In this document: positions 1 through 48,298 of the stretch, piece by piece | Layout of the letters: the number at the start of each line of letters is the position of its first letter | Position numbering within the stretch: position 1 is the first letter of the stretch | Assembly (NCBI GenBank): GCA_023254095.1 | Contig: JALNLM010000011.1 | Location: 1-48,298 of the forward strand | DNA length: 48,298 nucleotides | Direction: 5' to 3' | Source: Candidatus Geocrenenecus huangii | GTDB taxonomy: Archaea > Thermoproteota > Nitrososphaeria_A > Caldarchaeales > Wolframiiraptoraceae | Made by a program: the position numbers and the translations under genes | Notes under the pieces: model-generated | Database searches by the model: none | Seen by the model: the letters and a program-made list of their open reading frames with translations, nothing else | What the model was told of the DNA's origin: nothing

Positions 1-2
1 AA

Positions 3-104
3 AAGTGTTTAGTTGTTGAGGCATGGGGGGATGCGATAGCGGTATTCTGGAAAACGAGGAAGCATAAAACACTTCTAGAGAAAGCCATTAAGTATGTTGG
101 GTGA
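3..104 (+). CDS. 3' end of a gene truncated by the window edge (unknown product)
   Basis: Frame open from base 3, reading KCLVVEAWGDAIAVFWKTRKHKTLLEKAIKYVG to TGA at 102-104; too short to assign. Confidence 0.4.
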   Translation, partial: KCLVVEAWGDAIAVFWKTRKHKTLLEKAIKYVG

Positions 105-158
105 AGTAGTTATTCAAGAGTTAAATAAAGAATGTACTCTCAAGTTATTGGAGAGAAT

Positions 159-248
159 ATGGGTGGAAGACAGGTAAATCCGTATCTACCTACAGGTCAC
201 AGCGGTGAGGAAGAAGAGAAAAAGAAGAAAGAGAAAAAGAAGAAGTAG
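159..248 (+). CDS. Putative 29-aa small protein with a Glu/Lys-rich tail
   Basis: Manual translation MGGRQVNPYLPTGHSGEEEEKKKKEKKKK*; TTAAATA at 121-127 and GGAGAG just upstream of the ATG; below the ORF-track cutoff. Confidence 0.35.
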   Translation: MGGRQVNPYLPTGHSGEEEEKKKKEKKKK

Positions 249-264
249 CCTGCTCCTATAATAT

Positions 265-1668
265 TTATGCTTGGATTATTAGCTTCTTCTTGTAATGCTT
301 CCTTAAGGTTTCTTCTTTAATCTTTGTAAGCTCAGATTCTGGAAGTATAGAGAATATCTCCCAACCGATGTCCAGCGTCTGGTCTAAAGTCCTATTTTCA
401 TCATATCCCTGTTTAAGGAAACGTTGCTCAAACAAGTCTCCAAACTCTAGATACTTTAAGTCAATATCGCTTAACCCTGATTTGCCTACAATCTCTGATA
501 GAGCTCTCAGCTGTACCGCTCTAGCATAACTTGCGTAGAGCTGATTGCTGACCTCTCCATGGTCTAGTCTCGTCCTCTTCTCAGCTATTATACCTGGTCC
601 CATCAACCTTGATAGACTCATCAAGACGTTTATCGGAGGATAGATACCTTTTCTATATAAGTCTCTACTAAGTACGATCTGACCCTCAGTGATGTATCCT
701 GTAAGGTCTGGTATAGGATGAGTGATGTCGTCGCTGGGCATGGTGAGGATTGGCATCTGGGTTAGCGAGCCTTTTCTACCCTTAATCCTGCCAGCCCTCT
801 CATGGATACTTGCTAGATCTGTATACATGTACCCCGGGTAACCTTTCCTCCCTGGAACTTCTTCTCTAGCAGCACTTATTTCTCTTAGGCTTTCTGCATA
901 GTTAGTCATATCTGTTATTACTACTAGGACGTGGTAGTCTTTCTCAAACGCTAGGTATTCTGCGAGTGTTAATGCTACTCTCGGCGTGATGACCCTCTCA
1001 ACAGCTGGGTCGTCTGCAAGGTTAAGGAATAATGCACTACGTGATATGGCTCCACTATCCTCAAGGCTTCTCCTAAAGAATCTAGCTTCATCGTTCTGCA
1101 CGCCTACTGCTGCAAAGATTACAGCAAACTCTTCTTCTTTTCCAGGGACTGTAGCTTGACGGGCTATCTGGGCAGCTAGGAGATTATGCGGTAGCCCTGC
1201 TCCACTAAATATCGGAAGTTTCTGGCCTCTAACTAAGCTATTCATACCATCTATAGCCGATATACCTGTCTGGATAAAATCGCTAGGATAATCTCTTTCA
1301 TTCGGGTTTATTGGGTCGCCGTTGATATCTCTATATTCTTCAGCTACTGGTTCGGGTAATCCATCTATCGGTCTTCCAAGACCGTCAAATATTCTTCCAA
1401 GCATATCTTCTGATACTCCTAGCTCCATGGTTTTTCCTAGAAATCTCGCTCTAGTCTCAGAGATGGAGAGACCCTGCGTACCTTCAAAAACCTGTACTAC
1501 AGCTCTTCCTCGACCTACTTCTATAACTCTTCCTAGTCTTCTCTCTCCTGTCCCCGTTTCTATCTCTACAAGCTCATCGTATGCAACACTACTAACGTTC
1601 TCTACGATCATTAATGGACCTTTAATCTCTCTTATAGTAGAGTACTCTACTCCTGATACTCTAGCCAT
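265..1668 (-). CDS. atpB: A/V-type ATP synthase subunit B
   Basis: [37 protein letters not shown] and [13 protein letters not shown] motifs; likely ATG at 1668, just after the atpA stop (track start 1689). Confidence 0.97.
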
Positions 1669-1669
1669 A

Positions 1670-4600
1670 CTATCTACCTCCCACTCCAACTTCAGAGCTA
1701 ATAGAAACCATTAATTGTCTAAACTCTTCCTCCATCTTCTTCTCCAGCTCGTCGAATAAGTCGAGTCTATCGTTAAGTATAGTCGACTTAGACCTTATCA
1801 GCTCCGCAATAATCTTCATAGCTCTTATGTCTTTCAATTGTACACCTCTCTCAAGAGCGTGCGCAGCCAATCTTTGGAATTTAACATATAGTTGAAGCAT
1901 TTTAACTTGTTTCTCAGGTTTGCATACAGAGTCTACTTCATCATATGCAGACTGCTGTAGGAACCCTTCCCTAATCATTCTGGCAACGTCCAATATGAGC
2001 TTTTCATCATCTGGCAATGCTTCCGGTCCTAGAAGCCTAACAATCTCAAGTAGCTCATCTTCACGTCTAAGAATCTGGTAGAATTCGTGCCTAAGCTTAA
2101 ACCATTCTTTATCGATGTTCTCTTCCCACCATCTCGCTACAGTCTCAACGTACGCGCTGTAAGACTGTATCCAGTTTATAGCTGGATAATGTCTAGAATA
2201 TGCAAGGTTCGGGTCTAGAGCCCAGAACACTCTTACAAATCTAAGTGTATGGGTTGTTACAGGCTCTGTGAAGTCGCCTCCAGGAGGTGAGACAGCTCCA
2301 ACAATTGTTACTGACCCGATCCTTTCAGGTCTACCCCACGTCTTAACTCTACCGGCCCTCTCATAGAATTCTGCAAGTCTAGAGCTTAGATAACTTGGAT
2401 AACCTTCTTCAGCGGGCAACTCCTCCAGCCTCCCACTAATCTCCCTTAATGCTTCAGCCCACCTACTCGTCGAGTCAGCTACGAGCAAGACATCGTAACC
2501 CATATCTCTATAGTATTCTGCGATGGTCACTCCAGTGTATATGCTTGCTTCTCTAGCAGCTACAGGCATATTGCTGGTATTAGCTATAAGTATAGTTCTC
2601 TCCATTAATGGTCTACCAGAGTAGGGGTCGATCATCTCGGGGAACTTTATCAGGATCTCGGATTCTTCATTCCCTCTCTCCCCACATCCAATATGTAAAA
2701 TAACCTTGGCATCACTCCACTTGGCGAGTTGGTGTAGGGTAACTGTATTGTGGAGTAGGCATGGAATGTGGCCTCCGACAAAATTGTGCACGTAGGGGAC
2801 TGTCAAATCATAGACTGTGAAGTCTCCAAAGATAATATCAACATCTTTTACCTCGTCGAAGAATACATCTTCTAATGCTCTAATCAACGTTGATACGAGG
2901 ATACACGAATGCTCTCCTTCAAGTTGGAATATTGGCAAAGCTTCTCCCAGAGAAGCCTGAACCTCAGTATGGGTTTCAACATATTCTCTGATGATGGAAG
3001 CTTTCTCCAAATCTTTAACTTCTTCAAGTATATTCAAATAAAATCTCTTGAGCTCGTTCATCCCTGAAATCAATATTTTATTTTCTCTGCCTTCATTCTC
3101 CTCTCTCCCGATCACGACTTTATAGAGTATGTTAAGCCTAGTCAGCAAATATGAGAGCAACTCTATGAGTTCTCTTGATGTAGAAGATATCTCTACCGTG
3201 CCCTTGTTGAACGACCCTCCACCTAAGTAGTATCCCCTAATAAATCCTGCAATTACATCATCAGGCGACATAAGAATTATCTTCGGGATAGCCGGCTTCC
3301 CAGATTTCCCTACTACTGGAAATCCAATAGAACTAAGAATCTTCACTAGAGATATATTGTTTATTTCGGTCCCTCTCTTATCCTTGAATATCTTTTCTCT
3401 ACCATTTACCTTGAATATCTCTCTAAGCAGCTGGTTGAAACGGGAGACAACGAGTCTATTACGATTCGTAAATCTTAAGCCATGTTTCGTAATTACTCCG
3501 CTAGACATCATCAACCCTATGAACTCGGCAAACTTGGAAGTCATGTACCGGGGCAGTCTTACTCTTTTTCCTCTACCATGACTTTTAACAGTAAATTCAA
3601 GTGGGAGTTCTCTACCGAGATGTCTGGATAGTTTTATTAAGAATCCTAACGTTGGCTTATGCCTACTGCTACGATATGATATAAGAGTCCAATAGTTTAC
3701 GTTGATGGCTTTTGCTAAAGCTTTGAGCGACATAGCTTCTTGCTCAGCTTCTCTGAACATTTCTTTAACAAGCTTGAGATCTTCTTCTCCACATAAATGC
3801 AAGTCATGGATTTCTTCCAGCGGGATAGGTTGGTAGATGTTTTTGATAGATAATTTACGAGGCATAGCTAAAAGATCTCCCTTAGATATGCTATAAGCAG
3901 GCATCTCCAATATTCTACCTGTCTCGGGATCAAGCTTGAACAATTTATGTAATGGTGTAATCTTAATCTCTCTACCGGAAGAAGTAACTAATCTTACCAG
4001 ACACTTGGATCTCCCTCTATAGATGTGGGATACCTCGAGTTCTCTTAACCTCTCTCCATCGAAACCTATAATCTTCAACCCCTCTACAGGAATTAACACT
4101 TCTTCTAAACCATCATTCATGCTAGTGCCGGCGGAAGCTTTCCTAAACAATTCATCTATCGGTACAATTGTTCCATCAGAAAGTAGGATTGGTGTTCCAG
4201 GTGGTACGCATTTCCCTGTTCCGAAAGCTCCTGGAATACATCCTGTCCCCCCTTTCGCCATCGGGAATAATGTGTCCAAAACTCTTTGACCCGTTATGAG
4301 CGGGACCACGGGATCCAATCTTTCCCTAAAAGGTCTAGGCTGTCTTACTGGCCATCTATGATACATTTTTAATTGTTCTTCACCTCTGTTCGTTCTTATC
4401 GTCGCTATCGTTTCTTCAACAGTGTATTCTCCTTCATCAGCGATCCCCACTATTTCTCCTCCTTTACTATCTGGTGGAACCATGACTTTATGCTGTATCA
4501 ATGGGGTTTCCTCAACTACTCCAATAGTATCTCCAGCTCCAACTCTCTGACCCTTCTTGACCGTTGGCGTAAACTTCCACTTCTTATCTAGAGCTATAGG

Positions 4601-4930
4601 CGGTACGTGTACTCCACGTTTAATGAATGGACCGACAGTTCTAGCTATGCTTAGTAATGGTCTCTGAACTCCATCGTAGATGCTTCCAATTAACCCGGGG
4701 CCAAGCGCTACAGTTAATGGCTGTCCTGTCCCATAGACTGGCTCACCAGGCCTAAGACCACTTGTATTCTCGTAGACCTGTATGAAGGCCACGTCTCCTG
4801 TTAGCTTTATTATCTCTCCGATAAGCCTCTCTTCACCTACGTACACTGTTTCATACATTCTTGCACCCATCATCCCCTCTGCTCGGACAGCTGGACCTGC
4901 AACCCATATTATCCTACCATGTACAGTCAT
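1670..4930 (-). CDS. atpA: A/V-type ATP synthase subunit A, intein-containing
   Basis: Walker A GAFGTGK|T split by an insertion; [20 protein letters not shown] and [12 protein letters not shown] motifs; 598 aa after intein removal. Confidence 0.97.
2747..4210 (-). mobile_element. Intein (488 aa) in the AtpA P-loop, with an HTH-like segment and a degenerate LAGLIDADG endonuclease
   Basis: Starts at Cys241 ([10 protein letters not shown]); block B ITPLHKLF; block [13 protein letters not shown]; ends HN followed by extein Thr; removal restores GTGKTVT. Confidence 0.95.
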
Positions 4931-5084
4931 ACCCTATCCTCCACAACTGTCTATACATTGCCGATCTTCTCTATTTATCTTATGAAGTATGCATCAAAAA
5001 TAGACTTATTTAGAAGATGCTGGGTTGAGGAGGCGAATAATGTTCTTAGAAGCTTGTAGGGAGTATTTCTTCATCTATGGCAGG

Positions 5085-6560
5085 TTATATAGAAGAGTAT
5101 GTTAGGAGGCGGAGTATGAAGTCTGGGTATACGCCGAATAAGATGGAGATCGCTGAGAGAATGAATAACGGAATTACCATCATAGGGGGTTCCTTCTTCA
5201 CTGAGTTGGATTCGAAAGATGGCTGCCCAAAAAATACTCTCTTTATAGGCCAGAATGTATAGACTAGTGTTAGGAAGGTTGCAAATATCCCTGTGAAGGC
5301 AACAAGGTATCCTATCTCAACACTTTTCTCAAATATTCCTATGAACATCGCCCATTCTGCCTGGAAGCCGCTCAGAGGGGGTATGGCTGAGAGTATCATC
5401 GATCCAAGAATTGCGAGGATGGCCGTCGATGGAGCGAGCTTGGCTAATCCGCTAATCTTCCTCATATCTCTCACCTCTGAAAGGTAAACTACTATTCCGG
5501 CCACTGAGAAGAGAATACATTTTCCAATCATGTGGCTGATGAAGTAGAAGATCCCGCCTACTACTCCAAGTGTTGTACAGCTTGCTATACCTAGGATGGA
5601 GTAAGCATTCTGGCTTATAGTTGAACATGCATACAATCTCTTAATATCATCTTGCGCTAAAGTCAGAAAGGCACCGTACACCATCGTAACCAAGGACCAA
5701 ATCATCAGCGGTAATCCGAAGAGCTGAAACGCGTTAAACATGTTGTTAACAAGCAATCTTACTATTGCGTAGTTTCCTAGGCCTACAATTGTAGCGATTA
5801 TCGCAGCAATGGATGTTGGATGCTCTCCATGTGCATGGGGCAACCATACATGGAACCCGAAGATAGCCATCTTGATAAGCCAGCCTAAAAGAATAAAGAA
5901 GCATACCCAAAAAGCTGATCCGCCTTGAACCTTCGCTAAGTCAAATATGTTGAAGCTACCCCCATTACTGAAATATGCCAAGACTATTCCAGCTAGGAAA
6001 AGCCCTGCACCTAGATGATTCCATATAAAGTACATCATAGCTATCCTATGTCTATCATGGTAACCGTATAAGTCTATCATGAAGTAGGAGGGGATTAAGA
6101 CAAGCTCAAGGAAAAGATACATAGTAATCAAATCTGTTGATAGTGCGACCCCGGTTAATCCAACCGCAAAGAAGAGATATATTGCGAAATACAAGTTTAG
6201 CAACTTATCGTTCTCTCCACCATACAATATCTCGATCCTATGTGTGATGTAGGGAATAGAATAGAAAGCGCATACAGTACACAGAAGGTTCATAATGAGA
6301 GCGATCGGTAGGCTTAGACCATCGGCTAATAAACCAAGCTTTAATCTTAGAAACTGGCTCCAAGAATATTCCTCATAGATAGATGTTAGACTACTCCATA
6401 ACTGTATATAGAGAGAGACTAGAATGAGAGATGTATAGGTTAAGGATGCACAGGCAATGTATGCTCCAGCTTTACCCAATCTACCTCTTGTAAGCAATAT
6501 AATGATTGAGACAATAATCGGGATGACTATTACTTGAAGGAGCAGGTTAGACGACCACAT
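5085..6560 (-). CDS. nuoM: Antiporter-like membrane subunit (NuoM/MrpD family) of the complex-I-like hydrogenase
   Basis: Polytopic membrane protein; FLELVLIP, KMAIFGFHVWLPHAH, DDIKRLYACSTISQ and PPLSGF motifs. Confidence 0.85.
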   Translation of the reverse strand: MWSSNLLLQVIVIPIIVSIIILLTRGRLGKAGAYIACASLTYTSLILVSLYIQLWSSLTSIYEEYSWSQFLRLKLGLLADGLSLPIALIMNLLCTVCAFYSIPYITHRIEILYGGENDKLLNLYFAIYLFFAVGLTGVALSTDLITMYLFLELVLIPSYFMIDLYGYHDRHRIAMMYFIWNHLGAGLFLAGIVLAYFSNGGSFNIFDLAKVQGGSAFWVCFFILLGWLIKMAIFGFHVWLPHAHGEHPTSIAAIIATIVGLGNYAIVRLLVNNMFNAFQLFGLPLMIWSLVTMVYGAFLTLAQDDIKRLYACSTISQNAYSILGIASCTTLGVVGGIFYFISHMIGKCILFSVAGIVVYLSEVRDMRKISGLAKLAPSTAILAILGSMILSAIPPLSGFQAEWAMFIGIFEKSVEIGYLVAFTGIFATFLTLVYTFWPIKRVFFGQPSFESNSVKKEPPMMVIPLFILSAISILFGVYPDFILRLLTYSSI

Positions 6561-6561
6561 C

Positions 6562-8565
6562 TTACCCCACCAGTAGGAAGATCATCATGACGGCTAAGAA
6601 GATCAGCACGTACAACATATTCACAGATAGCAAACCCGTCTGCATGCTTCTCAATATCTGACTCATCCTGCTGAATATCCCTGGGACACCTATATTCAAT
6701 AACACGTCCATGGACGTTTCTAGCTTACCCTGGATGCCCGATCTTACAGATAGTATACTTCTAACAAACACCGATTCATAGAATTTATCAATATACCATC
6801 TATTCCAAAAGACTTTATGCAGCTTCTCCAATATAGGATTCCTGACTATAAGATTCACGTAATCCGCTCTATACTTGACATAATAGAAGTAGCTAGCCAC
6901 TGAAGCTATTGCGATGACTGAGATAGAAGATAATGGGATTAGAGTTGACTCCACCCATTCTCCTCTCGGATATGTTTCCAATCTTAGACTCATCGATAAG
7001 AATCCATGAAAGATCTCTTTGAACAAGTTTTTAAACCAGTATCCTAGGATGCCTATTATTAGAGACAACCCTGAAAGAACGCCTATTGGCGCAACCATCA
7101 CCGGTTCTTCCTCGGAGTGCGTATGTCCTCCTCCATCATGTACCTTTGCATCAACGCGGAATACATGGTACATCATTCTTATAGAATATAGGCAGGTAAC
7201 AAAAGCTGTCAGTAATCCGAGACTGAATAATAAGATTTGACCCGACTCTAAGCAGGCTGCAAGTACTTCATCCTTACTCCAGAAACCTGAGAACGGTGGA
7301 ACGCCAATAAGAGATAATACAGACACCCACGTAAAGAACCATATAAGCCGGGTTCTCCGTTTATCGAGACTCTTCTCATGTATGTATATTGAGCCCGTCA
7401 AATGTATCACTGCGCCCGCCGACATGAATAATGCTGCCTTGAATAATGCGTGACTAAGCAAGTGGAGCATACTTCCACTGTAACCAGCTATAGTAGCTTC
7501 TTGGCTTAACCCGGCGGCACCCAGCCCCATCATCATGTAGCCTATCTGGCTCATAGTTGAATAAGCTAGAATCTTCTTAATCTCTAAAGCAGTAACGGCT
7601 TCTGTAGCTGTTAGAAAGGCAGTAGCTACTCCCAAGAAGGCAACTATCTGGAAAAAGAATCTAGCTTCTTGAATTCCAACGATCCAGTATGTATTATAGT
7701 ATAATGGGAATAGTCGGGCGACTATGTATACTCCTGCTTTAACCATTGTAGCGGCATGTATTAATGCAGAGACAGGTGCTGGCCCAGCCATAGCTTCAGG
7801 TAACCAAATATGAAGTGGGAATTGAGCTGATTTCCCAGCAACACCCAGCAGTAACAATATTATAGATGCCAGGATCAATCCAGGCGATTGAGCCATCTTA
7901 AGCATCCATTCCGGAGACGAATTAAGCAGTGTTACAAAATTAAAAGTTTTAGAGTATACAAATATTAGTATTATTCCAGATAGCATGGCCACATCTCCGA
8001 AAGATGTTACAAGTAATGCCTTCAGAGCACATGTTGAGGGCTTCTGGAAAGGGCTGGGCGGAGGTCCACCGATCCAGTATCTTTCTTCATCTCTATAGTA
8101 GTGGCCTATCAATGCAAAACTACATAATCCAACCATTTTCCACCCAATGAAGAAAAGTATGAAGTTATCTGCTAAAACTAGTAGAAGCATACTTGATGTA
8201 AAAAGAGACATAAGAGCCCAAAATCTCGTCTGACCATCTTCTCTCCTCATATACCATGTAGAGTACACTAGTATTAGGAAGCTGACAAAAGATACTATGT
8301 TCACCATAATTATAGATAGTGAGTCGACAAGCATTCCTAAACTAGTAGGTTCGCCTTCTGGGAGATAGATCCAGCCACTCTTAACATTCAGTGCTTGATT
8401 AGTAGAAACCATTGGCACCATAAGCAGAGCCGAGATCCATGATACCAAAACTGAGGATGAAGCGGCCACTCCTTTTACAGTATTATCCCTGGAGAGAAGA
8501 GTGAGCAATGCTCCAATTAAGGGGGATATCCAGCAAATCCAGGGAGCAAAATCAGTAATGTTCAT
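6562..8565 (-). CDS. nuoL: Antiporter-like membrane subunit (NuoL/MrpA family)
   Basis: GKSAQFPLHIWLPEAMAGPAPVSALIHAATMVKAG, SHALFKAALF and PPFSGFWSKD motifs; C-terminal lateral-helix region (WYIDKFY...QTG). Confidence 0.9.
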   Translation of the reverse strand: MNITDFAPWICWISPLIGALLTLLSRDNTVKGVAASSSVLVSWISALLMVPMVSTNQALNVKSGWIYLPEGEPTSLGMLVDSLSIIMVNIVSFVSFLILVYSTWYMRREDGQTRFWALMSLFTSSMLLLVLADNFILFFIGWKMVGLCSFALIGHYYRDEERYWIGGPPPSPFQKPSTCALKALLVTSFGDVAMLSGIILIFVYSKTFNFVTLLNSSPEWMLKMAQSPGLILASIILLLLGVAGKSAQFPLHIWLPEAMAGPAPVSALIHAATMVKAGVYIVARLFPLYYNTYWIVGIQEARFFFQIVAFLGVATAFLTATEAVTALEIKKILAYSTMSQIGYMMMGLGAAGLSQEATIAGYSGSMLHLLSHALFKAALFMSAGAVIHLTGSIYIHEKSLDKRRTRLIWFFTWVSVLSLIGVPPFSGFWSKDEVLAACLESGQILLFSLGLLTAFVTCLYSIRMMYHVFRVDAKVHDGGGHTHSEEEPVMVAPIGVLSGLSLIIGILGYWFKNLFKEIFHGFLSMSLRLETYPRGEWVESTLIPLSSISVIAIASVASYFYYVKYRADYVNLIVRNPILEKLHKVFWNRWYIDKFYESVFVRSILSVRSGIQGKLETSMDVLLNIGVPGIFSRMSQILRSMQTGLLSVNMLYVLIFLAVMMIFLLVG

Positions 8566-8573
8566 CTCCGCAT

Positions 8574-10046
8574 CTACCCCTCCCCTAGACTTAAGATATG
8601 TGAGGCGGCCGATTGGGCAAGACTGAAAACAGGGTCAGGATATAATCCGAAGAATATGATAAAGACTGTAGCAGCATATATTGGGACAACTATCTGTATT
8701 GGAGCTTCCTTCATCTTCTCCATGTTTTCGGATTTAGGAGCCATCAGTACTCTTATTATTCTAAGATAGTATCCTGCTGATATTGCGCTGTTGATTACGA
8801 GAGATAGGCCAAGCCAGAGCATTCCAGAATTCATAGATGCCAAGAACAAGTAGAGTTTGCTGATGAACCCATTGAGAGGCGGCATACCTATAGATGATAG
8901 CAGAGAGATTATCAATGCTGACGTGGTTAATGGCATCACTCGACCTACACCATGCATCTCCGCTAGTTTCCTAGTACCTAGCCGGTACACAAATGCTCCA
9001 GCACAAAAGAAAGATACACATTTAATGAATGCGTGGTTGAACAAGTGTAGTAGAGAAGCTGTTATGCCTGGAAGCGTCCACACGGAAACACCTATCAACA
9101 TGTAGCCTACGTGAGCTATGCTAGAGTATGCGAGCATCCTCTTTAGGTCATCTTGAAGAAGAGCTGCAATATTACCGAAAAACATATTCAGCACGCTTAG
9201 AACGCTTATTAACCAGATAGAATGGATGTCTACAGCATAACTTAGAACTGAGAATGAGCGGATCATCGCATACAATCCTGTTACGGTAACTATCCCAGAC
9301 ATGAATGCAGAGATGGATGAGGGCGCCGCCATGTAGGCGTCTGGAAGCCATGTATGCAATGGAAACAACGCCGTCTTTATGCCGAAACCAACTAGTAGGA
9401 AAACTAACGCAACGTAGATCAAGGGATTGAAGGAGATGGCCTTGAGGGCTGAAGCTACACCTTGAAAGTTTAGCGTTCCTGTAACAGTATAGATCAATGT
9501 TAAACCGAAGAGGATGGTCGCCGACCCTGCACTACTCATAATTGTATACTTTATTCCCGCCTCGATAGATTCCGACTCGCTCTTCCTAAAAGCCACAAGC
9601 ATGTATGATGAAACACACATTAATTCCCAGAAGACGAAGAGTGTGAAGAAATCGTAAGAAGAAGCTAAACCTAGTATCCCTGCAACATTCAAGAATAGTA
9701 GAGAATAGTAGATTGGGAGTCCAGAATCTCTCTCCATATATTTAAGTGAGTATATGGAAGTTAGAAGCCCGAGGCTTATGGCCACCAAGAAGATTAGGAT
9801 CTCTGAAGAATCAAAAGCTGAGATTATTCCGTAGGGATTAGAACTTGGAAGTATGTTCTGGAGCACGAGCCGAATCTTCTCCAAGATGTCTAGAGAGAAG
9901 ATGATTAAAGCTGAGGAAAACCCTATTATCGAGAGAATGTTACATGCTAAGTGGATCTTATGCGTAGATACGATAAACTTGATGAAAGGCATGACTATCG
10001 AGAATGCGAAGATGATTATTAGAGAAGGAGTAAACATTTTTATCAC
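8574..10046 (-). CDS. nuoN: Antiporter-like membrane subunit (NuoN/MrpD/MbhH family)
   Basis: EAGIKY, KTALFPLHTWLPDAY, DLKRMLAYSSIAH and PPLNGFISK motifs. Confidence 0.8.
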   Translation of the reverse strand: MIKMFTPSLIIIFAFSIVMPFIKFIVSTHKIHLACNILSIIGFSSALIIFSLDILEKIRLVLQNILPSSNPYGIISAFDSSEILIFLVAISLGLLTSIYSLKYMERDSGLPIYYSLLFLNVAGILGLASSYDFFTLFVFWELMCVSSYMLVAFRKSESESIEAGIKYTIMSSAGSATILFGLTLIYTVTGTLNFQGVASALKAISFNPLIYVALVFLLVGFGIKTALFPLHTWLPDAYMAAPSSISAFMSGIVTVTGLYAMIRSFSVLSYAVDIHSIWLISVLSVLNMFFGNIAALLQDDLKRMLAYSSIAHVGYMLIGVSVWTLPGITASLLHLFNHAFIKCVSFFCAGAFVYRLGTRKLAEMHGVGRVMPLTTSALIISLLSSIGMPPLNGFISKLYLFLASMNSGMLWLGLSLVINSAISAGYYLRIIRVLMAPKSENMEKMKEAPIQIVVPIYAATVFIIFFGLYPDPVFSLAQSAASHILSLGEG

Positions 10047-10357
10047 CCCCTTAGCCTACGCATAACACGGATATCTAGTGTCCTGTAGCATTTGTAGGCT
10101 TGATATGCAAGGGCTAGAAGCACTGCACTAACAGAGGCGGCCAGACCTATCGAAATTATCACTATTGAACTGACGGAAGGATCGATGAAGCCTCCCTTCC
10201 AGTAAGAAGAAACTGCTATAAAATTTACATGTGCACCATTAACCATTATCTCTATACCTAGAATGAGCCGTATCAGGTTTCTCTTCGTTATGAGAGCGTA
10301 TATTCCAACTGAATAGAGGATGAATGCCGTAGTGATATACCATAGGACTGGAAGCAT
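10043..10357 (-). CDS. nuoK: NuoK/MrpC/MbhG-like small membrane subunit
   Basis: KRNLIRLILGIEIM...TLDIRVMRRLRG; 3 TM; likely ATG at 10357 with GGTGA RBS (track start 10396). Confidence 0.85.
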   Translation of the reverse strand: MLPVLWYITTAFILYSVGIYALITKRNLIRLILGIEIMVNGAHVNFIAVSSYWKGGFIDPSVSSIVIISIGLAASVSAVLLALAYQAYKCYRTLDIRVMRRLRG

Positions 10358-10361
10358 TATC

Positions 10362-10622
10362 TCACCATCCTCCTGCTTTAAAGAATAATAGACCACCTAA
10401 CGTAGCCGAAAATAATATGAAGGCTTGGACAACTACATCTTGGGATCTATCAGTCCAAAGATATGAAGAGATCGCTGGGCCTGCAAGCTCTACTTCTACC
10501 AAACTTCTAGGAGGAGAGATCTCTGCAAACGTAGAAGACCGTGAAATATACACTACAAAGAAAACTAACGCGGTGAGCAGTAGTAGTAGAGTAATTAATC
10601 CGAGGAATCTTTCAATCTTCAC
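10362..10622 (-). CDS. Small membrane subunit (MbhE / NuoJ C-terminal-like)
   Basis: 2 TM with YLWTDRSQDVVVQAFILF motif; operon position between the NuoJ-N and NuoK-like genes. Confidence 0.65.
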   Translation of the reverse strand: MKIERFLGLITLLLLLTALVFFVVYISRSSTFAEISPPRSLVEVELAGPAISSYLWTDRSQDVVVQAFILFSATLGGLLFFKAGGW

Positions 10623-10870
10623 TTCATTTCACGCTCCTCTCCAGCTGTAAGAGCTATAACCGCTATAAGCAATACGACCATAGCTCCAGCATAGATTAGA
10701 AGCTGGAATATTGCAACATAGTAGGCTCCGAGCAACCAGAACAAAACACCGATAGACGTACACATAACTGCGAAGACTAATGTAGCCCTGAATAAGCTTC
10801 TAATCTCGATAGCAATTATGGAAAGAACCAAAATCAAACCAATGAGAAAAAATTCCAAGTAATGATACAA
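10619..10870 (-). CDS. nuoJ: NuoJ N-terminal / MbhD-like membrane subunit
   Basis: 3 TM; LLGAYYVAIFQLLIYAGAMVVL matches the NuoJ QxLxYxGA motif. Confidence 0.8.
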   Translation of the reverse strand: MYHYLEFFLIGLILVLSIIAIEIRSLFRATLVFAVMCTSIGVLFWLLGAYYVAIFQLLIYAGAMVVLLIAVIALTAGEEREMK

Positions 10871-11024
10871 ACCGAACCCCCATTATATGTATCGAAGGTA
10901 TATTTTTAAGATTCGATATATATATCATATATATAGAAAACAGTCTTAGCTGGCCTTTATTCATACTAGTATATACCTTATATGCGATATTCTTATCAAA
11001 GAAAAATATGAATAATCTATTGGT
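10871..11024. promoter_or_regulatory. Divergent promoter region of the two hydrogenase operons
   Basis: AT-rich 154-bp gap between head-to-head genes; perfect palindrome GATATATATATC at 10915-10926; several TATA-like boxes. Confidence 0.6.
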
Positions 11025-11366
11025 ATGAATCCAGGACCGGCTTCATTTTTTATTATATTCGGGTTAAGCTTAATGTTAGGAATATTAATATTTATCTTAG
11101 GTAAGAGGAGCGTAGTGGTTAACTCAAGACTTGTTCATAATGGTAGTGGAATTATTAAGCTTATGCCATATTCTTGCGGTGAAAACTTTCCATTTGATGT
11201 AAGATCTAGAATAGATCTTGAGAGGTTCATGATATATGCTATTTACTTTCTCGTCCTCGATGTGGCCGCTTTCATCCTAGCTATCTCTTTTAACCTACTT
11301 TCTCTAGCGGTTATAACATACTCAGCATTAATACTCGCTTCAATATCGTTGATGGTAAAAAGGTGA
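11025..11366 (+). CDS. nuoA: NuoA-like membrane subunit
   Basis: 3 TM; KLMPYSCGE loop and YAIYFLVLDV, typical of NuoA. Confidence 0.8.
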   Translation: MNPGPASFFIIFGLSLMLGILIFILGKRSVVVNSRLVHNGSGIIKLMPYSCGENFPFDVRSRIDLERFMIYAIYFLVLDVAAFILAISFNLLSLAVITYSALILASISLMVKR

Positions 11367-11376
11367 ACAATATTCT

Positions 11377-11829
11377 ATGAAGGCAAAACTCGCCGACAAA
11401 ATCCTAAAATGGGCTAGGACGAGGTCTCTATGGGTCACCCACTTTAATACAGGCGGATGTAATGGATGCGATATAGAGCTTGTAGCAATATTTACTCCTA
11501 GATATGATGTTGAAAGGTTCGGTATAATGCTTAAGGGAAGCCCGAGGCATGCTGATGTACTAGCTGTCACAGGTCCAGTTACAAGACAAGTAAGAGATAG
11601 GCTTCTAACAATCTATGAACAGATTCCTGAGCCGAAACATGTCATCGCCATTGGAACATGTGCTGTAAGCGGCGCTCCATTCTGGGATGGATACAACGTA
11701 ATAGGTGGAGTCGACAAGATAGTGCCGATTGACGTATATGTTCCAGGTTGTCCGCCTAGACCTGAAGCAATAATCTATGGATTCAAGAAGCTCATAAAAA
11801 AGATGGAGGCTGAGGAAGATATTGAATGA
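11377..11829 (+). CDS. nuoB: Group 4 hydrogenase small subunit (NuoB-like)
   Basis: GGCNGCDIE (hydrogenase-type CxxC), SPRHAD, IGTCA and YVPGCPPRPE motifs. Confidence 0.92.
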   Translation: MKAKLADKILKWARTRSLWVTHFNTGGCNGCDIELVAIFTPRYDVERFGIMLKGSPRHADVLAVTGPVTRQVRDRLLTIYEQIPEPKHVIAIGTCAVSGAPFWDGYNVIGGVDKIVPIDVYVPGCPPRPEAIIYGFKKLIKKMEAEEDIE

Positions 11830-12322
11830 AGATGAGATTATAACAAGCTTGAAGAACAGGTTTGGAGAGAGAGTCCATAATTCAAAGATTGCTAAACCTA
11901 GAAGAGTGTACGTTGAAGTTGATGCATCTATTATTAGAGAAGCATTATCTTATATGAGGGGTAGCTTAGGCTTCGACCATTTATCAACTATTACAGGACT
12001 TGATTCAGAAGAGAGAATCGAACTCATATACCACATCGTATGCGGGAATTCTATAGTGGTCTCTATGAAAACCAACGTGCTCAAGACAAATCCAAAAATA
12101 GGTTCTATATCTGATATATATGTTACAGCTGAACTCTACGAACGAGAAGTCTACGATCTCCTAGGAGTTAGATTCGAAGAACATCCAAACCTCTCTAGAT
12201 TAATACTTCCAGAAGATTGGCCTGAAAATCTTCACCCATTAAGAAAAGAAGCAACATTAGAGCAGATTAAATCAAGATTAAGTATGAATGGGGATGGGAT
12301 TAATGAGCGGTTCAATGATTAA
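11822..12322 (+). CDS. nuoC: NuoC-like subunit
   Basis: HLSTITGLD, YEREVYDLLGVRFEEHP and WPENLHPLRK motifs. Confidence 0.92.
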   Translation: MNEDEIITSLKNRFGERVHNSKIAKPRRVYVEVDASIIREALSYMRGSLGFDHLSTITGLDSEERIELIYHIVCGNSIVVSMKTNVLKTNPKIGSISDIYVTAELYEREVYDLLGVRFEEHPNLSRLILPEDWPENLHPLRKEATLEQIKSRLSMNGDGINERFND

Positions 12323-13481
12323 GGTTGTAATAGGGCCTCAGCATCCAGCCTTGAAGGAACCTGAAAGATTCATCATCGAAGTTGAGGGGGAGCAGGTCGT
12401 CCAAGTTACTCCTAGGATCGGCTATGTACATAGAGGGATAGAGAAAGCTATGGAGAATAGAACATATATTCAGAATCTCTACTTGGCTGAAAGAATATGC
12501 GGTATCTGTTCTCATGCACATACGACATGCTACGTTCAAGCAGTTGAAGACCTGCTGAGTGTAGAAGCTCCGCCTAGAGCCAAGTATATTAGAACAGTAA
12601 TCGCAGAACTAGAGAGAATACATAGCCACCTTCTCTGGCTTGGGATACTAGCTCATGAAGTAGGATTTGATACATTCTTCATGTACGTGTGGAGAGACAG
12701 AGAGGTAATCATGGATCTACTAGAAGAAATCTCTGGAAATAGAGTTAACTACGCTATGAACACTATTGGAGGAGTTAGAAGAGATCTGGATCAAGAGAAG
12801 ATTTCTAAAATCTTGAGGGGGTTAGAGGTAATAGAAGAGAAAACCAAGAAATATATTCAAATGATCCAGAAAGAACCTACTATTCTTAAGAGGACGGTCG
12901 GGGTAGGATACCTCAGTAGTATAGACGCCGTCAGATATAATGCTGTCGGACCATTAGCTAGAGCAAGCGGAGTAAAAAGGGATGTTAGAAAAGACGATCC
13001 ATACATAGCGTATGATGACATTTCTTTCAATATAGTAACTAGGGATGAGGGGGACTGCTTTAGTAGAATGATGATTAGAGCTGAAGAGATCCTAGAAAGC
13101 ATAAATATTGTAAGAGAGGCATTATCAAAACTCCCAGTTGGAGACATAAGTGTAAAAACTAGATTAGTTATACCTCCCTCTGAGACCGTCTCAAGAGTGG
13201 AGGCACCGAGAGGTGAACTAATACATTATGCTAGATCGAATGGAACCGATAAACCTGAACGCTATAAGATTAGAGCTCCGACTCTAGCAAACCTAAAAGC
13301 TCTATGCAAGATGCTCACTGGGATTTATCTAGCAGATGTACCCGTTATACTTGCAGGAATTGACCCCTGCTTCTCATGCATGGATAGAATGCAGATAATA
13401 GACTGCGAGAAAAAAGAGAAACAGTCTTGGACACTTGATGATCTAAGGAGGTATGCGAGAGAATGGTATCAGAAACACTAA
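12288..13481 (+). CDS. Group 4 [NiFe]-hydrogenase large subunit (NuoD-like)
   Basis: L1 ERICGICSHAH and L2 DPCFSCMDR with all four Cys; GPQHP; EAPRGE; 30-aa C-terminal extension; true start probably 12303 or 12315. Confidence 0.93.
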   Translation: MGMGLMSGSMIKVVIGPQHPALKEPERFIIEVEGEQVVQVTPRIGYVHRGIEKAMENRTYIQNLYLAERICGICSHAHTTCYVQAVEDLLSVEAPPRAKYIRTVIAELERIHSHLLWLGILAHEVGFDTFFMYVWRDREVIMDLLEEISGNRVNYAMNTIGGVRRDLDQEKISKILRGLEVIEEKTKKYIQMIQKEPTILKRTVGVGYLSSIDAVRYNAVGPLARASGVKRDVRKDDPYIAYDDISFNIVTRDEGDCFSRMMIRAEEILESINIVREALSKLPVGDISVKTRLVIPPSETVSRVEAPRGELIHYARSNGTDKPERYKIRAPTLANLKALCKMLTGIYLADVPVILAGIDPCFSCMDRMQIIDCEKKEKQSWTLDDLRRYAREWYQKH

Positions 13482-14425
13482 TTTTCTTAGGGCAGGTTCT
13501 AATCTTCCCTGGATTCTTATTCATAATACTCTTAGCATTCTTTGCTGAGTGGGCTGTAAGAAAGATAACTGGGAGAATACAGAACCGTCTAGGGCCAACC
13601 TACACAGGATACATGGGTATACTTCAGCCTATCGCAGACTTCATCAAGCTTTTAAGAAAAGAGGATATCACGCCAACTATGGCCGACAAAATTTTCTTCT
13701 TAATCTTTCCGATAATGTATTTCTCTCTACCTCTAACAGCCTTCAGCCTTATACCCATGACCGAAGTACAAGCATTAACGTATTTCGAGGGAGATCTAAT
13801 CCTTCTCACATTCATATTCACAATAATTACCGCGATGGTTTTCCTCGGAGGATTCTCCTCAGGCAACATCTTCAGCATAGTAGGAGGGACGAGGTCCGCT
13901 ACCCAGCTACTAGGATACGAGATACCCCTAGTCTTCACTCTGCTCTGCCCTGCAATACCTGCTGGAAGTTTTTCATTAACTACGATAGTTGAGTGGCAGC
14001 AGAATAATAGCTGGATTATCTGGACCCAACCATTGGGTTTCGGGATCATTCTTACATGTATGCTGGCCGAGCTTGAACTAACACCTTTCGATGCCCCAGA
14101 AGCTGAAACAGAGATAGTTGCAGGATCGATTACTGAGTTCAGCGGTGTCAAACTAGCATTGATAAGATTGGGTAAGAACATAAAGTTGGTTCTCGCTTCA
14201 TCTCTGATCTCAGCACTCTATCTAGGTGGACCTGAACAACTCTGGATACTGCCACCGATAATGATATTCCTTATTAAGGTATTCGTAGTCTTATTCTTGA
14301 TGGTGTCTCTTAGAGCGATATTTGCAAGATTTAGAATAGACCAGATACTTGCAGGCATGTGGAAATACTTGATCCCCCTAGCGGTAACCCAGTTCTTACT
14401 CACGAAGATATTATGGGGGTGGTGA
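13463..14425 (+). CDS. nuoH: NuoH/HycD-like membrane subunit
   Basis: RKITGRIQNRLGP, QPIADFIKLLRKE, PFDAPEAETEIVAG and RFRIDQ motifs. Confidence 0.92.
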   Translation: MVSETLIFLGQVLIFPGFLFIILLAFFAEWAVRKITGRIQNRLGPTYTGYMGILQPIADFIKLLRKEDITPTMADKIFFLIFPIMYFSLPLTAFSLIPMTEVQALTYFEGDLILLTFIFTIITAMVFLGGFSSGNIFSIVGGTRSATQLLGYEIPLVFTLLCPAIPAGSFSLTTIVEWQQNNSWIIWTQPLGFGIILTCMLAELELTPFDAPEAETEIVAGSITEFSGVKLALIRLGKNIKLVLASSLISALYLGGPEQLWILPPIMIFLIKVFVVLFLMVSLRAIFARFRIDQILAGMWKYLIPLAVTQFLLTKILWGW

Positions 14426-14802
14426 AAACGCAGTTCGCATTCGAAGCTTTAAAGAGCATCTTCAAGAAACCATCAACCGAAGAATACCCTCATAAGAGAA
14501 GAGAGCCCCCTAAAGATTTCAGAGGAAGACCGGTATGGCTTATCGAGAAATGCGTAGGATGTGGTTTATGTGCTAGAGTCTGCCCCGTAAAAGCAATAAA
14601 GATAATTGGTAGAGGAAAAGAAGTAAACGTAACTTACCTCCTCGATCGTTGCATATTCTGTGCTCAATGTGCTGAATCATGTAATATCAGGGCTATAGCC
14701 ATTGTAGGTGAATTCGAGTTCGCTGGATACGATAAATCTAAGATGAGCTACATATACGATAAGAAGCAGTTAGTAGAAAAGGAAGCGGAGATTGCACGGT
14801 AG
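14422..14802 (+). CDS. nuoI: NuoI-like 2x[4Fe-4S] subunit
   Basis: CVGCGLCARVCP and CIFCAQCAESC; likely GTG start overlapping the nuoH stop (GTGA); track start 14359. Confidence 0.9.
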   Translation: MKTQFAFEALKSIFKKPSTEEYPHKRREPPKDFRGRPVWLIEKCVGCGLCARVCPVKAIKIIGRGKEVNVTYLLDRCIFCAQCAESCNIRAIAIVGEFEFAGYDKSKMSYIYDKKQLVEKEAEIAR

Positions 14803-14822
14803 GAGAGTAGGTAAAGCCTATC

Positions 14823-15953
14823 TCAAGATACCGCTCCATATCTTGCAGCCCACTCCATCATCCTCTTCAAAGACTCCATTCTTATGCTCGGTTTGACTTT
14901 CTTCATAACTTCTAGAAAGTCGTCCATTGTTATCTTTCTCGGCTTGTCGCCTCCACCTCTTTCGAAAAATTCGCTTACAACCTTAAGCTGCACCTCCATG
15001 CATACCTGGGAGATGTCTGCTCCACTGTATCCCTCCGTCAATCTTGCAAGCTCGTTAAAATCTATGCTACTATCCAAGTCAAGCCTTTTAGTATAGTGCT
15101 TAAGCATCCTAAGCCTAGCCTCCATGTCTGGTAATGGTATGTATATCCTCTTCTGGAAACGTCTTATGAACGGTTCATCGAGAAGCCACGGCTTATTCGT
15201 CGCAGCTATCACGTATATTCTAGGAGTTCTACCTTTATCTTGGAGACCATCCATCTCTTTTAAAAGCTGATTCCTTGCTCTAGCTTCTCCTCCAACCTCG
15301 TTCTCTCTAAAAGCAGTTAATGAGTCAACTTCATCTATCAAGATTATGACGGGTTTCCCTTCCCTTTCATATTTTCTAGCTTCCTCAAATAGTGCAGCAA
15401 TGTTTTTCTCCGATTCTCCAAGCCACTTAGACATGATCATTGATGCATCAGCCTGAAGAAAAACAGCATCTATCTCATTGGCAGCAGCAGCTGCAAGCAT
15501 GGTCTTTCCACATCCAGGAGGGCCGAAAAACAGTATTCCACGGGGCCACCCGAGAGGGAAGAATTCCGGTCTTAGAGATGGATATATGATACTTTCTTTG
15601 AGAGCCTTCTTAGCTTCTTCCAATCCTATCACATCATCCCACTTTACAGGTGGAGGGTCTATTATGTGATAGCCTTCATGTTGTTTGCCATTCTTCGTTG
15701 GAGTATAAGCTGATTCCAAGCTCTTCTCAAGTAGAGCTTCAAGCCTTTCTTTATACTGCTTCGCTTTCTCCTCGTAGACTCTTTTCATTACAGGGTCCTC
15801 TGTAAATCTAATCAGTTTCAAGAGAAGCTGGATAGCTTCTTTATAGTTTGCAACCGCCTCCTCCCTCATACCCAGCTTATCATATTTTACAGCTTCACGT
15901 GCACGTTCAGCAGCCAGCTTCTCCAACTCTCTCATGTAAACCCTCAGAAACAT
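14823..15953 (-). CDS. cdvC: Vps4/CdvC-like MIT-domain AAA+ ATPase
   Basis: N-terminal MIT three-helix pattern (AREAVKYDKLG...AVANYKEAI...KAKQYKERLEAL); GPPGCGKT, SKWLGESEK, IDEVD and ATNKPW...RRFQKRIYIPLP motifs. Confidence 0.9.
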   Translation of the reverse strand: MFLRVYMRELEKLAAERAREAVKYDKLGMREEAVANYKEAIQLLLKLIRFTEDPVMKRVYEEKAKQYKERLEALLEKSLESAYTPTKNGKQHEGYHIIDPPPVKWDDVIGLEEAKKALKESIIYPSLRPEFFPLGWPRGILFFGPPGCGKTMLAAAAANEIDAVFLQADASMIMSKWLGESEKNIAALFEEARKYEREGKPVIILIDEVDSLTAFRENEVGGEARARNQLLKEMDGLQDKGRTPRIYVIAATNKPWLLDEPFIRRFQKRIYIPLPDMEARLRMLKHYTKRLDLDSSIDFNELARLTEGYSGADISQVCMEVQLKVVSEFFERGGGDKPRKITMDDFLEVMKKVKPSIRMESLKRMMEWAARYGAVS

Positions 15954-16067
15954 ATAAAAGCTAAATTAAAATCTCTAGCTTAGAAAGCATAAAATTCTAA
16001 TACCGTGATATGTTTATGTAGATACCATCGGATGTTTAGCAGGAGGAACATTTAATTCTGCATAAAA

Positions 16068-17300
16068 ATGTTTAAGGACGGTATAGTTTTAAGAACGACA
16101 TATTTATCCATGTATGGGATGAGCTCCGTCGACCTGAGAGATGCAACCAATAGATTCTTTAGGTCAGACCGAGGATTAGCATGTAAAGTTGTAAAGATAA
16201 TTGAAACATTATGGAAGAGTGTAAGATCTAAAGGCGTTGATGAATTGAAGATCATGAATTTCTGTGGAACACACGAGTGGGCCACAGTCCATTACGGTTT
16301 AAGAACACTCCTGCCAGAAGGTATAGATATTGTAGCGGGACCAGGATGCCCCGTATGTATTACACCATCTTTCTATGTTGAGAACGCTGTCAAGCTCTCC
16401 TTAGAAGGGGTAAGAGTCTACACATATGGAGATGCTTACAAGCTTCCAGCCGTTAGGAAGATAAACGATGCCAGAAGTCTCGCCGAAGCAAGATCCAACG
16501 GTGGTGAAGTTTCGATAGTGTATAGTCTACCCGATGCGATCAGAGATGCTAGGGAGAATACGAAGGAATCAGTATTCTTCGCGATCGGGTTTGAAACAAC
16601 GTATCCAATCTATGCTTCAACAATACTGAAGAAGATGATCCCGGAAGACTTCAGCTTCATTATTGCTGGAAGATTGACTCCGCCGGCGGCAGAATACGCT
16701 GTAGATAAGGTTGGAAGAGTCGATGCGGTAATAGCTCCTGGACATGTATCAGCAATAATTGGTGGAGAAGCTTGGAAGCCTCTATCCGAGAAGTATAGCA
16801 TACCAACTGTAGTATCCGGATTCGAGCCGCTTGACATATTGATATCTATTGCGGAAATCCTAAAACAGAAATATTATGGAAAACCTAGAGTTGTCATAGA
16901 GTATACTAGGGCTGTATCCTGGAATGGTAATAGTGTTGCTAAGAACATGGTTAAGAAGGTATTTGAAGAATGTGATGCGGCATGGAGAGGTATAGGATTT
17001 ATTCCCGGAAGCGGATACAGATTAAGAGACGAATACGCTAGTTTAGATGCATTTCAGAGATATGGAATAAGAGAGCTGGACGAAACTAAATGGAGCTACG
17101 ATCTATCACCTGGATGTAGATGCGGAGAAGTAATAATAGGTAAGATAAAACCAGTAGAATGCCAACTCTTCATGAAAAAATGCACACCGAATTCTCCATA
17201 CGGTCCATGCATGGTATCGTCAGAGGGTGCGTGCTCTATATGGGCTAGATCTTCTCTTCAAGTTATATCCCAATCGAAGAAACTATCCCTTAAACTCTGA
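16068..17300 (+). CDS. hypD: Hydrogenase maturation protein HypD
   Basis: CGTHE, GPGCPVC, GFETT, PGHVS and C-terminal GPCMVSSEGAC motifs; true start probably 16110 or 16119. Confidence 0.96.
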   Translation: MFKDGIVLRTTYLSMYGMSSVDLRDATNRFFRSDRGLACKVVKIIETLWKSVRSKGVDELKIMNFCGTHEWATVHYGLRTLLPEGIDIVAGPGCPVCITPSFYVENAVKLSLEGVRVYTYGDAYKLPAVRKINDARSLAEARSNGGEVSIVYSLPDAIRDARENTKESVFFAIGFETTYPIYASTILKKMIPEDFSFIIAGRLTPPAAEYAVDKVGRVDAVIAPGHVSAIIGGEAWKPLSEKYSIPTVVSGFEPLDILISIAEILKQKYYGKPRVVIEYTRAVSWNGNSVAKNMVKKVFEECDAAWRGIGFIPGSGYRLRDEYASLDAFQRYGIRELDETKWSYDLSPGCRCGEVIIGKIKPVECQLFMKKCTPNSPYGPCMVSSEGACSIWARSSLQVISQSKKLSLKL

Positions 17301-17543
17301 TGAGGCATGAAACCTGCGAGAACATCCTCAACGGCATCATCCGATATGAATAAGTAGATGCTTGGCAAAGTTAGAGACTTTAAAAACCTCTGATGGTCTT
17401 GATAAGAGATTATCCAGGATAGGAAAAGATACCGCTTAAATAAGAGTTAGGCTTAGCCTACTATAAAGAAGCAGGCATCCATTTTCATCTTAATTAGATA
17501 GTTTACTACTATAAACATCTAGATTGGAGATATATCGTGGAAG

Positions 17544-18731
17544 ATGTGGGGTATTCTGGGTATGCAGAACCTGGAGAGATATGAGAGGCAGTTAAGGATA
17601 GAGGGATGGAGACAGGATAAGCTTGCTGAATCAACTGTTATGGTTATTGGGGTTGGAGCTATAGGATGCGAGGTGGCGAAAAATCTTACTTTAATGGGTG
17701 TTGGAAGATTGATAATAGTAGATAATGACGTAGTTGAAGTATCCAACCTCAGTAGACAGATGCTCTTCACAGATGATGATGTAGGTAGACCTAAGACTGT
17801 GGCCGCAAAAGAAAAACTTGTAAAAATGAATCCGCTGGTTATAGTAGACCAATACTATAGTGATGTCAGAGAATTGAGTGAAGATCTTTTCAGGAAAGCC
17901 GAAGTGGTCTGCTCATGTTTAGATAACTGGCCTGTAAGAAGATGGGTTAACTCAATGTGTATTGAGCTAGATAAGCCTTTAGTAGATGTAGCGATGGAGG
18001 GACTTTACTCAAACCTCCAGGTAGTGATTCCCGGCAAAACAGCCTGCTTAGAATGTCATGGAGAAGATCTAATCCCTAGAGAGATACAGCTTGCTGAATG
18101 CACCCTAAGGAGGAGAAAGCCTGAAGACTTGAAGAAAGATCTAGAAGAACAAAAAATACATGTAAGTCTCGATCTAGTTGAAAGACTCTTCGAAGTAGGT
18201 ATAAAGACTATTTTCGATATAAAATACTCTCAAGCACAGATACTTGACAAACTGGATGAAGATGTTAGAATCAAGGTTAGAGAGATACAGGAATCACTTA
18301 AGCCTAAGATGCCTGCTCTCCAAAGTGTCGCTGCCACCATCGCGGGGATAGCAACCACGGAGATTGTAAAGATACTCCATGGAGAATCTCTTGGAAGAAT
18401 ACTTAACGGACTTCTAGTCTACGATGGCTACTCCACTAGATTCACTAAAGTAAAATTAATGAGGAAGATTGAGTGCTTCGCATGCGGAGAACATGTAAAA
18501 ACAGAGGGAGCCGAGATCTCTGTAAGCTTAGATGATAGGGTAATAGATTTAAAGAAGAAGATCGCTGAAAGCTTCGGTTTCCCGGATCCAGAGATACTCT
18601 ACAAGAAATGGAGGCTACAAGATGACCAAACACTGAGAGAAGTAGGAATAAAAGACGGCGATATAACATATGTAGAGACTAGTAGAAGGTTCACTCCTCT
18701 ACCATTAAAGCTAATTCTTAAAACATCATAG
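17544..18731 (+). CDS. Ubiquitin-activating enzyme E1-like protein (ThiF fold, catalytic Cys, C-terminal ubiquitin-fold domain)
   Basis: RYERQ, GVGAIG, DNDVVEVSNLSRQ, Zn motifs CLEC/CFAC, ECT catalytic-type Cys; C-terminal DRVIDLKKKI...LQDDQTLREVGIKDGD resembles ubiquitin; start may be 17562. Confidence 0.9.
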   Translation: MWGILGMQNLERYERQLRIEGWRQDKLAESTVMVIGVGAIGCEVAKNLTLMGVGRLIIVDNDVVEVSNLSRQMLFTDDDVGRPKTVAAKEKLVKMNPLVIVDQYYSDVRELSEDLFRKAEVVCSCLDNWPVRRWVNSMCIELDKPLVDVAMEGLYSNLQVVIPGKTACLECHGEDLIPREIQLAECTLRRRKPEDLKKDLEEQKIHVSLDLVERLFEVGIKTIFDIKYSQAQILDKLDEDVRIKVREIQESLKPKMPALQSVAATIAGIATTEIVKILHGESLGRILNGLLVYDGYSTRFTKVKLMRKIECFACGEHVKTEGAEISVSLDDRVIDLKKKIAESFGFPDPEILYKKWRLQDDQTLREVGIKDGDITYVETSRRFTPLPLKLILKTS

Positions 18732-18806
18732 AATAATTTATTTCTGAAGTAGAAAGAATACATATATACTGATAAACTAGGCCATCTATCTCGGTGGATT
18801 CACATA

Positions 18807-19067
18807 ATGAAGAGGATAAAGATAGGTAAGCCTGTAAGTAAGGGACTCTGGAATCCTTGGGCTATTGAAGAAGTTAAGAAGACCACTCCCCCTCCTCCCA
18901 AGCTTGAGACTAAGCGTATATGTGTAGTGTGTCTTTCAGAGATTAGTGAAGGAGCCCCTGTAATCGAATGTCCTTATTGTGGAGCTATTGGGCATGAAAA
19001 CTGTTTTGAGGATTGGATAACTATGAAGAGTAGATGTCCCTTATGTAGAAGACCGATAACCCTTTAA
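18807..19067 (+). CDS. Small RING finger protein (C4HC3), putative E3 ligase
   Basis: C-x2-C-x12-C-x2-C-x4-H-x2-C-x3-W-x6-C-P-x-C; directly downstream of E1. Confidence 0.88.
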   Translation: MKRIKIGKPVSKGLWNPWAIEEVKKTTPPPPKLETKRICVVCLSEISEGAPVIECPYCGAIGHENCFEDWITMKSRCPLCRRPITL

Positions 19068-19112
19068 TATATTGACCAAACTACGTAGAGAAACAGTACC
19101 TAAACTTGATCA

Positions 19113-19129
19113 TCACCAATATCTTCAGG
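19113..19129 (+). repeat. Left copy of a 17-bp inverted repeat (TCACCAATATCTTCAGG)
   Basis: 16/17 identical to the reverse complement of 20628-20644. Confidence 0.7.
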
Positions 19130-19179
19130 GATACCATTATAAAGAATTAAATTTAATATAGTCTTGATAACATTTTAGG

Positions 19180-19572
19180 GTGGAGAAATTGTCTGGAGAA
19201 TCTAGGAAAGAAGAAAAAAGAATTGAGATAGAGATTATCCCTGAATATCTAGATACTCCTAGTGGGAAGAAGGTCGCAACATTTGATTTCGTCATGGGTG
19301 TTGCCAAGGGTTTAGAAGTCTTAGATGAGGCCGAAGCAAAACTAGAGGAAAGAATAGAAAGAATAGAGAAAGGTGAGTATTTAGCCAAACTTATCGAGAG
19401 GCTTGATAAGTTTGAAGTAAGAATTGCGGCCATTGAGAAAACTCTATCAAATTTGGAGAAGAACATCCAGACTGAGATAGGCGATATTTCAGATAAGGTC
19501 TCAGCATTGATTGATGCTTTTCATGAGCTAACTGAAAAACTACAGAGGATGGAAACTTTTTCTAAGGACTAA
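19180..19572 (+). CDS. Hypothetical protein with a short N-terminal globular segment and a coiled coil
   Basis: Heptad-rich E/K/L/I C-terminal two thirds; TTATAAA upstream at 19137-19143. Confidence 0.75.
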   Translation: MEKLSGESRKEEKRIEIEIIPEYLDTPSGKKVATFDFVMGVAKGLEVLDEAEAKLEERIERIEKGEYLAKLIERLDKFEVRIAAIEKTLSNLEKNIQTEIGDISDKVSALIDAFHELTEKLQRMETFSKD

Positions 19573-20428
19573 GATAAGCTCTTCTTAATTCTCCCAAGAG
19601 CTTCTCAAGCCTAGACCTCTTATCTTCCAGTTCTCTAATCTCGGTCTCGATCCTTCTCTTCCTCTCACTTAAAGTATTTATTTCCGCTCTAAGCTGAGAG
19701 GCCTTCTTTTCTAATTCTGCTGCAGCTTCTTCTTTTTCTCTCAGCTTGGCCAGGGATTCCTTCAACTCAGCCTCTCTCCTTACAAGTCTCTCAAGCCTAA
19801 TTTCTCTAAGCTTAAAATCTCTCACCATCTCTTTAATCATCTCTTCAAGTCTGCTTCTCGCTTCCTCAATGCCCGATAAATATCTCTGAGAAAGCTCAGC
19901 GACCTTCTGTTCAAGTTCTCTCTTCTTCTCCTCTAAAGTATTTATCATCTCTTCCCTCATGCTCAATTCTCTTTCTTTCTTCTCTAATTCTTCTCTCCAT
20001 TTTCTCAACTCTTCCTTCATAGATTCTAGCTCCGTCCTCTCCTTGACCAGCTGCTGGGTTTCCTGCCTAATCATTTCTCTTTCCTTGGTTAATGCTTCAA
20101 CTATATCTTTTATCCCCTCCTGAACTGAGAGCAGCATGTTTTCATAGTATCTAACTATTGTAAGTTCTTCGGAGACCTTTTCAAGTTCTCCTATGAATGG
20201 CGCGATCTTTCCCTCGAAGACTGATGGAAAAGATGAAAGTGTTGACGTTAACGTTATTAGGTTATTCACATTTCTCCCAATATCTTCCAGTGAATCGTTT
20301 AGTCTATCAACTGCCTCCGTAAGCTTCTCAATTATACCTTGCTTGGTACTTGATAGTTCTTGAGAAAACTTTTGCTCTAATTCTTCAAGCCACTTCTCCT
20401 TCTTTGAAGAAGATGAAAATATGCTCAT
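19562..20428 (-). CDS. Long coiled-coil hypothetical protein
   Basis: 288 aa, nearly continuous E/K/R/L heptads; convergent with the previous gene and overlapping it by 11 nt. Confidence 0.8.
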   Translation of the reverse strand: MSIFSSSSKKEKWLEELEQKFSQELSSTKQGIIEKLTEAVDRLNDSLEDIGRNVNNLITLTSTLSSFPSVFEGKIAPFIGELEKVSEELTIVRYYENMLLSVQEGIKDIVEALTKEREMIRQETQQLVKERTELESMKEELRKWREELEKKERELSMREEMINTLEEKKRELEQKVAELSQRYLSGIEEARSRLEEMIKEMVRDFKLREIRLERLVRREAELKESLAKLREKEEAAAELEKKASQLRAEINTLSERKRRIETEIRELEDKRSRLEKLLGELRRAYLSP

Positions 20429-20627
20429 TACACATCACTGATAGAATTGTGCTAGAGTTAGTATTGATAAATGAAATATAAGTTTTGCGATTATAAAAGC
20501 ACTAAATAAAGTGTACAACAATTATGCAGAAAGGCCGCAATGAAGTTAAGCTTGATTTAGTTGATTTAAATGTGGAAATAATGAGGTAACATCTAGTTTA
20601 CTGAAATGGCCATCAAACACCAGTAAT

Positions 20628-20644
20628 CCTCAAGATATTGGTGA
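20628..20644 (-). repeat. Right copy of the 17-bp inverted repeat (TCACCAATATCTTGAGG on minus strand)
   Basis: 16/17 identical to 19113-19129; 20/24 when extended. Confidence 0.7.
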
Positions 20645-20756
20645 CGCCCACATAATCAGGAATCTAGTAAAACTTTATTTTTCTAGGTTCTCGGGAAAAT
20701 TCTAAAAGAGAAGTTTATAAAAGAGATGACAGACTTATGTGTAGAGGCGTATAGTA

Positions 20757-21488
20757 TTGATTGTTACACATGAAGAAGTTGTATCAAGGTTTTTTAAGAT
20801 TGGCGCAGGTGGGGCCGTCGCAGGAGCTATACACATCCTTACATTGCTACTAGGATGGTATATTGAGACGAATGGAGAAGCAGTCTTAACTCTTACCGGA
20901 TATAATTTCATCGAATCTTTTCTATTTTCTGTAGTTGGTGGTTTACTAGCTGGTTTCAGCTTACTTATAGCATACCTGGTTAAGAAGTTGAATGCAATTA
21001 AAGTGCTGCTCGGAGGATTAACACTGACTGGTGGACTTTTATCTCTATTCTCTCCAATATACATATATGTATTCAAGATACTTGGAGTAAATCTTAGAGG
21101 ATACCCGGACATAGGGTTTTTCGCAGCAATATTTACAGCGATCATTGAGCTCGGCATAGGTGCTCTCATACTCTTGACGCCCTTGAAGAAAGAGGTAATC
21201 TATCCAATGGAGATTCCGCCAACCGTCGCGTATCCTGATACTTTATCTACTGAGCCAAGTGGGCCACAGCCTAGATTGAGGGGTGAGAGAAGTAGGACTT
21301 CTGTTGCACAAATAGAGATTGCAGAAGACGTTGAAGAAGGAGTATGCACTATATGTTATTATCCGTTAACCAGCGGGAATACTGTAAGATGTAGCGCATG
21401 CGGAGCACTCTTTCACAGAGACTGTATAGATGCATGGGTTAATCTAAATCATTCTTGTCCAAACTGTAAAGCGTTAATGTATAGCTGA
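20757..21488 (+). CDS. Membrane-anchored RING finger protein (4 TM plus C-terminal C4HC3 RING), putative E3 ligase
   Basis: Four hydrophobic segments, a Pro-rich linker, then CTIC-x11-CSAC-x4-H-x2-C-x3-W-x6-CPNC at 21345-21467. Confidence 0.85.
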   Translation: MIVTHEEVVSRFFKIGAGGAVAGAIHILTLLLGWYIETNGEAVLTLTGYNFIESFLFSVVGGLLAGFSLLIAYLVKKLNAIKVLLGGLTLTGGLLSLFSPIYIYVFKILGVNLRGYPDIGFFAAIFTAIIELGIGALILLTPLKKEVIYPMEIPPTVAYPDTLSTEPSGPQPRLRGERSRTSVAQIEIAEDVEEGVCTICYYPLTSGNTVRCSACGALFHRDCIDAWVNLNHSCPNCKALMYS

Positions 21489-21603
21489 GAAGGCATGTTT
21501 TGATTGAGCTCAGATCAGCGACAATTTTGTTTTATTGATCCTGCTAAAACGTAAGTAGATTTATATTGATGCAAGATCATGCTCAAGATCTAGGTAGACT
21601 GAA

Positions 21604-23085
21604 TTGAAGAAGATTTTAGACATTGATCAACGATACGAAGCCGTCATGAGGCTTGCATTAGAGAGGGGCTTCTTTTATCCTGCCTCGGAGATATATAGTG
21701 ATGCACCTGCAGGTTTCTGGGATTATGGTCCTTTAGGAGCATCTCTCAAGAGGAAGTTCATCGAGCTATGGAGGAGAGAACTCGTCAGAAGAGATAACAT
21801 GCTGGAGATTGATGGAGCCCAAGTTCTCTCGAAGAACGTTTTCATGGCTTCAGGCCACTTGAAAAGCTTTGTAGACCCTATCGCAAAGTGTCCAAAATGC
21901 AACTCGGTGTACAGAATAGATAAACTGATCGAGGAAACAATAGGCTTACATATACCTGAAAGACTTGACCTAAACAAGATAGGAGAGATAGTTAAAGAAA
22001 AGGATATTCGATGCCCTAAGTGTGGAGGAGAGTTAACTGATCTCTCATACTTCAACATGATGTTTAGACTGGGAGTAGGGGCCATGGGTACAGATGCCTA
22101 CCTTCGCCCCGAAACATGCCAATCAATCTTCGTAGATTTTCTAAGATTGTTTAAAGTTATGAGATGTAAGCTCCCCATAGGCTTCGCTCAAATAGGAAAA
22201 AGCTTCAGAAACGAGATCTCTCCAAGGCAAGGATTACTCAGGATGAGAGAATTTTACCAAGCAGAGATCGAGGTGTTCTTCAACCCCAAGAAGTCTAACG
22301 ACATACCTAAAGCAGAATCCTTAATCGATTATGATCTAAGATTGCAATTACTAGATTCAGATAAGATCTTGGAGCTTACTTGCAGGGAAGCATTAGAGAG
22401 AAAGATCGTGTCAAGCAAGCTCGTCGCATATTATCTAGCTCTTATCCAACAATTCTATGAAAAAGTCGGGATACCTAGAGAGAAGATAAGGCTTAGACAA
22501 CTAGGAGAAGATGAGAAAGCATTCTACGCTGTAGAAGCATGGGACCTGGAAGTAGAGACTAGTCTGGGATGGATAGAGCTGGTTGCATGCAATAATAGAG
22601 GAGACTACGACTTGGGAGGTCATCAGAAAATGAGCGGGCATGAGATGACCGTACTAGATGATGGAGAAAAGGTTCTACCCCATGTCTTCGAGCTTTCAAT
22701 GGGCGTTGACAGAAGCATATACTGTATTCTGGAGACAGCTTACAGTAACGTAGATGGAAGAAACGTCTTAAAAATAAATCCTGACCTAGCTCCAATACAT
22801 GCTGCAGTACTCCCCCTAGTTTCAAAAGAACCCCTAGTAAGTAGGGCTAGACAAATACATGATATGCTTAGAGTAGATTTCGACATTGTATATGATGAAT
22901 CCGGCAGTATAGGTAGGAGGTATGCTAGGCAAGATGAGATAGGTACTCCCTACTGCATAACAGTAGATTATCAAACCCTAGTAGATGATACGGTGACAAT
23001 CAGGTATAGGGATACAACGCTTCAATTTAGGATAGAAGCTTCAAAATTATACGATTTCCTTTCTAAGAGCTTCAAAATATACTAA
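21604..23085 (+). CDS. glyS: Glycine--tRNA ligase (archaeal/eukaryal type)
   Basis: DYGPLG, YLRPETCQ, QIGKSFRNEISPRQGLLRMREF, ELSMGVDR and SIGRRYARQDEIGTP motifs. Confidence 0.96.
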   Translation: MKKILDIDQRYEAVMRLALERGFFYPASEIYSDAPAGFWDYGPLGASLKRKFIELWRRELVRRDNMLEIDGAQVLSKNVFMASGHLKSFVDPIAKCPKCNSVYRIDKLIEETIGLHIPERLDLNKIGEIVKEKDIRCPKCGGELTDLSYFNMMFRLGVGAMGTDAYLRPETCQSIFVDFLRLFKVMRCKLPIGFAQIGKSFRNEISPRQGLLRMREFYQAEIEVFFNPKKSNDIPKAESLIDYDLRLQLLDSDKILELTCREALERKIVSSKLVAYYLALIQQFYEKVGIPREKIRLRQLGEDEKAFYAVEAWDLEVETSLGWIELVACNNRGDYDLGGHQKMSGHEMTVLDDGEKVLPHVFELSMGVDRSIYCILETAYSNVDGRNVLKINPDLAPIHAAVLPLVSKEPLVSRARQIHDMLRVDFDIVYDESGSIGRRYARQDEIGTPYCITVDYQTLVDDTVTIRYRDTTLQFRIEASKLYDFLSKSFKIY

Positions 23086-23468
23086 CATGGCTCAGTTAAA
23101 TCTTACTCCGCCTAGAAGTAGATTATCCCCACTCTGGATAATTCTAAATCTAGAGAATTTCACTGATTGCTCATTCAACTGATTAACGTAACTCTTTTCA
23201 GCAACTTGATAAAATATCTAACACCTCGTAAAAAGCTTCTAACGGTATTTCAAGTTTCTTCATTGATTACTTCGACTTCCGCTGAATAGAGGATGAAACT
23301 GTATAAGTGTCAAGGGGGAGTGGCCGGCTTATCCACAAGTAGTAATAACCTTCCTGGGGAAATATGAGAAGTGAACCCTTCAAGGTTGCCGGAAGAGTAC
23401 CAGAATACCTATATATAATTATGGATACATATAACATGGGTAGATTAGTTTCAATGTGGTGAAATACT

Positions 23469-24134
23469 GTGACTTTACCTAGAGATAGAGAAGAAGAATT
23501 CAGGATTAGAATTTTTACTCTGATTCAAGACCAGATCAGGAAAGTTATAGATATGTATAAGATTGCTCTAAGCATGCTTGAAAGCTTTGTACAAGATCCC
23601 AACCCCACAAAGCTTGAAGATTTCTATCAGAAGATCTTGAAAGCCGATGAGTCAGCTAAAGATACTACTAGGATGATTGAGATGGAGATGAGCAATGTCG
23701 GCGCATTACTCACCAACAAGGAAGATTTTATCAGACTAGTAACAGAGATTGATGAAATAGCTGACACCGTTGAAGGAATAGCTTATAGAATGGTCAATCT
23801 AGCGAAGATGAAGACAAAACTTAGTAGAGAACTAAATAGTAAACTATTAGAGTTGGGCGATATGGTTCTCTCAACATTAAACAGGCTTCGAGAAACACTA
23901 CTAGCTATAACATTAAATGCGACTACATTCCAGCAGAAGATGAGGGAGACAGAAGAACACGAGAAAAAAGTCGACGATATATACCGTACACTCGACTTAT
24001 CAATACTTACAAGTGAGTTAAAGATCGCACCACTTCTACTTACAAGAGAGATTGTATGGATGCTTGAAGAAATAGCAGATACAGCTGAGAGAATAGTCGA
24101 TACTCTTAGAGCACTATCATTAACAATATTTTAG
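23469..24134 (+). CDS. DUF47/PhoU-like phosphate transport regulator
   Basis: All-helical; KEDFIRLVTEIDEIAD, EHEKKVDDIYR and LEEIADTAE repeats typical of DUF47. Confidence 0.8.
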   Translation: MTLPRDREEEFRIRIFTLIQDQIRKVIDMYKIALSMLESFVQDPNPTKLEDFYQKILKADESAKDTTRMIEMEMSNVGALLTNKEDFIRLVTEIDEIADTVEGIAYRMVNLAKMKTKLSRELNSKLLELGDMVLSTLNRLRETLLAITLNATTFQQKMRETEEHEKKVDDIYRTLDLSILTSELKIAPLLLTREIVWMLEEIADTAERIVDTLRALSLTIF

Positions 24135-24162
24135 TCGAGAAAACTCTGAGAGGTTAAACCAG

Positions 24163-24705
24163 ATGATTACCGCCGAATTAATAGAAGATTCAGTAATCAT
24201 CTGGAGTATAGAAGATGGTAGAAAACTCTATAGAGAAGGCTTCTATGGAAAACCTTTAGGAATACCTAAACCCAAGACGCCTGATTTCGATGCACCTCTC
24301 ATCCTAGACATAATTGAGGCCGTCTACTTAGTTGAAAAAGGCAAGATCGAAGTATATCATGCATGCAGAAAAATGAGTTTAGAGGAATTAAGAGAACATG
24401 CTTCTAGAGCTTATGCAAAATTCGAAGAAAAATATCACGTATATAGAGAACTTAGAGAGAGAGGGTTCATAGTTACTCCAGGGATAAAGTTTGGAAGTGA
24501 TTTCGCGGTATATAGGCTTGGACCAGGCCTAGAGCATGCACCGTTTATAGTTCAAGTGAAAACTAGAGAGGAGAACTTGTCAGCTTTAGAGATTATCAGG
24601 TCCGGGAGGCTCGCAACGACGGTCAGAAAATACTTTACTATAGTTGTCCCAGACATAAGAGCAAAAACAAATTCATACATACTTTTTGAGTGGTTCAAGC
24701 CATAA
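24163..24705 (+). CDS. endA: tRNA-splicing endonuclease, catalytic subunit
   Basis: VYRELRERG..PGIKFGSDFAVY...HA...RLATTVRK with the Tyr/His/Lys triad. Confidence 0.95.
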   Translation: MITAELIEDSVIIWSIEDGRKLYREGFYGKPLGIPKPKTPDFDAPLILDIIEAVYLVEKGKIEVYHACRKMSLEELREHASRAYAKFEEKYHVYRELRERGFIVTPGIKFGSDFAVYRLGPGLEHAPFIVQVKTREENLSALEIIRSGRLATTVRKYFTIVVPDIRAKTNSYILFEWFKP

Positions 24706-24732
24706 TCCCTAAACATTATTTCTAGAATAACC

Positions 24733-25656
24733 TCACACGCTATTCTGATCCCTCAATATCCTAGCTTCTCCTCTGTAAAACCTGATGTAAACATCTGCTA
24801 GCTTAAAGATTGCTGTATGAGTAGCTCCAGAATAGAAGCTGATGTCTCCTACATTTCTTTCCCTGAGAACCTTATCAATTTCGCCGGCTCCTAGATCTAT
24901 GGGTAGCATATTTTTCGAGCCTACGGCGAACCCCCACATAGATGAAAACGACTTGACATAACATCCATAGTAACAAGTTTTCGGGAATACTTGTGATAAA
25001 GTTTTAACGATGGAGAGGAAGGTGCCAGGCGTATGGGAGATGGATGATGCCTGCGTAACGATCATGCCGTCATCTGAGAGCTTCCTATATGCAAGCTGGT
25101 AAAACTCTAGCGTATAGAGTTTCTCTGCAGGTCCTCCCGTAACTGGATCGGTTACATCCATTACTATTATATCGTATCTACTATTAGTTTGTTCTTCAAG
25201 AAATCTTCTCCCCTCATTAATATAGAGTTTTAACCTTCTATCTTGGAAAGCCTTAGTAGACCATGGAATATATTTCTTCACTAACTCTATTAATTCTCCA
25301 TCAAGATCAACCATCGTTATCTCTTCTACAACATCATGTTTTTCTATCTCTCTAATTGTTGATCCCTCTCCACCGCCTACTACTAGTATTCTCCTAGGTC
25401 TTGGATGAGTTGCTAGAGTTGGGTGGACAAGACACTCATGATATATTCTCTCATCTATTTGAGAAGACTGCATCAATCCATCTAAGAGTAGAGCAAGACC
25501 GTAATCCTCGGTCTCAACTATGTCTACTTTCTGATATCTCGTCCGCCCTGAGTAGACTATCTTCCTAATACCGTACATTACCTTGAAGGTCGGCGAAACA
25601 TTTTCCACTACATAGATCGACGGTTCAACGATATTTTCCATTATCCTACACCTCAA
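24733..25656 (-). CDS. speE: Polyamine aminopropyltransferase (spermidine synthase)
   Basis: LLLDGLMQS, DERIYHECLVH, LVVGGGEG and DIIVMDVTDP motifs. Confidence 0.94.
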   Translation of the reverse strand: MRCRIMENIVEPSIYVVENVSPTFKVMYGIRKIVYSGRTRYQKVDIVETEDYGLALLLDGLMQSSQIDERIYHECLVHPTLATHPRPRRILVVGGGEGSTIREIEKHDVVEEITMVDLDGELIELVKKYIPWSTKAFQDRRLKLYINEGRRFLEEQTNSRYDIIVMDVTDPVTGGPAEKLYTLEFYQLAYRKLSDDGMIVTQASSISHTPGTFLSIVKTLSQVFPKTCYYGCYVKSFSSMWGFAVGSKNMLPIDLGAGEIDKVLRERNVGDISFYSGATHTAIFKLADVYIRFYRGEARILRDQNSV

Positions 25657-26005
25657 CGATCCCTCTCTTGATTTCTGTCACACTCACCTTGCTCGGAGAA
25701 TAATATTTGAGGAAAACGTCATATGCTCTCCAAGGATCAACCTGGTTTCCGCATGTAAATATGTCTAAGGCAGCGTACCTATGTTCGGGCCACGTATGTA
25801 TAGATATATGGGATTCAGCTATCACTATTATACCGCTTACCCCTCCACCTGGAAAAAATGTATAATGCTCTCCCATAAAAGTAGCCTTACATGCTTCTAC
25901 AGATTCTCTCAGCACTTTTTTAGCTAGAGATATGTCGTGGAGGAGGATGGACTGGACTCCATGCATCTCTACCACAAGATGTCTTCCAAGAGTTTTCATC
26001 CCCAA
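25646..26005 (-). CDS. speD: S-adenosylmethionine decarboxylase proenzyme
   Basis: LGRHL, GVSGIIVIAE|SHISIHTWPE self-cleavage motif, DIFTCG; adjacent to speE; start TTG 26005 or ATG 25999. Confidence 0.9.
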   Translation of the reverse strand: MGMKTLGRHLVVEMHGVQSILLHDISLAKKVLRESVEACKATFMGEHYTFFPGGGVSGIIVIAESHISIHTWPEHRYAALDIFTCGNQVDPWRAYDVFLKYYSPSKVSVTEIKRGIVEV

Positions 26006-26100
26006 TCAGATTCTCCCCTCCCCCGGTATCCGGCTTAAAAATCTGAAAACCAGCTTAAAAACATACCTAGGTTAGAGAATCCACTCTTCTAATGATAGAC

Positions 26101-27204
26101 TTATATCAGCTCTGTTTCTTTTAAGAGCTGTAATGCTTCTTCCTCTGTAAGTCTACGTTTATGTAGAATTGTAAACTTCTCTCGTCTAATATCTGGAGAG
26201 AAGACTAAAGCCTTCACAGCTATCTCTACAGGGATTCCTAACTGATTCAAGCTTAACGGTATCCCCGCTTTCTCCATGTATCTTCTAAGCTGCCTCCATT
26301 CGTAGTCTGGATTTTTCCACCAGTTTGGATTGTATCTTTCATGATAGAGAGATGACGGTAGAGTCCCTAGAGCACATTGTATCCCATGAGGTGCCCTGCG
26401 AGACGAATACATATCTATGTAGTGGCTGAATAAATGTTCACTTCCAGAAGCCGGTCGAGAAGAACCAGCAATCATCATAGATATACCTGAATAGATTAAT
26501 GCTTCAGCAATCTTTTCATAATCTTTAACTCTTCCCATCTTCAAACAGCCAACTACTATTTCTACAGCCTTCATAGTATATTTCTCAGCCGTGTAGCAAT
26601 ATTTTTCTCCAGTCTCATCTCTCCCCAGCTGCCAATCTTTTATTGATACGACTTTAGCCAATAAGTCTCCAAAGCCTGAAGAGAGCAATATTTTAGGAGC
26701 TTTTGATATCAAGTCTAAATCTATTAATGAGAATATCGGTGCCTTAGTCACGATAGATCTTCTCCCACTTTCACTAAATAATGAGACTATAGGAGAAACT
26801 ATACCATCATGGGATAACGCGGTTGGAATCGTGAGAAAGAAGGCTTCATTCTTGTAGGCGGTATACTTTGCTACATCTATCACTGTTCCTCCACCTACCG
26901 CTATAACTGTCCGAGCATCTTTAGCTAGAATGGTTTTCCCTTCTGCTTCTCTGAATGTTGGTTCATTTACTATTATCCCTAGACCATCAACGAGTTCTAC
27001 TATCCTCTTTCCAGCGACTTTGAAGGTATTCTCATCATAGAAGACGGCTACTGGCTTCTCAACATTCAGTATTTCCAGGAATCTCGGAAGATCTTCTACT
27101 ATTCCTCTACCGACAACTACTTCTCTTAATGTTTTTTCATGGGGTAGACTGCATCCACATTCTTCCCTACTTGGGATTATTCTCCTAATATCTAGCTTCT
27201 TCAA
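26101..27204 (-). CDS. egsA: sn-glycerol-1-phosphate dehydrogenase
   Basis: GGGTVIDVAK, PTALSHDG, SRPASGSEHLFSH and HGIQCALG motifs. Confidence 0.9.
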   Translation of the reverse strand: MKKLDIRRIIPSREECGCSLPHEKTLREVVVGRGIVEDLPRFLEILNVEKPVAVFYDENTFKVAGKRIVELVDGLGIIVNEPTFREAEGKTILAKDARTVIAVGGGTVIDVAKYTAYKNEAFFLTIPTALSHDGIVSPIVSLFSESGRRSIVTKAPIFSLIDLDLISKAPKILLSSGFGDLLAKVVSIKDWQLGRDETGEKYCYTAEKYTMKAVEIVVGCLKMGRVKDYEKIAEALIYSGISMMIAGSSRPASGSEHLFSHYIDMYSSRRAPHGIQCALGTLPSSLYHERYNPNWWKNPDYEWRQLRRYMEKAGIPLSLNQLGIPVEIAVKALVFSPDIRREKFTILHKRRLTEEEALQLLKETELI

Positions 27205-27255
27205 TTTTTATCTAGATGTACTTGCTTAAATTTTAATCTACTCTAGTTTCAGATC

Positions 27256-27888
27256 TTATTGTTTTCTTCCAGTAATTATGTATGATAGAGAGTCCGCTAT
27301 GTAGCACGTATGGTCTGCTATTCTTTCAAGGTATCTCAATATCAAAGCTATCGAAAGTAGGCATCCCGTATCTATCCTCCCACCCATCTGGATTAGGTAT
27401 TTAATGTTCTCAGAGTAGAACTTATCCACTTGGTCATCTCTCTTCCTTACTTCTTCGGCTTTCTTCAAATCTTTACTCAGATATGCTCTTCCAGCTTCTT
27501 CAACCATCTCTAAGACTATCTGTGAGAGTTCTCTTACCGATGTAAAATCGCATCCACTCTCAGGGATCATTGCAACGATCTCGGATATGTTTGCGGCATA
27601 CCTACCGATCCTGGAGAAATCATAGGATACCTGTATTGCAGATTTTATTTCTCGGAGATCAGAAGCCACTGGCTGGAATCTCGCTATAAGCTGGACTGCT
27701 AGCTCGCTTACTTCATCCATCATGAATAGTAACTCATCGGACATCTTCCTAACGTCTTCGATTCTGTCAACTCTCGCCAAGACAGATTCTATACTCTTCT
27801 CTAACGTTTTCTCGGCTAAGTTGATCATATCGTTGATTAAACCGTTAAGTTTTAGTAGGCCGTAATCTATAGGTCTCTTTAAGCTCAT
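27256..27888 (-). CDS. phoU: Phosphate signalling protein PhoU
   Basis: QPVASDLR, RIGRYAANI, DDQVD and YLERIADH motifs; last gene of the pst operon. Confidence 0.93.
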   Translation of the reverse strand: MSLKRPIDYGLLKLNGLINDMINLAEKTLEKSIESVLARVDRIEDVRKMSDELLFMMDEVSELAVQLIARFQPVASDLREIKSAIQVSYDFSRIGRYAANISEIVAMIPESGCDFTSVRELSQIVLEMVEEAGRAYLSKDLKKAEEVRKRDDQVDKFYSENIKYLIQMGGRIDTGCLLSIALILRYLERIADHTCYIADSLSYIITGRKQ

Positions 27889-27906
27889 CTTGATTAACCT
27901 CCGAAG

Positions 27907-28668
27907 CTATCCCATCCTCCCCACAACATATTTCTCTGTTAATTCATGTCTAGGTCTAGTGAAGACCATAGAGGTTTCACCGATCTCGATTAATTCACCC
28001 ATGTATAAGAACGCTACGTAGTCACTTATTCTTGCAGCCTGCTGAGGGTTGTGTGTAACTATTATTATCGTATAGTTTTCTTTTAATTCAAGCATCAACT
28101 CTTCAATTTTAGATGATGCCACTGGGTCTAGGTTAGCTGTAGGCTCATCCATGAGAACTATCTTCGGTTTTAACGCTAAGGCACGGGCTATACATAGTCT
28201 CTGCTGCTGTCCACCACTAAGCATCGAGGCAGGTTTTTTTAGGTCGTTCTTCACCTCATCCCATAGGTATGCTTGCTCCAAAGCTTGTTTAACAAGTTCA
28301 TCTAATTGTGATTTATTTTTTACTAGCCCATTGAGTTTAGGACCTAAAGCTACGTTCTCATATATTGAGAGATGTGGGAATGGGTTAGGTATTTGGAAGA
28401 CCATCCCAAACTGTCTACGAACCCACGTAATATCAACGTTATCATTATATACATCTATGCCATCTATTCTTACCTGACCTTCTACCCTTGCATGAGGATT
28501 CAGTTCAAGCAATCTATTCATCGCTCTTAGCAAAGTACTTTTACCGCATCCGGATGGCCCCATTATAGCGAAAATTATGTTCTTAGGTATTTTGAAGCTG
28601 ATATTCTTGAGTATGTGTTTATCACCATACCATACGTTTAAGTTGTTAACCTCGATAGCCCAAGTCAT
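27907..28668 (-). CDS. pstB: Phosphate ABC transporter ATP-binding protein
   Basis: [28 protein letters not shown] and VTHN motifs; likely start 28668 (track start 28764 lies inside pstA). Confidence 0.96.
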
Positions 28669-29498
28669 ATCTTTACCTCCTTTACTACTATTCTTGAGAT
28701 TACGAATATCGCCAATATTATTGATAGCAGGATTGCTGACGCCCCCCATGCTACCTGATGCCATCTCTCATAAGGTGATAGTGCAAAGTTGTATATTAGT
28801 AATGGTATAGCATTTATAGGTTTGTCTAATCCTTCAAAGTATGAGAAAGACGTTCCTAGGATCGTAAATAGTAGGGGGGCTGTTTCACCAGCTGCTTTGG
28901 CCATCCCGATGAGTAGAGCCGTCAAAACACCACGTCTAGCAGCACTTAATAATACTCTCAGGTAAGCTTTAGGATGTGAGATGCCGAGACTGAATGCGGC
29001 TTCCTTCAAACTGTACGGTATAGATTTGTAGGCTTCTCTAACATTTAATGCGATGTATGGAATGATGACTACGGAGAGCGCAAATGCTCCAGCGAAAGCA
29101 TTAAACCTCTTAAGAGGGACTACAAGTATCGAGTATGCAAACAATCCTATAATTATCGTTGGGAATTCCACCATTATCTGGAGGAAGAGCTGAGTATACT
29201 GTGCCAGCTTTGTATGGGAGAACTCTGAGAGATATAGTCCTGTAAAGAAACCTATACATCCGCCGATCATTAATGCTAAACTCATTAAGATAAGGGACCC
29301 GGCTAATGCTGGACCTATTCCACCTGCTTTACCACCTATAGGAGGAGGTGGAAAATCTATCAAGAAAGAAAGACTTACATATCTTAAGCCTTCAGAGTAT
29401 ATGTTGATTATTATCATGAATATCGGGATAGCAGAGATAGTCGCTAGTAGAGAGATCGTTCCAAGCATTATCTTCTCTTTTAACTTTCTTTTATTCAA
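28665..29498 (-). CDS. pstA: Phosphate ABC transporter permease PstA
   Basis: [13 protein letters not shown] loop [19 protein letters not shown]. Confidence 0.95.
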
Positions 29499-30394
29499 CC
29501 TTTTATCATCACCTTTTTTATGAAGTATAATCCTACTAGGTTTATGACTAAACCTATCAAGAAGAGTATAGTTGCTCCACCGTAAAGTGCGGGAACCATA
29601 TACTCGTACGCTTCAGCGTTTGGAAACTGGTTAGCTATCAAGCTAGAGATAGTATAACCCATATCGAATAAGCTTTTGGGAATGTTAAGAATGTTCCCAA
29701 CAACCATCGCCACAGCCATGGTCTCGCCCATAGCCCTACCCAATGCGAGGAACAAACCCGCGAAGATGGCGGACTTAATATATCCGAGCATAGTTCTTAC
29801 CGTCTCCCATTTTGTCATGCCAATACTGTAAGCTGCTTCCTTCAAATTGTATGGAACAGCTGTATACGCTTCACGGATTATGCTGGAGGCAAAAGGCACT
29901 ATCATTATAGCTAGTAAGACTCCGGCAGTGAAGAGATTTGTCGGGGTAGGCTTAGTAGAAAATAGAGGTATGAAGCCTAGATAATTATGTAGTGGAAGCA
30001 TTAAGTAATTATGAAGTATTGGTGCGAGGACGTAGAGCCCCCATAGACCATATATTACTGAGGGTAAACTCGCCATAAGGTCGGATATGCTATTCATTAA
30101 GCTTCTAAATCTTTGTGGGATAATTTCGGAGGAAAATACTGCTAAAGATATGGCTAGAGGGGTGGCGATACTTATCGCTATAGTTGAAGTTATTAGAGTC
30201 CCTAAAAGAGCTGGTAGAATACCGTAGCTCTCCTTAACAGGATTCCAGACACTACTAAAAACGAAGTCTAATCCATATTTTATGAATATTGGACTAGAAG
30301 TAGTGACCAACGAAACTACGATCCCTACAACTATCGTTAATGTTGTGAATATGAAAAAAAATAAGAGAATTTGAAAAATCTTCTCGCTCCTCAT
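29495..30394 (-). CDS. pstC: Phosphate ABC transporter permease PstC
   Basis: PSVIYGLWG, KEAAYSIG and GRAMGETMAV motifs. Confidence 0.95.
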   Translation of the reverse strand: MRSEKIFQILLFFFIFTTLTIVVGIVVSLVTTSSPIFIKYGLDFVFSSVWNPVKESYGILPALLGTLITSTIAISIATPLAISLAVFSSEIIPQRFRSLMNSISDLMASLPSVIYGLWGLYVLAPILHNYLMLPLHNYLGFIPLFSTKPTPTNLFTAGVLLAIMIVPFASSIIREAYTAVPYNLKEAAYSIGMTKWETVRTMLGYIKSAIFAGLFLALGRAMGETMAVAMVVGNILNIPKSLFDMGYTISSLIANQFPNAEAYEYMVPALYGGATILFLIGLVINLVGLYFIKKVMIKG

Positions 30395-30401
30395 ACTTCA
30401 T

Positions 30402-31544
30402 CTATCTAAGTAACTTAAGACCTTCTAAACCTATCTCCGCCACCTCTGGTGGGAGGGGATCGTATCCTGGAACAATGTTTTCCTTCTTCTGTCCTTCAGT
30501 TAATACCCATTCAAAGAATTCTTTGAGTATAGCAACTTTGACGGGATCTTTATATTCCTGCTTTAAGATAATGAAGGAGAAGGAAGTCAGAGGGTAACTA
30601 TCTAAGCCGGGCGGGTCTACTGTCTCATCTGGGAATATGCTTGACCAGTCTTCATGAGCTTTTGGAAGAATCTTTGTGAGAGCTGTCAATGCGGATCTTA
30701 TTGATTTATCTGTCGGCAGAACATATTGCTCATCTCTATTCTTTATTAATGCTATCTTGAGTCCGACTTGATAGGCATATGCAGTCTCTACATATCCTAT
30801 TGAGTATTGATTCTGCTTAATGGCTGCAGCGACACCTTCATTTCCTTTTCCTCCTACACCGTTGCCGAGTTGGTCTACAGGCCACTGTACTGTAAAGTCT
30901 GACCCTACTTTTTCTTTCCAATCTTCAAGAACTTTCGATAGATAGGCTGTGAAAACCCTCGTCGTCCCACTACCATCCGACCTATGTACGGCGATGATTT
31001 TCTCGTGCGGCAGATTTAATTCAGGATTCAATTCTTTTATACGGGGATCATCCCAATACATTATTTCTCCAAGATACATTCTCGCTACAACCTCACCTGT
31101 CAATTTTAGCTTCTCTGACTCTACATTAGGAATATTGTGCACGACCACTACCGTACCTACGATAACTGGAAACTGGATGATTCCACCCTTCGCTTGAAAT
31201 TCATTGTATATATCTTTTTTTAATGGAGGGTCGCTTCCAGCGAAGTCGATTAATCCTTCCCGAAAGTTCGATTGTCCTGCACCACTACCGATAGATTGAT
31301 AGTTTACTGAAATTCTACCCTTCGTCAGCTCGTAGAACTTCGATGCCCACGCCTGCATTTGAGGATTCAAAAAAGATGCCCCTGCACCATTAATCGTCCC
31401 AATGTAGACTGACGTAGTCTTTATCTCAGTTTTTGTCTCGGTTACCGATGTCGTAGCGGGAGCTAGCAATCCCGAAAAGAGTAAGAGCCCGATAACTACT
31501 ATTATCACCACGGTCGCCAATATCAGGATCTTTCCTGTTTTCAT
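30402..31544 (-). CDS. pstS: Phosphate ABC transporter substrate-binding protein
   Basis: N-terminal anchor and Thr-rich linker; GAGASF, YQSIGSGAG, DFAGSD and HRSDGSGTT motifs. Confidence 0.96.
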   Translation of the reverse strand: MKTGKILILATVVIIVVIGLLLFSGLLAPATTSVTETKTEIKTTSVYIGTINGAGASFLNPQMQAWASKFYELTKGRISVNYQSIGSGAGQSNFREGLIDFAGSDPPLKKDIYNEFQAKGGIIQFPVIVGTVVVVHNIPNVESEKLKLTGEVVARMYLGEIMYWDDPRIKELNPELNLPHEKIIAVHRSDGSGTTRVFTAYLSKVLEDWKEKVGSDFTVQWPVDQLGNGVGGKGNEGVAAAIKQNQYSIGYVETAYAYQVGLKIALIKNRDEQYVLPTDKSIRSALTALTKILPKAHEDWSSIFPDETVDPPGLDSYPLTSFSFIILKQEYKDPVKVAILKEFFEWVLTEGQKKENIVPGYDPLPPEVAEIGLEGLKLLR

Positions 31545-31665
31545 CTTTTCTCAGACGAGCCTTTCTTGGTCTCAAATATATAGATTATGTCAATAGAATA
31601 TGTTTTTACGGTGATCTATATAGAAAAATATAAATCTACATAGTTACAAGTATTCTTGAGGAAAA
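31545..31665. promoter_or_regulatory. Divergent pstS / regulator promoter with repeated ATCTAYATAG boxes
   Basis: ATCTATATAG at 31614-31623, ATCTACATAG at 31634-31643, inverted ATATATAGAT at 31576-31585. Confidence 0.55.
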
Positions 31666-32673
31666 GTGAGGGAACATATCCGGAGAGTTCAATTAACAGG
31701 TAGAACCACGTTAACGATATCTCTTCCAAAGGATTGGGTAGAAACAATAGGATTGAAACCTGGAAGCATAATGAGATTAGTACCTAGAAATAGTTTAGGA
31801 TTGATTTTAATGCCTGAGGGTTTAAAAGAAAGTAGAAGAGAGGCAAGACTTTTAATTGAAGGAGATAAAGAGGCGGAGGCGCTGCTCAGAGAAATCATAT
31901 CCCTTTACCTAGCCGGATACGATATTATTAGGTTAGAGTTCTCCGTACCCCACCTCCACTTGAAACTGTATTTAAAAGAGAATATGAGGAAGAAGCTAAT
32001 GGGCATGGAGATCTTGAATGAGAGCTTAACAGAGATGCTACTTCAATGTTTCGCTAAACATGTCGAGCTACCGTTAGAAGATGCATTAAAAAGACAGTCA
32101 GAACTTGCAGCATCTATGCAGAGAGATGCGACGAACTCTCTACTCTTAGGAGGACGAGAGCTAGCTGAGGAAGTAATACAGAGAGATGACGAGGTGGATA
32201 AACTATTCTATTTCATTAGTAGACAGCTTAATCTAGCCGCTGAACTACCTCACGTATTACATGAACTTAAAATAGAGAATACGATGGCCTGCCTAAGCTA
32301 CGCGATGGTGACAAAAGCGATCGAGCGAATAGGAGACCATGCATCTAACATAGCACATACATCGTTAAACATTAATGAGAAAATAGAAGAAGAAATTGCC
32401 ATGGAGATAGAGAAACTAGATGAACAGGTAAAGAACATATTTCTCGAAAGTATAACAGTTCTTCTAAAGAAAGACAGTAAAGCTGCAAATAACCTTATAA
32501 GAGAAATTGAGAAGATAAAGAAGCTGTACACGGAGGTTTTGGAAAAAGTTATGGCGAGGAAGATAGATTCTAAGACGATCCCACTGCTGAGGGGAGCTTT
32601 AGGAGACTATATAAGGATAGCAGAGTATAGTGCAGATATAGCTGAACAAGCAATATTCCTCTCGCTTCTCTAG
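31666..32673 (+). CDS. AbrB-PhoU phosphate uptake regulator
   Basis: RRVQLTGRTTLTISLPKDW AbrB-type N-terminus; RDDEVDK and IERIGDHA PhoU repeats; divergent from pstS. Confidence 0.92.
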   Translation: MREHIRRVQLTGRTTLTISLPKDWVETIGLKPGSIMRLVPRNSLGLILMPEGLKESRREARLLIEGDKEAEALLREIISLYLAGYDIIRLEFSVPHLHLKLYLKENMRKKLMGMEILNESLTEMLLQCFAKHVELPLEDALKRQSELAASMQRDATNSLLLGGRELAEEVIQRDDEVDKLFYFISRQLNLAAELPHVLHELKIENTMACLSYAMVTKAIERIGDHASNIAHTSLNINEKIEEEIAMEIEKLDEQVKNIFLESITVLLKKDSKAANNLIREIEKIKKLYTEVLEKVMARKIDSKTIPLLRGALGDYIRIAEYSADIAEQAIFLSLL

Positions 32674-32745
32674 GTATTCTTTTAGCAGAAGACTATAACA
32701 GAAGATTTTTATAAATGGATTACAAGTAAAGAATGTTGGAATACC

Positions 32746-33555
32746 ATGCCTAAAAGAATTATTATTAAGGGTGGAGAAGTAGCCGAGGAGAAGGAAGTCC
32801 CTATCATAGAGCCTGTAAAGGTAGAAGAAAAAACTGAGAGCATGAAGATAGCTGAAACAACTATTGAAGAAGAAATATCTTTAGTGAAAACTCCTACAAT
32901 AGAAGAAGACAAAGAGATAAGTGAAGCCGAGATCGATGCCGAGACCGCGTTCGAAGCATTGAAGAAGAAGATAGAAGAGGTTAGAACTAGGGAGAAGGTA
33001 ACACAACAAAAATTCAAAGATCAACCTGACATGAGTATTGCCATCTTGAAGAAGATTCTGCAGAAATGGGATGCACTGAGAGAAGAAATTAGAAAAAGTG
33101 TTGCTGAAACAATCGAGAAGTATAGAAGACTGAAAGTATTGTATGAAGCAAGATTTTCAAGATTGGAGGAAGAGCTATACTTTAACCAGATAGAACTAGA
33201 TACTCTTAGAGAACTAGAAGAGCAGGGGGAGCCGATATCGATCTCGAAGAAGGAGGAACTTGAGAAGATGGTTCCAGAGCTTGCCAAAGAACTTGCGAAG
33301 ACGGATGAAAAATTAAAAGAAATCGATGTTAAGATAGAGCAGCTTAGGAAGATGAGCGACAACATATATGAGGTTACAGCGTACAAGGATCTAGCTGCTA
33401 AACTCTTCGAAGAGTTAGCGACAATACTGCAGGAGAGACGTGGAGAAGAAGCTCTACCTGCATTAAGAGCACAGATAGATAGTATAGCTCAACGTGAAGG
33501 CATCTCGAGAGAATATTCAACGATATACGTATGGAAGAAGTTGAGGAAAGCCTAA
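32746..33555 (+). CDS. Coiled-coil hypothetical protein with an acidic N-terminus
   Basis: Glu-rich low-complexity first ~65 aa, then heptads and a small helical C-terminal domain. Confidence 0.75.
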   Translation: MPKRIIIKGGEVAEEKEVPIIEPVKVEEKTESMKIAETTIEEEISLVKTPTIEEDKEISEAEIDAETAFEALKKKIEEVRTREKVTQQKFKDQPDMSIAILKKILQKWDALREEIRKSVAETIEKYRRLKVLYEARFSRLEEELYFNQIELDTLRELEEQGEPISISKKEELEKMVPELAKELAKTDEKLKEIDVKIEQLRKMSDNIYEVTAYKDLAAKLFEELATILQERRGEEALPALRAQIDSIAQREGISREYSTIYVWKKLRKA

Positions 33556-33664
33556 GTACCATAATCTAGATAAATGGTTAACGTTATAGACTATTTCAGG
33601 TACTTTTATGTTTGATTCTATGGTATGAGAGAGTTGATACAACTATCGCTCATTTCATAGATTT

Positions 33665-34066
33665 CTAGACTGTGGGTCTAAACTTGTAGCAGTAAGCGAT
33701 TATCTTGTCTTCATCGTCTTCTCTTATCTTCCTCAATGTTGCTTCAACCCTCATACCCTTCTTCAATTCTTCAGGATGACAATCTGTTATCTGACTGAGG
33801 ATTCTCGTCCCATCATCAAGCTCGACGATACCTACTATGTAGGGTGACTGGGCTTCAAATCCTTCAGGGGGGCTTCTAACGACAGTGTATGCTAAAAGTT
33901 TCCCTGTATCGGGTAGAGAGACCTGGTTGAACTCTCTCGACCTACATTTCCTACAGACCAGAGGTTTAAAGAAGTGGACTTCTCCACAATGATTACATCT
34001 CCAAGCATTCAGCCTATATCTAAAATCTTTATGCCTCCAGTATCTTGGAATCTTTATCCTAAACAT
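33665..34066 (-). CDS. DUF35 Zn-ribbon/OB-fold scaffold protein
   Basis: CNHC...CRKC; GKLLAYTVV...PYIVGIVELDDG...YCYKFRP; follows the thiolase gene. Confidence 0.93.
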   Translation of the reverse strand: MFRIKIPRYWRHKDFRYRLNAWRCNHCGEVHFFKPLVCRKCRSREFNQVSLPDTGKLLAYTVVRSPPEGFEAQSPYIVGIVELDDGTRILSQITDCHPEELKKGMRVEATLRKIREDDEDKIIAYCYKFRPTV

Positions 34067-34069
34067 TCT

Positions 34070-35227
34070 CTACACCTCTTTTAATATAGTGACAAATGCT
34101 GTTGAAGCCACGGCTCCGAGAGATTGAGCTAAACCAGCCCTCGCAGAATCTACTTGGTTTTTTCCAGCTCTATTGGTTAACTGTAGATGTAGTTCAGCTA
34201 TCTGGTATACGGATGTCGCTCCAGCTGGATGCCCTCGTGCTTTTAATCCACCGAAAGTATTGCATGGAATACTTCCAGAAAGGCTCAGCTCTCCTTTCTC
34301 TAAGAGTTGCCACGCTTTACCTCTTTCAGCAAATCCCGATGACTCTAAAGATAGTATGGCCATAATTGAGGTTGCATCGAATACTTCAAGGATCTTTATG
34401 TCTCTTCTCTCAAGCTTAGCTCTACTCAAGGCTCTAGAAGTAGCGAGCTGGACGGCCGGAAACCATAAGGGGTCTTCACGCTGGAAAGGTGTAAGATAGT
34501 CTGTAGATGCTTCTATAAGTAGCTCGGTCTTAGGTGAATCTAGTTTCCTAGCAGTTTCCTCGTTTACGAGTACTAGAGCTGCTGCGCCATCTGCAATAGC
34601 GGTAGTCTCGAATCTTCTTAATGGTTCGGAGACGTATGGAGAGTTCAAGACTGTCTCAAGCTTTATCTTGAAGGGGTATTGTGCATGCGGGACATTAACT
34701 GAGTGTTCATGGCATAGAACGGGGAAGAGAGCTATCTTCTCCTGACTGACGCCATACTTATCCATATATAGATTGTATATTAACGCATTTATAGAATAGA
34801 AGGTTGCACCGATGAATCCAGTGTATTCTTGTCTTTCGCTGGACGTCATAGCTGCTGCAACTTCTTCAGCCATCCCGTCTGACATCTTGTCTACGCCGAC
34901 TACGAGTACAGCATCAGCTCTTCCAGACTCAATCTCCCTAGCGCCTGCATAGACGGCGGCTGAGCCGGATGCGGTTGCTGCCTCGACGGCCATGGCAGGG
35001 ATGCCTGATAATCCTAGTTCCTCAGCTAGTAATGCTCCTAGATGGCCCTGCTCTTGGAGTATTAGTGAGAGCATGCTTCCAACGTATATTGAGTCTATCC
35101 TGCTTAATCCTGCATCATCGAGAGCTTTGATGGATGCTTCGGTCATCAGGTTTTCAAGGGAAATCCACCAATGTTCATCAACCTTGGTTAATCCTACACC
35201 TGCAATATACACTCTACTCATTTCCAA
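34070..35227 (-). CDS. Thiolase-fold protein (archaeal acetoacetyl-CoA thiolase family) with altered active site
   Basis: DGAAALV and GGLKARGHP motifs present, but EAATASG replaces EAACASG and EVFDAT replaces EVHDCF. Confidence 0.88.
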   Translation of the reverse strand: MEMSRVYIAGVGLTKVDEHWWISLENLMTEASIKALDDAGLSRIDSIYVGSMLSLILQEQGHLGALLAEELGLSGIPAMAVEAATASGSAAVYAGAREIESGRADAVLVVGVDKMSDGMAEEVAAAMTSSERQEYTGFIGATFYSINALIYNLYMDKYGVSQEKIALFPVLCHEHSVNVPHAQYPFKIKLETVLNSPYVSEPLRRFETTAIADGAAALVLVNEETARKLDSPKTELLIEASTDYLTPFQREDPLWFPAVQLATSRALSRAKLERRDIKILEVFDATSIMAILSLESSGFAERGKAWQLLEKGELSLSGSIPCNTFGGLKARGHPAGATSVYQIAELHLQLTNRAGKNQVDSARAGLAQSLGAVASTAFVTILKEV

Positions 35228-35233
35228 ACCACT

Positions 35234-36280
35234 CTACATCAGTATCTTCTTTCTATGCCTAGCATAGATAGCGTAATCAATATAGGTCTTTCTATCGATA
35301 AACTTGTCAAGCGGTGGAGCGAGATCTCTCTTCAGCTTAATGTTTTCTAGAACCCTTATGATGTATGAGTCGCTTCCTGCCCCTGACCCGAAGCTTGATA
35401 GAAGTATCCTTTGACCTGGTTTAGCTTGATCTAAAACTCTTACGAGCCCGAGTAGGCTACAAGCTGCGTAAGTATTTCCAATCTGCCCAACGACCAATCC
35501 AGGCTTAACCTTCTCTAAGTCTACTCCTAGAAGTCTTGCAGCTACTAGTGGAAACCTTGTATTAGGTTGATGGAAGACAACGTAATCTACGTCGTTTAAG
35601 GTATATCCATCATTCTCTAGAAGATTCTTGACAGAGTTTACTATGTGGTGGAAGTATGCTGGGTCTCCAGTAAATCTCGCAGTATGATGGGGATAGCGTT
35701 CATATTCTCTCCTCCAAAAATCAGGCGTATCTGTTACATAGGATGTCCAAGCCTCTATCTCCGCAACTCCCTCATTCTTGTTTTTACCAATAATGAATGC
35801 TGCCGCACCCGACGCAGCAGTGAATTCTAGAGCGTCTCCAGGTCTACCTTGAGCGGTGTCAGCTCCTATAGCTAGACCGTATTCTATTCTTCCAGCATCA
35901 ACAAGACTAGTAATAAATTGTAGAGCCTCCGTCCCCGCCTTACATGCGAATTCGAAATCTGCCGCTGTGATTCTAGGTACAGCGCCTATTGCTTCAGCAA
36001 CAATAGTCCCAGAAGGCTTTACAGCATAGGGCTTAGATTCCGTCCCCACATGTACCGCGCCTATCTTGCTTGGAGGGATTCTTGCTCTCTTAAGAGCTAT
36101 TCTTGCAGCTTCTACAGCCAATGTAACCGTATCTTCATCTAACCCTGTGACTGACTTCTCTTCTGTGGGTAGCTCTGATCTATCTCTACCCCATATACGG
36201 GCTATCTCTTCACCCTTAATCCTATATCTTGGAACGTATCCTCCATAACCAACGATTACAACAGAGCTCATTCTAACCAT
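35234..36280 (-). CDS. mvaS: Hydroxymethylglutaryl-CoA synthase (archaeal)
   Basis: GTESKPYAVKP, EFACKAG, FHQPN, IGNTY and SFGSGAGSD motifs; catalytic Glu/Cys/His present. Confidence 0.95.
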   Translation of the reverse strand: MVRMSSVVIVGYGGYVPRYRIKGEEIARIWGRDRSELPTEEKSVTGLDEDTVTLAVEAARIALKRARIPPSKIGAVHVGTESKPYAVKPSGTIVAEAIGAVPRITAADFEFACKAGTEALQFITSLVDAGRIEYGLAIGADTAQGRPGDALEFTAASGAAAFIIGKNKNEGVAEIEAWTSYVTDTPDFWRREYERYPHHTARFTGDPAYFHHIVNSVKNLLENDGYTLNDVDYVVFHQPNTRFPLVAARLLGVDLEKVKPGLVVGQIGNTYAACSLLGLVRVLDQAKPGQRILLSSFGSGAGSDSYIIRVLENIKLKRDLAPPLDKFIDRKTYIDYAIYARHRKKILM

Positions 36281-36464
36281 AAGACTCTAGACATAGACTA
36301 ATTATTCATGCTATAAATCTATTGTAGCGTAATTCGACGATAAGCGTTTAAAGCCCTTGAAAATTAGAGAGCTGTCATCCAGAACGTATAAGATTGTTTC
36401 TGGAAAATGTTAAGGTCTATCAGAGATGTTAAGAAATATTTCCAAGCTCGTATTATAATATATA

Positions 36465-36917
36465 ATGGATGTGAGGATGAATTTAAATGAGAAGGATAGA
36501 TTGATACTGAGAGAACTATGGTTAGATTCGAGCCAGAGTGTAAGGGAGATAGCTGAGAAGCTAGGTATGCCTAGGACCACGGTACAGGAACGAATCAACA
36601 AGATGAAACGTGAAGGAGTAATAAAGAGATTCACGATAGAAGTAGACCATTCTAAACTCGGGAGATCTACAACCGCCTTCATTCTAGTCTCATTTATGCC
36701 TGGCCCTCAAGTCTCACAGAAAGAACTAGCTAAGAAGATCTCAGAATTGCCGGATGTAGAAGAAGTACATCTAATCACGGGGGAATGGGATATCCTCGTC
36801 AAGGTTAGAGGTTCATCCATAAAAGAGATAGGTGAACTAGTCGTGGAAAAGATTAGGTTGATGGACGGTGTGGCTAGAACAGTAACATGCGCAGCACTCT
36901 ACACGGCTAAAGAATGA
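36465..36917 (+). CDS. Lrp/AsnC family transcriptional regulator
   Basis: HTH VREIAEKLGMPRTTVQERINKM; RAM domain EVHLITGEWD. Confidence 0.95.
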   Translation: MDVRMNLNEKDRLILRELWLDSSQSVREIAEKLGMPRTTVQERINKMKREGVIKRFTIEVDHSKLGRSTTAFILVSFMPGPQVSQKELAKKISELPDVEEVHLITGEWDILVKVRGSSIKEIGELVVEKIRLMDGVARTVTCAALYTAKE

Positions 36918-36955
36918 AACATAAGCCCCTCCAATCTAAAAATAAGTTAGTTAAC

Positions 36956-37705
36956 CTAGTAATTTAATTTCTTCAGGATTCCGCCCACTATATTTTCTAT
37001 TTCTTTCCTGAATTCATGTATGTTTTCTAGTTTGTCTTTGATCGTCTTGAATTCTTCAAGCTTCGGGTAGTACGATACTTTGCCAAGAATATCTACTTGG
37101 AGTTTTTCTTCAATCTGCTTGAGACCGTATCTTTTGAATAAGTCAGCCATGTTTACTATAATTCCTAGGAGTCTCAACCCCTCAGTCTTGGCATATTTTA
37201 TTAATCTTTCAACAACGTTGAGGCTTAGCTCGGAATTCGTTGTTACCATAGCAATGCTTATCTTCTCTTTAAGGATTCGCTGAGTAAAGGTTAACTCATC
37301 TCCCATCCCGGGTGGAAGATCGATTATCGTGAAATCAAGCTCGCCTAAGCTAAGTATTGAGAAGAAATCAGCTAAGAGGTCTATTTTATCTCTACCAGAT
37401 AGTGGGAAGGGATTATCTCCAAGGAAATAGCCTACAGATATAACTCTCACACCATTAGATGTTGGTAGCTCCAATCCTTCTTTCCCACCTTTAAACTGTA
37501 TATCTACTGGGAATAGGCTTTGACCTGCTGGACCGTGGAAATCAAGGTCTATGTAGGCTACGTCATACCCCCTCTCTGAGAGAATATACGAGGTAGCTGA
37601 AGAGATTATACTTTTACCTACCCCACCCTTCCCACTACCAAATAGTACAATGTTCTCAATATTCTTAAACTTCTTTTCAAGTAAGCTAAATCTAGGGTCA
37701 AGCAT
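36956..37705 (-). CDS. Mrp/MinD-family P-loop ATPase, probable ATPase-type HypB
   Basis: SGKGGVGKS, DLDFHG, IDLPPGMGD and VNM motifs; downstream of hypA as in Thermococcales. Confidence 0.8.
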   Translation of the reverse strand: MLDPRFSLLEKKFKNIENIVLFGSGKGGVGKSIISSATSYILSERGYDVAYIDLDFHGPAGQSLFPVDIQFKGGKEGLELPTSNGVRVISVGYFLGDNPFPLSGRDKIDLLADFFSILSLGELDFTIIDLPPGMGDELTFTQRILKEKISIAMVTTNSELSLNVVERLIKYAKTEGLRLLGIIVNMADLFKRYGLKQIEEKLQVDILGKVSYYPKLEEFKTIKDKLENIHEFRKEIENIVGGILKKLNY

Positions 37706-37863
37706 CTATTCCACCAGGCATTCTATGTAGAATATCTCGAAGAATATTAAAACTTATTACCTAAAACTATGGATGGATTTTACAGCATATTCTCTAATCT
37801 CATAGTATCCTTGTACATTACGTAAGCATCACTCATCCTAGGCTTATATTGAGGGCTACGTAT

Positions 37864-38295
37864 TTAGCTTAAGTAGATTTTTGAGATTTCTAGCTCTTTC
37901 CCAGATTCTACGTCTATATCGATCCTCCCGCATCTCGGGCATCTTTGTAAGCCCGTGATCAAGCTTGGTATAAAGTGGATCGGTGGCTCAAGTTCTCCCT
38001 CCTCAACTACATATTTTTCAGTACCGAGCATCTGGTTCAAGATCTCTAAAGCCTTCTTCATCGACCACTCCTCTCTACAGTTTAAGCATTTGAAGACTGC
38101 TTTCGAAACAATTATATTAAATTTTGATCCCTCCAAGCTTGTTCCTATAGAAAGTATCTTGAGAGCTTCACCCAATACCTCTACATTCAGATCTCTTAAC
38201 TCACCGACCTTTATCTCAACTTCCAATATCTTCTTGCCCTTAAACGATTCGAGCAACGTCGTAACTATGCCCTCTGCAATACTCCACTCATGCAT
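37864..38295 (-). CDS. hypA: Hydrogenase nickel metallochaperone HypA
   Basis: MHEWSIA start at 38295; CLNC...CPRC Zn site; SGKEL (track start 38322). Confidence 0.93.
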   Translation of the reverse strand: MHEWSIAEGIVTTLLESFKGKKILEVEIKVGELRDLNVEVLGEALKILSIGTSLEGSKFNIIVSKAVFKCLNCREEWSMKKALEILNQMLGTEKYVVEEGELEPPIHFIPSLITGLQRCPRCGRIDIDVESGKELEISKIYLS

Positions 38296-38393
38296 ACTAT
38301 TCTCCTTAATAACCTTAAACATCTAGAATATATCCATAATCTCTAATAGTTGTATCAAGATTATGTTAATCTAATGCTATTCATAGTTTAGGT

Positions 38394-40694
38394 ATGTTGA
38401 AGGCGGTTAAGATACTAGTCGTAGGTATAGTTCAAGGAGTCGGATTCAGACCTTATGTTTACCGTACAGCTGCTAAAACAGGCGTGAAAGGATACGTGAA
38501 AAACATAGGGGGAAGCTCTGTGGAGATACATGTTGAGGGGAGAGCAGAGGACGTTGAAAAATTTTTAGAGCTATTCAACAATGAAAAGCCTAGCATCATA
38601 TATCTTGAAGATGTTCAGGTAATTGATGCCATGGTTGAGGGATACGATGTATTCAAGATTCTTGAAAGCGACCCGCATATCCATAGGAATTCTATAATTC
38701 CGCCTGACTTCTCCATATGTGAAGATTGCTTAAAAGAAGTGTTAGACCCATCAAGTAGATTCCATCTATATCCATTTCATTCATGTGTGTACTGTGGCCC
38801 CAGATACTCGATGATAGAGAAGATACCATACGATAGGGAGAATACCAGCATGAAGGATTTCCCTCTATGTCCAAGATGTTTAGAAGAGTATCTTGACCCA
38901 GACAATATAAGGAGATTTCATGCGCAGGGAATAAGCTGCATAGAATGCGGCCCAAAAATAAAACTCTATACAAGAGATTATGAGTATGTTTGTGATGGAT
39001 ACGATGCGATACAGTATGCGGGGAAACTTATCGATGAAGGATACATTGTGGCCGTTAAGGGTATAGGCGGATTCCATATCGCTGTCTCGGCTACTCTAGA
39101 CCACGCTCTAGAACGCTTAAGAAGGAAAAAGAAGAGACCCTCAAAACCGTTCGCCATAATGGTTCAAGGTATCAAGAATGCCTCCCAACTAGTTAAACTA
39201 GATAGTGATTCTGTAAAACTACTACAGTCTAGAGAGAGGCCTATAGTCTTGCTAGAGATACGTGATGAAGCTAAGATATCAAGTCTAGTCGCTCCAGGCT
39301 TAAAGCATCTTGGAGTCTACCTACCATATACCTCTCTCCACTACTTATTATTGATGAATACGAATGATAAATTCTCTGTGATGACCAGCGGAAACCCGCA
39401 GGGAGAACCAATGTGCATCGATGAAGAATGTGCAAGAAAAAAGTTGTCGGAATTCGTAGATTACTTCCTAGTCCACAACAGGAGGATAATTAATAGAGTT
39501 GACGATAGTGTTCTAAGATTCACTCGTGGAAGAATACTATTCTTAAGGAGAGGTAGAGGATATGCGCCAATGTGGACAACGCTACCCGTGAAGTTGAGGA
39601 AGCCTGTCATAGCGTTCGGAGCAATGCTTCAAAGTGCTGGAGCTGTTGGATTTGATGATAAAGCAATCTTAACACAATATATTGGAGATGTCGATGAATA
39701 TTATTGCTTCAGAGACTTGGAACGTTACCTAAAACTATTAATAGAAAACTACAAGCTAGACGTTTCCTCATCCCTAATCGTCTCAGATATGCATCCAAGA
39801 TATCCATCAACATTACTTGCAGAGGAGTGGGCCAAGAAATACAATACGCAGATCTATAGAATACAGCATCATTGGTCGCATATAGCATCAGTAATGGCTG
39901 AATACCGTCTACAAGAAGAGGTGCTGGGGATAGCTGTAGACGGTGCAGGATACGGATTGGATAGAAGAGTGTGGGGTGGAGAAGTACTTAGAGCAAGCTA
40001 TGAAGAGTTTGAAAGAATCGGGCACCTAGAATTACAGCCTATGCCTGGAGGAGACCTAGCTGTAAAATATCCTGCAAGAATGCTAGCCGCAATACTGGGT
40101 AAGAAGCTAGGTGAAGAAGAGCTAGTTGAGACCTTGGAGAAGCTTGGCGTAATTCAAAGAGGATTTCCGAAAGGTGAGAAAGAAGTTAAGCTAATTCTTA
40201 GACAGATTCGAGATTCTCCAGAAACCTCCAGTACTGGAAGAATACTTGATGCAGCTTCAGCTCTTCTAGGAATATGTTTTGAGAAAACCTATGAAGGTGA
40301 GCCAGCAATAAGACTAGAAGCGTCCACTAAGAAATGTGATGAAATATTCACTCCGAGAATACGTTATTCAGATAAGATCATACTAGATACAACTTCGATA
40401 ATTATGGATGCTCTAGATTTGTTGATGGATGGGGTAGATGTAGGGAAGATAGCTTATATCATTCAAAAGACTATCGGGTATGGTTTAGCATTAATAGCCG
40501 TAAAGAATGCAAAGAGGAGACACAGGCATATAATATTATCAGGCGGTGCAGCGGTAAACGAATACATTGTAGAAGGTGTCGAAGAAGCAGCTAGAGACTC
40601 AAGTCTACATGTTCTCCTACCTAGAAAGTATCCAGCTAATGATGGCGGGATAGCATTAGGTCAAGTAGTTATTGCAGCCCATCTATCCGCCTAA
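38394..40694 (+). CDS. hypF: Carbamoyltransferase HypF
   Basis: GIVQGVGFRP, two Zn fingers, KGIGGFH, DMHP, QHHWSH and ANDGGIALGQ motifs. Confidence 0.97.
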   Translation: MLKAVKILVVGIVQGVGFRPYVYRTAAKTGVKGYVKNIGGSSVEIHVEGRAEDVEKFLELFNNEKPSIIYLEDVQVIDAMVEGYDVFKILESDPHIHRNSIIPPDFSICEDCLKEVLDPSSRFHLYPFHSCVYCGPRYSMIEKIPYDRENTSMKDFPLCPRCLEEYLDPDNIRRFHAQGISCIECGPKIKLYTRDYEYVCDGYDAIQYAGKLIDEGYIVAVKGIGGFHIAVSATLDHALERLRRKKKRPSKPFAIMVQGIKNASQLVKLDSDSVKLLQSRERPIVLLEIRDEAKISSLVAPGLKHLGVYLPYTSLHYLLLMNTNDKFSVMTSGNPQGEPMCIDEECARKKLSEFVDYFLVHNRRIINRVDDSVLRFTRGRILFLRRGRGYAPMWTTLPVKLRKPVIAFGAMLQSAGAVGFDDKAILTQYIGDVDEYYCFRDLERYLKLLIENYKLDVSSSLIVSDMHPRYPSTLLAEEWAKKYNTQIYRIQHHWSHIASVMAEYRLQEEVLGIAVDGAGYGLDRRVWGGEVLRASYEEFERIGHLELQPMPGGDLAVKYPARMLAAILGKKLGEEELVETLEKLGVIQRGFPKGEKEVKLILRQIRDSPETSSTGRILDAASALLGICFEKTYEGEPAIRLEASTKKCDEIFTPRIRYSDKIILDTTSIIMDALDLLMDGVDVGKIAYIIQKTIGYGLALIAVKNAKRRHRHIILSGGAAVNEYIVEGVEEAARDSSLHVLLPRKYPANDGGIALGQVVIAAHLSA

Positions 40695-40730
40695 TGACTG
40701 GAAATTTATCTCCTTTCTAAATTCGTCAAC

Positions 40731-41825
40731 TTAGAAGAACTCTGTGCTGTAGAGCTTCTTTAATGCTTCATCTCCAACTATGCTTTCAGAGAATTTACTT
40801 GGCTTCCTGATACCTCTATTTATCGCTGCTTCAGCTATCTCTGAGCCCAGCTCAGCTATCCTTACTAGTCCGAATACTATTACTCCTATCAAAGGTCCAC
40901 ATGGCATACATTGTACATACTCGACTAGTTTATGCATTATTCTTGAATCTCTATCTTGGTATGTTTCCTTATATTGCAGTATTACGTTGTTTGCTTCTTC
41001 GATATCTCCTGTAAATAATGCGTTAATAGCGTTAAAGCATATAGTATGCGATAGAGTACTCATCTCTACGAGGTAGTTTAACGCTTCCCCTTTTATGTAG
41101 TTTTTATTTGGCTCTAAGTACTCGATATACTTGGACATATTCTCTATCCAATCACCTATCCTCTCCAAATTCTGAGAGATGAGTCTGTATAGTATAAGGT
41201 CTCTTGAATCCTCTATCCCTATAGCTGAGTAGAGTTCTTTATTGGTTTGAGCAATAGTCAATAAACGTGTAATTAGGAGATGCATTTTATCAGCTTCCGG
41301 TTCTCTCAGCATTATCTGCCTAGCAAGCCCTGAATCTAGATCCTTCAATGCATCCGATAATTCTTTATGCATCGTCGAGATGATGATGTATAATCTTCTA
41401 AGGAGTATTTGTATCGGGAATGATGATGGCTCAACCATGCATTGTAGTATTACCTGTAGAGGGGTTTCTTCAATTATTGCTGTCCCTATAAGTTTTCCCA
41501 CAGTTCCCTTTATCACTTCCAAGTGTCCAGACCTAAAAGATGTTGAAGAGACAATCCTGATTATATCGTATCCGATAATGTAGTTGCCGATGATTAATCT
41601 TTCGAGAAGAGAAGGTTCATTGCATTGGTCAGCGTATATTACTACTTCACGTTTCTGTTTTTCTTTCTCGATAAATGAACTAGGTCTAATCTTTAAAGAC
41701 CCATCTTCTTCAAGAGTAAATACTATTGTATCACCCTTTTTCAACCCTAATTCCTTAACCCACTGATTCGGCAAAGTTATCGATAGAGTATTATGTCCAA
41801 CCTTCTGCAATCTCCTAACTATCAT
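40731..41825 (-). CDS. Second AbrB-PhoU regulator
   Basis: [19 protein letters not shown]; REPEADK and LERIGDW repeats; CMPC motif near the C-terminus. Confidence 0.88.
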
Positions 41826-41876
41826 ACATAATATAAATACTTGTTAATATTTAAGATTGTTCCTTAATACTAGAAG

Positions 41877-41906
41877 ATATTCTTCCATGAATATATGGAA
41901 AAATAT
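41877..41906. promoter_or_regulatory. Imperfect palindrome, candidate operator
   Basis: ATATTCTTCCAT-gaatat-ATGGAAAAATAT, 11/12 arm match, in the divergent gap between the regulator and the hdr operon. Confidence 0.5.
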
Positions 41907-41961
41907 AGTATATACTTGACTCATTAACAAAATTATATACTGAAGTTATAAAAAATACGTA

Positions 41962-42381
41962 ATGTATATGCTTATCCATCTGCAATATTTTTTACGGTGC
42001 ATACATGCAGTGATAATCAATAATATCGATTCTGAAAAAACTCTAGTTAATCTTGAAGGAAAATGGAAGAATTTGGTAGACTTCGTTGTAGATTTAAAAA
42101 AGAATAATGTAAATATTCCTCAAAAGATTATTACTGTTTTGACATTCTGTAAATCGCTTATAAATCATTGTAAGTATCATGTAAATAATAGTAGTGATTC
42201 TCTTGAGTTCCAGAAGATTTTAACACAATTATCAAAAGATATGTTAGATATTGAAAGTAGCTTAATCATAATTGCAGCTAATAGGCTTGGAGAACAATAT
42301 GCGTTAGAGTGGAGTGTAAAGCTAGGAGAGAAAGATTTGGAGAAGTTGGTGCAGAGAACAGAGGTGGATGTGCTTGGCTAA
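41962..42381 (+). CDS. DUF2096-like protein
   Basis: KWKNLVDFVVDLKK..IP...LGEQYALEW pattern recalled for DUF2096; directly upstream of hdrC; start uncertain. Confidence 0.6.
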   Translation: MYMLIHLQYFLRCIHAVIINNIDSEKTLVNLEGKWKNLVDFVVDLKKNNVNIPQKIITVLTFCKSLINHCKYHVNNSSDSLEFQKILTQLSKDMLDIESSLIIIAANRLGEQYALEWSVKLGEKDLEKLVQRTEVDVLG

Positions 42382-42886
42382 TCAGAATATCTTGCTTATC
42401 GAAGATGACGGTATTGCTAGGATAGCTGCTGAGAAATGTATCCAATGTGGTACATGCTCAGCTTCATGTCCTCTAAACCGATACATGGATTATACTCCCA
42501 GACAGATAGTAGCATTGGTTAGAGAAGGATTAGTCGAAGAGGCTTTAAAGACTAAAACGATCTGGCTATGTTCAACCTGCTATCTATGTGCTGTACGTTG
42601 TCCAGCTAAAATAAACATCGGAGAATTTATGACCGCTTTAAAGAGGTTTGCTTTGAAGAACGGTTACTCGAATAGTCTACTTTATCCTAAGTTAATGAAG
42701 ACTTATGTTGAATACGTAAACAAGTATGGTAGAGTATCTGAGCCTAGGCTTATGGTGAGTTTCTCCCTGAAGACTAATCCACTGAAATTGTTGAAGATGC
42801 TGCCAATCTCAATAAGGTTATTAAAAAACGGGGAATTATCGATCTCGCTTGAGAAGGTGCAGAATCTAGAAGAAATCAAGTTCTAG
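42368..42886 (+). CDS. hdrC: Heterodisulfide reductase subunit C
   Basis: CIQCGTCSASCP and IWLCSTCYLCAVRCP motifs. Confidence 0.92.
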   Translation: MCLANQNILLIEDDGIARIAAEKCIQCGTCSASCPLNRYMDYTPRQIVALVREGLVEEALKTKTIWLCSTCYLCAVRCPAKINIGEFMTALKRFALKNGYSNSLLYPKLMKTYVEYVNKYGRVSEPRLMVSFSLKTNPLKLLKMLPISIRLLKNGELSISLEKVQNLEEIKF

Positions 42887-42897
42887 AAAATATCAAG

Positions 42898-43824
42898 GTG
42901 ATGGATACGGCTGAGAGAAGATTAAACGGTAAGCATTTAAGCTTTTACCCGGGATGTTCATGTTCCAAGAACGGTACTGCGAGACGTTATGGCTCTTCTT
43001 CCATAGCTGTATTGAAAGCTCTAGGCATAGAAGTTTCAGAAATAAACGATTGGAATTGTTGCGGATCTAACCTTTACAGAATTATTGATGAAAGAGGCTC
43101 ATACTTTCTAGGAGCAAGAAATCTTTCCAAAGCATTGGAGATGGGCCTACCTGAGATCCTTATTCTATGTCCTGCATGTTTCTTATCATTGAATAGAACG
43201 CTAACCGAGATTTCGAGAAATACAAATCTTAAAAATGAGATAGCAAAGAAGTACAGAGTTCTCGGAGGCCCAGCCGTTTCGAGGCTACGTATACGGCATA
43301 TAATAGATTTCCTAGTAAACGATGTAGGCGAAGAAGATGTCAAGAATAGAGTTGTGAAAAGACTTGAAGGATTAAAAGTAGCGGCATACTATGGATGCCA
43401 GATAACTAGACCATATGGCTACTTCGACGACCCAGAGTTCCCAACATCTCTTGAGAGGCTTATTTCATGGATAGGCGGTCAACCTATAGAATCAAACTTG
43501 AAGACTAAATGTTGTGGAGGAATGCTGATGCTAACAAATGAAGAAGAAGTCTTGAATGTTATTGAGAGTATACTTAGATCATATGTAAAGAGTGGGGCTG
43601 AGTGTATTGTTACAGCCTGCCCATTATGTCATCTAAACTTAGAGATTGGGAGAGCCAGGCTGAGTGGAAGAGTTGGCCTGGATGAGAACTTTCCGATAAT
43701 ATACTTTACCCAGTTGATAGGGCTCTCATTCAATATACCTGTTGAAGAACTAGGCCTCGGTAAAGATGATGTAGGACGGATAACCGAGAAGGTAAGGTTA
43801 ACAGCTACTGTTAAAGGTGTTTGA
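42898..43824 (+). CDS. hdrB: Heterodisulfide reductase subunit B
   Basis: Two CCG domains: YPGC..WNCCG..CPAC and YYGC..KCCGG..CPLC. Confidence 0.93.
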   Translation: MMDTAERRLNGKHLSFYPGCSCSKNGTARRYGSSSIAVLKALGIEVSEINDWNCCGSNLYRIIDERGSYFLGARNLSKALEMGLPEILILCPACFLSLNRTLTEISRNTNLKNEIAKKYRVLGGPAVSRLRIRHIIDFLVNDVGEEDVKNRVVKRLEGLKVAAYYGCQITRPYGYFDDPEFPTSLERLISWIGGQPIESNLKTKCCGGMLMLTNEEEVLNVIESILRSYVKSGAECIVTACPLCHLNLEIGRARLSGRVGLDENFPIIYFTQLIGLSFNIPVEELGLGKDDVGRITEKVRLTATVKGV

Positions 43825-45817
43825 AATGGATAATAGAATCGGAGTATACATTTGTCATTGTGGACTGAATATTTCTTCAACAGTTGATGTCCAGAAGCTT
43901 ACTGAGTTTGCCCAAGGATTAGAGGGGGTAGTGGTTGCTCGGAATTATCCCTATATGTGTTCGGATCCGGGTCAAGAGCTTATAAAGAAAGATATCAAAG
44001 AACACGGTTTAACAAATGTAGTTGTCGCATCTTGTTCTCCAACGATGCATGGACCTACATTTCAGAGAGTCTGCGAAGAAGCGGGATTAAATCCATATAT
44101 GTTTCAGATGGTCAATATAAGAGAACATGTTTCATGGGTGACAGATGATGTTGAGAAGGCGACTGAGAAGGCCAAGCTACTAGTGGCCGCAGCTGTAAAT
44201 AGAGTAAAGTTCCATGAACCGTTAGGGAAGATCCATGTTCCATTAACCCAGTCTGTGTTAATCGTTGGAGGGGGGATAACGGGCATAGAGACTGCTCTAA
44301 AGCTCGCGAATTCAGGTAAGAAGGTATACCTAGTTGAGAAGGAACCGTCTATCGGTGGTAGAATGGCTCAGCTTGAAAAGACTTTTCCGACTCTTGACTG
44401 TGCATCCTGCATCCTTACTCCAAAGATGGTTGACGTAGCCTCTAACCCAAATATCACCATACTTGCTTACAGCGAGGTTAAAGAAGTATCAGGCTATATT
44501 GGGAACTATAAGGTCAAGGTAGTAAAGAAGCCTAGACATGTTGATGAAAGTAAATGTATTGGATGCGGATTATGTGCTACGAAGTGCCCATCGAAGGTTC
44601 CAGACGAATTTAACATGGGTCTAAGTTTTAGAAAAGCTATCTACTTGCTGTTTCCACAAGCTATACCTAGAAAATATACGATCGATAGGGAACACTGTTT
44701 CTACTTTACTAAGGGGATATGCCGTGTATGTGAAAGATTCTGCCCAACCAGGGCGATAAACTTTGAGCAGAAACCTGAAGAGATAATTCTCGAGGTTGGA
44801 GCGATAATCCTCTCAACGGGATACGATATCTTTGATCCATCCGTTATAAAGCGGTATGGGTACGGGGTATACAAGAACGTCTATACAGGGCTTGAAGTTG
44901 AAAGACTTACAAGTGCTTCAGGACCTACGAACGGCCGGGTAATCTTAAGAGATGGCAGAACCCCGTCGACAATAGTAGTCATCCATTGTGTTGGATCTAG
45001 AGACGAGAACTACCACGTATACTGCTCAAGAGTATGCTGTATGTATGCTATGAAGCTTGCCCACCTGATAAAAGAGAGGGTTCCCAACTCAACCGTGTAT
45101 GAGCTATACATAGATATAAGAGCGCATGGTAAGGGATATGAGGAATTCTACAGGAGAGTTCAGGAAGAGGGGGTAATATTCATTAGAGGCAAGGCGGCGG
45201 AGATCACTGAAGCTGAGAATGGGAAACTAATCGTGGTCTTCGAGGATACGCTGCTAGGAAGAGTACAGCAGATAGAAGCAGACATGGTTGTGCTGGCAAC
45301 AGCCTTAGAGGCGAGAAAAGATGTGAAAGAACTAGCAAGGCTCTTCAACATCCCAGTAGATAAAGATGGCTTCTTCCTAGAAAAACATCCTAAGCTTGCA
45401 CCGGTCTCCACAGTTAATAGAGGAGTATTCGTCGCGGGAGCATGTCAAGGGCCTAAGGATATTCCTGACTCAGTGGCCCAGGGAGCAGCTGCTGCAGCTG
45501 AAGCACTAGCATTGCTTAGTCAAGGGTCTGTAGAAGCAGAGCCAGTTATAGCTGAAGTTAACAAAAATCTATGCTCTGGCTGTAGGATATGTGTATCCGT
45601 CTGCCCTTATAATGCAGCCGTATTCGATAGGGAGACAAAGACTGCGAGCGTCCAAGATGTACTGTGTCAAGGATGTGGAACATGTGTTGCGTCTTGCCCC
45701 TCTGGAGCTAGAACTCTTAGACAGAGAGGGTTTACAGATAGACAGATATTGGCTGAAATAGAAGCAATTCTCCCGAAGAAGCTAGTAACTATAGAGAAAG
45801 CCATCGCTGAAGCTTAA
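43817..45817 (+). CDS. hdrA: Heterodisulfide reductase subunit A
   Basis: GVYICHCG, NIRE, GGGITG, KTFPTLDCASC, CVGSRD..CSRVCCMY motifs; inserted and C-terminal ferredoxin domains. Confidence 0.96.
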   Translation: MFEMDNRIGVYICHCGLNISSTVDVQKLTEFAQGLEGVVVARNYPYMCSDPGQELIKKDIKEHGLTNVVVASCSPTMHGPTFQRVCEEAGLNPYMFQMVNIREHVSWVTDDVEKATEKAKLLVAAAVNRVKFHEPLGKIHVPLTQSVLIVGGGITGIETALKLANSGKKVYLVEKEPSIGGRMAQLEKTFPTLDCASCILTPKMVDVASNPNITILAYSEVKEVSGYIGNYKVKVVKKPRHVDESKCIGCGLCATKCPSKVPDEFNMGLSFRKAIYLLFPQAIPRKYTIDREHCFYFTKGICRVCERFCPTRAINFEQKPEEIILEVGAIILSTGYDIFDPSVIKRYGYGVYKNVYTGLEVERLTSASGPTNGRVILRDGRTPSTIVVIHCVGSRDENYHVYCSRVCCMYAMKLAHLIKERVPNSTVYELYIDIRAHGKGYEEFYRRVQEEGVIFIRGKAAEITEAENGKLIVVFEDTLLGRVQQIEADMVVLATALEARKDVKELARLFNIPVDKDGFFLEKHPKLAPVSTVNRGVFVAGACQGPKDIPDSVAQGAAAAAEALALLSQGSVEAEPVIAEVNKNLCSGCRICVSVCPYNAAVFDRETKTASVQDVLCQGCGTCVASCPSGARTLRQRGFTDRQILAEIEAILPKKLVTIEKAIAEA

Positions 45818-45924
45818 CCGAAAACGCTCCTCCTAAATCTACCATTTATCTTCATCCATCGCTCTTCCGACATGTATAATGTTTAAAAATCCTTATTAGA
45901 TATCCGAGATACTATGTCTAAGGC

Positions 45925-46887
45925 ATGGTTGAAGTATATGGACTTCTAGTTGGAGCTTACTCTAGAAGCGAGTACTTGATTAAGTCTTTCAGAGAGTTTT
46001 TTAAGAAGAAGCTGGAGAGAGATGAATTAAGGAAGAGAGTTTTAGAAGAGGCTAGAAGAATTGTTGAACTCCAGGTTGAGGCCGGCTTAAGATACGTCAT
46101 AGATGGTATGCTTGAGTGGCATGACCTTCTTAGACCTATAGCTGAGAATCTTGCAGGAGTTGAAGTAGATGGGTTGGCAAGATGGTTTGATAACAATGCA
46201 TTCTACAAAAAACCGATAATAACTGGAAGGATTTATAGAAAGGGTGGCATACTCTCGGAATATGTCTATCCTGGTTTAGTGTCTCCTGGAAGATGGAAGC
46301 TGGTACTACCCGACCCCTACACGTTTATATCGCTTTCAGAGAATAGAAGCGGGCTGAAGAATGATGATCTGCTCTTCCAGTATGCTGAGGCTCTTAACAG
46401 CGAGCTGCTCGAGCTCCAGAAGAAATATACTTTAGGTCAGGTTCAGCTTAGTGCTCCATCTCTTGTATGGCGTAGATTGGATAAAGATGTACTGGAGGTT
46501 GTCGGCGAAGCTGTAGCGGAGATGCTTAAAGGCGTAGTTGCTGAGAAGATGTTGTATGTATATTTTGGTGATGGATTAAACGCTCTACCAACCATTCTAG
46601 ACTATGAAGTGGATGTCGTGGGATTCGATTTAACATATACGAATATTATTTTGCTCGCTGAGTATGATGTGGAAAGGATAGCTCTAGGGATAATAGATGG
46701 CAGGAATAGTCTTAGAGAAGATGCTGAGGTGGTAATAAAGAAGATCGATAAGTATCTCGATAAGAGAGAGCCTGAAACACTATATGTTACACCCAGCTGT
46801 GAGCTGGAGTTCTTACCTGTGGATATTGCCGACGAGAAGGTCAAGTTGATCTCCGAGATATTGGGGAGAATAGGTGGTGGAGAATGA
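45925..46887 (+). CDS. Split cobalamin-independent methionine synthase, N-terminal-like (non-Zn) half
   Basis: DGMLEWHD, RWFDNNAFYKKP, GIIDGRN and TPSCELEFLP motifs of the MetE N-terminal barrel. Confidence 0.85.
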   Translation: MVEVYGLLVGAYSRSEYLIKSFREFFKKKLERDELRKRVLEEARRIVELQVEAGLRYVIDGMLEWHDLLRPIAENLAGVEVDGLARWFDNNAFYKKPIITGRIYRKGGILSEYVYPGLVSPGRWKLVLPDPYTFISLSENRSGLKNDDLLFQYAEALNSELLELQKKYTLGQVQLSAPSLVWRRLDKDVLEVVGEAVAEMLKGVVAEKMLYVYFGDGLNALPTILDYEVDVVGFDLTYTNIILLAEYDVERIALGIIDGRNSLREDAEVVIKKIDKYLDKREPETLYVTPSCELEFLPVDIADEKVKLISEILGRIGGGE

Positions 46888-48008
46888 GGCTCTTCCCAAC
46901 TCAGGAAGTAGGTAGTCTATCCCGTGCACCATTCCTAAAGAAGATTACGCCTAGTGTTATAGAGGAGACGAAGAGGTGGGGTGAGAAACTAAATGTAGAG
47001 GAGCTCGATAGACTCCTATCTATCTTGAAGAAAGGTAAGATGACGTCCGAGGATGAAGCAATACTGTATGATTATGCTTCATTGTTCGCTATAAGGTTCT
47101 TCGAGTCAGCCGGCCTAGATGTTGTGTGGGATGGTGAGCAGAAGCGTGTAGAGATGTATGAGCACCCTTTAAAATATGTTGAGGGCGTAAAGTTTCTCGG
47201 AGTAGTTAAAGTTTGGGATGCGGAGTTTTATAGGAAGGCATCTTTTACAGATTCTCCAATATTGGTTAGGCCATATCATCTAGAGGAGTTCCTGTTTGTA
47301 AAGTCTAAAGCTAGGAGGGAAGTAAAGATTCCATTGACCGGCGCGTATACTCTCGCTGACTGGTCATTTGATGAATACTATATCAGGAAGTACCTGGATC
47401 TCGATGACCCTGTGCAGGCTAGGTTGAAAGCAAAGGAGGAGATGGTTCTAGATATAGCTAGGAAGATTATTAGGCCGAATATTGTAAGCTTGGTTGAGGC
47501 TGGGGCTAGAAGGATACAGATAGATGAGCCTGCTGTAACTAGTAAGCCTTGGGAGGTCCCTCTAATGGTTGAAGCGTTGAACGAGTCTATTAAGGGGGTG
47601 AACGCTATAGTAACCCTGCATGTCTGCTATAGCGATTATACGAAGCTCTTCCCGTACATAGCTGATGCGAAGATAAACCAAGTATCAATAGAATGCGCAA
47701 ATAGAGATAGTAGAGAGCCTGGATTATCGGATGAAGCGCGGGTGGGATACGGCGTAGTAGAGTATTTTAGAGAATATGCTAGATGGCTTGAAGTAGCTCC
47801 GGGAGTAATAGATGTACATACAGATTTCGTTGAGCCTAGTGAGCTGGTTAGAGATAGGCTGGTCTACGTAGCGAAGAGGCATGGAGATGAATCGAAGATC
47901 ATTGCATGTAATGATTGTGGGCTTAGAACTAGGAGTTGGGATATAGCGTACATGAAAGAGAAGAATCTTGTTAAGGGAGCAATGATGGCTGAAGAATTCT
48001 TTAAGTGA
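46884..48008 (+). CDS. metE: Split cobalamin-independent methionine synthase, catalytic half
   Basis: PTQEVGS, DGEQKR, IQIDEPA, Zn ligands HVC...E...DCGL, GVIDVH; ATGA overlap with the previous gene. Confidence 0.9.
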   Translation: MRLFPTQEVGSLSRAPFLKKITPSVIEETKRWGEKLNVEELDRLLSILKKGKMTSEDEAILYDYASLFAIRFFESAGLDVVWDGEQKRVEMYEHPLKYVEGVKFLGVVKVWDAEFYRKASFTDSPILVRPYHLEEFLFVKSKARREVKIPLTGAYTLADWSFDEYYIRKYLDLDDPVQARLKAKEEMVLDIARKIIRPNIVSLVEAGARRIQIDEPAVTSKPWEVPLMVEALNESIKGVNAIVTLHVCYSDYTKLFPYIADAKINQVSIECANRDSREPGLSDEARVGYGVVEYFREYARWLEVAPGVIDVHTDFVEPSELVRDRLVYVAKRHGDESKIIACNDCGLRTRSWDIAYMKEKNLVKGAMMAEEFFK

Positions 48009-48274
48009 TTGAATAAAAATAAACTAGATAGATCTTGAACAAAATATACTAGTAGGTCCCTTTCTCGAGGTTACAACAGTTAACATAGTTTTCTTAGTTA
48101 ACAAGTTTGAGAAGGAGATAATGTCTCTTTCAGGTAATACGTTCACTCATCATATTACGTAAGGTTTATTAACTGGCTTATTTTCTTTATAAGTGAATTC
48201 CCAGATTAGGGACTTTCTGAAGATTAGAGTTCTGAATGCTTGAATAGAGGCTTAAAAAGCCGAAAAACAATACG
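48009..48274 (+). promoter_or_regulatory. Probable CRISPR leader
   Basis: 266-bp AT-rich stretch without a long ORF; TATA-like CTTAAAAA at 48251-48258 just before the repeat. Confidence 0.55.
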
Positions 48275-48298
48275 GAATCTCATAAAGAGAATTGAAAG
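48275..48298 (+). CRISPR. First repeat of a CRISPR array cut by the window end
   Basis: GAATCTCATAAAGAGAATTGAAAG: 24 nt, ATTGAAAG 3' handle, internal TCTC/GAGA palindrome; resembles Thermoproteales-type repeats; only one copy visible. Confidence 0.7.

Follow-up and report, generated by a model that had tools for sequence, protein, structure and literature searches.

A putative membrane-embedded RING E3 with a claudin-like tetraspan domain beside the ubiquitin operon of Caldarchaeales

The gene at 20757..21488 on the + strand of the window (the whole stretch of DNA analysed, 48,298 nucleotides, from a hot-spring archaeon) encodes a tetraspan membrane protein with a C-terminal RING (243 aa, TTG start, stop codon at 21486-21488), here called TM-RING, which probably serves the eukaryote-like ubiquitin system of Aigarchaeota/Caldarchaeales as a RING E3 embedded in the membrane; we put the probability of this reading at roughly 0.7. 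The strongest support for a membrane E3 comes from the machinery around it: the genome (1.61 Mb, 96% complete) carries on another contig a single E2 (UQ_con, 98.7 bits), a single ubiquitin whose product ends in RTVGG plus four residues and a divergent Rpn11-like JAMM peptidase, and in the window an E1 with a gene for the small RING finger protein srfp nearby. The aigarchaeal ubiquitin operon and its srfp are already known. In the part of their paper covered here Nunoura et al. state that apart from srfp ‘an apparent homologue of E3 is absent’ (PMC3082918), and Grau-Bove et al., in a source likewise covered in part, counted several zf-RING_2 genes in aigarchaeotes (PMC4327156). What is new is the compact claudin-like tetraspan form, which belongs to the core genes of a TACK lineage and adjoins the type of cascade that has been reconstituted. 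Neither a transmembrane RING protein in Aigarchaeota nor a claudin-like archaeal protein is described in the literature searched, which took in the accessible parts of, e.g. PMC3082918, PMC5654768 (two supplement files), PMC6053391, PMC4327156 and PMC11188069, and also of PMC11354881, 10.1101/2023.07.25.550441, PMC13328587, PMC4021871 and PMC10547907, with Burroughs, Iyer and Aravind 2011 (Mol Biosyst) lying outside this coverage.

The zinc finger is a RING-H2 derivative

The RING domain (21312..21485, +; residues 186-243) has the putative zinc ligands C197, C200, C212, C215, H220, C223, C234 and C237, arranged as C197-x2-C200-x11-C212-x2-C215-x4-H220-x2-C223-x10-C234-x2-C237, a C4HC3 composition. 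It also carries W227 and the motif C234-P-N-C237, residues of the E2-contact type at I199 and W227, and a basic residue, K238, after the last cysteine, so that the C4HC3 RING with Trp and CPxC proposed in the preliminary description is present in the sequence. The eight ligands are invariant in all 27 aligned RINGs (17 from TM-RING proteins and 10 from srfp), as is P235. Among the Pfam profiles zf-RING_2 (PF13639; cut-off 27.3 bits) scores 42.2 bits with an E of 1e-10, well beyond chance, and its positions 3-44 of 44 align to residues 197-238. The PHD finger (PF00628) stayed under its cut-off (14.3 vs 24 bits), which agrees with the earlier reading of the domain as a RING, and so did RINGv (PF12906; the MARCH/Doa10 type), at 10.5 bits vs 21.6 (E 0.72). 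The earlier label of a ‘RING-variant’ domain consequently holds as far as the RING type is concerned, with the zf-RING_2 cut-off passed and the fold matching, but not in the sense of a MARCH/Doa10 RINGv.

Comparison with structures points the same way. A phmmer search of PDB sequences returned 35 chains at E values up to 0.01, of which 33 are RING E3s, the best being Arkadia (3.7e-11), RNF165, ZNRF1, RLIM, ZNRF3, RNF38, EL5, gp78, RNF13 and HRD1; the two non-RING chains are the PHD finger PHF21A (E 0.0035) and an archaeal small zinc finger. A model of the RING alone (27-row alignment, pLDDT 92.7) gave RNF12-Ube2d2 as its top Foldseek match (E 4.3e-4, TMq 0.70), next RNF165-UbcH5-Ub and further down RNF38, RNF13, RMR1, gp78 and Ring1B; the top matches are all RING E3s (TMq 0.65-0.73), and many of the RING E3 structures that match this model were solved with E2 bound. 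VIA-align gave RNF165 at Z 7.4 (rmsd 2.0, 56 aligned), ZNRF1 at 7.0 and HRD1 at 6.9, and also U-boxes; among the matches listed for the RING-only model by the two methods there are RING/U-box entries and three C1 domains, PHD fingers not being among them. The PDB alignment places C215 at canonical ligand 3 and Ala217 at the first His of RING-H2, with H220 corresponding to the second His; the canonical ligand-4 His is likely replaced by C212, which lies two residues before C215. As judged from these alignments and models, the zinc finger is a RING-H2 derivative of C4HC3 composition with a shifted fourth ligand, and not a MARCH-type RINGv.

The best sequence and fold matches of this RING are thus found among the eukaryotic RING-H2 E3s (Arkadia/RNF111, RNF165/Ark2C, RNF12/RLIM, RNF38, ZNRF1), which share with TM-RING the pattern FH-x2-C-(I/L/V)-D-x-W and CP-x-C-(K/R). 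Unlike them TM-RING has Ala at the canonical ligand-4 His and C212 instead, and outside the RING the proteins are unrelated. With HRD1/synoviolin, gp78/AMFR, the PA-TM-RING protein RNF13, ZNRF3, plant RMR1 and MARCH/Doa10 it shares the logic of a membrane part joined to a cytoplasmic RING, and the RINGs of HRD1, gp78, RNF13, ZNRF3 and RMR1 are among its sequence or fold matches. The membrane part, however, is unrelated to those of the eukaryotic transmembrane RING E3s, its profile retrieving only the aigarchaeal family; membership of the HRD1/MARCH type was ruled out for the membrane part by this profile search and for RINGv by Pfam.

Topology and constraint of the membrane domain

Four hydrophobic segments were found in a Kyte-Doolittle scan (about residues 15-35, 53-75, 83-106 and 119-142), and an AlphaFold2 model built from an alignment of 22 of the 28 relatives found (mean pLDDT 78.9; 83-95 in the TM blocks) has helices at 5-29, 52-74, 78-109 and 119-140 and strands at 33-38, 43-47 and 115-117, so that scan and model agree on the four helices of the preliminary description. 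TM1 (20799..20852, +; residues about 15-32) contains G23 and H26, invariant across the class, and is followed at the membrane edge by W34. Outer loop 1 (20853..20903, +) comes next; in the model strands 33-38 and 43-47 form a beta-hairpin right after TM1 (W34 ... T47-G48-Y49), which ends in T-G-Y, lacks Lys and Arg, includes the invariant G48 and reproduces the Trp, hairpin and TGY loop that had been read from the letters. TM2 (20910..20978, +; helix 52-74) has invariant S58, G62 and G66. The basic cytoplasmic loop KKLNAIK then leads into TM3 (20988..21083, +), the longest helix at 78-109, with invariant S99-P100 and Y102. Outer loop 2 (21084..21110, +) provides strand 115-117, paired with the hairpin in the model, and TM4 (21111..21176, +; helix 119-140) has an invariant G120. 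Between TM4 and the RING lies a cytoplasmic linker (21192..21299, +; residues 146-181), predicted to be disordered (pLDDT <50) and Pro-rich as described before, with 7 Pro between residues 150 and 172.

Averaged over 22 TM-RING sequences, Lys plus Arg number 2.3 (N-terminus), 3.3 (loop 2) and 1.7 (the 18 residues that follow TM4), whereas loop 1 has 0.09 and loop 3 has 1.9. By the positive-inside rule this distribution predicts both ends, including the RING, to be cytoplasmic, which fits the earlier proposal that the RING lies on the N-terminal side of the membrane. The most conserved parts of the protein are TM1 and TM4, with column identities of 0.84 and 0.80, followed by the RING (0.72), and the linker is the least conserved (0.38 in this ranking; 0.38-0.40 overall). 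Residues R11, G23, H26, W34, G48, S58, G62, G66, S99, P100, Y102 and G120 are invariant throughout the class, and as measured on the alignment this is more constraint than a plain anchor requires.

The membrane part resembles claudins in its predicted fold

The preliminary description had suggested that the TM part might have a tetraspan/claudin-like fold and that Foldseek be run separately on the TM and RING parts; the two parts indeed matched different proteins, claudins and TARPs for the one and RING E3s for the other. For the TM-part model Foldseek gave claudin-3 as the best match (E 7.3e-4, TMt 0.50), then TARPs, claudin-19 and claudin-4, these best matches together spanning E 7e-4 to 1e-2 and TMt 0.45-0.56. 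VIA-align, a method independent of Foldseek that was run against 48,161 representatives, placed claudin-15 first (Z 13.7, rmsd 3.3, 137 aligned) and then GARLH4 (13.4), claudin-19 (13.2), Cav gamma (12.8), MP20 (12.3), claudin-4, three TARPs and a designed claudin fold. The nine top VIA-align matches all belong to the claudin/PMP22/TARP superfamily (Z 13.7-11.3) and are followed by generic helical bundles at about Z 10, so that no more than about 3 Z units separate the claudin-like match from generic four-helix bundles, a modest margin for a helical bundle. The claudin family is the top match of both aligners, albeit for a predicted model, and we use the label claudin-like because the two methods agree and because the length of TM3 and the presence of an outer sheet are in keeping with it.

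The resemblance appears to be one of fold without sequence relationship. Claudin-type families of Pfam were not matched by any of 17 TM domains at E up to 10, nor by the complete TM-RING protein at E up to 1. Claudin-superfamily proteins have in loop 1 a conserved Cys pair and a W-LW motif; loop 1 of TM-RING has 17 residues (36-52) and no Cys, and the W-LW motif is absent too. In its model TM-RING shares with the claudin/PMP22/MP20/TARP/Cav-gamma/LHFPL fold a bundle of four helices, two termini on the inner side, a short and basic connection between TM2 and TM3, the great length of TM3 and a beta-sheet on the outer face to which loop 1 and loop 2 contribute. Unlike claudins it has a three-strand sheet and a loop 1 of 17 residues in place of the larger claudin loop with its Cys pair, and it comes from an archaeon and is joined to a RING. 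To our knowledge there is no eukaryotic E3 with a claudin-like tetraspan domain. DUF6114 was also considered for the TM domain, to which Pfam matched it weakly in 6 of 17 cases (best E 0.063), and was rejected, as the real DUF6114 gene of the genome lies elsewhere (33.8 bits) and hhalign of the TM profile against it gave 0.5% probability. A search of the ESM Atlas with residues 1-150 gave a best score of 0.77, under the stated noise level.

A core gene confined to one lineage

Full-length TM-RING is present in 73 of the 76 genomes of the class (42 of the 43 of high quality) and in all 15 genera. At the level of the phylum, the TM-domain profile matched in 58 of 401 sampled genomes, all of them in four families; the 342 sampled genomes of the remaining families gave 0 matches. 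Searched against 1.84 billion cluster representatives the same profile retrieved 15 proteins; 14 are members of the TM-RING family (163-277 aa), and the fifteenth, a 955-aa repetitive protein with 47 positions matched, was judged spurious. The TM domain is lineage-specific and single-copy, and is always fused to the RING except in truncated records. One genome (95% complete) has the whole cluster with no TM-RING ORF either in the 745 bp between cc288 (see below) and the contig end or elsewhere. E2 occurs in 75 of the 76 genomes of the class and TM-RING in 73; with both so close to universal there, finding them together is uninformative.

Genome context

Upstream of TM-RING the window carries genes for an E1-like enzyme (17544..18731, +; a ThiF match of 204 bits, and a ubiquitin-like domain at the C-terminus), the small RING finger protein, an srfp-type E3 paralogue of 86 aa with the same ligand pattern as TM-RING (18807..19067, +), a conserved 130-aa coiled-coil protein that follows srfp (cc130; 19180..19572, +) and a conserved 288-aa coiled-coil protein (cc288; 19562..20428, −) that is divergent from TM-RING with a shared upstream region of 329 bp. 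The only zf-RING_2 genes in the genome are srfp and TM-RING, 1.7 kb apart with srfp upstream. As for what might act downstream of ubiquitylation, the genome has three CDC48_N ATPases and two Snf7 matches, and a CdvC gene lies in the window 1.6 kb upstream of the E1 gene. An extraction route (Cdc48-type ATPases) and a sorting route (Snf7/CdvC) are both available.

Eight loci from four families of the order were compared. The order Rpn11 / Ub-E2-E1-srfp-cc130 / cc288 (on the opposite strand) / TM-RING-GlyRS-PhoU_div-EndA is complete in six of the eight, and in a single-contig genome among these six it agrees with the operon as described in the covered part of the published account (PMC3082918). 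In the remaining two loci, both from one family, TM-RING and GlyRS are together with no ubiquitin gene within 14 kb, the E2 being elsewhere in the genome. The tightest neighbour of TM-RING is in fact the housekeeping GlyRS gene (8/8 loci). The CdvC neighbourhood is not kept in other loci, a 22-residue match being found in 1/8. As all relatives fall in one order, the conserved gene order may reflect plain inheritance rather than selection.

Kinship to srfp and the E2-contact residues

srfp is an experimentally proven archaeal E3 (Hennell James et al., PMC5654768, covered in part), and it carries the same deviation from RING-H2 as TM-RING, the extra cysteine being named C3B in that paper. The ligand spacing of srfp of Caldiarchaeum subterraneum (CSUB_C1477), as given in the accessible text of PMC3082918, equals that of TM-RING except in the last spacer, so that both can be written C-x2-C-x11-C-x2-C-x4-H-x2-C-xn-C-x2-C, where another residue takes the place of the canonical fourth-ligand His and an additional Cys stands two residues ahead of ligand 3. 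The two proteins belong to the same lineage, and in the window the srfp gene is two genes upstream of TM-RING. They differ in that srfp is soluble and about 75-95 aa long, whereas TM-RING has in addition a linker and a tetraspan membrane domain of 145 residues; their RINGs share 20-31% identity, and the E3 activity of srfp is proven while that of TM-RING is putative. The idea that TM-RING is srfp itself was rejected, since it has 243 aa and four TM helices and lies two genes further downstream, the real srfp being the gene at 18807-19067. On the sequence evidence the RING of TM-RING is a paralogue of srfp and not a member of the srfp family.

The part of Hennell James et al. that we could draw on reports by mutation that I30, W58 and R69 of srfp are needed for ubiquitylation (PMC5654768), and the roles suggested here for I199, W227 and K238 of TM-RING are taken from those mutants. 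The counterpart of I30, I199, is I or L in all 17 TM-RING members; that of W58, W227, is W in 15 of them; and that of R69, K238, is K in 12, G in four and N in one. Two features of this pattern count against the E3 reading, namely that a basic residue after the last Cys is absent in 5/17 members and that W227 is Tyr in 2/17. When the E2 and the RING were co-folded the score was 0.42 compared with 0.02 for the best control, with 100% agreement between runs and a partner pLDDT of at least 78. A mark of 0.42 is reached by 116 of 157 solved complexes and by 2 of 215 mismatches. The result lends the interaction weak support, and the score may reflect memory of solved RING-E2 complexes.

A model for TM-RING and its alternatives

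For TM-RING as a membrane-embedded E3 we infer that it binds E2, acts as a ligase, selects clients through its TM domain and commits the products to a particular fate, and the steps could be as follows. Four helices and a small outward beta-sheet, claudin-like in arrangement, would hold the protein in the cytoplasmic membrane with both ends inside, and the flexible linker of about 40 residues would let the RING range over the cytoplasmic face. There the RING would bind the single Ub-charged E2 of the genome through I199 and W227, and K238 would activate it, allowing ubiquitin to be transferred to lysines on proteins close by, in the likeliest case membrane proteins contacted in the bilayer by the tetraspan domain. 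The tagged proteins might then pass to Cdc48 and the proteasome or to the Cdv/ESCRT machinery. That the tetraspan domain selects clients in the bilayer is probable, by analogy, given the conservation of the domain and what claudin-fold proteins such as TARPs do. A more specific version, in which H26, S58 and S99-P100-Y102 read clients, the RING tags them and Cdc48-proteasome or Cdv/ESCRT removes them, would amount to surveillance of membrane proteins of the ERAD or endocytic-downregulation kind; we hold this only tentatively and consider it rather doubtful.

A first alternative is that the RING is a true E3 and the tetraspan merely an anchor, which would focus ubiquitylation on peripheral or cytosolic proteins at the membrane, e.g. 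the Cdv/ESCRT-III division proteins. The long flexible linker would suit such an arrangement, as would the position of CdvC upstream of E1 together with the two Snf7 matches. An anchor, however, could vary freely in sequence, yet conservation is higher in TM1 and TM4 than in the RING, and invariant His, Ser, Pro, Tyr and Gly residues are kept in the helices across four families; the CdvC neighbourhood, moreover, is absent elsewhere save for the short match in one locus. We regard this explanation as unlikely. A zinc finger without ligase function, serving instead as a binding or regulatory module (e.g. by sequestering E2 or srfp substrates as a membrane tether, or by acting as an auto-modified sink), seems to us quite improbable, since the eight ligands, the I/L position and P235 are all invariant, the copy in the window has I, W and K, the nearest relatives by sequence and by fold are active E3 RINGs, and the genome holds a complete cascade. 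What speaks for it is the loss of the basic residue directly after the last Cys in five of the 17 members and of the Trp, to Tyr, in two, as well as the weakness of the co-fold support; we also counted on this side the prokaryotic RING fingers with non-ubiquitin roles that Burroughs et al. reportedly described in 2011.

It could also be argued that the tetraspan domain does the primary job, whether as an auxiliary subunit of the claudin/TARP kind, as a protein of the envelope or of cell contacts, or as a small channel, and that the RING is a handle for turnover or signalling. The top structural matches (claudins, TARPs, GARLH4, Cav gamma and MP20) are barrier or auxiliary subunits, and the domain is highly conserved and presents a beta-sheet outwards. 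Against this stand the lack of sequence kinship with claudin families (Pfam at E up to 10), the fact that 14 of the 15 profile matches fall in the domain's own family, the Cys-free outer loop 1 of 17 residues, and the fact that the TM domain never occurs without the RING except in truncated records, so that we find this explanation very improbable indeed.

The E1/E2/srfp cascade of aigarchaeotes has been reconstituted on a stand-in substrate from another archaeon, according to the accessible text of PMC5654768, and it is the reference model for a prokaryotic origin of ubiquitylation. The presence, next to that operon, of a core gene for a second RING protein embedded in the membrane would point to membrane proteins as natural targets of the cascade, and the ‘membrane RING E3’ design, possibly with the claudin fold, would shift back into a non-Asgard archaeal lineage. 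Should the surveillance version be true, membrane RING ligases and the claudin fold would predate eukaryotes in non-Asgard archaea, and TM-RING would mark the natural substrates of the sole reconstituted archaeal ubiquitin cascade.

Gene start, upstream signals and annotation

The TTG start of TM-RING is taken to be right because its homologues begin at the same residues, MIVT(Q/H)EE. By eye, a TATA-box-like element, TTTATAAAA, can be picked out in the sequence at 20714..20722 (+), 35-43 nt 5' of the start, and a GAGG at 20744-20747 (+), 9 nt 5' of the TTG. Scans for sigma-70 promoters and terminators, using models that are not relevant to archaea, gave signals at shuffle level. Four metatranscriptome runs were mapped to 17500-23100; two gave no reads, one gave four contig pieces and one six reads, all of which map to the coiled-coil genes and GlyRS with 0 on 20757-21488, a coverage too sparse for inference. 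No NCBIfam family matches the protein. Its relatives are annotated as Aigarchaeota, Caldarchaeales, Wolframiiraptor or, where the label is older, Thaumarchaeota, and some databases already annotate them as ‘RING finger protein’.

Organization of the ubiquitin genes around TM-RING

The ubiquitin operon is divided between two places in the window's own genome (G000), one in the window (positions 16068–18731), where hypD stands ahead of the genes for E1 and the small RING finger protein (srfp), and the other on contig C23 (locus L001, 1002–3337), which carries Rpn11 / Ub-E2 and then hypC. E2 is found approximately 3.4 kb upstream of the gene for the candidate membrane RING E3 (TM-RING) in the same-genus genomes G049, G052 and G053. 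The pair of junctions in G000, E2 with hypC and hypD with E1, looks like the product of a single inversion with breakpoints within both operons.

The E1-like enzyme (17544–18731, + strand) has at its C-terminus a domain of the ubiquitin family (residues 324–374; PF00240, 28.8 bits), in agreement with the UBL/UFD of archaeal E1-like proteins described in PMC5654768. Upstream of E1, at a distance of 1.6 kb and on the other side of hypD, is a gene for a CdvC/Vps4-type AAA ATPase with MIT, AAA and Vps4_C domains (14823–15953, − strand; NCBIfam CdvC score 483.8 bits, under the cut-off of 650), and its closeness to E1 was absent from the other loci examined in the eight-locus comparison.

Two coiled-coil proteins are encoded between srfp and TM-RING, cc130 (130 aa, 19180–19572, + strand) and cc288 (288 aa, 19562–20428, − strand), and their genes overlap tail-to-tail. 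Neither protein matches a known family. Relatives occupy the same place in five (cc130) and seven (cc288) of the eight ubiquitin/TM-RING neighbourhoods compared, and the sparse RNA contigs and reads that were mapped fall mostly on these two genes, whose products may be parts of the ubiquitin system. The 95%-complete related genome G062 has Rpn11, Ub, E2, E1, srfp, cc130 and cc288, and a TM-RING ORF is absent both from the 745 bp that run to the contig end (L035, G062:C46, 1–745) and from elsewhere in the genome, reflecting either a real loss or a break in the assembly.

In the family-f4 genome G038 the GlyRS gene adjoining TM-RING is a longer ORF of 573 aa (L028, G038:C6, 10033–11754). As this ORF is longer and aligns with the window GlyRS in two separate pieces, comparison of the sequences suggests that the G038 enzyme carries an insertion.

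Other genes of the window

The catalytic subunit of an A-type ATPase (1086 aa, 1670–4930, − strand) is interrupted by an intein (Intein_splicing, residues 249–728) that has a LAGLIDADG endonuclease domain (LAGLIDADG_3, residues 558–634). Four PhoU-domain proteins are encoded within 18 kb (23469–24134, 27256–27888, 31666–32673 and 40731–41825), two of them with a fused N-terminal MazE/AbrB-type DNA-binding domain. The PhoU-domain genes lie on either side of an operon for a phosphate ABC transporter (27907–31544).
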